Origin: Eledone cirrhosa
Taxonomy: Eukaryota
Reading direction: 5' to 3'
Length of the DNA stretch: 64,000 nt
NCBI GenBank assembly: GCA_964016885.1
Contig: OZ024742.1
Coordinates: 62,372,001 to 62,436,000 of the forward strand
How positions within the stretch are numbered: position 1 is the first letter of the stretch; every line of letters starts with the position of its first letter. The notes below the pieces were generated by a model. The model had not been told where the DNA came from and did no database searches. It saw only the letters and a program-made list of their open reading frames with translations. Of the stretch, positions 1 to 64,000 are shown one piece after another. The translations under genes were made by a program, and so were the position numbers.

Positions 1-150
1 AATTGATTTTGTGTGGTTAATTATGCTGATTGGGAGGATAAATACTGTATATATTTGATCAAATAATTCTATTGACTTACTTTCTTATATATCAATATAT
101 ATATATAGTAATAATAATAAATTTGAAAACTAATAATAAATAATATATTT

Positions 151-190
151 CAGAAGATCCCGTTAAGGGTGAAAGCGGCGATTCTTTTCT
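151..190 (+). ncRNA. Variant hammerhead-like motif at the 3' end of a PLE pseudo-LTR
   Basis: CAGAAGA-tCCC gttaa GGGt-GAAA; same terminus at 35501-35570 (+), 30631-30702 (-) and 33120-33177 (-); core deviates from CUGANGA. Confidence 0.45.
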
Positions 191-204
191 TAAACTTTAA
201 TCTG

Positions 205-235
<31 letters not shown>

Positions 236-257
236 CGTTTGTTCGTGTGTATTTCAG

Positions 258-415
258 GAGTGTAAGATTCCACATTTCACACAAAAGGAACAATTGTAAT
301 GATTCTATTGGATGGATGATGGTTTATCAAAAGTCTAATCCTTGCTTGAAAGACCCTCTTAAATATCCAGAAATTGTGTATTCAAACAAAATGACAAGAA
401 CAGATTTGACACACG
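258..415 (+). CDS. Penultimate coding exon of upstream paralogue A (secreted PAN-domain family protein)
   Basis: tttcAG acceptor and G|GTAAGT donor; 158 bp; encodes SVRFHISHKRNNCNDSIGWMMV...TDLTH; same length, same phases and 32/52 identical residues versus exon 61127-61284. Confidence 0.85.
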
Positions 416-484
416 GTAAGTGTTTATTCCTGTAACTTATTTTAAGCCAGTACAAGACTATACTATACAACATGTCTTTTTCTC

Positions 485-1060
485 ACCCAATGGTTGTAAC
501 TGCTACAAGGATAAAGTAGATGTTCTAATCAGCGGTAACTACATAGGTATCAAGTTGAAGGAATAGCTCATGAAAATTATCAAGAGTTATAGTACAATTA
601 ATTAGGAACATATTGAAGCTAGATAAAATACAGTTTGGCATTATGCTAGGTAGGGGTAAAATAGATGATATCCGCATATGAACTGCAATGCCTTGACTGT
701 ACAAGATCTGTGATGGCTGGAAAGAAATGAAGCGAGTATGCTCTGGTTGATGTTCAATGTTAGTGTGCATGAACAATGCAGCATACGTGAACTGTGAGAA
801 AAACTAGGCATAAGAGGAAACCGATGTAGTGTGAAAGAGAGAAGCCTGCAATGGTATGAGTATGTGATGCATATGGAGGATAGCAACTGTATAAAGAAAT
901 ACGGAGAAATATCAGTGAATGGGACTCATGCAGGAGGTAGATACTGTAAGAGAAGGAATGAAGAAGTGGAGACTGAACTTAGGAAACTAAATCTCATGAC
1001 AAAGATATTAAAGAACAAGGATTGGCAGCATGCCGTACTGGAGGACACTTGTCTATTAAT
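485..1060 (+). mobile_element. Degenerate RTE-clade LINE fragments
   Basis: Remnants of the NYRGIKL..QFG..GR and EKLGIR..LQWYEYVMHME RT segments, with stops. Confidence 0.7.
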
Positions 1061-1184
1061 AGTAGAATGTAAACGTGATCTGGCCTATTCATGCCACACT
1101 ACTCCATTACTCTCTAGTAACTATTCTGACCATCACTGTACTTTATCTGAGATCAGTCCCACCCTCCTCCACTCTCATGTCACC

Positions 1185-1655
1185 CGGTCAAATGGTAGTG
1201 GTGCTAATAAGTATGTGGTGTTAGTGCTGGTCTGTTGGTGGAGGTAGTGATGTTAATAGGACGTGTGGTGTTTGTGGTTGTGTTGGTCAAATGGTAGTGA
1301 TGCTAACAAGGGTGAGGTGTTAGTGATGATATTGGTGGTGGTAGTGGTACGAATATGTGTGGTTTTAGTTGTGGTTTTGGTGATGGTATTGGTAGTGGTG
1401 CTAGAGGTGATGTGTTGCTGGAAGCGGTGTAACGTGGCATTAGTGATGGTGCTGATGTTGGTAGTAGTGTGGTTTTAGTGGCAGTGTTTGTAGTAGTACT
1501 AATAGGAATGTGGTGTTAGTGGGGATGTTGGTGGTGGAAATGTTGTAGTTTGGTTTCAGTATTGATTGTTGTCTGGGTTTCGTGGTGGTGTTGATAGTGG
1601 TATGGTTTATAGCATAGATGGTGGTATTAATAGTGTTAGTTGTTGTTGTTTATTA
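1185..1655. repeat. GTG/GTT-rich low-complexity tract
   Basis: Degenerate (GTG)n/(GTA)n; duplicated in inverted form near 31670-32140. Confidence 0.8.
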
Positions 1656-1995
1656 TCATGAGACATATATTCCAAGATATCAAGCAGCAAATTGGCAAAG
1701 TCATTATATTATTGGATAGAATTATGTGTGCTATTATTTCTGGTTTTCTGTATTCAGGGTACAAACCCTGCCAAGGAATATTTCGTCTTTCATGCTTCCA
1801 AGTCAACAAAAAAGTACCAATTTCGTACTGGTATCGATTTTTTTCTCCATATATCCTTTTACTTCCAATCTATCATTTTCTCTCATTCTCTGGAAGAAAT
1901 CGTCTTTGTTCAGACCTGGCAAAGATGAGGCTTTGCCAGTTTGACATGCCCGAGACATATTGTGACTTTAAAAATTACACCAAAATTACACATTT

Positions 1996-2396
<401 letters not shown>

Positions 2397-2419
2397 AAAA
2401 GATTCTAAGACTTCCACTT

Positions 2420-3120
2420 ATCTCACAACTTCTCTTCGCGCTGGGTGCTGATGAACTTGCTCACTCAGTCCAGCCGCCCTTCAATGTGTGGCTGGTACTT
2501 GGATGACACGATTCTGGTAGGATTGGCCGAGCCTGTTACTGAGGACCTCCAGCGGGTCATTCCTTCCTTAAGGTACCTAGGACGGAAGATCAACTCCGAG
2601 ATCGAAAATTTGAGTCGAATTCCAAGACGCTGTAGCCAGCATCGTTCCTGTCCTGACTAGGGCACTGTTGACCCCGAAGGACAACATCAGCATTTTCGGC
2701 TCTCCGATCGCCCCGAAAGCTATACGTGAGTGCCATGAAGACCTGCCCAACCGCTTCCTATTTCCTATGGTCTCTGTCGAGACGTCTGGTGTCATTGGTC
2801 GCCGAACTGCTGATCTCCTCCGTTAGTCAGATAGAAAGATGACGGCTCGCTTGAGGAGGGAGCCCCATACGGTGAAATGGCTGTTGCAGCGGGTCTCTTT
2901 GGTCATTCTTCGCGGTAACACTTTTGCCGTTTTGTCTGCAGAGCGCGGCTAAAGCACCATTTAGACTGGGGTGTAGTGATTGTCTCTCTCCGTCTCCCTT
3001 TCTTTCGTCTTTCGATCCTTCTTTCTTTTTCTCCTTTTCCTTTCCTTTTTTCTTCTTCCTTTTCTGTTCCCTTTAGTAATGTGTTTTGTTTTTGTCAAAT
3101 ACTGCTCAATTAAAAATATA
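2420..3120 (+). mobile_element. CRE-clade non-LTR retrotransposon remnant (RT + restriction-like endonuclease, internally deleted)
   Basis: WYLDD..L.G..V.EDL RT motif, then VETSGVIG...WLLQRVSLVILRGN C-terminus and a pyrimidine-rich 3' UTR. Confidence 0.7.
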
Positions 3121-3409
3121 TTAATTTGTTGTATTTAAAGTACAGATATCACTCGTAAACTCGGTCCCAGTTCAAATTCTCCCAATTTACATTATATATT
3201 GCATGTTTTAGACTTGGGTAAAATAATCAATAATCTTTAACTACTGGGTATTAAGTGGATATTAACAATATCATGGGAACCAATCAATTCTAATTAATTA
3301 AAATTACACCCGTGGTGAGGAGAATAAAAACAGATTAATGACATATTCTGCTCAAGAAATGAAATCAAGGGAGGCGATCCACAAATATTAATTGACTTAA
3401 ATTAACAAA

Positions 3410-3530
3410 TAATTGTTTCTACATTTGGCACAAGGCCAGCAATTACCCAGTGCATTACTGGTACTTTATTTTATCGACCCCGTAAGGATGAAAGGCAAAG
3501 GTAACCTCAGCGGGATTTGAACTCAGAATG
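3410..3530 (-). mobile_element. tRNA-derived SINE (octopus-type)
   Basis: B-box gagttcaaatcc plus core ctttgcctttcatccttacggggtcgataaaataaagtaccag; other copies near 4913, 9895, 26440, 27170, 28563-28810, 29530, 38475. Confidence 0.85.
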
Positions 3531-3840
3531 GCAACAAATAATGAAATAGTGTAGACCTCATATTTGTGAGGAGGTGTTGTATCCCTTGGAGTGTGGTGTT
3601 AGGAAAGTGTTGTGGTGTTAGTGGTGGTGGTGGTAGTGGTAGTGGTCAGCTGCTGTATTAGTGGTGATACTGATATTGGTAGTAATGTACACATCTGGTA
3701 ATTCATTATCAACCCCAAGTAAATGAAGACAGATTCGAACCTGACATGCCTTTAAATATCACCTGATATGTTGCTTACCTTTCTAAACATTCTTCCAATC
3801 AATTGATTTATAATAAAACTATTTTTCTTTAATTTTACAG

Positions 3841-3890
3841 AATCTTATTCAGCAGCTGATTCTTTGTCAATTTATGTAAAGTTGACATAA
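3841..3890 (+). CDS. Last coding exon of paralogue A
   Basis: Polypyrimidine tract ttttacAG; phase 1 matches the donor at 415 and gives ESYSAADSLSIYVKLT-stop; AATAAA at 4048 and 4478 downstream. Confidence 0.7.
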
Positions 3891-5299
3891 AAACTTGACA
3901 AGATTATACCACAGTATTTAAAGTAGAAGACTTTAGAGAACGAGAAAAACGACCTCTTAGTTCTACAGGACTTTCATTCACATATATTTTATAGTGGAAA
4001 CTGGTACAACTGCAACACAGGTACCTCATAAGTATAGATTACAAGATAATAAAAGTATCTTAGACGTCACATCACATAATTTAGCACATCCTATTTCACT
4101 TGAAGTGTAACACCTATGGTGGCACATTAAATGTAGAATTATATAACAGAAAACACAGGAAGAAATACCAATATTAGTATGTTTATGTGTGTGTATGTGA
4201 ATGCGTGTATGTATGTATGTATTTATGTATGTACGTATGTATGTATTTGTGTATGCATGTAAGTTAGGTCGCTCTTCAGCACTACTGGTAAAATGTAACC
4301 CAGTACAACCTGTGTATGCTTGATTCGTTGGCGACATCGTCTGTTTGTATCGTATATTTATTCAATTATTTATTAATATATTTTCTGTGTGTAACTATTA
4401 ATTAAAATAATTTAGAGGAGATTGTTATTATGTAACACCTATCTCAGTGGTACCTACTGTATCTTGGCTACACTTTCAATAAATATCATTAAATACATTT
4501 CTCTATTATTGTTTTAAATTATTTGGTGTTGATAAAACAATTTCGTATTAAAAACATTCTATAGAATATCAGCCATAATAATATTATTTTATTCTTTTGA
4601 TAGATTCAGTCATTGTCTAAATAGAAACTGTGTTGAACATAATTTCGTAACCATTAATATATTCCTGTTGAGTTTAGCAAGAGTAATCTCCATATTTGGG
4701 AATGTTTCGACTGGGATGAAATATACACTGACTCACACACACGCTCTCTTACACATACACACACACAGTCACGTACACATGCTCAAATAAACAGGATTCA
4801 GAAGAAGCCTTCAAATTTGGGAATGTTTTCACTGGGATGAAATATACAGTGACACAGGCACACACACACGCGAGAGGACACACACACACACACACAAATA
4901 CACACACACACAAGGTTGACTTTGCCTTTCATCCTTACGGAGTCGATAAAATAAAGTACCAGTAATGCACTGGGATAATTGCTGGCCGTAAATAGGAAGC
5001 TTGGGTACAATTGAAGCTGTTAGTGTGTATTGCTGTTGAGATTTATCATTTCGTCGTTGTTGAGTGGAGCTAGTGGCAGTTGATGTTGTTGTTGTTATTT
5101 GGTTTCTTATCGTTTTGATGATGCTGTTGTTGTTGATGGTGTTCATAAGCTCTGACCCTGTCAATAACACCAGTGTCAGTCTAATTATAGATTTTTGTCC
5201 TCTTCCTTTCAAATTTGTGGGAAGGGACGTTAAAGATATTCAGGTAATTAATTTGTGTTTTCCCGTCTTTTTTTTCTTTTTACTATGTTTAAAATCCTC

Positions 5300-5750
5300 G
5301 TGTACATTCGGACTTACAATCAGCCTTAAAAAGACCAAAAAATGTTTACTCCTGCACCTGGAGAGCCATATACTGAACCCAATATCATGGTTGATGGAAC
5401 CAGGTTTGAAGTAGATATATTTGTCTACTTGGGTTGCACACTGTCACATGATGGCTTATTGGGTGCTAAAATATATCTCTGCACCCAGAAGGCCTCTGTT
5501 GCTTTCGGAAAATTGGAAAAGAGAGTTTGGGCAAATCACAACATTGCCAACAGTACGAAGGTGTGTGTGTATAGGTCATGTGTTATGTCTATTATTTTAT
5601 ACTCCTCCAAAACCTGGACGCTACTCCGTAAACACATCAAATTGCTTTAGCGCTTTCATGAGCTCCACCTTGGAAAAAGGCCTCAAATCAAACCAAATAT
5701 GAGGTACAAAGACAACATCAAGAACAGCAACAAAGAGCTGGAATTTGATT
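5300..5750 (+). mobile_element. RTE LINE RT C-terminal fragment
   Basis: FVYLGCTLS...KASVAFGKLEKRVW...VYRSCVMSIILYSSKTW. Confidence 0.85.
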
Positions 5751-6239
5751 TCGATAAACTTTCTCTTTGCAACGACATCCCGACATTTCCAAAATGAAGC
5801 TACCGGAATTCTCCGCGGCTTGGCTTCTTACTTCAGCCACCTGACCGCGTCTAAATTTACAGCATCTTAATTTGTTTTATTTCCTTTCTTATGACATGTC
5901 CGCACAGCTAACTCAACTTCTCATCTTTCTAAATAAATTATATATAAAAAAACGTCGTAATGCCTTATGATGATATTTGCCACAACATTCCCCTGGACTG
6001 CTTCTTCGGCGACTTCTCTGTGATACAATACACAAACAAATACGTACATTCTCAACACACATATATACATATCTATATATAATCTAACATCCAAAAATAC
6101 TTATTTCTATATATGTGTGTATGTATGTATGTATGTATGTATGTATGTATGTATGTATGTATGTATGTGTGTATGTATGTATGTATGTATGTATGTATGT
6201 ATGTATGTATGTATGTATGTATGTATGTATGTATGTATG

Positions 6240-6620
6240 TATTCCCTTTGTCCAGCGGAATTCTCATGGACATAAGACGCTCACTACTGGGAATTCTTCT
6301 AATTTATTCACAAGAACAGTCTTAACAGCAAATCCTAACCCAGCCTCTCTTCTGGTTCCTTCATCTCTTCCTTTCCAGAAGAATGTATATTCTCCACAAA
6401 ATTCTGTAAGATGACCATCTCCAGCTAACCTCGTCTCAGATAAAGCCACGATGTCAAGATCGTAACGCCGAAGCTCCTTTACAACAAGGGCGGTCCTTCC
6501 TTCAGGACGCTCCAAGGAATCCCTGTCAAGCAGCGTCCGTACGTTCCAGCAGCCAAAACTAAATGCCTTGTTTGGCTCTATTACAACGGCACGATGACGA
6601 GCGGGCCCAGGCTGTGATAA
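6240..6620 (-). mobile_element. RTE LINE 5' part (APE endonuclease)
   Basis: CWNVRTLLD...RTALVVKELRRYDLDIVALSETRL...FFWKG...GLGFAVK. Confidence 0.9.
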
Positions 6621-6735
6621 CCTGGGGCCCCTGCCCTTATTGCCAATTATCTTTTTTGTTCCAGAACCTAAATTGCCAATTATCTCTTTTATATTGTTCT
6701 GGAACATCATTGAATTGGAAAAAAAAAAAAAAAAA

Positions 6736-8410
6736 TGGAGTGAAACAGGGGGATATTCCAGCACCGACCCTGTTTGCCATATACTTTGCAATGGTTTTCT
6801 GTATTGCATTCAGGAATTGCGAGCATGGTGTTTACATCCGATATCGAACCTCAGGCAGCATATTTAACATCAGGCGCTTTGCTGCAAAGACAAAAGTATT
6901 TACATCAATCATAAGAGATGTATGCAGATGATTGTGATCTTGTAGCGCACACAGAGAGCGATATGCAGCACATTTTGAATGCATTTTCTGACGCTTGCAC
7001 TGCCCTAGGATTGATTGTCTGTCTCAAGAAAACCGTCGTCATGTACCAACCTGCCCCTGGTAAGCAGTACACTGAACCAAATATCTATGTGTATGGTAAA
7101 CGACTTGGAGTGGTTGATCAGTTTGTCTACCTGCGAAGCACTGTCAATCGATACAGTAAACTTGACAGTGAAATCTCACTTAGGATTAGGAAAGCAAATG
7201 ATGGATTAGGAAAGCAAGTGATGCTTTCGGAAAGCTAGAAAGGCGACTCTGGGGTCAGCGAGACATATGCAGGAGGACAAAGGTAAAGGTGTACAAGGCA
7301 TGTGTGCTCTCTTGTCTTTTTTATGCCTGCGAGACCTGGGTCACATATCGACACCACCTTAAGCAATTGGAGCGTTTCCATCAGATGTGTCTCAGACGGA
7401 TCCATGGCGTTCACTGGAGGGACCACATCAGTGATGTCGAGATTTTGGAAAGCTCTGTGTGACAGTATAGAAGGTCTTGTGCTTAAGCAACGATTCCGTT
7501 GGAGTGGTCACCTTGCCAGGATGAAGGATTCTAGAATACCAAAACAACTCTTTTATTGAGAGTTGGTTAAAGGAAAACGACCGCCACATAAACCAAAAAA
7601 GAGGTATAAGGATTCCTTTGAAAGACGCTAACATCTCTGCTGATACATGTGAAAATATTGCTGCTGTCCGTAATAAATGGAGAAAGACTATATGAGGGAA
7701 AAGTTGCCTTTGAGGCATCTCGAATCGCATACGAGAAAGTAAAGCGGGATGTGAGGAAGGGCATTGCTGTTGCACTTCCAGACGGCGAGGGTCCTCCTAT
7801 AGTGCTGACATGCAGCGTATGTACGAGACTCTGCCTAAGCAAAGCTGGACTCGAAAGTCATCTTCGCAGTCATCAGATAAGACCAGTGGTTGACTACCAG
7901 GCTGCTGTTGGAGATGCTACTCATCATGCTTGCCGAGCATGTGGTAGAGAATGTAAATCAGCAGGAGGGCTCAAGCGACATGCAAAAGTACATGAGCTCC
8001 AACCACAGCCGGCTATTCCCAGTGTATGTTTTGGTTGCCGACTCTGTGCAAACATTTTAGATCATTGGCTGGGCTAAAAAGCCACATTCGATCGCAGCGC
8101 TGTTAGTTGCTATCGTGTGTGTGTGTGTATAGATATGTTTGTGTGTGCGTGTGTGTGTATATATATATATGTATATGTATATTATTATTGGTGTTGTTGT
8201 CGTTATTATTATTGTTGTTATTATTATTATTATTGTTATTAATGTATATGTGTGTGTATATATATATATATGTATATATGTATATGTATGTGTGTATATA
8301 TATATATTTCTTTTTTTTAATATTATTTTATTTTTCATTTATTTATTAATATTTTTTTCTCCTCATGCAATGGCCATACTCGATAACGAGGAGGCAGCCA
8401 TCATCATGTA
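6736..8410 (+). mobile_element. RTE LINE, RT to 3' end, with C-terminal C2H2 zinc fingers (frameshifted)
   Basis: GVKQGD..APTLF, YADD, FVYL.S, RWSGHLARM; CxxC-x12-HxxxH units at about 7811, 7931 and 8036; 3' stem-loop and tail at 8365-8410. Confidence 0.9.
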
Positions 8411-8959
8411 TGTATGTATATGTACAGCCACCGGAAATAACATCTGTGAAATAAACAACTCTATCTATCTGCTTAGCTAGCTACCTCACCGTGAAACAAA
8501 CAACCCTTAGGCCACCAAAATAAAACGTCTACGCAGCGGCTAAACATCAAACGATTATTTTTGTATAAATAGAGTGGTTCCAAACACTTTCACCAATCGA
8601 CCTTTGACAGAGTCAGCTCGCGTATCGTTGTTCCTCTCCTCTGCCACGCTTGTCACTCACACACGGCTTGTACCTGTGTATCGTCGCTTCATGTATGAAC
8701 ATAAATAGCTGACCGAAACTACATCTCTCGCCTTGCTCGTCCTTTCAACTTCCTCCTTCGTCTGTTCATCTTTACCGTATGTGACAACAGTCCTTTTAAG
8801 GGCTATCCTCAGATCCGATCAGACCGTATGAGATAAAAGTCCTTTTAAGGGCTATTCTCGGATCCGATCAGAAGTAGCGACCAGACCCACTAACCACGTC
8901 GCTACATATGTATGTATGTTGACTTGTTCTTCTTTTTGGTAAATATCATCTTGGTTAAG

Positions 8960-9295
8960 AGAGTGGGACTGGCTTTGTGCAGTGCCTTTGCTCACTATAA
9001 AAGCTTCAAGGCACAGGCATTGCTTTATATCTGGAGATCTCTCTGCACTTGTCGTCACATGGTACTATGTGTCAATAATTGTCACAAGTGTAGTGTTTGT
9101 ACCAGAGTTTTCAAGTCGCTGGCTGGATTAAATGGTCACACTCGTTCAGCGCATCGGTAGGGGTTCTCCTACATGGTTATAAAGTAGTGGCCGTACTCGA
9201 AAACGAGTTGGCAGCCACCATGTATGTATGTATGTATGTATGTATGTATGTATGTATGTATGTATGTATGTATGTATGTATGTATGTATGTATTT
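8960..9295 (+). mobile_element. 3' end of a related RTE LINE with a C2H2 finger and (TGTA)n tail
   Basis: CSVCTRVFKSLAGLNGHTRSAH; 3' end tggccgtactcgaaaacgag.tggcagcca matches 8370-8400. Confidence 0.75.
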
Positions 9296-9546
9296 ATGAA
9301 AGCGAGTAGATCTGTTGTTAGGCTGTTCATTCATGATCGTAAAGTCACGAGTTCGATTCCAGGAGGTACTCTGTACACTTGAATTGTACATGTTATTGGT
9401 TTGCCATTCCTATATTTTCTATAATACCTAATCACTTAAATGATTCGATAGCTTGTAAAAAAGGTTTGTTTACATCCAAGCTGTTCGCTAGAGCTGTCAT
9501 ATTTAGACGGAATCTGGGAACAGAGGTTCTCTAACTTCATGGTAAT

Positions 9547-9632
<86 letters not shown>

Positions 9633-9894
9633 TGTTATACATAGGGACGGTCTTGCTTCCAATAAAAATACACGCACCTGTTTGTTGGTTTTCACTTCAA
9701 TTTAATATAAATTTCCTGTTTGTTGGTTCAATAACCGGATGGTTTTTTTATATATTGTCAAAGCTCTTTCGTGTTTTTTTTTCCTGCCGGCAGCATATCA
9801 ATAAATCTGATTTCATCCGAGGATATCGTTCTCATAACAACAACAAATGCATGAAGGACTTCTCGATTGCATGGAAAACTGTGGAAATAATTAT

Positions 9895-10085
9895 AATTGT
9901 TTCTACTTTGGCACAAGGTCAGCAATAACCCAGTACATTACTGGTACTTTATTTTATCGACCCCGTAAGGATGAAAGGCAAAGTTGAGCTCGGCGGGATT
10001 TGAACTTAGAATGGAAAGGGTCGTAACTCTATGCGTCAAAGCATGGCGTCCTACCCTCTACGGATACTGCCAATCTACCGCCCTT
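9895..10085 (-). mobile_element. tRNA-derived SINE, near full length
   Basis: Same core as 3410-3530 plus tRNA-like head. Confidence 0.85.
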
Positions 10086-10398
10086 GTGGTAGAAACTAAC
10101 ATATTAGGTAGACAAACAAGTCAGAGAGAGAGTGGGGTGTGAGGGAGGGAGAGAGAGAGAGAGAAGAGAGAGTGAGTGAGAGAGAGAGAGAGAGAGAAGA
10201 GAGAGTGAGTGAGAGTGAGAGTGAGAGAGAGTAAGAGAGAGAGAAAGAGTGTGGAAATAATTATAATGATTAAACGATTTCTGTAACATCAGCATTTTAT
10301 TTTGTTATTATTATAAAAATCTCCATCGTAACTAAAAACTGCGATTGTTGAGTGCTTTCTCCTGCTTGCTCCTGTTTTTACCAAAACAATCTCTTCGG

Positions 10399-10462
<64 letters not shown>

Positions 10463-11044
10463 TATATATATATATTCGTAGAAAAATAGGAAGAACTCAA
10501 CGCAAGGAGGCTGTTAAAACACCAAAATGCCGTCAATGGGAGCTTCGGGTAAAATTTACCTCGATGGAAAAAAATCAGCGGCTAAAGTGTGTTGGCTCAC
10601 AGTAGTTATCGGAAGAAAATGGATGAGTGAAGATCACACAAACTTTCAGACCGACCAGGGTTTTGAGGATTTCACTAAAACTAGAAGGTAAAATAGACGG
10701 CTCGTGTAACAGAGAAATAGATATTTCTGTTGATATGGTGTTTGTGTTAGGAACTAACATATTAGATAGACAAACAAGTCAGAGAGAGAGAGTGTCGTAT
10801 GAGGGGAGCGGGAGAGAGAGAGGGGGAGAGAGAGTGACTGAGAGGGAGAGGGAGAGAGCGTAAGAGAGGGAGATTGAGAGAGAGTAAGAGAAAGAGAGAG
10901 ATAGAGAGAGAACGGTTGAAAATATATAGTATTTTCTTAAGTACACATATCGGCTGAGTAGCCTCATATGCATACCGACCGAGTTACGGCTGGCCTTGCC
11001 GAATATTAAAAATAAAATTAAAATTTTATTTCTTACACTACCTC

Positions 11045-11314
11045 AATAGACTGGCACAGGTATACAGTCCTGATGAAGAGTAATGACCCAGAAACAAGTT
11101 GATTGTTCTTCAAAGCCAGTGTTGAACAAACAGGTGACGATCGGTCACTGGCACGGCACAGCTTCAAATCGGGCCGTTTAATTACAAACGAAGCGAACAT
11201 TATATTTAATGTTCGATATAACCCATGCGTACATTGAAAAAGCTGAAATATCTGTGTACATGCGTATATGCATATGGGCGTGTCTGTGTATATGTGTATG
11301 TATATATGTGTGTG

Positions 11315-11357
<43 letters not shown>

Positions 11358-11430
11358 GCTTATCAATATAAATATATGTACGTGTGCATACCTTCATTTA
11401 TGTATCAGCTGTGCTTCGGCGAGAAATAAA
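11045..11430 (+). mobile_element. PLE pseudo-LTR-like repeat with hammerhead-like core
   Basis: CTGATGA (11070) ... GAAAC (11091); diverged direct homologue at 14075-14380. Confidence 0.5.
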
Positions 11431-11456
11431 ATTCTAATTTTATACATATTTTATAG

Positions 11457-11978
11457 TATCTAGAATAAGGACGGGTTGGAAGAAGTTTAGGGAGCTGCTT
11501 CCTCTGCTGACGAAGAAGGGTTTCTCCCTGCGTACGAAAGACTGGTTATATGATGCTTGTGTGAGGTGTGCGATGCTGCATGGTAGTGAGACATGGGCAG
11601 CAACTGCAGAGGATATGCGACGGCTGGGGAGAAATGAGGCAAGCATGCTTCGTTGGATGTGCAATGACAGTGTACGTGAACGACCGAGCATGGGTGTGTT
11701 GAGAGAGAAACTGAAGAAGGATAAGTTGTAGTGTGCGAGAGAGAAGACTGCGATGGTATGGACATGTGATGCCCATTGAGGCTGACGGCAGGGTAAAGAA
11801 GTGCCAATAAATGCCAGTTGAAGGAAGACGCAGTAGAGTAGGACCTCAGATCGCTGAAGCTCACGGTGTAGATGACGAAGGACCGTGACAAGTGGAGAGA
11901 TGGTGTGCTGAATAGGACCCGTCCCACCCTTGCAAGCAGGGAAAAGCGGACGTAAAATGATGATGTTGATGATGATGA

Positions 11979-11982
<4 letters not shown>
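11457..11982 (+). mobile_element. RTE LINE 3' end with (GAT)n tail
   Basis: GWKKFRELLPLL...YDACVRCAMLHGSETW...LRWYGHV. Confidence 0.85.
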
Positions 11983-12038
<56 letters not shown>

Positions 12039-12054
<16 letters not shown>

Positions 12055-12630
12055 GTAGTTCCTGTCTGTCTGTTTGTTTGTTTGTTTGTGTGTTCACGAA
12101 CTGCTATTGTTTTGGAGATAGAACCCCATAACCATATATATTCTGAAGCTATATTGCCCAGAGTACCTGGATAAGTATATTTCATTTTAATCAAAGGGTT
12201 CCCCGGCGGCAAAAAGCCCCGTATAAACTCCCGCTGAAAATGTATTCCCTTCGATTTATATGAAATTTAAACCCTAGGTAAATGACAAGATATGATGCCT
12301 ATTCAGAAAATTTCAGCAAATTTCAATAATATTAAGATACACTAAATGGGAGTTCAATTTTGGAAGCCCATAACTTGAGTATTGAAACTTAAAAAATTAT
12401 TTACAAGAAAGAAAATAAGAATAAGATTTAATAATGTAATTTTGATTTGATATATTGCAAAAAATAATGTTTTCCAAATTTTCATGCATTACATTTTACA
12501 TTGAGTAATATTGAAATGCAGAGTTTTTCTCCATAAATTATATCACTGATTTAAAATCAATCATCATTTTCTTACAAGAAAAAAAAAAAAAAAATGTGTG
12601 AAACGCAGCAAGACGCGGGTAATTCGGCTA

Positions 12631-12631
<1 letters not shown>
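12039..12631 (+). mobile_element. Non-autonomous Helitron
   Basis: 5' tatatataaaattgtagtt followed by (tgtc)/(tgtt) repeats; GC-rich subterminal segment and CTAG|T at 12628-12632. Confidence 0.7.
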
Positions 12632-12698
<67 letters not shown>

Positions 12699-12750
12699 TT
12701 TCTGAATTTGTTTAGCAAGACTTTGTATCTGGAAACGTGTGTTGAAACCG

Positions 12751-13594
12751 ATATTGTTATACTTTGGGGGGGGGGGGGGGAGCCATGTTGCCAATAAGAA
12801 ACACACGCACCAGTTGTTCACTTTAAATTATTATAAATTTCCGGTTGGTTGGTTCCACAACCGGATGGTTGTTCATATATTGTCAAAGTTCTTTCGTCAC
12901 ACATTCTGTGACCTCTTCAGTGACTGGGGATTCTTTTTTTTTATTTGTGCCTCTCCTTTGTTCTATCCTACGCCATCTTGTTTCTGTGTGTGTTGTGTGC
13001 TTAGTTTGCGCATGTGTTACATCCGGGTGTCTGTGTGTGTTTTTATTTGTTTATTTATTTGTTTATTTACATGTTACTAGTTGATTGTTTGTTCTATGTG
13101 TGTGTGTTTTCCTTTTCCCTTAATTATAAGTTGTGATGTTGGTATTCTATTTAATTTTGGTTGGAGTTCATATTTATTTATTGCCTCTGTGATTTGTCTA
13201 AACATTGCGTCTTTTCTGTGTGTAGATTCTATTTTAACTCTATGTTCTCTAACTTGCCCTAACGTTCTATTTTAGCATGTTGGTGGAGTATTGATGAGTC
13301 TTTTCTATCTTGGATTTCTCGCCAGTGTTCATTTAATCGTTCTCCTATGCTACGAGCTGTCTCACCTATGTATATTATGGCGTATCACAGAACAAAGGAA
13401 AGGCACAAAATAAAGTAAAGAATCTACAGTCACTGAAGAGGTCACAGAAGGTGTGACGAAAGAACTTTGACAATATATGAACAACCATCCGGTTGTGGAA
13501 CCAACCAACCGGAAATTTATAATAAATTGAAGTGAAAGCAACTGACCCGTGTGTTTCTTATTGGCAACATGAGCCTCCCAAAGTATAACCATAT
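12751..13594. mobile_element. Fold-back element, ~220 bp arms, hammerhead in each arm
   Basis: 12751-12977 is the reverse complement of 13376-13594; a truncated third copy lies at 9645-9772. Confidence 0.85.
13427..13472 (+). ncRNA. Minimal type I hammerhead ribozyme motif
   Basis: gtca-CTGAAGA-g-GTCACA gaagg TGTGAC-GAAA-g aa c tt-tgac; stems I and II pair; mirror copy at 12882-12926 (-). Confidence 0.7.
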
Positions 13595-14394
13595 ATATAC
13601 ATACATATATATATATTGTTATACTTCCTCTACTACTACTGCTATTGATGTCAACAGCCAGGCAGAGAGTAACAGAAGCCCACCGAACTGCTATTTTAGC
13701 CGCTACTACCACCACACAACAAAGGATGAGAGAAAGTAAAAGAGATAAACGAAAATGTGAACTTTTTATTGTCATGCAAACTATGTTCTCTAATATCCTC
13801 ATCTAATTAATATACACCTTAACTTTATTATATAATTCTCATCAAACGTCCTGTAGCATGAAGGTGTCCACATTTTTATCGACTGTAACGGTACTAAAAT
13901 TGTTTTTAAAAAAAGTTTTTTCCGTTTTACTATGGGAAAATTCTATTAGCATTTTCTGTTTTTTTTTCTCATTTTCCTAATATATATATATAACCCGGCC
14001 GATTAACCCACTCGATATGCAAATTGGGCTACTCAGCCGTTAATATGCATAAGGTAAGTATATACGTTCAACAATCTGGCAGGAAGGTATACGTTGCTGA
14101 CGTTAGATAATAGGCTTGAAACTAGTACAGCGTTCCTTTGTCAGTGTTGAACAAACGAGCAACGATGGTTTGTGGACACTACGGCTTAATACGGGATGTT
14201 TGTTTACAAACACACCGAGCATTATAATAAATGTTCAGTGAATCCATACGTACATATATATATGTGTGCATGTAGTTATATATATATACATACTACTGTA
14301 CGTCTGTATACATATATGTATGTACGTGTACATACTTATATTTAAGTAACAGCCGCACTAAGAGTGGGAAATGAAATTTCGTTTCATTTTTCCC

Positions 14395-14434
<40 letters not shown>

Positions 14435-14437
<3 letters not shown>

Positions 14438-15127
14438 TAAAGTTAGTCCTTCATCAGTGATCTTCCAACCATCATTGGTATTTCATCGCTTTAAAGACCA
14501 TATACCTCCGGTTGGTGCGAGCAACGGCTAAAAAAAGTCGTTGGGACACGTAAATAAAGGGGACACGAGTGTAAACAAACAAAAATGGTTAAGCAACGAA
14601 AAGTGAGGAAGAAGGAGTCAAGTCCCAAATTTCTATGAATTTAAATTCGGTGAAATCGTGAACGAGAGAGAATAAAGACCATCAAACCTGGTTGAAATGT
14701 GAGCAAGGAAGGAATTTCGCACAGGTCTAACGGGAGGAAGAAGGGGTCTAGTCGGTGAATTCGGTAAACATAAGTTCTGTGAAATAGTAGACGAGAGAGA
14801 GAAAAAATGCCGACCGGCCTGGCCAAGCGTGCGAAAGAAAAGAATTACGCACAGGTCAAACGGGAAGAAGGAGGAGGAGGAGAGGTAGTAACGGAGAATT
14901 AGTGAGTGAAGGGTGAGGAAGAGGCTAACAGAGAGAGTGACTGCTAGAGAGGGTAAAGATACAGAGAAAGAGGAAGCAGTAAGAACGAAAAAGACGGGTA
15001 ACAGCAGGGGAAAAAATATGTGTAAATATGAGAATAAACGTGCTGCGGGGTTGCTAATGGGTTACATATGAATAAAGTTAGTCCTTCATCAGTGATCTTC
15101 TAACCATCATTGGTATTTCATCGCTTA
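14435..15127 (-). mobile_element. Non-coding 635-bp unit bounded by ~57-bp direct repeats containing CTGATGA
   Basis: gaataaagttagtccttcatcagtgatcttc.aaccatcattggtatttcatcgctt at 14435 and 15070. Confidence 0.65.
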
Positions 15128-15224
15128 TAAGTATGTATACGTACATACATATATGTATTAGTAGCGGCTAAAATAGCAGTTCGGTGGGCTCCTGTTACTC
15201 TCTGCCTGGCTGTTGACATCAATG

Positions 15225-15250
15225 GCAGTAGTAGCAGTAGTAGTAGTATC

Positions 15251-15281
<31 letters not shown>

Positions 15282-15282
15282 A

Positions 15283-15326
<44 letters not shown>

Positions 15327-15334
15327 GTAGTATC

Positions 15335-15383
<49 letters not shown>
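15225..15383. repeat. (TAG)n microsatellite
   Basis: Directly visible. Confidence 0.95.
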
Positions 15384-15964
15384 AAGGAGGAAGGAAAAGC
15401 AGGAGAAGAAGGCGAAGAGGGTAAGGGTGAGGGAGAAGGTGAGGGAGAGGTAAGAGAGGGATTTTTCTTAAAGTGGTATGTCCTACTGATCCGGGATTTT
15501 ATGATATCTCCTGTTTTTTCTACTCCTTTAATTTTAAGGTTCATTTTTTTCTAAAGCTCTTCTAAAATCTAGATCGCCTCTAAGGGTAGCATCGACGATC
15601 ATGACGCTCTGGTATTTTTGGCTGTCACCCCATGAGTTGGTCTTCCCTATCTTTTTCTTAGTCCATTTTACGCTATTCCATGATTTGATCCTGTATAGTG
15701 GGCAAATCCTATTCACACCATTCACCATAATAGTTCTAGTTGTTGAAATGGCAATATGTTCCTGTAGAATATAATATCCTCTTTCATATTATTCTTTAGC
15801 CACATAAAAAATTTGCAAGTTTACGTTTTGACAATATTTTAAATATTTCATCAGCATAATCGTGATATACTCCTTTAAAACATATCTCTGTAAAATCAAT
15901 TAAAAGAAGTTGAAAAGTGGTCTTTCCATTGCTGATACTATGTACCAGTCGCAAGTATTGGCAG

Positions 15965-16052
15965 GAAGTGGAATGTGAAATAAAGTATCTTGCACAAGGA
16001 CACAACACATCGCCTGGTCTAGGAATCGAACTCGCAACCTCACGATTGCAAA
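15965..16052 (-). mobile_element. tRNA-derived SINE fragment (second family)
   Basis: B-box gagttcgattcc followed by tgtgtccttgtgcaagatacttta. Confidence 0.65.
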
Positions 16053-17223
16053 TCCAATGTAAATATGTGGGGTTCACAATAAAAATTCACTAATATATGC
16101 ATTATTATGTAAGGTATGAGGAAATAAATTGTAGTTACGTTATATAGCTGGAGCATATGTAATCGAAAAATCAAAATAGTTTTCTAAAGAAGAAACATTA
16201 AACAATAAATGTTACCAGATAATATCAATAATGATATAACAATGGTTATATTGCTAGATATTATGACAGTCGATATATTGTATATGTATATTGTTATATA
16301 TAAATTAATCAATATCTTAACTTTAGTCCAATGTTTATAGAAACGGCAGGTTTCTATTGAAAAATCATGCTAGTCTTGTGTGTTCTGTTTTGAACAAAGT
16401 GCTACTTTGTCAGTGCTGTACAGATCTGCTTAATTCTTTCCCGAAGATATAAACAGTTTATGGTATGTAGTTTTACATCATCTCTTATGTACCTCTGTTT
16501 CTCAACATTTTGGTCTTTATTTTGTCACTCTCTGTCTCTGAATATTTCATATGTGGTTTTCTGGCTAGTGTTGTAAAATGGAAAAACGATAGATTCCTCT
16601 GTAACATTAGCTAGTTAATGTTTTATGTATCCTTAATATGAATTTGGTATTAAACTGTCAGGGGATTATTAGTTCAGACTTTTAATTAAATGAGATAGAA
16701 TATATGATGTAATGCAATCATATTTCTTAGAGGCTATTATGAAATGTCTGGTTAAATGGCTTATATATATATTTCCTTCACATCTTTTCAATAAATAGTG
16801 AGTGTAAGGTACTGTGTTTAATGAATCAGTGCAAGAATGAGATGATATATTTATGAAATCCAGTTATAAACAAATACGACATACGATTATGTAACTGCTT
16901 TTAGCTTTATTATTTGTAGTATTACCACAGATAAAAACATAGTTTAAAATACAAACACATATCAACACATATATACATACATATATATATACATATATAT
17001 ACACATACATACGCATCAACACCCATATATATATATACACACAGAAACACATATATATAGATATATATACATACATATACACACACATATACGTACACAT
17101 ACATACACATATATACACCCATACATACATATACACCCATATATACACACATACACACACATTTTATATATAATTTATACACATATATACACATACCATA
17201 TATACATATATACTACATATATG

Positions 17224-17275
<52 letters not shown>

Positions 17276-17339
17276 AATATATATATATATATGTATGTAT
17301 GTGTGCATATATATATATTTATTTATATATATATATTAT

Positions 17340-18378
17340 TAGACCTTTGATTCTGTGGACCGTCACTGCCTGATGAAGAGCTTACAGGCTTATGGAATCC
17401 CCAAGAAGATAGTGGACCTGATATCACTGCTCATTACACCTGATGGGATGACAGAGTTCTTTGAGATACTGGCTGGAGTGCTCCAGGGAGATACATTGGC
17501 TCCCTACCTTTTTATCATCGTAGTGAACTATTGTATGCGCCTTGCACTGGAGAAACACCAGGACTCTGGCTTTACTGTAGCACCGGCTCAGAGCAGGAGA
17601 GTTAAGGCGAAAAAGGTATCAGATGCTGAATTTGCCGACGACATAGTTTTGGTGACAAATACAGTGAAGGAGGCAGAGGATTTGACACTGTGTCGATGAG
17701 TGTGGGGCTGAGAATGAATGAGACTAAAACAAAACATCTGGTAGAGAATGTTGAGAAGCCAGAGGGGATCACTAATGTAGGCGGGAAGCCGCTAGAATTG
17801 GTTGAGGACTTCCTGTATTTGGGAGCAAAGATTGGGAATACGGAAGATGATGTGGTTGAGAGGAAGAGCAAAGCCTTGGAGGCGTGCCACAGCTTGAGAT
17901 CGGTGTGCAAGTCGGACCTTCGTAAAGACCTGAAAAATCGCCTCTTCATTGCTGTAGTGGAGTCTGTGCTGCTGTACGGGTCTGAGACTTGGATACTGAC
18001 CAACAAACTCACTCAGATAGTGTATGGGTGCTACACGAGGATGCTGAAGATGGCTCTGAACATTAATCAGTATACACTGAGGATGAAAAACTCAGAGCTG
18101 TATCGGAGCCTCCCAAAAGTCAGCTCAAAAGTGACACAGAAGAGACTGATGTTACCTGGACATGCTCACCGACATCCAGAGTTGACATTGCACTCAGTGC
18201 TCCTGTGGGAGCCCCTGCATGGACACACTGGAAGAGGAAGACCAATGTTAACGTATGTTGATGCCCTAAGGACAGACACTGGTCTGTTGGAGACGCAGGA
18301 CATGGCAGCGATAATGAGGGACAGAGACCGCTGGAGAGAACTCGTCCATGGATCTCGGGAATTTTACCCGCCCTATTC
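17340..18378 (+). mobile_element. RTE-like LINE RT fragment
   Basis: FDSVDR...GVLQGDTLAPYLF...FADDIVL...FLYLG...ESVLLYGSETW; frameshift near 17690. Confidence 0.9.
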
Positions 18379-19654
18379 AAAATATTAATAAATGAAGACA
18401 TTCACATAATCAAAATATATGTTTTATTATATATATTTCGAAGGTACTGTGCTGTTTTTTCAGTACTTCCTTGTCAGATAAAATATATGAATTGATGTAT
18501 GACATACCTCAATTGTCTTGATGGTTCAATTCCAGTATTGGCAGTGATTTATTACAACAAATCTCAACATTTATATACCACAAATAATAACATAATAATC
18601 TTAAATATGATGAAGAAGAGGATGTGGAGCGAGATAGAAGTATAAGGAGGGGGTGAGTATGAGAAAATGCAAGAAGAAATAAATAAACTCATACATATAT
18701 AAATATTTAAATACGTAAATAAACATGTTAGGAGAGAGAGAGGTAGATAGATAGAAGAGAAGAAAGAAGAGAACAGAGAAGAAGGAGAGAGAGAGAGAGA
18801 GAGAGAGAGAGATATATATAGAAGAGAGAAGAAAAAAGACGTAACTGCAAAAAGGAAAGAAAGAAAGAACGAATGAAGGAAGAAAGGGACACGATGCGTG
18901 ACCGTTGTTTTCAAATATTAAGTCAAATAGAAGCGACCAATTAAATACCATGAAATTTGTTTAATATCTTTTGTATTTGGTTATGTTTAAGCTAATTATG
19001 CTAATATATTATATCAAAATTAAACAATATAAAATATTTTCTATAATAATCAAAAGCATAGTTTAATTAATATATTTATTAAATATTTTGTTACAAAATT
19101 TTAAAACATTTTTATCTATAAAGCAAGTTTAAATACATATTAAATATGTATAAGGATATTTACTAATACTTATGCGCATATCACCATAAGTATATGCATT
19201 TTATATAATGTTAAGAATTATTATCTGAATTATTCTATTTTCATTATAAAAACAGTTCAATTCATTACTTACAGGATTAATAAGTAGTTATATTTACTCT
19301 TAAAAGTATTATTATTTTGATTTTACTTTTGTAACTGTATCTTAATATATGTAGTTTGCCTTTAAGGATTTTTCGTAAATTGTATAAATCATGCTAAATA
19401 TACATTATTAATCCATTTGGATAGAACGAAAATTATTTACGAAGAATGTAAACACAGGAAGATAACCCGTACAACTTATGTTATCATTTATATTATCTAA
19501 GTGCTTTGAAAGCCAAAAGATATTTCAAACCGCGAATTCAGAAATTTCTAGTTATACAATGACCATTCTAAATTCGAACTTAGGATACTGAGTCAAATCA
19601 TGAGATTAATTTACTATATAAAAACGATATACAATTTTTAAGGTAAGGCAAAAC

Positions 19655-19690
<36 letters not shown>

Positions 19691-22179
19691 TTTCAAGAAT
19701 TATTAATAATAGTCAATATTTTTTTCTTCTTAGTCAGTATTTTTTTCTAAATTTGTTATATGCTTGAAATGTCTTTCCAGACTTATGTAGACAAGTTCCA
19801 AATAATTCATTTTTTATAATTAATTAAATTACCATAATTGGTAATTATTAATAGAGTTTCTAAATTGCAAAGATTGCAGTTTAGTGAAATGGAAGCGTCC
19901 CGATAGGAGGCTTACTACAAGAAATTAAGTATTTAATATTTTTCTCTTTTATAGACCATATTAATTGTGATAATGAAGTAGAACATTTTTTATCTGGATT
20001 TGAGAAAGAATGTTTATGATTGGAAAAGCGAAACTTAAAGTTCGATGAAGTGGCACCTATGTAGTTATAAGTATTATTATTATTTGTCTTAATGGTACAT
20101 TTATATACTAAATTCTTATCAAGGCAATTATTTGGAAAGGGCATTCAGATTTCCTTCTACAGTTACAGTTCAATTCCCTGTTATTTCTATAACCTAAACT
20201 ATTCGTATTATCATTATTATTTCTAGGTGTTCTACTATTATTCGTATTTAAACTATTGTTATTGTTATTCACGTTAACTAATGTATTATTATTAATATTA
20301 TTGTTATCATCGCTAATTATATGCTGGTTCAAATTAAGAATTTTGCTATTAATTTTTGCAATATTTTGAGCAATATTAATGTTGAATATGAGAGTTTAAC
20401 CGTGTGTCTATTAAAGATAGAGTAATACTTATGTGATCTAGGGAAACATTTATCCAAGGCTTTAAAAAATAAATGTGCTAAAGGTGTTTTAATAGCTAAA
20501 GATGCTGGTGGGGCATAACACATTATAGATCTAGTCCTAATTCTTTTCCCCGATTTATTCCTCAAGTTGTTATTTTTACAGTCAGTTTTATTTTAATTAT
20601 TATTATTATGAATATTGTGTTTATAATTAATATTATTTCTTTCTACATATTCAATATATTTTTGCCTATCCGATCGAGTCCAAAAATCATTATTAAAGTC
20701 AATCAAGGTTCGCCTTGCCGTTAAAATAATATTAAATTCGTCACTAGATAGATTCGTGTGTTTATATGCATATGAAAGCGCCTTATTTAAAAGACTAGGA
20801 TTTATTGAGGAGTAATAACTCGCTATGTCCATTTGAATGAATTTATGATTTATCTTATTTTCGATATTATTGAACCAATCTATGACTTCAGTAGTGCCCT
20901 TCCATAAGTTAAGCCTTGACTTCAATTTTAACGTTGGCAAAATCCTATCTATTATCTTTTTACTAATTATTCCAAGGTCTGATTTGGAAGGTTCAATAAG
21001 TCTAATAGGTAAGTCCTCTTCGAAATTTCTTTTATGGTCTTTAAAATTTATACGTGGTTGCCTTGGTATGAAAGATTCGGTCTTCGGTTCTATTCCGAGA
21101 TTGGTGATAATTTCAAAAGCATCATTATTGATATCCAATAGATCCTCACTCGGGGCTTTTCTGTAATTTTTTCTCAATTCTTTTAAAATTAAGTCCTTAT
21201 ATTTTGTTTTTACTATCCCATATAGGTTGTGGGTTTTGTCTGAATTCACTAATATTTTATTTACTTTTTTTATGTCATTAATTTTTTCTCAATGACCTCT
21301 ATATATATATGTGTTTTTCTTAAATTTTATATTCCTTAATATATTAAAAATTTCGTTTTCGAAATTTTCCAAGAGTTTGTTGTACGGAGGATTTTTCCTA
21401 GATTTAAACATATCTCGAAATTATGGTTGGTGTTTTTCTTATTTGTTTCTTTATTCTTTTCAAAATGAAAAGCACGCCACCGCAGTCTTCTTATGAAGGA
21501 GTTAGTTTGTCCAATAAGTTTTCTCGTGTATTCTTCTTTAGATGGTAAAGGTATATCTTTGAGAGATGTAGAAACCCTAAAGAATTACATCATTTATTAA
21601 TTAATAATCTATTGCAGAAGAAGCGCTCTACCTTCTGGGAGCTAAATATGACCAAAGATTAATAGGGTTCATTGATTACTCAATGAATATAGTTTTACAA
21701 TAGATTAAAAACACTCTACAAAGAAGTTTTCTGGAGTTATTAATATTATTCAAAATATTAATAAATGAAGACATTCACATAATCAAAATATATGTTTTAT
21801 TAAATATATTTCGAAGGTACTGTGCTGTGTTTTCAGTACGTCCTCGTCAGATAAAATACATGAATTGATGTATGAGATACCTCAACTGTCTTGGTGGTTC
21901 AATTCCAGTATTGGCAGTGATTTATTACAACAAATCTCAACTTTTATATACCACAAATAATAACATGATAAACTTAAATATGATGAAGAAGAGGATGTGG
22001 AGCGAGATATAAGTATAAGGAGGGGGTGAGTATGAGAAAATGCAAGAAGAAATAAATAAACACATACATATATAAATATTTAAATGCGTAAATAAACGTA
22101 TTAGGGAAGAAAAAGAGAGAGAGAGGTAGATAGATAGAAGAGAAGAAAGAAGAGAGAAGAAAGAATAGAAGAGAGAAGA

Positions 22180-22241
<62 letters not shown>

Positions 22242-22560
22242 TAGAAGAGAGAAGAAGAAAGACGCAAATGCAAAAAAGAAAGAAAGAAAGAAAGAAAGAG
22301 ACATGATGCGTGACCGTTATTTTCAAATATTAAGTCAAATAGAAGCTACCAATTAAATACCATGAAATTTTTTTAATATCTTTTGTATTTGGTTATGTTT
22401 AAGCTAATTATACTAATATATTATATCAAAATTAAACAATATATAATATTTTCTATAATAATCAGAAGCATAGTTTAATTAATATATTTATTAAATATTT
22501 TGTTACAAAATTTTAAAACATTTTTATCTATAAAGCAAGTTTAAATACATATTAAATATG
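18376..22560 (-). mobile_element. Penelope-like element (Naiad-like) with ~780-bp direct pseudo-LTRs
   Basis: 18376-19150 repeats at 21748-22560; ORF remnants SLKDIPLPS..RLRWRA (about 21590-21310), RT KFIQMDIASYYSSI, linker IFNRHTVKLSYS, CNCR..CP..CL and GIY-YIG LVYKC..YIGAT. Confidence 0.9.
21795..21856 (-). ncRNA. Type I hammerhead ribozyme motif in pLTR
   Basis: ttttat-CTGACGA-ggacGTACTG..CAGTACcttc-GAAA-tatattta-ataaaa; second copy at 18422-18483 has CTGACAA. Confidence 0.75.
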
Positions 22561-22805
22561 TATAGATAGATATGTATAGATAGATATGTGTATATATATG
22601 TATGTGTGTGTATATATGTATGTGTGGATATGTGTATAATATATTTATATGTATATATATGTAGTATATATATATGTATATGTAAAAAATATATATATAT
22701 ATGTAGGAGGTATAAAATGTGTTTATATGGAATATATATGTGTATGTATGTGTATATAAAATGTGTGGAGAATATATATGTGTATATATATGTATATGTA
22801 CGTGC

Positions 22806-22857
<52 letters not shown>

Positions 22858-22894
22858 GTATATGGGATATATATATATATATAGAGAGAGAGAG

Positions 22895-23846
22895 ATTGGT
22901 GAACGGAAAAGAAAATGCTGACAAATTGTTCACAGTGAAAAATACTTTAATTAGGAATAAGTGAAAATTAGTAATAGTATTGGTTAGTATTCAGTTTTGG
23001 TTCTAAGTTTTACCGGTTGCTCATTTCTAATACTTTTCAAAACTAATTTTGAGATAGAGCGCCCGTGATGTTTACTCTAATCTGATTAGTTTTGGAAATT
23101 CTACCTGTTTTATGTGAAAAAAGTGGCTCCAGATGTATTAAAAAATTCTTGTGGTCAAAACAATTTTGACCACACACATACACACACTTCTCCGTATAAG
23201 ACAAGAGCTGAAAAATATCTTTTAACATGTTAAAATATCCCCCACACACTTACAGACACATTCCTACTGACCATCCCTCTACCACGAATTACTCTGCTAC
23301 ACACACACACACACACACACACACTTGTCTTAATAGGCATTTGAACTGTCAACAGGCTGCGGTTCGCACCCACATCCCTGCTGACCATTATCACAACAAC
23401 GAACCTCTTTACTACTACTACACACACACACACACATATTTGTTTTGAAAGACTTATTTTTCAGTGACTTCTCAATCAGCCGACACAAACCTACATTTGG
23501 CGCAAAATCAATTTTGAACATTCACATGACCTCTACCGACCAATCAAAATTGTTTTGACCACAAGAATTTTTGCAACACGAATTGGCGCGAAACTTATTT
23601 TAATACATCTGGAGCCACTTTTTTCACATAAAACAGGTAGAATTTCCAAAACTAATCAGATCAGAGCAAACACCACAGGCGCTCTATCACAAAATTATTT
23701 TTGAAAAGCATTAGAAATGCGCAACCGGTAAAACTTAAAACCAAAACTGAATACTAACCAATACTATTGCTAATTTTCACTTATTCCTAATTAAAGTATT
23801 TTTCACTGTGAACAATTTGTCAGCATTTTCTTTTCCGTTTACCAAT
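22895..23846. mobile_element. Fold-back element, ~280 bp arms
   Basis: 22895-23172 is the reverse complement of 23543-23846; variant motif TTGAAAA-GCAT tagaa ATGC-GCAACCGGTA at 23701. Confidence 0.85.
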
Positions 23847-23880
23847 ATATCATAACTCGTGTGTTACACCTCTATTCTTT

Positions 23881-23975
<95 letters not shown>

Positions 23976-24329
23976 ATATATGGTACATATGTGGGAGATA
24001 TATATGTATGTAGAAAAAATATATGTGTGTATATGTGGTGTATATATATACATATGTGTGTATGTGTTTGAAATATATGTATATGTATGTATAGGATATA
24101 TATATATATGTATGTGTATGTATGTGTGTGTGTGTGTACGTATATATGTATATGTATGTATGTATGTAGAAAATATATATTTGTATGTATGTGAGATATA
24201 TATATATATGTATATATGCGTATGTATAATAAGATATGTATAATATATATGTATGTTTAGTGTGTATGTGTATGTGTGTATCAGATATATATATATATAT
24301 ATGTATTTGTGTATATATAAATATATATA

Positions 24330-25465
24330 CACGTACTCCTCGTTTAACGAACGTGTTACGTTCCAATGACCCGTTCGTTAACCGAAATGATCGTTAAACG
24401 AGTGACTTTCTGCCGACATTTGGCATATAGGCCTGTAGAGTACAGCATATATTCTTGATTTTTTTTCTTTATTTCGATTAATAGTTTTTAACTTAAAATC
24501 ATATACACAAAACTATAGCTTTTCTTTATAAAGTATATTACTGTACAGTAGTCTTATTTTTTGTTTTAGCTGTGGATTTCAAGGTTTTCAAAGCTAGGCT
24601 AGGCTACCTTATTGACACCAAATAGCTTCTCTCTTTAACACTCGGCAATATATTTTTCATGTTATCTTTTTATTTTCTCTCTTGTATGATAAGCTATTTG
24701 CACAATACACATCATATTACAGTACTACAGATATTTGGTATGTATGTGGGGTTGGAGTCGGAGTTTTACCCAGAAAGCTCAGCATAGATGACTGTTTTGT
24801 TTGCTTTTTTTTCTCATCATAAATTTCACGATAGCAACGTGGTCCATTTTCCAAATGTCTTTGAAATTTTGCCAAGCGTTCAATGTTAGGATCCATTGCC
24901 TCCAATCCTGACATCGCCTTACTTTTATGCGTGCCCCCAAGCCCTTAACAGTGAACATTTTCTGTTCCTCATCTGGTTGTTCTGCTGCTTCTTCCAACTC
25001 TTCTCTATGTCGCTGTTCTTCCACCTCTATTAAATCTTCGTCAGTCAACTCTCCTTCAACAAAGTTCACTAAATTTTCCACATCTTGCGCATCCACTTCC
25101 AACCGCAACTTTTGAGCAAGACCAACTATTTTATTACGTATCACTTCAAAATCTGAATTTTTATCAAAACCTTCAAAATTATTAACAAACATTTTCAAGC
25201 ACTTTTTCCAGACAACTTTCATACATTTTCCACTCACGTCCCCCCAAGGTCGGTCGATGTTCTTGATGCAGTTGACAATATTAAAATCTTTCCAAAATTC
25301 ACGAAGATCCATTACATCATCCTCCGTTGCTGTTACTGCCTGTGCAAAAGTAGTTCGCAAATGATACGCCTTGAAAGTAGATATCACCTCTGGTCCATTG
25401 GTTGAAGAATTGACGTCGTATTTTGGGGCAGATACACTACTTTAACATTAGGATGCAGGTCATCA
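24330..25465 (-). mobile_element. Tigger/pogo DNA transposon 3' half (DDE_1 transposase remnant)
   Basis: VKVVYLPQNTTSILQPMDQ/ISTFKAYHLRTTF...FWKDFNI; Tigger-type terminus TA|cacgtactcctcgtttaacg at 24330. Confidence 0.9.
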
Positions 25466-25601
25466 ATATGTTGTATAAAATATATATAAAATGTGTGTGC
25501 ATATATGGGTTTATATGTATGTGTGTGTGTATATATGTGTATGTATGTGTTCGTATATGTTTGTGTATATGTATATATATATATATATATATACATATAT
25601 A

Positions 25602-25634
<33 letters not shown>

Positions 25635-26654
25635 GGGTGTGTATGCGTATGAATGTGTGTGTATATATATGTATATATGTGTTGGTATGTGTTTGTATGT
25701 AGTATATATGGACTGTAGATACATTTACATATAGGGAAGTGAATATATGAGCCACCATGTCCCCCCCCCCCCCCTCCACCGCACTTCCTCTCCCAGAGCA
25801 ATATCAACAACACATCTTTGACAAATATTCCCAAACTATCCATCTTTTTTCTTTTTCCTGTCATCCCATTCTTATCAAGAGACAGGTATCTTACACCTCA
25901 TTAAAACCCAGACACGCACCTAAATTCATCTGTGATATAGAAATTTGTAGAAGATATTCTTTATGGATTTGGAAAGTTGAATCAGCTATGCCATTATAAA
26001 CTCATCAAAGGTCAGCTAATGAAATAAAACCAGCAGGAGAGTAGGTTTACGACCACCTTCTCAAACACCCTTATCTTACAACCTCACCATTTTCTGGGTG
26101 TATATATAGTTGTGCGTGTATATGTGCGTGTGTATGTACGCGTGTGTGTGTATGTATGTATGTATGTATACTTTAATTCCTCCGGACCTTCATCATCATC
26201 AACACTCATTAACACCACACGCCACACCCTAGACACATCCAAATCTCTCTTATATATATAGTCACACATTTCAACACAACCTGATCTCAGTTTGACAATC
26301 ACCACAGATAGACGAATGCGAGAAAGTACTCCAAGTTAACCAGGAATCTTTAAAATTCTTCCCACCGAAATTAACAACGAACTTACTGGATCTACTAACT
26401 CTTAACATTATAATATTATATTTTGTTTAAATCATAAAAGGTTAACTTTGCCTTTCATCCTTACGGGGTCGATAAAATAAAGTACCAGTAATACACTGGT
26501 GAATTTGCTGGCCTTGTGCCAAAAGTAGAAACAATTATATTATAACATTAAATCATAAAATGTTTTAACACTACAAGTGAAGTCATTCTTTTCCCTTTTA
26601 TTCAAATATACCTAACTGTACCAAGGATCGCACACATTTTCCAATATATATATA

Positions 26655-26975
26655 TATGCCTCTTTTCGTCTACTCTCACCGACGTTAGACTTGTTTTTCT
26701 TCGCTCTCCCTATCTCGCCGTCAACAAGACCTCGGACATATGTTCAGCCGTTGGTTTGACTTCTTTCTCTCTCTCACTCCTTGTTACTTACATACATGTG
26801 CTTCCCCTCGCGTCCCCCTTTTATCGGTATGTTCTCTGCTTCTTTTTCTTTTATTCTTTGTCTGGGTTTTTTCTCTCTCCTTTATTCCTTCCCCAATAAC
26901 TTTCAAAAGTTATTGACGCACTGGAGATAGACATATTGTTTAATGCGTTGAAATGTCGATGACCTCCAGCAGAAA
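26655..26975 (+). repeat. Interspersed repeat, unclassified
   Basis: Direct copy at 28095-28480 and a diverged copy at 36230-36490. Confidence 0.7.
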
Positions 26976-27391
26976 AGTGAAGAGAATCAATTATTAATAT
27001 TAGAAAAACTCAGATTACATATATATATATATAATAATATATGTAGAATAAACACAGTGAATTCTGTGTCTAAAATTACGAGGGTAGAGAATACCACAAA
27101 TGTTTTATATATTTAACCTGAATCTTACGTAAGATTCAGGTTAAATATATAAAGCAAATGTTGTATTCACTAGGTCAGCAAATACCCATTACATTACTGG
27201 TACTTTATTTTATCGACCTCGTAAGGATGAAAGGCAGAGTTAACCTCGTCGGGATTTGAACTCGGATCGTAAAGGGACGTAACTATGCTGGAAAGCATGT
27301 CCGACCCTATACCGATACTGCCAATTCACAATAACATTCGATTCGTTTGCAATTGTCCATTTTATTTGCTTTCCTTTTATTTCTAAATACA

Positions 27392-27628
<237 letters not shown>

Positions 27629-27840
27629 AGAAAAACCACAAACCCTCCATCTCAATTCTACTTTTGAAAAGCACAAGAACTGCGAAACCGGTAAAGGAAC
27701 TAAATAAATATTTTAAAAAAGAATCCAGTTGCATTTTCGATTTCATCTTTTTTCCTTATATATATATATATCCAGGAAAAACTTGAACTGTTAAGATCTT
27801 CTTCCTGGAGATGTCAATATTTATAAAACAAACTTTGTAT

Positions 27841-27900
27841 TTTATCTGATGAGTGCGTACCAAAGTTTTGTTACCCTTGAAATATATATAATGGAATAAA
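27841..27900 (+). ncRNA. Hammerhead-like motif (same family as 47004-47068)
   Basis: tttat-CTGATGA-...ccttGAAA-tatatata-atggaata; stem II degenerate. Confidence 0.55.
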
Positions 27901-27937
27901 TATGGTTTTATAAATATAGTTACCATTTATTTAATAT

Positions 27938-27991
<54 letters not shown>

Positions 27992-28198
27992 GTAATCTGA
28001 GTTTTTCTAATATTCATAAAACATTCGATTCGTTTGGAATTGTGCAAACGAATTGTTTCTTCTAAATTTTTATTAATTTTTTACTGTGACCTGTTATTCC
28101 TTTTCGCCTACTTTCGCCGAGGTTAGACTTCATTTACTTCGCTCTCACTATCTCGCCGTCAATAAGACTTCGGACATATGTTCAGCCGCTGGTTTGAC

Positions 28199-28284
<86 letters not shown>

Positions 28285-29291
28285 TGCTTACATACATGTG
28301 CTTCTCCCCGTGTTCCCCTTTATTGATATGTTCTCTGCGTTTTCTTTTCTTTTTTCCTATCCGTTTAATTTTTCTCTCTCTTCTTTTTCGCTTCCCCAAT
28401 AACTTTCAAGAGAATTTGACGCACTGGAGATAGACATATTGTCTATTATGCGTTGAAATGTCGGTGACCTCCAACAGACAATATATATATATATATATAC
28501 AAATAAAATACAGAGTCACTAACTCATATGGATATTCTGCAATTAACAGCTCAAAATATATATTTGACTTTGCCTTTCATCCTTACGGGGTCGATAAAAT
28601 AAAGTACCAGTAATGCACTGGGTAATTGTTGGCCTTGTGCTTAAAGTAGAAACAATTATATAATAATATCGACCCCGTAAGGATGAAAGGCAAAGTTAAT
28701 CCCGCCGAGGTTAACTTTGCGTTTCATCCTTACGGGGTCGATAAAATAAAGTACCAGTAATGTACTGGGTATTTGCTGGCCTTGTGCCTAAAGTAGAAAC
28801 AATTATATAATATGTAGAAATAAACACAGTGAATTCTGTGTCTAAAATTACGAGGGTAGAGAATACCACAATTGTTTTATATATTTAACCTGAATCATAC
28901 GTAAGATATAAAACATTGTTCATAAGATATAAACATTTTTCATATACAGACCGTATCAATAACTATTTCATCTGTCGGACAGATTAGAGATTTAATCTGT
29001 TTCGCCATGAAAATTGTGTTTATAACAGATAATCCGTAGGCTTTCCTCAGCTAGAGATGGGATCAAATGAAACAAAACACATGTAACTACAATTCACAGG
29101 AGTGAATATCACACCTCGTGCATTGGGCGTTATACGTGGTGTGAGTGGATATGCTAGAAATAATAGCCTCATTACACTCAACTTATAAGCTCACCTTGTT
29201 AGGGAGCCGAAATACAAATAAAATACAGAGTTACTAACTCATATTGATACCCTGAAATTAACAAGCTCAAAGTATAAATACTGAGCATTAT

Positions 29292-29490
29292 ATAATAATA
29301 TATGTAGAAATAAACACAGTGAATTCTGTGTCTAAAATTACGAGGGTAGAGAATACAACATTTGCTTTATATATTTAACCTGAATCTTACGTAAGATTCA
29401 GGTTAAATATATAAAACATTTGTGGTATTCTCTACCCTCGTAATTTTAGACACAGAATTCACTGTGTTTATTTCTACATATATTATTATA
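29292..29490. repeat. ~200-bp near-perfect palindrome
   Basis: Centre aatcttac|gtaagatt at 29390/29391; partial copies at 27030-27168 and 28805-28910. Confidence 0.9.
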
Positions 29491-30630
29491 TATATATATA
29501 TGTAATCTGAGTTTTTCTAATATTAATAATTGATTCTACTTTTGGCACTAGGTCAGCAAATACCCATTACATTACTGGTACTTTATTTTATCGACCTCGT
29601 AAGGATGAAAGGCAAAGTTAACCTCGTCGGGATTTGAACTCGGATCGTAAAGGGACGTAACTATGCTGGAAAGCATGTCCGACCCTATACCGATACTGCC
29701 AATTCACAATAACATTCGATTCGTTTGCAATTGTACAAACAAGCCTCATTATTAAGCCATGTCAGTAGAATGAACCCTTCATTCTTGCCCATGTGTTGGC
29801 ATGATTTAATACATAAATGGCTTCTACAAGACTAGAACTGTTTAATTCGGAGGAAAGCTGACTGTCAATGTAATATGATGGCATTTATACATTTTGTGGT
29901 GGTAGGGGAGGGTGGTGATTGGGATAGGTGGAGGGTCATTGGCTGATGGATTTAAAGAAAGGGGATTCTTTGAAAAAACTATATTTAGAGAAAAATACAT
30001 ACTGATACAAAAACAAAGTTATATTCACGGTAAGTACCTATAGACAAACACTTACACACTGACAGACACTCGTTATTTTCAAGGTTCATTTATTCTAGGG
30101 AAACAAAGGATTTTCATTGAGTGGCAATATTAACATGCTCTGCTAAAGGATGGTGAGGTCTGCAAAAATTGTCAGAAGTCTACAATCAGCCCCCCCCCCC
30201 CGCCCTCAAACACACGTATATATATATTTTTTTTCAAGGTTCAATTATGCTAAGCAGACTAAAGAATTTTTTGTAAGTGGCTGCATTAACATGCTGTGTT
30301 AAAGTTTACAAAATGGTCAGTTCTTTACACTCACACACAACCACACACGCGCGCAGGCACACACTCACGCACACACACATACACACACATATGTGTACAT
30401 ATACATACACACATATCTATAAATACCCACATATATACATATGTATATACATATATACATATATACACATAAACAAATATACATATACACACACATATGT
30501 ATATATATATACACACAGACACACATATATATATATACACACACATATATACATTCATACATACATACACACAGACACACACAGACATATATATATATAT
30601 ATACATATATACATATATATATACATATAT

Positions 30631-31645
30631 ATATTTATTAAAATAACAGATTAAAGTTTAAGCAAAGAATCGCTGCTTTCACCCTTAACGGGATCTTCTG
30701 AAACAAACAAAGTCAATCTATAAACGCAGAAGTGGATATTTCAAAAAACGTTGCAACCGGAGGAAGACAGGAAGACGAGACTTTGGTTCGTGGAAACGTT
30801 CGCTGGCAAAGAACGGGAAAAAACGAATAATACGTCATTAATAGGAGCGGTGAAAAACAATTACGCGCAAAGACAGAACCACGTTTATGGTATAAAAGAG
30901 GTCGTAGACTAATGTTCTCTTAGGTGGTGCATAGAGACGTTCTCTGGCAATGAACGAAAAAACGAAGATAATAAGTCATATGTGGTGCGTGCAGAACAAT
31001 AGCACGCAAAGACAAAACCACGTAAATGGTATAGCAGAATTTGTAGACTAAAATTCTAACTAGGAGACCAAATGAATCTCCGCTACAGAGTTAAGAACAA
31101 AGTAAATAAATACAATACAGAAGTAATAGAAACAAATAAATACATACACGCAAACAGATACGTACATAGACAAGCATACGCAAAACCTTACCATAGGTAT
31201 ACAAAACCACGCACATATAAATATGTGTGTGTGTCTATGCTTGTTACAAATAAATAAATAAATATATAAACGTATATAAGTAAATAAATACGTATATAAC
31301 AAGCGCACAGATTATACCTACAAATAAATACACGAATGTTCGGAGACGTAAGTCAACTAAAATAAGAAGTACACATATACACACACCCACCATACGTACG
31401 AACCTGCATACTCACGCAGACGCAAAACTCCCGTATACACATAGCGAAACCCTAAATACCAGAATATGTAAAAATTATACGCCATAACAGTCACATATAC
31501 GTACGAAAAGGTATACATACCTTCACAAAACATACGGGTAATATATACTTACCTATGCAAATAAGTAAAGGAATAAACAAAACATATACTTAGCTCCCAC
31601 ATCAGGACGTAAAATATCCACGTATAGATCGTGCTATCCGTTAGG
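30631..31645 (-). mobile_element. Naiad-like PLE 3' UTR/pseudo-LTR, inverted copy of 34549-35570
   Basis: Reverse-complement match along ~1 kb. Confidence 0.9.
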
Positions 31646-31646
31646 G

Positions 31647-33089
31647 TCTTGGAATATATGTCTCATGATAATAAACAACAACAACTAACACTATTAATAC
31701 CACCATCTATGCTATAAACCATACCACTATCAACACCACCACGAAACCCAGACAACAATCAATACTGAAACCAAACTACAACATTTCCACCACCAACATC
31801 CCCACTAACACCACATTCCTATTAGTACTACTACAAACACTGCCACTAACACCCTACTACTACCAACATCAGCACCATCACTAATGCCACGTTACACCGC
31901 TGCCAGCAACACATCACCTCTAGCACCACTACCAATACCATCACCAAAACCACAACTAAAACCACACATATTCGTACCACTACCACCACCAACATCATCA
32001 CTAACACCTCACCCTTGTTAGCATCACTACTATTTGACCAACACAACCACAAACACCACACCCCTATTAACATCACTACCTCCACCAACAGACCAGCACT
32101 AACACCACATACTTATTAGCACCACAACCATTTGACCGGGTGACATGAGAGTGGAGGAGGGTGGGACTGATCTCAGATAAAGTACAGTGATGGTCAGAAT
32201 AGTTACTAGAGAGTAATGGAGTAGTGTGGCATGAATAGGTCAGATCACGTTTACATTCTACTATTAATAGACAAGTGTCCTCCAGTACGGCATGCTGCCA
32301 ATCCTTGTTGTTCTTTAATATCTTTGTCATGAGATTTAGTTTCCTAAGTTCAGTCTCCACTTCTTCATTCCTTCTCTTACAGTATCTACCTTTTGCATGA
32401 GTCCCATTCACTGATATTTCTCCGTATTTCTTTATACAGTTGCTATCCTCCATATGCATCACATACTCATACCATTGCAGGCTTCTCTCTTTCACACTAC
32501 ATCGGTTTCCTCTTATGCCTAGTTTTTCTCACAGTTCACGTATGCTGCATTGTTCATGCACACTAACATTGAACATCAACCAGAGCATACTCGCTTCATT
32601 TCTTTCCAGCCATCACAGATCTTGTACAGTCAAGGCATTGCAGTTCATATGCGGATATCATCTATTTTACCCCTACCTAGCATAATGCCAAACTGTATTT
32701 TATCTAGCTTCAATATGTTCCTAATTAATTGTACTATAACTCTTGATAATTTTCATGAGCTATTCCTTCAACTTGATACCTATGTAGTTACCGCTGATTA
32801 GAACATCTACTTTATCCTTGTAGCAGTTACAACCATTGGGTGAGAAAAAGACATGTTGTATAGTATAGTCTTGTACTGGCTTAAAATAAGTTACAGGAAT
32901 AAACACATACCTTGTGTCAAATCTGTTCTTGTCATTTTGTTTGAATACACAATTTCTGGATATTTAAGAGGGTCTTTCAAGCAAGGATTAAACTTTTGAT
33001 AAACCATCATCCATCCAATAGAATCATTACAATTGTTCCTTTTGTGTGAAATGTGGAATCTTACACTCCTGAAATACACACGTACAAAC

Positions 33090-33127
<38 letters not shown>

Positions 33128-33216
33128 TAAAGTTTAAACAAAGAATCGCCGCTTTCACCCTTAACGGGATCTTCTGAAATTTATCATTTATTATTAGTTT
33201 TCAAATTTATTATTAT

Positions 33217-33266
<50 letters not shown>

Positions 33267-33366
33267 ATATATTGATATATAAGAAAGTAAGTCCATAGAA
33301 TCATTTGATCAAATATATACAGTATTTATCCTCCCAATCACCATAATTAACCACACAAAATCAATT
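31647..33366 (-). repeat. Inverted duplicate of window positions 1-1677
   Basis: Near-identical reverse complement; duplicated ORFs in the track (831..1247 versus 32076..32495 and others). Confidence 0.95.
32911..33068 (-). pseudogene. Orphan copy of exon 258-415
   Basis: 158 bp, open frame, AG and GT intact; no other exons of the gene seen on this strand. Confidence 0.8.
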
Positions 33367-33872
33367 AAACGAGGCTATAAGTTTAAAATGTACCTATGAA
33401 GAAACACTAGATAAATAAATGATAGCTATTTTATCCGCGATCAACAGCCACAGAAAATGTACCCAGTATTTCTAATAGCCCGTAGAAATTGATTAGACAT
33501 ATAGCCAACCATACACAATTAGGTACAAAATCAAAGTTAGAAGAAAAAATGTACAAAAACATACCAAAATTATGTTTCTACCCCATCAGGTTTCATTCGC
33601 TTTTTGGAAATATCCGATCATGGATAAATTCACGAGTTTCGAAATCATCAGGAAACAAACTCAATTGGACAACGATTTTTCTTAAATGATCCCCGCCAGA
33701 AACGAATTCAAAATGGCTAAGAATTGTCACATGGCCAGTGGTCAAGTCAGAAAGCTGATTGGGAGAAGAAATACTGAATATATTTTATCAAATGATTCTA
33801 TGGACTTACTTTCTTATATACTGCTCTGATTGTTGATTATTTAATTAATTAATTCATCATTGAGCCACACCG

Positions 33873-33920
<48 letters not shown>

Positions 33921-34110
33921 TCCGTCTAGTTTATGTATAGGTAAACCTATATATTTTATATACTCCCGTATGGTTGAGTAACAACACTTTAGGCAGTATT
34001 CGGCTGCGCTTTATAGCAACCAGCCTACTCGCCGTCAGGCACCAATCACATGCATGTATATGTATGTATGTATACACTAAGTATGTATGTATGTATACAC
34101 ATGTAGTTAG

Positions 34111-35570
34111 TACTAACTGTAATTGTAGGAATCGGGTTGATTGCCCCCTACCCGAGAAATGCCTCTCTAGTAACATTGTCTACAAATGTAAGGTTGTAAC
34201 ACCCACGTCCCATAGGGCCTACATAGGGTTAACTGCAAATAGATTCAAGCAGCGTCTTTACACGAATACCTATTCTTTTCGTTACCCTCTAAGAAGGAAT
34301 ATGACGTCACTTTCAGCTTATATCTGGAGTCTAAAAGACAACCACACCCAATAGAAGTTACACTGGGAGATCCTAGCTAGGGCTAGATCGTATAACGGAA
34401 ATAAAAGGCCATGTGACCTCTGCAACGCTGAGGCCCTGGAAAAATACTCAAAGCCACAGACCACATCTTAAACAAAAAATCTGAGGCAATTTCGGCTTGT
34501 AAACATAAATTGCACAAAACTTTCTTGTATTACAGCCGCACTTTATATCCTAACGGATAGTACGATTTATACGTGGATATTTTACGTCTAGATGTGGGAT
34601 CTAAGTATATGTTTTGTTTATACCATTACTTATTTGCATAGGTAAGTATATATTACCCGTATGTTTTGTGAAGGTACGTATACCTTCTCGTACGTATATT
34701 TGATTGTTTATGTTATGGCGTATAATTTTATATATTCTGGTACATATGGTTTGGCTATGTGTATACGGGAGTTTTGCGTCTGTGTGAGTATGCAGGTTCG
34801 TACGTATGTAGGTGTGTGTATATGTGTACTTCATGTTTTGGTTGACTTACGTCTCCGAACATTCGTGTATTTACATGTAGGTATGTGTGTGCGCTTGTTA
34901 TATACGTATTTATTTATTTATATACGTTTATATAATTATTTATTTATTTGTATACACGCATAGACACACACACATATTTATATGTGCGTGGTTTTGTATA
35001 CCTATGGTAAGTGTTTTGCGTATGCTTGTGTATGTACGTATTTGTCTGCGTGTATGTATTTATTTATTTCTATTACTTCTGTATTGTATTTATTTACTTT
35101 ATTCTTAACTCTGTAGCGGAGATTCATTCGGTCTCCTAGTTAGAATTTTAGTCTACGACTTCTGCTATACCATTTACGTGGTTTTGTCTTTGCGTGCTAT
35201 TGTTCTCCACGCTCCACATATGACGTATTATCTTCGTTTTTTCGTTCATAGCCAGAGAACGTCTCTATGAACCACCTCAGAGAACATTAGTCTACGACCT
35301 CTTTTATACCATAAACGTGGTTCTGCCTTTGCGCGTAATTGTTTTTCACCGCTACTATTAACGACGAATTATATTCGTTTTTTTCCGTTCTTTGCCAGCG
35401 AACGTTTCCACGAACCAAAGTATCGTCTTCCTGTCTTCCTCCGGTTGCAACGTTTTTTGAAATATCCACTTCTGCGTTTACAGATTGACTTTGTTTGTTT
35501 CAGAAGATCCCGTTAAGGGTGAAAGCAGCGATTCTTTGCTTAAACTTTAATCTGTTATTTTAATAAATAT
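34111..35570 (+). mobile_element. 5'-truncated Naiad-like PLE: GIY-YIG endonuclease + 1-kb 3' UTR
   Basis: CNCRNRVDCPLPEKCL..IVYKC..AYIGLT..FKQR..SLSAYIWSLK..CDLC; hammerhead-like end at 35501. Confidence 0.9.
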
Positions 35571-36127
35571 TTGCTCTTCGGTTCTTATATATTTGATATA
35601 TATTTTCCTTATCAAGCCCTCTTTGGATTTAGTCTTCAATTTTATTATTATTACTATACATATATATATACATATATACATATAATTTCTGCACCGATCT
35701 CTAGCAGAATAAACTTTCACTTTTATTGATATCTCTAACCTTGAGATGAATGACTATTCTGAGTCTCCTGGAAGTCTACGGAATACGAAATAGCGCTATA
35801 GGGTCTCTAATAATTTCATCTAGAGTACATATTCTTCTCTGTAATATGTAGTATATATACAATACACTGTCTTTGGATATATGTGTCCTACTCTCTCTAT
35901 ATATGTATATACATTTTACATTTGACTTATTATTGCTGTGAATAATGTCTGTAGCAAGGCGGTCAGCAGTGAAATAAAAAGGTCTATAAGAAATCAGAAG
36001 GCGTTTTGATTGAAAACAAACATAGGAACTTATTAAGTCATGTGACAAGCATGACTAATGCAGAATAGGTGACAAAGATGTAGAAATCTAGCAGCAACTG
36101 AAATATTCAGTTTAAATTTTCGAGCCT

Positions 36128-36165
36128 GTCGGAAGTGACGCCACCGAGCCTTTGCGCATGTACTC
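36128..36165 (+). promoter_or_regulatory. Candidate promoter of paralogue B
   Basis: CGGAAGT (ETS), TGACG (CRE half-site) and TGCGCATG (NRF1-like) within 35 bp, 1.4 kb upstream of the ATG exon. Confidence 0.45.
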
Positions 36166-36534
36166 ACAATATGTCTATTGAGTTTGTTTATTGAGAATCA
36201 CAAAATTCTGACATACTTAATATATGACTGTCTTTTCGCTCGCCCACAGGCTCTTGAACTTAAGGTCCGTTATCGCTATGGTCTTGGATTTTCTTACTTT
36301 CAGTTGCTCGCACATTGCTCGGTTTATTTTTTTTTTCGCTTTTTCTCTTTTCTTCCTTTTCCCTTCTATTTTCCTTTCCTCCCTTCTCCTTTTTCCCAAT
36401 AACTTTCCCAGCTATTGAACGCTCTGGGTGGTAGATATCTTTTCTTTAAAGCGTGGAAATATCCGAGACTCCCAGTAGACAACTGATGAGTAACCCCCGT
36501 TCTTGCTTTCTTCTTATTCTCACGCCATTTTAAG

Positions 36535-36592
<58 letters not shown>

Positions 36593-36599
36593 ATGGGCG

Positions 36600-37390
36600 T
36601 GCTAAAATATCTGGTGGACCATAACCCACCAGAGTACTGGATACTTGGAGTAGTAGAGTGGGTAATGTGAAAAGAATCAGGACCCCAACAGCTGAGAACG
36701 GGTCACTGGGGGTAGATAGCGATACATCCTCCAGATATGATGGTTAGTTGATGAATATGTGGGTAGCGCAAGACGAATAAGCAATGCCCAGACTAACAGA
36801 AGTAAGCTACTAACAGTAATGGAGCAAAGCTAGACATCAGATTGGTTACTCTGGTAAATAAGACCACCAAAACTGCAGTATAGTGAGAGGTAAGAAAAAG
36901 AATCATACTGCATCGTTCTTCATGAGGGAGGATTTCCCTCTTGAAGGCTGAAAGATAGGTGTCTTTGGGTTGTGAAATGTTATGTACCAAACAACGACTC
37001 TGAATACTGGTCCTTCATTAATGAAGTCACTGCAGCACTAGATGTAGTTAAGCCTGAGTCATATATCTTAATGGGACACTTCAATGCATATTTTGGCACT
37101 GACTACCTGACATGGAAAAGAGTAATTGGAAGGAACAGTGATCCTGATATAAATATGAAGGGAGAGGCCCTATTAGACTTCTGTTCTAGCAATAGACTCT
37201 TTATTATGAATATCTTCTTCCAGTACATTGACATGCATAAATATACATGGTATAAAGGAGATCAGGGACAGAGATCAATAATTTATATTTTTATTGTCTC
37301 TGATCTCTTTGATTCTATGGTGGATGTTTGTGTTAAGAGAGGGGCTGAGCTGTCAACTCATCACCATCTAATGATCTGTAGTTAGTGACA
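36600..37390 (+). mobile_element. Degenerate RTE LINE endonuclease fragment
   Basis: YVPN...ILMGHFNA...LLDFC..N.LFIMN.FF.....KYTWY. Confidence 0.75.
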
Positions 37391-37527
37391 ACCTAAGCCA
37401 AAGAATCACACATAATTTACTTTTCATCATTTTGGTGGTGGATACAATTTGGTTGACAATATCACACATCCATAAAATATTGTGGCTTTATGTCTAAACA
37501 AAGTGAAAATTCTTCTTTTCAGATACA

Positions 37528-37855
37528 ATGATGTCAAAGAAATGTTGGCAACCTTTAATAATAATTTTATTGATGTTCCACTGTATATCACATTCTTCTA
37601 ATTCTAATACCAACATTGGTTCCTATTTTCATCGGCTGAAAGGAAAAGGTATTATACATACTGATGAACTGACAAAAACATACCCTGTCATATTTGTTAA
37701 TGCCGTATTTGAATGTATTCAGCATTGCATTAGTATGCCCTATTGCAGTTATTTTACTTACTATGATAAAAGCTGTGAGATATTTCATGCCTGGCAAGAT
37801 AGTATTGCTGTGATACCATCAACAATACACCAGAGTTATTATTCAGTACATGAAG
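37528..37855 (+). CDS. Paralogue B coding exon 1: signal peptide + PAN/Apple-like domain
   Basis: Acceptor ttcttttcAG at 37522; hydrophobic N-terminus; ECIQHC...YCSYFTY..KSCEI cysteine pattern; donor G|GTAAGT. Confidence 0.85.
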
Positions 37856-38199
37856 GTAAGTAAAATCATTTTTCAAACTAATTTTTTTAATGATAAATTA
37901 ATAGTAATGTGGGATTATTGATTAGTCACCAAAGGTCATATACAGTAACTGCTATCAATTCAGTATTTCTAGTTCAATTACCTGAGTACATATCTTGTTA
38001 ATCAATAACCTTTGAACAACACTTGATTTCAATATTTTAATAGAAATTCATTAGTTGTTGATTTTAAGTTTAATTTCTTGTAGAATGTAGTTGTTCATGA
38101 GTAATATCAACACAAGTGATGTAGTAGGATAACAAGCAGACTAAGAATAAAGGAAGATTTTGTATGCAATAGATGAACAGCAATAATCGATAGTAAGAG

Positions 38200-38955
38200 C
38201 GTCAGTGTTATAAATCTTTTCCAATCAAATAAAGGGTCCATAAAAGTGGTTGATAGCTTCTGCTATCTAGGTGATCTAATCAGCAGTGAAGGAGAGTGCT
38301 CTGAGAGTATAGTAGCTAGAATAAAGATAGGATGGAAGAAGTTTAGAGAGATACTCCCACTGTTGTCAACAAAATTGTTCTCACTCCATACAAAAGGACA
38401 GCTCTATGTTTGTGTGTGATGTGCAATGCTACATGGTAGCATACTTCAATTTATGTGCAAAGGTAATGTGAAATAATTGTTTCTACTTTTGGTACAAGGC
38501 CAGCAATTACCCAGTACATTATTGGCATTTTATTTTATCGACGCCGTAAGGATGAAAGGAAAAGTTAACCTCGACGGGATTTGAACTCAGACCACAAAGG
38601 GATGTAACTATGCTAGAAAGCATGGCGTCCAAGTGAAATAATGGCAGTTTGGTTGAACTGAGAGAAAAACTAGATTTAAGATGAACCAGAAGTGGTGTGA
38701 AAGATTGAAAACTGCATTGGTATAGACATGTGCTTGTATGATGATCTCTGGGTGATGAATTGCCAGGAACTCCCAGTAGAAGGAAGCCACAGTATAAAAA
38801 AACCAAGGAAGACACAAGCAGAGGTGGTGAGATCTGAATCTAAATCACTGAAACTCACAGAGGAGATGATCAAGGAAGTTGACAAGTGGAGAGATGCTGT
38901 GCTGAAAACGACATGTCCAAGCCCTGCTAGTATGGAAAATGATGATGATGATGTA
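38200..38955 (+). mobile_element. RTE LINE fragments interrupted by a SINE (38475-38630, -)
   Basis: VVDSFCYLGDLIS...RIKIGWKKFRE; (GAT)n tail at 38940. Confidence 0.75.
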
Positions 38956-40319
38956 TCATTATGTAACTATAATTCAGAAGAAATGCAATCCATCTAATGG
39001 GACCCCATAAAGTTTCCATCTACCTAATTTCACTCACTATTCTTGAGTCAATTTGAGAATATGATAAATATATTTGCAAATGTGTGACAGGATAGGATTG
39101 AGCCAGGGAACTCAGGATTGCAAAGCAAGTGTTATAACCACTTAGCCACACCTGTGGTCTACATTATCCTATTTAACACACACATAAACTTAATCTAGGA
39201 TTCTAGGAATAACAAATATTATTAAAGAACCATTATTTTAATAGGGAACATAGCATTATCTAAGGTTCCCATGAAAATAGTGTAAAATGATTTGAAGATT
39301 CTTTATTATCTAAGATTTAAAGAATCATTATTTCAAAACTTCACATACACTAACTACTGTTTCTTTGAAAGAAGAGTGAAATAATTTAAACAAATGTTAT
39401 ATCAATACTGGTCATAGTGATATCTAATGTTCCTTTGAAATAAAGTGAAGTAATTTGAAGAAATCTTATTGCAACAATACCAGACATAATGTTATCCAGG
39501 TTTTGAAAGAACATTTTCTCAAAACTGGGGAGTTTAGGCCAAGTGAATACATTGATGTCTGGCATTAACATTCTTTGGGATTAATGAGTGTTTGGGATTA
39601 ATGACTCACTTTTGGTTCTAGGACATTTTTTGGTCACTCCCAGATAAATGCTTCTGCTGGAAGACTAAACTTAATGAAGGACTTGTTGCTTGGTGTTGGG
39701 ATGGGCACTGCCAAGCATTTCTAAGCCCTATTGAAATGACATGATGAACATGCAATCAAATATCTAGAGTGGAACCCCAAATCTGGCTGCGTCAGTTATG
39801 GGATTTTATTGATTGAACCACAGAGCTGGTGATATATCAAGTATAAGCTATGGTTAAATACAACCACAGAGGCTCTTTGTGTTGTCTTTAGAGACACCTA
39901 GAAAAGTGATGGTATTGCTAATATCAACCACTCAGTAGAAACCTCATATATTACATTGTCACAGGTTCTAATCTACCTCCAGTATGGTGTCAAAGCTACC
40001 ATTTCATACAACAAAATAGACAATGTGGTAGCTTCTCTTTTGTGAGTCACCATACTAGAAATAATAGTCAAATATACATGAAATGATACCCGACTATAAT
40101 AAATCTATTTGATAAGTGATGACCTAAACAACAATATTTGTCAATTGTGAAGTGAAATGACTTATAACTGAAAATTGAAACATTGGTTGACAGGAACATT
40201 ACCTATAATTACTATGTCTCTCTCTAAGATTCCTTCCACAATTTTCTGTTTCCTATACTTACACCTATATATTCTAAGAATTATTCAATTTAAAAAAACC
40301 CAGTTTTATTCTTCTCCAG

Positions 40320-40477
40320 GTACATGGCATAAGATCTATGTGTTACCAAAGAACAGCCATCTAAAACCAATGTGGTTTTATAGAGGTGGTAATGTAAATA
40401 ATTGTAAGAAGTTAATTTGTTCTGAGGCCTACCGAGATCATTTTATAAATACTTGGAAAGATATATCAGTTAAAAAT
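40320..40477 (+). CDS. Paralogue B coding exon 2
   Basis: cttctccAG ... |GTAAGA; phase 1 to 0; GTWHKIYVLPK...INTWKDISVKN. Confidence 0.85.
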
Positions 40478-40809
40478 GTAAGAGATTTTATTTATTTATT
40501 TTCCATATTGTATAAGTATATATGTTCTTGTGGTTAGAAGATTCTGAGTTTCATATCACACGAGAGATAGAGAGGGAGAGAGAGAGAGGGGAGAGAGAAA
40601 GAGAGGGAAAGAGAGAGAGAGATGGCTTGTAACCTATCATGTAGACAACCTCTGCACATAAGGATATCATTGCATATGTTGAATGTTGAATTATATGTGG
40701 AAACAAGTACCTTTCCTTGTTTCAATATCTACACATGTATATACACAGTTATTACATGCTTACCTTCCGGAATATTAAAAATATTTTTGCAGTTCCATTA
40801 ATGGATTAT

Positions 40810-41172
40810 ACTTCAGACAAACTACAATGACCTTCATTCAGACATAATGTATCTAAGAACTACATTATCTAATGTGTATTCATTCAGACATAATATATCT
40901 AGAATTAAATTATGTAGTGTTTCTACAATCAAACATTAAGTATCTAGAATTACATTATCTAATGTGTCTTCATTCAGTCATAATATATCTAAGACTACAT
41001 TACCTAATGAGTCTTCATACTTAATGTGTCAAACATAATGTATCTAGGGCTACACTACCAAATATATATTTCTGACAAACCACAATAACCTTCATTCAGA
41101 CATATTATATCTAGAATTACATTATGTAGTGTTTCTACATTCAGACATTAAGTATCTAGAACTACATTATAT
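40810..41172. repeat. Degenerate minisatellite, ~46-bp unit
   Basis: cattcagacataatgtatctagaactacattatctaatgtgt recurs about 7 times. Confidence 0.8.
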
Positions 41173-41392
41173 ATCGTGTTAATTCTATTTTAATAAGGTA
41201 GGGTGTGATATGAGGGGAATTGGGGCTCTAATTTTAGCAGATCAAGTAACTACACAATGGTCTATTTGTTGTCTTGAGAAGCTTTCTTGTTTGTTTGTTA
41301 TTTATAAATGTTTATACATGTTGATATATCAGACTTGATATAACTGTTAATGTTATTCTCACATCACTGATTGTTGGGATTGTTTATTTCAG

Positions 41393-41547
41393 GTAAAAGT
41401 GGTTCTTGAAAAAAACAAAACTGAGGTTGTGACAATTACCTTCAATGGAACAGGTTCAGACAATATGAACTGGTTTCAAAAAGATAGAGTTCTACATTTC
41501 CCATGGAAAGATTTTAATGCTGGCTTTGATGTGTTCTACATGAATAC
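41393..41547 (+). CDS. Paralogue B coding exon 3
   Basis: atttcAG ... |GTATGT; phase 0 to 2; VKVVLEKNKTEVVTITFNGTGSDNMNWFQKDRVLHFPWKDF. Confidence 0.88.
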
Positions 41548-41798
41548 GTATGTCTGTTTTAAATTATTCATTGATAAATTTTACTCATAATCATGTCCAT
41601 ATGAAGTGGATGTATTAGACACAGGCACACACATATACACATATTCACAAACACACAAATAGACATATATATATATCCATGGAGTGTAACGTGAGGTTAC
41701 TATAGGTTCACCCAGGTGAGCACTCGATGTTTAGGTTCACGTCAGTGGCAAGGTGTAGAGCTAATAACAGTGTAATATAATAATAGAAGGACAATTAT

Positions 41799-42040
41799 TT
41801 AAGCCTTCATTACGTTTATTGATTTGTGACGCACGTTTCGCTATTGATCAGCTCAAGGTTCGATCTGTATCGATCAGGCCCGACTCTGGAATCAAAAGCT
41901 CGTCGGACCTCTGTTGTAATGAGAGCAGAGGTTCGACAAGCTTTTGATTTCAGAGTCGGTCCAGATCAATACAGATCGAACCTTGAGCTGATCAATAGCG
42001 AAACGCGCGTCACCAATCAATATACGTAATGAAGGCTTAA
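41799..42040. mobile_element. 240-bp hairpin element with hammerhead-like ends
   Basis: ~118-bp arms, loop under 10 nt; ccttga-GCT gatcaat AGC-GAAACGCGCGTC; single-arm copy at 52132-52203. Confidence 0.85.
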
Positions 42041-42099
42041 CTAATCGTGCTTGTATTACCCCCCCCCCCCCCACACCCACACACATATATATATATATA

Positions 42100-43228
42100 C
42101 TAGCAGAAGTACCCGGCGTTGCCCGGGACTAAGTCGACCTTTGGTCTGTTGTTAAAATGTTTGAAAGTTACTTCTCGCGCATCACAGGTGCAAAAACCTT
42201 CGAACCTCAAGGGAAAAAATAGTGGTTAGTATACGCAGGTGTGTAATTGAGCATAAATAATGGATCAATTGTAGGTTCAGAGTGTATCGTTGAAATTATT
42301 CTTTGCAAGAGTGACGGAAGTCAAATTAACTTGAAATTGAAATTTCTGTTGATTTTTAAAGCAGGGTGAAAAAGTCGAATTTTTCAAATTTTTTTTTTTT
42401 TTACAATTTTGGCGCTCACGTGTGCAGAAGAAGAAATAAAAGGGACTTTATCTGAATCGCGGCATAATGGACGAATCATTTGCGACAGTTTTCACGAAAA
42501 TCGGACGTTCCTGTAAAAAATTATCCCATCTGCAACTTTGCCTTGTTTTTTGCGCAAAGTCGAATCCCCGCTTCAGTTTTATTGATTTTTTACATGAATG
42601 TGTGACCTCTGAAGTAGATTTGAGTAGCTAAAGACCTGTCCCGGTAAATTTGCTATATGTGAAAAAAAGTTGATCAAAATTGCGTCTAGGGTTATTGCCC
42701 TTTGCAACAGCCTCAAGAACATGTAATTAAAAAGATTTACCATGGACTATCGTACAGGTTGGTATTGTGTTTAGCCTGCGAAAATCGGTGATCAAATGAG
42801 GCAACAATAAGCCATACTGATGACGTTTAAGCGGGTGGCAAGGAATTGATGCGGCATAGATAGCCATGGGAGTCTTGAAGGAGCACGGCGGTCAGGCAAA
42901 AGAAAGGGCCGAGGAGGGGATAGTGGCTGACAGTGCACGGAGGCGGCATCCTGAGGTGATCCAATTATCGAATTTTCGAAAATTTAATTTAGCGCACGTT
43001 TATCCCCGAATCAAAATACACACTTGCGTCGAGTTTCATCGATTTTTGAAAATATCGATTTTTGGCTTCTGGGGTCCCGATTGTCGATTTTTCGAAATTT
43101 TCAAGTAGCCTATTCCACTCTACGCGTTGAGTTTTATATATGTGTGAGGTGTCATGAAAATTGGATGAACGGTGTAGCATGTAAGTTGGGAACACCAAAC
43201 AATGCCCATCTTCACTTTATATATAAGA
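42100..43228 (-). mobile_element. Non-autonomous Helitron
   Basis: On the - strand: 5' TCttatatataaagtg, 3' hairpin cccgggcaacgccggg then CTAG|T; 5' ~270 bp repeated at 43986-44254. Confidence 0.85.
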
Positions 43229-43370
43229 TATATATATATATATGTGTGTGTGTGTGTTTGTGTATATATATATATATGTATATATATATGTATATATATA
43301 TGTATATATATATATATGTATATATATATGTATTTATGTATATATATATGTATATATATATATATATGTT

Positions 43371-43431
<61 letters not shown>

Positions 43432-43540
43432 GTGTGTGTATGTGTATATACATACATATACATATATATATATATAGAGAGAGAGATATTCTTGATGATT
43501 TCTAAAGAATGAAACAGTTCTAGTCCTGTAGAATCTCATC

Positions 43541-43571
<31 letters not shown>

Positions 43572-43677
43572 GTATGTATATACACATACACACATACACG
43601 CGCATATATATAACTATATATATATATATATACATACACACTCACATATATATATATATATACACTCACATATATAT

Positions 43678-43760
<83 letters not shown>

Positions 43761-44246
43761 TACATATATACATAACTATATATGTGTGTTTATCTATCTA
43801 TGTATTTTATCAGCAGGCAGGAGGTGTGGCTGCGCCAGTGAGGTGGAAGAGAGGGAAAGAGAGTATATACATTACTATATATATGTGTGTTTATCTATCT
43901 ATGTATTTTATCAGCAGGCAGGAGGTGTGGCTGCGCCAGTGAGGTGGAAGAGAGTAAGTTAGAGTTGTCCTGACTTTTGCCTCTGGTGATCCAATTATCG
44001 ATTTTTCGAGAATTTAATGTAGCGCACGTTTATCCCCGGATCAAAATACACACTTGCGTCGTGTTTCATCGATTTTTGAAAATATCGAATTTTGGCTTCT
44101 GGGGTCCCGATTATCGATTTTTCGAAATTTTCAAGTAGCCTATTCCACTCTACGCGTTGAGTTTTATATATGTGTGAGGTTTCATGAAAATTGGATGAAC
44201 GTGTAGCATGCAAGTTGGGAACACCAAACAATGCCCATCTTCACTT

Positions 44247-44326
<80 letters not shown>

Positions 44327-44328
<2 letters not shown>

Positions 44329-45118
44329 CAAATAGTTGAGAGGGAAAAGATTTTCTCAGTAGAAAATGCTGAAGAGATTATTTCAGTATAATATCAGAAC
44401 ATTTATTTATTTATAAAATGGATATTTCTGCATTTAATAGTGGTACCGGTTTCAGCATTATATGGATTGTCAGCTGCGGATATGCATAATGTAATTATGT
44501 TGCATATTTATGCGAATAATAAAAAGGGGAAAAAATTATTAGTTTTTACATACATATTTAGAGAGGAAAGTTCATATTTCTGTCTGTGGTTGTCCTTCTT
44601 TCTCTGTTAGTTGGCTGACAGAAGTAGTAGTTTTAATTTTTTGGGTTTTGACTGGTAGTAGTAGGGGGAGAGGTGGAGGAGAGGGAGAATGAGGAGGAGA
44701 GGGGGAAGTGGTGTGGGGGGAGAAGAAGGAGGAGACAGCGTATAAGTGTGGTAGCAGTCTGTTGTGGTGAAAGGCAATTTCAAAAGTGGCTACAAAAGCG
44801 AGCTGAGATTGGTTTAAATCGTTGAATGACCTTAGATTTGACTGGGGATGTCAAAGAAAGACAAACACAGATAGAGATATGAACTTTCCTCTCTAAATAT
44901 ATATGTAAATTTTCTTCCCCTTTTTATCATTCGTATAAATATGCAACATAACTACAGTATGCATATCCGCAGTTGAAAAAGCATATAATGCTGAAACCGG
45001 TATTATTAAATGTGGAAATATCCACTTTATAAATAAATAAATGTTTTGATATTATACTGAAAGAATCTTTTCAGCATTTTCTATTGAAATAATCTTTTTT
45101 CCCCTCTACTATTTGTTT
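44327..45118. mobile_element. Fold-back element, ~260 bp arms
   Basis: 44327-44588 is the reverse complement of 44866-45118; motif (C/T)TGA.AA..GCAT ata ATGC-tGAAACCGGTA in the arms. Confidence 0.85.
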
Positions 45119-45160
45119 TTTTTATATATATCAACTCGTGTGTTACTTTCCTACATAACG

Positions 45161-45196
<36 letters not shown>

Positions 45197-45294
45197 CATA
45201 TGTATTTATATATATGTGTGTTTAATGGTAGCTAGGATGCTTCCATAGGCGGTATGCCAGTTGAGCACTCTATGTTCTATACAGAACAGAATGT

Positions 45295-45445
45295 GATATA
45301 ATATAAAAAAAGAAAAATAAGTGATGCATCTAGACTCAGTTTATTGCGTGTTACAATTATTTCGCCGGCAGATAGTTTGAGACAATTGTAAACCGCAATG
45401 AACTGAGTCTAGATGCATCATTGATCTTTCCTTTTTTTATATTAT
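45295..45445. repeat. 150-bp hairpin
   Basis: tgatgcatctagactcagtt..ttgcg versus cgcaa..aactgagtctagatgcatca. Confidence 0.85.
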
Positions 45446-45467
45446 ATATATATTTATATATTTATAT

Positions 45468-45519
<52 letters not shown>

Positions 45520-45524
45520 TATAT

Positions 45525-45600
<76 letters not shown>

Positions 45601-45604
45601 ATAT

Positions 45605-45646
<42 letters not shown>

Positions 45647-45665
45647 ATATATTATATATATATTA

Positions 45666-45713
<48 letters not shown>

Positions 45714-45735
45714 ATATATATATATATATATCTAA

Positions 45736-45766
<31 letters not shown>

Positions 45767-45778
45767 CTATTATATATA

Positions 45779-45978
45779 NNNNNNNNNNNNNNNNNNNNNN
45801 NNNNNNNNNNNNNNNNNNNNNNNNNNNNNNNNNNNNNNNNNNNNNNNNNNNNNNNNNNNNNNNNNNNNNNNNNNNNNNNNNNNNNNNNNNNNNNNNNNNN
45901 NNNNNNNNNNNNNNNNNNNNNNNNNNNNNNNNNNNNNNNNNNNNNNNNNNNNNNNNNNNNNNNNNNNNNNNNNNNNNN
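45779..45978. other. Assembly gap (200 N) after a long (TA)n tract
   Basis: Run of N. Confidence 1.
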
Positions 45979-46475
45979 GGCTTTGATAAGTTCTCTATTG
46001 GTTACAAGTATGTCTATTTTAAATAGCTCATGATACATTGCACACAAATGTGTATGCATATAAAGCAAATGAATAACACACACACATGTTCCCTCCCATA
46101 TATATATATATATCATCATCATCGATTAATGTCTATCTTCCACACTAGCATGGATTAGATGGGGACCATGTCTTGCTCATATAGCTGATTTTCAACAGCT
46201 GGATGCTCTTTCTAATGCCAACCACATTGACAGCGTGTACTGGGTACTTTTTGCCATGTCTTTTACATGTCTACTCTACAGTGTTGGCTGGGTGTTTGGG
46301 GGCTGGTTTTCTACAGCTGGATGCCCTTCCTAACGCCAACAACATTTACAGTGTGTGCTGGGTGCATTTTGCCATGCCTTTTACATGTCCACTTTAGAGT
46401 GTAGGCTGAGTGCTTGTCGTGACATCTACACGGTCACTATACAGTGTGGGCTGGATGTTTTGTTGTACTAGTATA

Positions 46476-46517
<42 letters not shown>

Positions 46518-46540
46518 GCACATATCCTGATAATGATACA

Positions 46541-47107
<567 letters not shown>

Positions 47108-47739
47108 GTATATTTACTCCAAATACTTGTCGAGTGCTTTATATCAGTTATAAAAATATTTGCTTGTTGTATCCCAACAATTTAAATAGAACTTTTGCAT
47201 ATATATATATATATTTGCGTGCATAGACATATACCATATAGGTAATATACATACACATATCATATACACTTCATATATATATATATACACACATAAATAT
47301 ATTATCAACCTCGTAAATTAGCGTACATCATGGGTAGGAGGGATTACCCTTGTTTAGCTCACCCGGGGCGGATTTTGACTTGGTTTCTACAGCTGGGTGC
47401 CCTTCCTACCACCAACCACATTCACAGTGTGTGCTGGGTGCTTTTTGCCATGTCACCTACACGAACACTTTGCAGTGTGGACTGGGCACCATTGTCATGT
47501 CACCGACACGACCACTTTACAGTGGGGTCTGGACACTATGTCTTGGGGTTAGGGAGGGGGAGGAAGCTTGAGGGTAAATGTGAACAGGGTAGTAGGGGAG
47601 GTATCGTTACTGCTAAGGGAGGTGAATGAGAGGGGATAGAAGGTTGAAGAAGGCGTTGCCTACTAGGTATAAGTCTCATCCTGAGAATAATAGAGGGCGG
47701 GTTATCTGTAAAACTGCATAGCACCAGAGGTCGCGGTCC

Positions 47740-48290
47740 TATGTCATTTCCTTTGAGAGGTGTAATTGCGCAAGGTCAGCTTTTATTACCTATCCCAAGT
47801 CTTCCCAGGCCTGCCCACACCACGGCTACCATCGACTTTGAGTGCTCTGCACCTTATTATACAGCTGTCATCATTCATACGCATCACATGTCCATACCAA
47901 CACAATCTCTTCTCCTGCATGCAACAACTGATCCTCTTATGCCTAATTTCTCATGCAGTGTATCTATACTTTGTCGTTCACGTATATCACTATTGCACAT
48001 CCAGCGAAGCAGACAAGCTTCATTTCTTTCCAATCTTTGCAGGTCTCCACACACAGTGCCCTTGTCTCGCTGTGGTGCAACATTGTTGTTTGTACACATG
48101 CATCATGCAGTCTGCCTTTCATTTTGAAAGAAAAACCCTTTGTAGTTAGTAATGGTAGTTGCTCCCTGAATTTTCTCCAACCCGATTTCACTCTGGTTTC
48201 TGTGCTTTCAGAACTTCCTCCCCAACTACTGATTTGGTCATCCAGGTAATGGAAACTATCTACAACTTCAACCGAGCCCTCTGAGTATTT
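47740..48290 (-). mobile_element. RTE LINE RT C-terminal fragment
   Basis: SGWRKFREQLPLLTTKGFS..GRLHDACV...LERNEACLLRWMC. Confidence 0.85.
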
Positions 48291-48349
48291 GAAGATGGTT
48301 TATCTTAAGGTTCAAGGCGTGGACAGATTTCGCTACATATATCCGTTGT

Positions 48350-48626
<277 letters not shown>

Positions 48627-48714
48627 TGTAAAAGGTAAACAGAAATAATAACATAATCGGTACAGTATATGGAAGGTATATATTAGGTTAACGCTTGATA
48701 TAGCAGGAAGAGGG

Positions 48715-48750
48715 TCTTAACGTTTCGGACACTAGTCCTTCATCAGAAGA
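48715..48750 (-). ncRNA. Canonical minimal hammerhead motif
   Basis: tctt-CTGATGA-a-GGAC tagt GTCC-GAAA-C GT T-aaga; palindromic, loopless stem III (AACGTT). Confidence 0.75.
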
Positions 48751-49138
48751 AAGAATTAGAAATAAAATAGATTGAGGGGACGGGCGGGATGGAAATGGAA
48801 AGAGTGTCTTTAGATAAAAATAACAGGTCCATTCATGTTGACATCTCTTGTATGAAATGTCTGCACCTTAAAAACCAGGAAGATCCCAAATCAGAGCCTT
48901 GATACATGGTGCAATATAGATTGGGTATATTAATGAGCTAGATATTCGACACCATAAACGAGCAGTAACACCAGAATAGGCTTAAAGAGGTTAATAGCCG
49001 AAATCACTCGTAATCACGTTTGCCAAAACGTTCTTAAGGTTGGCCACACTGCCTTCAGTGCTCCCGTACTCTTGTGGTTACGTAACTGAGGTTTTATCTT
49101 GATTGCTTCAGTTTTCTTTCTTGTGTTACATAGTAGAC

Positions 49139-49505
49139 ATGGCCGCTCCACTGTCAGCGTGTACCATGGAGGAAAAGAAATCAATGATCCAATTTATCAG
49201 GTCTGAACGTGTGTCAGGCTTTGATATTCATCGCAAGCTTTCAATACAATCCGGGGTCGGCGCTCTGCTGCTTAGAAGTGTGTATGAGTGGACCAGGTAG
49301 TTTAGCAATGAACGAACAAGCATGAAGTATGAAGAGGGAGCATGACGTCCATCAGCCTCCACCAATAACGGAAAGATTCAACAAGCTTGAGGGATGGTTT
49401 TGGCAAACCGATGAGTGACCATCAATGAGATGGCATGTTCTTTGCACATTATTCATGGGTCTACATATGAAATCGTCCACGTAAAGTCTGTGCGAGGTGG
49501 ACGTC
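49139..49505 (+). mobile_element. Mariner transposase N-terminal remnant
   Basis: MIQF..SE..S..DIHRKL...G...L..RSVYEW...RPS...VT INEMA.SL.I.HGSTYEIVH, with stops. Confidence 0.85.
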
Positions 49506-49597
49506 AAGAGAGCTTTAACGAAGGGTTAAAAAATGAAAAGTTAGATGGTTATATGCGGTTATTAGAAATGATTATAACAAGTATAATAAGAATACTA

Positions 49598-50265
49598 TGT
49601 AATAACGAAAATATAAAGAATAAATGATTTGGTTATATATAGTTTACTTTATGTGAATCAATTAAAAGGTACATATAAAACAGTTACCAAGAGTTGTTAA
49701 TGTAGTTATTGCTGCTGATGTGAGGCTATTGTAGTCTATTGTTGTTGTTGGTGTGAAAACAGCCAGCGACAGATAATTGTTGTTGTTGTTGGAGTGAAAA
49801 CAGCGAGCGACAGATAATTGTTGTTGTTGTTGTTGGAATTTGGAGTCCGTGGTAGTAGTTGTGAGACCTTAGAGAGAGAGAGATGTGGTTTGTATTTCTC
49901 TGAATAGTCTGTAATTGGCTCCAATCTCTGTGTGTGTATCTGTAGACCTCATGGGATCTGTTGATAGTGGTGAATCCTTACATAGTTGGTTGCTAGCGTA
50001 ATGCTCCGATGTCTCTGGCTTTTCTGTAGACCTCTGGGTTCTGAAGTTAGCGGTTAATCTTTACATAATTAGTTGTGTAGCCTATCACTCCGATGTCTCT
50101 ATTTTTAAAGTGGGGAAATATAGGCTTTATATAGCTATCGCTCCTGTCTCCTCACCTTGAGGGGATAGCCAACGCGTCAAGCTGTCTATACCAAAAAGGG
50201 TGTTGACCTAGAATTTAAACTTTAGGTATCATCCAAAGTTCAAGGCGCGGACAGATTTCGCTACA
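49598..50265 (-). mobile_element. Possible solo LTR
   Basis: TG...CA ends, TATA-like ctatataaag on the - strand; terminal ~28 bp repeated at 48310-48337; no target-site duplication found. Confidence 0.35.
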
Positions 50266-50689
50266 AGCTTACCGAAGCATATAAGTTCAATTGTGCAGAT
50301 ATCAGTCAACTGTTAATTCTGGCGTTGGTGTATCAGTTGATCTTGTTTTAAAAGGCATTGATCAAATGTGTCTAGCTGAAATATTTGCGTGTATATGAGT
50401 TTATGAGTGTATGTGTGTGCGTGTGTGTTAATTGTTGGCCGGTGCGTGTTGTTGTTGTTGGTCTGTCAAACTGTATGTGTATTTCTGACCGAGATTAGGG
50501 GTAGAGAAGTAAGGGTGAGTGTATGTGTGCCAAATTAAGTAAATTGTTTGATCAGCACTGTCAACACTAGCAATGAAACCTCACATTATGATGAGCTTGT
50601 ACTTGTATGGAACAATGGAGACCACTGTGTGAAACTAATCACAAAATATTACGATATCCTGCTCAGATGAATTGGGACGTAACTCCCAC

Positions 50690-51530
50690 TATTGTAACAG
50701 AGGCGTTGTTTGCTAGATCCAGAGAGTCATGATACGATCATTGACACCTTTGGGAAATGATGTTAGGGATCTAGCAATGTCAGATCTAATGATAAAACCA
50801 ACACCAAGCTGACGGTTGTTTTCATCACTTCTAGACGAGAAGATTGTACTATTGTCCCAGTTCTTCTATTTGGGACGTACCAAGGTGTCAGGTTTCACTT
50901 ATGACACAAATATCGATGTTATATCTGTTGAGTGCATTGAAGATGAGCGTTGGTCTTCGCTCCAGATCTGAAATGCTGTTCCGGAATTTTCTCACATTCC
51001 AGGAACAAAAATTAAAATTTGTTTCAACCGCATATTTAGATAATCAGAGAGCCGTGGTTTACTGCCAGGTTAAAAGACTGAGCCAGCATTTGTTTAGGGC
51101 TTCTTTTACCGTTCCCTTCCTATGTTGGGAAAGCAGTGTTATGTCTAAAAAGACATACTTTGTCACTATCAGAGGACATAAACAGCCCACCTTGCTCATA
51201 TTTGTGCATGAACGGCCTTCATCTGACGGTGGCCACTGTAGAGCACCAGCTAAGGACTTCCTGTAATACACTTTACATGTCCAGAGCTGTTGAGCTACTC
51301 ACACAAATGTATTGTTTATAGTGGTGAAGTCTTGTGTTGGACCAAATACACTTTTCAGAAGTATTGATGACAAAGGATTTGGGCAAAGGTTTGTCACAGA
51401 CACAGTGAACAACACACTTCAGATATTTGATGGGTGTTGGATCTGAAGAGTTCTTTCGCTCATTGACCGGTTTTGTATTTCTTCCCGGATGGATGGTGGA
51501 CTGGCCGGTTTAGTCCCCGACGACCCGACC
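50690..51530 (-). mobile_element. RTE LINE 5' region with APE endonuclease remnant
   Basis: FCSWNVRKF...LNRYNIDICVISET...GVGFII...GVNDRIMTL. Confidence 0.75.
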
Positions 51531-52225
51531 ATATATATATAAGACAGTAAATAGAGAAAGGTACACAAAGAGGTGTATGTTCAAGTATAGGGGACATAAT
51601 ACCACATGAGTGCAAATCATATAATCTACGAATATAATGGAAAATGCTCAAGAATTAAAAGGATTAATTAAAGTGTACAGACCATTGTTTATACCTATAT
51701 TTCCTGGACACACTGGAAGCATGTTTCGCCACAAAATAAATGTAGAATCATACCGCTGATGGCTTATCAACAATAGGAAACAAACGATATGATCCACACT
51801 TCTAAATTTATAATAGACGAATAGAAAGACCGCATGGTCTAGAAAGAAAAACCGTGTGCTATACCTCACATGGTGGTGTGAATGGACATAAAGAACGCTA
51901 AAAATAGCAACCGAAACCTATTCAGCTTAAAAGGGTCAACACACACATCTCTTTGTGTACTTTTCTCTATTTACTGTCTTATAAAGAGCTCGGGTCTATC
52001 CCTTGAGCTCATTAAATTATAGGGTATCAATGTGAGTCTTTAACTCGATTTTTTAGTTGATATACATGTAGATAGAATAATGAAAAAGACGATTTGTTTT
52101 GTATTCATTACATTTATTGAGTAGTGGCTCCTGTTTCGCTATCGATCAGCTGAAGGTTCGATCTGTATTGATCTAGCCCGACTCTGGAATCAAAAGCTCG
52201 TCGTATCTCACTTGTGGTAATGACA

Positions 52226-52297
<72 letters not shown>

Positions 52298-52353
52298 AAA
52301 AGAAATCAAAGAACGCCTACACACTCATACAATTTTAATTTGCTAACATGTTT

Positions 52354-52394
<41 letters not shown>

Positions 52395-52557
52395 TTGGCC
52401 TGCCCGCCCAGCCAGTGGGATGGCGTCATCGTATGGCTGTGATCAGCGGCGCCGATTGCCGCCCGACAGACTGGTGGGTCAAGGTGATCAAGGTGATATA
52501 TGCGTTAATAAAATTATTTGAAGTGTCATCTTTGGTCTGTTGCTTGAATTAAAAAAA

Positions 52558-55500
52558 TATATATATAAACGTTTGTATTTGTAAAGCCAAAACAATGCAG
52601 GTCTGGATATAGAATATAAATGCAAATGCAAAAGATAATGTTGACAATTAGTCTTTTACCTTAAATTTATTTAAATATCCTTAATTTTCGAGATAATATC
52701 TCTTCTTCGGAAGTAAGTAAAGTTGTTAAACCAGCGTTCTAAATAGCTTGCCAAGTCATGCTCACAGGAAATGGTATAGGGAATCTGTTCTATCTCTAAT
52801 GTCAAAGAGTGAAGGTTAGGTGGATAAAGAGTAGTCTCCCTTTAAAAGGGGTTTTGTACATGTATGTTTAAGTGTGTGGGAGAATACGTGAAGTGTAAGT
52901 ACGTGTGTGTGTGAGTGTGAGAAGATATGTCTATACGTGAATGTGGGGGATAGATGCTCTATCGTATTAAAACTGGTCTTTGTGTGTGTGAGAGAGAATA
53001 AGTGGAGGTGTAAGCGTGTGTATGTGTGTGTGTGTGCGTGTGTGAGTGCGGGTGCGTGTCTGTGAGAGGGGGTGTAAGTATGGGGCTATGTGCTCTATCC
53101 AGTTATAAATTGGGTGTTGAGTTCTAGTCTATTATTGATTGGTGGTTGTGTTTTGTCTATAATCAGTGCTTCCTTAATTCTAAGATTGCCGAGGTTTCTT
53201 TCCTTAGTTTCTATCCTAACTGTTATGTTTTGTCAGTGTTTTTGAATTTCACTAGGTGTTTCTTAAATGAGGAAGTGTTAGTATTGAGGTGTACTTTTAT
53301 TCTTATGTGAAGTGGTCTGGTGGTGCTACCTACGTAGAAGTAGCTGCATTTGTCGCACTCTAAACTGTATACCACGTAAGCCTGGTGGCATAGGTCTGTG
53401 TCGTTGATGGAGCAGTTGGCTAGCCTGCAGCGACTGTCATGTCTGGTGGAGTGTCTTTTGGTTACCTGTCCGCGTAGAGAAGGTCCTGAGTGGGCTAGTT
53501 GGATATCTAGTCGCTCTCGTCTGATAGCTCTGCGGATGGCTGTTGTTGTTTCCTCACTGAAGTGTGGGAGCTTCAGGAAGCAGGTGTTAGTGCCTCGGGT
53601 GTGGTGTCCTCTGTTCTTTCTGGCACGGTTCTTGGTGGACGTCGGGTATCCGTTCAGTTTGAGTACTTCCAGGAAATGTGTGGTGTGTGTGTGTCGGTCT
53701 CTAGAGTCTGTGCATTTGTTCCGGATACGTGTTAGTTCGTTCCTTATGTATCCGAACTTAGCGCCGGGTGGGAGGGCCGATCTGAAATGTACAAACAGGT
53801 TCCTGCTGGCGGCTTTTTTATAGAAGCAGGTGTGGATGTTGTCTTCGTCTGTTACCCTGAATTGGAAGTCCAGTAGGGATAAGGATCCGTGGTCATCGGG
53901 GTGTTCCATGCTGAACTTTATATTGGCGTCCATGCTGGAGAATGTCGTGTATATTTTATCCACCTCCTCACGGAATGAAGTAAGGATGAGTATGTCATCT
54001 ACATATCGGGTGAAGAAGGTATGGGAATGGCAGGTGTTGGGGGCTCAGCATTCTAGCTGGTTCATATAGGTGATAGCGAGCAGGCCCGATAGGCTGGATC
54101 CCATGGGTAATCCTGTTGTCAGTCTGTATGTGTGGTGGTGGAAGGTGAAGTACGTGTTGTCCACTGTGAAGAACAAAAGCTGGTGTATGTCCGTAGGATG
54201 AAGGCCGTAGCAGTGGATGTCTTCTGCAACCACGCAGTCCGCCAATAAATCGACAGCTGGATGAGCGGGGACTGTAGTGTAGAGGGAGGCAACGTCGAGG
54301 CTAAAGGCGTATCTATTTAGTTTAAGTTGTTCTGGTTGGAGTTGGTGTAGTCTACGTATGACTTCGTCGGAGCTACTGACATGCCCGGGAAAGGTGGAGA
54401 GTAGAGGCTTGAGGACCTGGGAGAGGAGCCAGGAGATTTTGTATAGGGGTCCTTCTATGCTAGAAACGATGGGTATTATTTGCGTCGTAGTACTATTCTT
54501 GTGGGTCTTGAGACACACGCACCACACATTTCCTCGAAGTACTCAAACTGAACAGATACCCAACGTTCACCACGAACCGTGCCAGAAAGAACAGAGGACA
54601 CCACACCCGAGGCACTAACACCTGCTTCCTGAAGCTCCCACACTTCAGTGAGGAAACAACAACAGCCATCCGCAGAGCTATCAGACGAGAGCGACTAGAT
54701 ATCCAAGTAGCCCACTCAGGACCTTCTCTACGCGGACGGCTAACCAAAAGACACTCCACCAGACATGACAGCCGCTGCAGGCTAGCCAACTGCTCCATCA
54801 ACGACACAGACCTATGCCACCAGGCTTAAGTGGTATACAGATTAGAATGCAACAAATGCACCAACTTCTACGTAGGTAGCACCACCAGACCACTTCACAT
54901 AAGAATAAAAGAACACCTCAATACTAACACTTCCTCATTTAAAAAACACCTAGTGAAATGCAAAATCACCGACAAAAACATAACAGTTAGAATAGAAACT
55001 AAGGAAAGAAACGTCGGCAATCTTAGAATTAAAGGAAGCACTGATTATAGACAAAACAACCACCAATCAATAATAGACTAGAACTCAACACCCAATTTAT
55101 AACTTGATAGAGCACCTAGCCCATACTTACACCCCACCCCCCATACACACACACGCACTCACACACACACACACACATACACGCGCGCGCTTACACCTCC
55201 ACTTATTCTCTCACACGCACACATACACACACACATACACACACAAAGACCAGTTTTAACACGATAGAGCGTCTATCCCCCACATTCACGTATAGACATA
55301 TCTTCTCACACTCACACACACACACACACATACTTACACCTTCACGTATTCTTCCACACACTTAAACATACATGTACAAAACCCCTTTTAAAGGGAGACT
55401 ACTCTTTATCCACCTAACCTTCACTCTTTGACATTAGAGATAGAACAGATTCCCTATACCATTTCCTGTGAGCATGACTTGGCAAGCTATTTAGAACGCT

Positions 55501-55670
55501 GGTTTAACAACTTTACTTCCCTCCGAAGAAGAGATATTATCTCGAAAATTAAGGATATTTAAATAAATTTAAGTTAAAAGACTAATTGTCATCATTATCT
55601 TTTGCATTTGCATTTATATTATATATCCATACCTGCATTGTTTTGGCTTTACAAATACAAACGTTTATAC
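52558..55670 (-). mobile_element. Penelope/Poseidon-type PLE with inverted 3' duplicate
   Basis: - strand RT (FSLDVASLYT, GLPMGSSLS, RYVDD) and GIY-YIG (VVY...YVGST.RPL..RI); 54515-55670 (+) is the reverse complement of 52558-53690. Confidence 0.92.
55518..55556 (+). ncRNA. Variant hammerhead motif in pLTR
   Basis: CCGAAGA-a-GAGAT att ATCTC-GAAA-ATTA-agga; mirror copy at 52678-52712 (-). Confidence 0.55.
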
Positions 55671-56702
55671 CTCATTACACAATGCTTCAAGTGAACTATA
55701 ACTTCCTCCTTATATATATATATATATAGAATAAGGAAAAGCGAAGTAGTTTCAGATGTTCAAGTCCTTTAATAATAATGCTATGATATATATTTCAGTG
55801 ACGACACTGGCCACACTGTTCTGTGCGCGAGTGTCGTGTCATCATCAGACAGCTTGTTACATAATAAGGTTATGTTTCCGAGGCAATCCAAATTGGATCG
55901 ACGAGGGAACGGATGAATTGCGTGTTCTTGGGTTTTTCATCCGCTTCCTTATGAGTACCAATTCAGCCCCACTGGCCTGCGCAAGCGCATGTCCGAAGGA
56001 AGTTGACCATTCGCCACCGCAGACTTCAACGAAATTTGCTTAGTCAGTTCACCCTGTCATCCAAAACAATGGCCCACCAATACCTGTACCATATTTTACT
56101 GCTACCCATCACGGCTGTGGCAGTCAGCCGAGAGCCAGAGGGGATTGGAGAGTGTTAGTTTTTACAGGTCATAATACTACCCCTCACTAAGTGTTGACGG
56201 TACGACTAACTATCACCTTATAAGGGAAAATAAACTTATTCTAGGTATCATGGTTTTACGTTGGAAGTTAAGAGTGAGAGTTTGAAATAAAAATTAAAAT
56301 CCTAGATCAAATATCAGAAATTATAAATTAAACAATTAAGAAATTAACAATTAGAAATTAACGAATTTAAGAAAAAATTCTTTTCAGGTGATAATTCGGA
56401 TTGAGGTGAGTAAAAATATAGACTGAAGTGAGTAAATAATATGGAGAGAGGTGTTTAAGTAATATGTTCTGAGAGGGATTCTAGTGTCACAGTTACTCTA
56501 TCCACATATTGAACGACGGTGTCGTACATTATAACTACAGGGCTCTAGGCATTAGTGAATCTGGTACACAGTCCAAATTTCCATCACATGGAACAAAATC
56601 AAAGAAAAACAGACATAAAGTACACAAAGGAGAAGAACAGAACCAACAGTGAATAAATGCAAAAACACAGAGTACATATATGATCCATATGATTGTCCAT
56701 CT

Positions 56703-59650
56703 GTTTACAATGACGTCAGGAGTACTATTACTGTTATTATTACTCAATATTGGAAGGAAGAGATTTAGTATTTAATATTTTGTTGTTGTGTTTAGAGATG
56801 ATGTTGGAAATATTGGAGGATGTAGAATACGAAAATTTGATGGTGTGTTTGTTAAATATTTTACTATAGATATGTGAGGGAGGGAAGCATTTATTTAAGG
56901 CACTAAAAAATAATTTAGGAATATTGTTATTAATAGAGATGGAGAAAGGAGCATTATACCAGATTATGTTTTTGTATCTAGGTCTTTTATTAAAATTATT
57001 GGAATGGTTATGATTAAATATTCTACTGTAAGTTTTCCTAGAATTTGTTTCTTTATTATATTTGATTTTATCTGGATAGCCGGCTTTAGAAAGTGCGTTA
57101 TTATAGTAATTGGCGTTAGCATCAAAGATGTTTTTATTAGAAGATATGTTAGATATTCTATTTCCAATATTATTAACTATAGCATTCTTGATATTGGTAG
57201 GATGGTTAGATTTAAAGTTAACATAATTAAGATTCTCATTGTTTTTATGGTAAGGGTAATATAGATTAATGTTAGATTAATCGCCCCCTCTAAATCTGAT
57301 CTGGGGGTTGTTAGTAAAGCCATCTTGGATAGGATTATCCCACAGGTTAGTTCTAATTGCTCTTCTTTAAACCTAAATTTATGGTTTGGTACTTCTGAAG
57401 TGATTGGCTGGTTCAACAAATTGGATAATAAAAACAAACTAAAATTTATTCAATTCGATATTGCCAGCTACTATTCCTCCATTTCGCCTTCACTTCTCAA
57501 TAATGCTCTATCTTTCGCACTTAAATATTCTGACATCACCACAGATGAACTTCACATCATCCTCACCGCACGTAAAACCATCCTAGAGTTCAACAACGAA
57601 TATTGGACCAGAGCCGATACCTCTAACAACTTCGACATCACAATGGGAGCATCCGATTCATCCCAATTGAAAACAAAATATTAAATACTAAATCTCTTCC
57701 TTCCAATATTGAATTTCATAATAACAGTAATAGTACTCCTGACGTCATTGTAAACCCTAGGCTAACTTCTGTAAACCCAAATGCAACATCAAACACAACT
57801 TCGCTAAATGTTCATAATCCAACTCTAAATCAAGAAACTATTATTCCTATTATTCCTATCACAAACAACTTCTCCAATCCAATTCCTTCTATAGATAACA
57901 CTAGATCACTCATTAATAATCTCTCTAATTGCAACTGCCGCATTAAAAATAAATGTCCTCTCAACAACCATTGCCTCGATAAAAACTTAATTTATGAATG
58001 TAAAATTATAACTAGCACCAATTCCTTCACCTATTTTGGCTCCACTTCCACCTCTTTTAAAGCTCGTCTCTATAATCATCATTCATCTTTCAAATACAAA
58101 CTTAAAAGAACTAACACTGCTCTCTCAGAACTCATATGGTCCTTAAAAGACAAAAACATTAAATATAACATCTTTTGGAAAAAGATTTCTTCTGCATCCT
58201 CGTACTTGAACAGCTCTCTATCTAAAATCTGTAATCTCTGCCTAAATGAAAAATTTACCATTATCTCTAACCTAGAATCCATAATAAATAGACGCTCGGA
58301 TTTGTTTTCTATCTGCCTGCATAAATTCCATAGAACTTTTCACAAAGTATACAGTTAATATTCAATTCTTTATCAATTTAGAATCTTTTCTCAAAGGCAC
58401 ATATACATACACCTCTTTAAAATATACCCATCTACCTTACTTTAAAGGGCATTATACACTCTATAATACTCGTTTACTCATTACCCTCATTCTATCTTCT
58501 CGTAAAACAATAACATTTGTTTTTGACATTTTGAATATTCATCCGCAATCATTATTATTTTTTCTCTCTATCATAAATCTTTTTAATCTCAATTTCATCC
58601 TTAATTTATTATTATATATTTTTTTAATATATACTCATATATTCTTTAAAATATACCCATCTACCTTACTTTAAAGGGCATTATACACTCTATAATACTC
58701 GTTTACTCATTACCCTCATTCTATCTCCTCGTAAAACAATAACAATTGTTTTTGACATTTTGAGTATTCATCCGCAATCATTATTATTTTTTCTCTCTAT
58801 CATAAATCTTTTTAATCTCAATTTCATCCTTAATTTATTATTATTTTTTTCTCCCCATCAACGAACTCATTATTAATACATATGAATTCAATATACAAAC
58901 TTTAACTTCACATTATTTTTCTCAAATCCTTCTACACATAAACTTTTTCTCTTTGCTAATTTTAAAATTCCTACATTTCTTCTTTTGACGTTAGAATATT
59001 CACCCACAATTATTATTTTTTTCTCTCTATCTTCATACATAATTTCCCTTCGTTAATTTTCAAATTCCTTTAATTTATACATTATCTTCCAACAGTTCCC
59101 AACCTCTCTATATTAAAACATTATATCTTTTTCTCAGTTATAAAAACTATCTCTTTCTCTCTATCACCCATCTCTCCCTTTCCACCTTCACTCTCATCTC
59201 CTCCCCTTTTTTTCATCCTTTCCAACCCCCCCCTCCCTAAATATAATATATTTTTTCCTCGCACATATCCTCCCTTCGTTAATTTTCAAAATTTTTAATT
59301 TATACAGTATCTTCCAACGGTTTTCAACCCCTCTATATAAAATATATCTCCTCTCAGTTATAAAAACTATCTCTTTCTCTCTATCACCCATCTCTCCCTC
59401 TCATCTCCTTCCCTTTTCATCCTTTTCTCTCCCCCCCCCTCTCTAAATAAAATATTTTTCCCAATATCACACATCAATCTAAAACCACTTTTCATATGTT
59501 GATTTAAAACTGCACTATCAACAAGTCTTTTTTAGCCTTCATATCATGTTCTCCTGTTTTATCTGATGAAAACACAAATATTATTGTTTGATGGTGTTTG
59601 TTTTTGAAATGCGCATAATAAAATATATTGAACTCCTTTAACCATCTTTT
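56703..59650 (+). mobile_element. Rearranged Naiad-like PLE
   Basis: RT piece 57265-57665 (KFIQFDIASYYSSI), GIY-YIG 57930-58358, linker region inverted at 56703-56990, 3' UTR with a 230-bp tandem duplication at 58413-58850. Confidence 0.88.
59557..59623 (+). ncRNA. Type I hammerhead ribozyme motif at PLE 3' end
   Basis: ttttat-CTGATGA-aaacacaaata...tgtttgttttt-GAAA-TGCGCAT-a-ataaaa. Confidence 0.7.
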
Positions 59651-59655
59651 GATCT

Positions 59656-59759
<104 letters not shown>

Positions 59760-59820
59760 ATATATTGTTATGGAATAAAAAAAATATATATATATATATA
59801 TATTGATATATATATATATA

Positions 59821-60495
59821 AATTTCGTATTTCTAAAGAAGCGGGGTATATTTACACGAAACATTTAGGAAGCCGTAGCTATGCAAACACCGTGGCTAAT
59901 GCTCTCTGGTGGTGTCCAGCAGAAGCGAGGGGGACAACCGTCTATGCACTGCAGGCTTGACTGGCCTCCACCAGAACGGCCCCTCCAACCGCTTGCAACT
60001 GCTGGACTTGAGTACAGTTGAGAACATATAGTTTTCTCGCCTGTCTAAATGAGGTGATTAATCTCATTTGCATATGAAGCTGCATAAGTTGGTTCAACTT
60101 ATAATAGAATAGAAATAGGATTTCGATTCAAGCATAGCTTTATACAGAAATACTGGAAATGAAATCCTATTTCTATTCTATTATAAGAGGAGCCAACTTA
60201 TGCAGCTTCATATGCAAATGAGATTAATCACCTCAGTTAAACAGGCGAGAAAACTATATGTTCTCGACTGTTCTCAAGTCCAGCAGTTGCAAGCGGTGGG
60301 AAACCGTCTTGATAAAGGCCAGTCAAGCCTGAAATGCATAGATGGTTGTCCCCCTTGCTTCTGCTGGACACTAACAGAAGGCGTTAGCCCCAGTATTTGC
60401 ATAGCTATGGCTTTCTAAATGTTTCCTGTAAACATACCGTGTTTCTTTAGAAATACGAAATTTCTATATATATCTGTATAAAGCTATGCTTGAAA
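59821..60495. mobile_element. Fold-back element, ~300 bp arms
   Basis: 59821-60124 is the reverse complement of 60161-60462; variant motif aaccgtc-TTGATAA-a-GGC cagtcaa GCC-tGAAA-TGCAT-a-gatggtt at 60302-60348. Confidence 0.88.
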
Positions 60496-60589
<94 letters not shown>

Positions 60590-60615
60590 TTTATATATAT
60601 ATATATTTATATATA

Positions 60616-60665
<50 letters not shown>

Positions 60666-60719
60666 GTGAGGTTTTTTACAAAATGTAAAATAACCGAGGT
60701 GTCCTACACGAGTGAAAGT

Positions 60720-60857
60720 ATAAAGAAAAAGAGCTGAAATCGAAAATGCAACTGGAGTCTTATTTTAAAAAAAAAAATATTATTTGGAACCAAATAAATA
60801 TATATATATTTTTTGAATAATAAGACTCCAGTTGCATTTTCGATTTCATATTTTTTT

Positions 60858-60862
<5 letters not shown>
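60720..60862. repeat. Short fold-back of a pLTR-like 3' terminus
   Basis: tgaaatcgaaaatgcaactggagtctta / taagactccagttgcattttcgatttca; same sequence at 27715-27760. Confidence 0.8.
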
Positions 60863-60888
<26 letters not shown>

Positions 60889-61126
60889 AGAATGTCGTCT
60901 TGTTCTTTGCTTGTTTGCTACTGTCCCTTGTGTACTAAAGCCAGTTGTATTGAAACAATGTATCACTACCGATCAACTGGTGAGATGGGACTGTCTGTAT
61001 TCGTTCATTTTCCTACCTTCGCCCATATTTATTATTCATTATTCTGTGTTTAGCAACGTAGAACTCGTTTTTTCAAATTGAATTTTTTTATATGTTTATA
61101 TATATTTGCATCTTTGTGTGTTTCAG

Positions 61127-61284
61127 TTACCAACTATTTCTACTTTCACACAAAATAAAAGCATGTAATGATTCTATTGGTTGGATGATGGTGTTTAATC
61201 CCTACAGTACTTGCTTGAAAGAACCACTTAAGTGGCCAGAAATTTTATACTCAAACAAAAAGACAAAAACAGATCTGACACAAG
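61127..61284 (+). CDS. Paralogue B coding exon 4 (gene continues beyond window)
   Basis: tttcAG ... G|GTATGT; phase 2 fits the exon ending at 41547; YQLFLLSHKIKACNDSIGWMMV...TDLTQ. Confidence 0.85.
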
Positions 61285-61354
61285 GTATGTATTTATGCAT
61301 CTAATTTATTTTCAGCCAGTACAAAACTCTACTGTACAATACAATGTGTCTTTA

Positions 61355-61725
61355 GATTTTGAGCTACCCAATGGCTGGGAATGCAGTAGCATTATACCCT
61401 GCTATAAGGGTAAAGAGGAAGCACTAGACAAATGTAACTACAGAGGTATTAAATTGATGGACCAGGTGATAAACGTCACCGAAAGCGTTATAGGACAACT
61501 AATTACGGACAGAATCAAGCATGATGAGACACAGGTTGGCTTGATGCCTGGTAGGGATACTACTAGTACATTCTTCCTTTGAAAGTTTCATCCACTCTGT
61601 AATCTGGTGGGCGTACACCAGATCTTAGTCCTCAGTCCACTTCTATTTATCATTAATCTGCAGGGCATAACAGGAGTTTAAAACTGGCTCTCTATGGGGT
61701 GCTCATGTTTCCTGATGATCTAGTA
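61355..61725 (+). mobile_element. Old RTE LINE fragment
   Basis: LPNGWECSSIIPCYKGKEEALDKCNYRGIKLM...QVGLMPGRDTT. Confidence 0.85.
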
Positions 61726-61759
61726 AAACTCAAGACTTATGTGATAAGGAAGATTGAAC

Positions 61760-64000
61760 TCTAAGATCGTAATGGAAATAGTCTTGTTTGAAATATCAAA
61801 AGCATGTAAGATCACACATGAATCAAACTCTCTCAGTTGCCCTGAATTTTCTCTAGAAATTGTTCGGTGCCTTCCAAAGTTCCCAGGTCAAAAAGAGATA
61901 CACCATATTTCTATGATGGATGAACTGTGGAAAATGGTCCAGCTACTAAATTGGTTCTTTCAGTGCCTGGCATGTGTGACTTCCTCTACGATTGCTGTTG
62001 AACAACAGCAAAAACCGATGCCGATCTTCCCCTACATTTCCAGTTGAAGAACATCATCAACAACAACAACATTAAAAGCCGACCGTGTCTTCCTCTCCCG
62101 TTACTATTCACCACCACCACCAACAACAACTACAAAAACCAACCATCAATACGGAAGTTGCAGAAATTCGACAGAGTGCCTTGCTTAAAAATCTGCTCGT
62201 ATCTCTTGCCGAATCTAAAAGCATCGAGAAAGTCACTGAATCTGCCATCTATGAAGTAATTGCCATTGGTGTATCAAAAGACATAACTGATCTTCAGGAA
62301 TTTGCTGGCAACTAGTCCAAGGACCTAGACAATGTTCCTCAAAAAAGTGCTCTCTACCTTGGTTGAACAGGTCCCAAACCCAGACTAATTAAGCTGTCAT
62401 TCCCAAGCTCTACTGAGGCATGTGCATACCATTTAAACTCTGATAAGGCTAGGCGTAAAAATCGAATTACCTTTCGAACATGCCTTGGCTTATCACCTGA
62501 TATACGCCCAAAGCTACGTGCAGTAGCTTCCTTCAGTCACAACTCAGCATCGCATGAAATTTTTGGCATAGGCGACGATGGGCAGAATTGGACATTTGTT
62601 AAGTCTGCTGTGACATGTAAATGGGATACTAGTTGGTCTGAGCATATTGTACCCACAATAGCTGGCAACGAAAAATCTGTGCGAAGCTAAACAAGAACAA
62701 CCTGCCATCCCCTATATATCATCATAAACTGAAATTCAAATATAGATTATTATCCTTAAATGATCGTAGTTTATGCTACAAGATTCATCTTTTTTATTCT
62801 TATGCCAGTAGTATCGACCCCAATTTTGTTACAGTCACGGAAACATGGGTACATTCTTTACTCTGTTATGGTGACTTTAGCATAGCTGATTACAACTTGT
62901 TTCGCAAAGACCGCATTAATTGTCGTAGTGGTGGTATCATGGTCTACGTTCGTTCAAACTTTTCAGCAATTCATTGCGATTATTTGAACCAATCACAACA
63001 AAAAGTATTTTTCTGCAATATAGAAATGACCCTGTCAACACATCTACTTGGAATTGTTTAACGTCCGCCTCCAATTACCATTAAGACACACAGCCTTTTG
63101 ATATCCTCAGGCCTTCTGTCAGGAAAACATCCATTTATGTTCTCATTGCAAGCGCCTTCAATTACCCTGAGATTGATTGGGAAACCTTTCGTTGGCCGCA
63201 AAGTGCAAATGATTTCCTTGAGCTAGTGCTAGATCTGAATTGTTTCCAAGTAGACATCGCATTCACAAGCGGTAACACAGCTTCAGATCTGCTCTTTACC
63301 ATTACTCCTGAAACGGTTATAAGTGTCTCTACTGAGGAACCTTTAGATGACTCTGATCATGCTATGATCATTGCCAATCTGTCTCTTATGGGCAGTATCA
63401 AAAACCACAACAATTTCCAAACTTCTCGCTTTGACTAGAATAAAGCAGACAGGAATTCTTACAACACTGAGCTACAACGCCCAAACTGGCTTGAATTATT
63501 TCGACTCTTGAGATGTGAATACTATACTCCAAAACATCCTGAATTCAATATGGACAGCATGTGCAGCGTCAGTACCACGTAAAACAAAAAAAACAACACC
63601 CCAAAAGTGCAATTTGGGAGACTGCAGCACTCCGACGTGCCAGGAAAGAACGTCGTGATGCTGAATGGGAATACAGACTACATAAGATCAGAGGTTAATA
63701 GAAAAAAGCGCCATAGATCATCTTATCATCTCAAGCAGATGGCAAAAAATGCAGTGCTTGAACAGCATATATCGACCCACCCTGACAGCAAAGTGTTCTG
63801 GAAATATGTACTTTCAAAGCAGAGATCTCACTCTCCAATTGGTCCTATTTGCCATCCCCATACAGGCTGGATTACTGACGGTCCCAAAGAATGCGCAGCG
63901 CGTATTGCTGAATGCTATGAAGGCATTTTGAAAATCAAAATGTACCATCTCTACCACATCTGACATCAAATTCTATAGCAACTAGGAAAGCTACACCTGA
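61760..64000 (+). mobile_element. Degenerate CR1/L2/Jockey-group LINE (ORF1 remnant + APE endonuclease)
   Basis: VTETW, YNLFRKDR...GGGIMVYVR, FNYPEIDW, DLLFT...SDHAMI, SKVFWKYV; many stops. Confidence 0.75.

Follow-up and report, generated by a model that had tools for sequence, protein, structure and literature searches.

A head-to-head insertion around host DNA

At positions 30632-35655 of the window (the whole 64,000-nucleotide stretch of Eledone cirrhosa DNA analysed here) lies a single 5.0-kb head-to-head insertion of a Penelope-like element (PLE), with one short end and one tailed end. Its inverted arms paired at 30631-31645 and 35570-34549. The left arm (30632-31646, - strand) is a PLE 3' UTR of subfamily 2 that extends from the last four codons of the ORF to a short 3' end; its closest dispersed copies differed from it at 22 of 1012 sites. 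An element at about +89 kb was considered as a local source of this arm and rejected, being absent from the 40 best matches, with dispersed copies closer.

The insertion is bordered by a candidate 23-bp target-site duplication, a C-interrupted TA repeat at 30609-30631 with its partner at 35656-35678. The repeat is of low complexity, and a comparable one was present in 4 of 240 mismatched control pairs. An older paralogue of the acceptor site carries a different insertion, and no spacer-free allele of the insertion was seen.

Host DNA occupies the centre. An exon of 158 nt (32911-33068, - strand, phase 2-1, splice sites intact) is intergenic at this site and is followed by its intron (31647-32910, - strand), which came from donor positions 416-1677. 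Two passengers accompany them: a micro-insertion of the same PLE family, itself head-to-head (33120-33240; motif end on the - strand, 42-bp tail piece on the + strand; from donor 86-220), and a nest of fragments from a second high-copy repeat family (33276-34053), present at the donors too. The inverted arms of about 1 kb noted in the preliminary description are real, but they belong to two subfamilies and differ at 5.0% of sites (versus a pooled 1.9% within normal pairs), and the + strand arm is mostly a passenger from the donor.

The donor and the extent of the copy

The donor lies partly in the window (1-1677, + strand), where it carries the exon at 258-415 and the micro-insertion at 86-220, and continues to -2237. 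Window 1-1677 recurs inverted at 33366-31647 with 95.9% identity, counting indels. The full duplicated tract, donor -2237 to 1677, corresponds to 35570-31647 of the copy at about 98% identity. An open frame with AG/GT sites and 1262 nt of intron behind it was found both at donor 258-415 and at copy 33068-32911; the alignment bore out the claim that an intact exon had been copied with 1.26 kb of unspliced intron. A family end, placed earlier at about 45 bp upstream of the donor exon, was found about 47 bp before it. Over intron and exon the copy differed from the donor by 14 substitutions in 1431, and 8 substitutions in 1422 nt were private to the copy relative to both donors.

The copied segment is therefore not positions 216-1677, as had been proposed, but a tract that takes in the motif at 33177, the nest of another repeat and the + strand PLE. 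Because the duplication continues to -2237, this motif and most of the + strand PLE were passengers already at the donor. An ordinary inverted duplication had been expected to extend far upstream, with breakpoints unrelated to PLE ends. The duplication does extend 2.2 kb upstream of the window, but each breakpoint falls within PLE sequence or at its edge, and the two ends of one apparent integration enclose the host DNA, which upheld the involvement of a PLE.

The copied DNA is raw genomic sequence, microsatellites and nested repeats included, with neither splicing nor poly(A). The copied tract is 3.7-3.9 kb long, and its donor lies about 29-30 kb away. In a genome of 3.0 Gb, the chance of a random landing within 33 kb was about 2e-5 by an arithmetic estimate. 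Paralogues run on through donor position 1677, so the break there is new in the copy.

The Penelope-like family in the genome

A family copy (L045) contains a single ORF with a PLE-type RT, a 499-aa open frame with a YRDD motif. Among the Atlas neighbours (0.93-0.98), HTH_animal occurred in 14-63% of members and RVT_1 in 16-48%; a Pfam search gave no RT match. The frame at 33941-34354 has a Cys linker and an IVY...YIG...R pattern, which may mark a C-terminal GIY-YIG endonuclease; Pfam gave no match there.

Complete insertions had TA repeats at both ends in all 16 examined, and in L061 and L120 the 3' end and tail were repeated upstream of the ORF, as in a pLTR tandem. The head-to-head form was found at 27 of 55 dispersed family loci, none with a host spacer. 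A short end with a long end was the commonest pairing (17 of the 27), and normal head-to-head junctions showed overlaps of 0-9 nt.

Another 13 opposite-strand motif pairs were found on contig C1, 11 of them without a spacer. One of the two C1 spacers ended in a dispersed repeat (the search covered its last 358 bp), and the other held a dispersed repeat and single-copy DNA for which no duplicate was found. As to other host fragments between two such motifs, none of the 40 sampled pairs (27 + 13) had duplicated host DNA between its arms. Likewise, 18 unpaired 5' ends followed for 9.8 kb led to no partner with captured DNA.

A change of source within the right arm

The right arm is chimeric. Its donor-derived part (34102-35384, + strand) consists of the putative GIY-YIG-type endonuclease end and 3' UTR, came from -767 to about -2050 and belongs to subfamily 1. 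It was of donor type at 24 of 24 subfamily-diagnostic columns between 34561 and 35225. The alleles at 35367 and 35384 are also of the donor lineage, and were seen in 0 of 68 and 4 of 67 dispersed segments, respectively.

The source changes within the next interval (35385-35570, + strand), which contains a hammerhead-like motif (35501-35545). The family tail that follows (35571-35655, + strand) has no counterpart in any of the three donor-lineage copies (donors A and B and the -59k paralogue). At 35640 it carries T, the base found in 18 of 18 copies of the left-arm type and in 0 of 9 of the donor type; the typing of the tail as left-arm subfamily hangs on this one base. This change of source close to the 3' end of the right arm supports the template switching proposed earlier.

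An allele at 35496 is common to both arms and was found in 0 of 70 segments elsewhere; it may have come from a later arm-to-arm conversion, as position 34963 suggests. Private changes, compared as a test of the timing of capture versus insertion, numbered 11 of 826 in the left arm and 5 of 827 in the right, a difference that was not significant (P=0.14).

Copying from a genomic donor or from RNA

On balance, the centre of 30632-35655 was probably copied from the donor about 30 kb off by homology-primed DNA synthesis on genomic DNA. First, a TA repeat would have received a subfamily-2 element with two arms, one of 1 kb with the short end and one short and tailed. The tailed arm would have had a free inner end, whether as part of the integration intermediate or because the palindrome later broke at its centre. 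This end would pair with the donor PLE end, 95-98% identical, the switch falling between 35385 and 35570. Synthesis would then traverse the donor PLE together with 2.44 kb of its flank, taking in the repeat nest, the exon and the intron, and the new end would be joined to the left arm via one shared base. The whole unit would later be copied by a 52-kb tandem duplication.

For a repair origin speak the right end of the copy inside PLE homology, the chimeric right arm with its non-donor tail, the short and long ends, the candidate target duplication and the donor 29 kb away. Local capture with microhomology is a signature described for repair-mediated duplications in the available part of PMC2671141; here, too, the donor is proximal and the junctions show homology or microhomology. 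Transduction of RNA would call for an unlinked insertion or RNA hallmarks, and neither was seen, with the donor so close and the cargo neither spliced nor polyadenylated. On the other hand, the structure alone fits a DNA template and a nascent pre-mRNA alike, the repair duplications in that part of PMC2671141 reach only 619 bp, and the timing test, the one-base typing of the tail and the low-complexity target duplication also count against this reading.

A nascent RNA template is an unlikely alternative, though one to be weighed. The left-arm cDNA would jump at 31646, during integration, onto pre-mRNA of the host gene nearby, still nascent and unspliced, copy intron, exon, repeats and the antisense donor PLE, and then anneal to the tailed arm via the shared PLE end. 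The - strand of the copy is indeed the sense direction of the host gene, the 1-nt overlap resembles the normal 0-9 nt overlaps of the family, nascent RNA would likewise be local, and the same final structure is predicted. PLEs have also been reported to move intron-containing host genes (PMC3846280, in the part available). However, the jump requires germline transcription and 3.9 kb of unspliced template, and priming via at least 70-190 bp of homology would be simpler than via one base. Duplicated host DNA was in none of the 27 + 13 head-to-head pairs; therefore such a jump is not routine. As to the earlier proposal that read-through RNA was copied by template switching, the switch is supported, while the closeness of the donor fits DNA at least as well as an RNA template.

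That the donor simply underwent an ordinary inverted segmental duplication, the left arm and tail being added later by separate insertions or conversions, appears improbable. The region is rearrangement-prone: it holds the 52-kb tandem duplication as well as inverted blocks of paralogues, and alleles are mosaic between the donors. The arms also diverge more in sequence than those of normal pairs. Against this, three coincidences would be needed: complementary short and long ends, a tail that happens to be of the left-arm subfamily and one 23-bp repeat shared by the two outer ends.

The junction in the assembly

The alignment confirmed the sharp junction at 31646/31647 and the start of the left arm at the last codons of the ORF, four codons ahead of the PLE stop. 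There is a 1-nt overlap, the base at 31647 being common to donor 1677 and the PLE. A chimeric join of PLE and donor sequence in the assembly is very improbable. No contig of an independent sample bridged 31646 among the 24 of 2009 pieces listed; loose ends at 31646 showed donor and PLE continuations, and these contigs carried the donor base at 5 of the 8 copy-private sites. However, contigs show presence, not absence, and a presence/absence polymorphism would account for the lack of a bridging contig. The same junction is present twice in the assembly, and the copy has 8 private substitutions, and therefore is not a re-used donor read.

The hammerhead-like motif and the exon

The left-arm motif (30654-30704, - strand) has A instead of U at core position 4, as do all 12 full-motif copies within 264 kb. 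Exact matches with A4 numbered 23,367 genome-wide and those with U4 779. A sister subfamily with a canonical U4 core was considered and rejected, as all six U4 matches examined were fold-back junctions. Sequence and centroid fold gave a 3-bp stem II with GAAA, and a C-G closing pair with an extra U in place of G10.1-C11.1.

The motif thus departs from a minimal PLE hammerhead at the CUGANGA core and at G10.1-C11.1, and an Rfam scan gave no hammerhead among 114 matches at E<=1. Four motif copies were predicted to fold no better than shuffles (z -0.10 to +0.69). The two motifs on the - strand, given earlier as identical, matched at 52 of 54 nt.

Near-identical exon copies were all within the one gene cluster, with no dispersed copy among 40 scored matches; the paralogues were located with the exon peptide in the wrong frame, and the peptide was used for locating only. 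The exon had no match in Pfam or Atlas. A ribozyme-bounded 2.5-kb RNA unit (33177-30631) serving as an exon-shuffling vehicle, as had been suggested, is the least credible reading: the exon does have a motif on either side on the - strand, and the motif is hammerhead-like beyond chance (3 of 3000 shuffles matched with a relaxed core), but the upstream one is degenerate, has lost its stem I partner and is a passenger at both donors, the duplication runs 2.4 kb further so that 33177 is no breakpoint, the core has A4, and the exon is frame-asymmetric and confined to its cluster. Most likely, the exon was a bystander of the copying event.

Comparison with known systems

The locus is a fossil of one event, of a kind already known, and reveals neither a new element nor a new ribozyme unit or gene. 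Each of its segments can be traced to a source, the template switch within the 3' end of one arm included. The locus bears on the closure of head-to-head PLE insertions, called unresolved in the accessible part of PMC8557442, and illustrates how local duplication in tandem gene clusters can use dense PLE ends as handles. Conceivably, and we propose this tentatively, PLE integration intermediates might be sealed with any homologous sequence nearby: a free arm end would seize an adjacent family copy, either as DNA or in nascent pre-mRNA, and extend copying for kilobases past it, a recurring route of gene-fragment duplication in this genome. If so, a single integration would duplicate exons locally, in inverted orientation and within a target duplication; the more than 23,000 family ends would be the handles, and such fossils would be a read-out of the PLE second-strand step. 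Among the papers listed, none dealt with local capture between inverted PLE arms.

The motif resembles the minimal type I PLE hammerheads in the available portion of PMC4209133 in lying near the 3' end, in its C3/G5/A6/G8/A9 and GAAA boxes, in the base that bulges out after A9 and in occurring often as solo or opposite-strand pairs. Unlike them, it has A at position 4, lacks the G10.1-C11.1 pair and has a 3-bp stem II and a non-palindromic 4-bp stem III. Among the papers listed, none dealt with a natural U4A PLE hammerhead; the supplements of PMC4209133 may list such core variants.

In the Adineta vaga capture (NRPS gene, Pen1 spacers), as far as the accessible text of PMC3846280 goes, intron-containing host DNA is likewise framed by PLE ends, with an inverted end, an optional tail and a target duplication. 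There, however, two direct pLTRs enclose a gene that has no internal sequence in common with the element and that was transferred to a new site. Here inverted arms enclose the cargo, a donor PLE copy makes up most of one arm, and what was copied is only part of a gene and stayed within 30 kb.

The SDSA-type repair duplications of PMC2671141, in the part available, share the local donor, the insertion into a transposon, the microhomology junction and the bystander exons. They are 50-619 bp long and mostly within 5 kb of the donor, whereas 3.7-3.9 kb came from 29 kb here, and, unlike them, one end was primed in long TE homology.

A standard EN+ PLE insertion, as described in the accessible part of PMC8557442, consists of an inverted 5'-truncated copy, a tail and a (TA)n target. 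The present insertion has the same head-to-head arms, one-end tail and TA-repeat target, but its tail is about 85-100 bp instead of 30-40 bp and host DNA occupies its centre.

Extent of the inverted duplication

The window on contig C3 of the 3.0-Gb assembly was examined together with 120 kb upstream (negative coordinates) and 80 kb downstream. The DNA is AT-rich and loaded with microsatellites, as might be expected of a cephalopod. Bases 1–1677 matched 33366–31647 in inverted orientation, and the match reached base 1 of the window. With upstream DNA included, the full match was between −2237..1677 (donor A) and 35570..31647 (the copy), at about 98% identity. This confirmed the inverted exon and intron copy and the junction at 31646/31647 reported in the preliminary description; the copied segment was larger than had been claimed.

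Since the match extended to −2237, the components were already together at the donor: in donor order, a Penelope-like element (PLE; −2237..−767, minus strand), fragments of a different repeat family, a tiny head-to-head PLE-family insertion (86–220), and the host exon (258–415) followed by its intron. The hammerhead-like motif at 33177, previously taken as a breakpoint, belonged to the tiny insertion, which is found in both donors and was simply carried along.

The junction had one base in common with each parent sequence. Paralogues passed 1677 unbroken, so 31646/31647 is the derived junction. A tandem duplication of 52–53 kb (about −62900..41660) contains the donor and the entire insertion twice, and donor and copy are therefore each present two times. 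Over intron and exon, the two copies of the duplicated segment had 0/1434 differences; the copy differed from donor A at 14/1431 sites and from donor B at 18/1425, and the donors from each other at 16/1422. In the tandem duplication, the 9-kb block holding the insertion was 99.8% identical and other parts 93–98%. Either a recent unequal crossover or the assembly of two haplotypes one after the other could account for it.

For an independent check of the junction, 31300–33080 was compared with three sets of contigs from one other sample, and with one RAD run. Loose ends with donor and PLE continuations were found at the junction; none of the 24 pieces listed (of 2009) bridged it. The junction is therefore known from the assembly alone, and may be polymorphic. 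The donor base was present at five of the eight copy-private sites; at the other three, at least one set had the copy base or no difference was listed.

The family and its insertion in the window

The family is a high-copy Penelope-like element. One genomic copy (L045) has an open RT frame of 499 aa, and its Atlas neighbours carry RVT_1 and HTH_animal; a Pfam search of the family gave no direct match. Its endonuclease we take to be GIY-YIG, from recognised motifs. Two types of 3′ end occurred, a short end (35570) and one with a tail of 85–100 bp further. Head-to-head arrangement was seen in 27 of 55 dispersed loci, 17 of the 27 combining a short and a long end. Junction spacers in the 27 ranged from −9 to +2 nt, with one further spacer of 30 nt that was element-derived. 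TA repeats adjoined both ends in all 16 complete insertions checked. An inverted copy, a tail and a bias for microsatellites are likewise described for PLEs in the portion of PMC8557442 consulted.

The 3′ UTR is unusually long (1 kb) and holds 137-bp tandem units (35142–35274 and 35281–35417; 77% identical). Other PLE-like RT and endonuclease remnants lie at 52564–55669, 56740–58358 and 20108–21288, one with 1.1-kb inverted arms. At another locus (L121:675–4557), a 3.9-kb secondary insertion interrupts a PLE arm. A dispersed repeat makes up the last 358 bp of the insertion, whose ends look Helitron-like.

The insertion at 30632–35655 is short-ended on the left and tailed on the right; one and the same 23-bp TA repeat, interrupted by C, flanks it on either side. 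A comparable repeat was found in 4/240 mismatched control pairs, and a C/G-containing repeat in 0/16 true pairs, whose targets are plain TA. 30632–35655 reads as a single integration with an abnormal centre. The older paralogue of the site (about −84100..−82560) carries its own flank as a fold-back, and in the same microsatellite lies a different insertion. At 26400–29740, short direct and inverted repeats are densely nested, some 99% identical, and an assembly gap (200 N) lies within a TA repeat at 45779–45978.

A chimeric right arm

The right arm (34102–35655, plus strand) is a chimera. It differed by 2.2% from donor A and by 5.0% from the left arm (30632–31646, minus strand), against 1.9% between arms of normal pairs (164/8647 sites pooled). 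It was donor-type at all 24 diagnostic columns in 34561–35225, four of which are one indel; in defining the subfamilies, the criterion was whether a copy was nearer the donor or the left arm. At 35367 and 35384 the right arm also carries the donor-lineage alleles.

Beyond these, the right arm runs on into a tail, whereas donors A and B and the paralogue near −59 kb end at the short end. Tail base 35640 was T in the right arm, in 18/18 left-type copies and in 0/9 donor-type copies. This test is not circular, because the position is absent from both donor and left arm. The source switch lies between 35385 and 35570. 35496T was common to both arms and occurred in 0/70 dispersed segments; it was given less weight, because an allele at 34963 common to the arms suggests later arm-to-arm conversion.

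The hammerhead-like motif

The motif has the location of PLE hammerheads, with C3, G5, A6, G8 and A9, a 3-bp stem, a bulged base and GAAA. When the pattern was relaxed, a choice made after the motif had been seen, it matched 3/3000 shuffles. Position 4 was A in 12/12 local copies, and exact matches across the genome with A at this position numbered 23,367. The motif lacks the G10.1–C11.1 pair, in contrast to the PLE hammerheads for which the part of PMC4209133 seen stresses it. An Rfam search gave no hammerhead match, and folding of the motif was unremarkable. It is probably a hammerhead relative, and self-cleaving activity is doubtful.

Canonical-core matches numbered 779 genome-wide, and 6/6 examined were fold-back junctions; at L107–L112, head-to-head junctions inside the motif make the canonical-looking core in this way. 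Truncations seem to cluster at the start of the motif. The activity of the motif has no role in the breakpoints. With such motifs about every 130 kb, and frequently inside TA repeats, the position of one next to the exon is unremarkable. Other families contribute minimal hammerhead-like motifs with a canonical core at 12920 (−), 13433 (+) and 48746 (−), the first two pointing outward and resembling a head-to-head pair.

The copied exon

In the exon (158 nt, phase 2-1) the frame is open and the splice sites are intact. The copy is intergenic and antisense to its plus-strand neighbours, the next PAN-domain exon being 1.85 kb on. Of the 40 matches scored, four were near-identical copies and seven were paralogous, all of them within 0.5 Mb on C3; the rest were to intron repeats. 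A tandem cluster of PAN-domain genes, which have a signal-peptide-like start, is represented at 37507–37860 and 61136–61285 (PAN_1, Pfam, E = 4e-6), exons that we infer from their order to be in one gene. That at 37507 was 98% identical to an upstream paralogue and the later one at 61136 only 71%, as expected for a crossover chimera.

Proposed mechanism

The most likely route, inferred in all its steps, is one of DNA synthesis. The tailed arm, at its inner end, would pair with the PLE of the donor, 30 kb away, synthesis would pass through that element and 2.44 kb further, and the newly made end would join the left arm. This may have taken place during integration or after a palindrome break; private changes, 11/826 in the left arm against 5/827 in the right, did not differ significantly (P = 0.14). 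Its mirror image, with the RT switching from the left arm to nascent pre-mRNA and the gap closed through the same PLE homology, would yield the same product; we regard it as rather unlikely.

Host spacer was found in 0/27 head-to-head pairs, and of 18 unpaired 5′ ends followed for 9.8 kb, none led to a partner with captured DNA. Thirteen opposite-strand motif pairs were taken from the first 100 matches on contig C1: 11 were spacer-free, and the spacers of the other two gave no indication of duplicated host DNA.

The preliminary reading of PLE-framed host DNA and a template switch was retained; that of a ribozyme-bounded RNA unit serving as an exon-shuffling vehicle was abandoned. The sections consulted of bioRxiv 10.64898/2026.07.22.740005 and PMC13282606 contained nothing on capture. 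Repair-mediated duplication, as presented in part of PMC2671141, is alike in its local capture into transposons with microhomology, but reaches only 619 bp. The portions seen of PMC3846280 and PMC6431247 describe, in a rotifer, host DNA lying between PLE repeats. Capture of this kind is already known, and the present unit adds another case.
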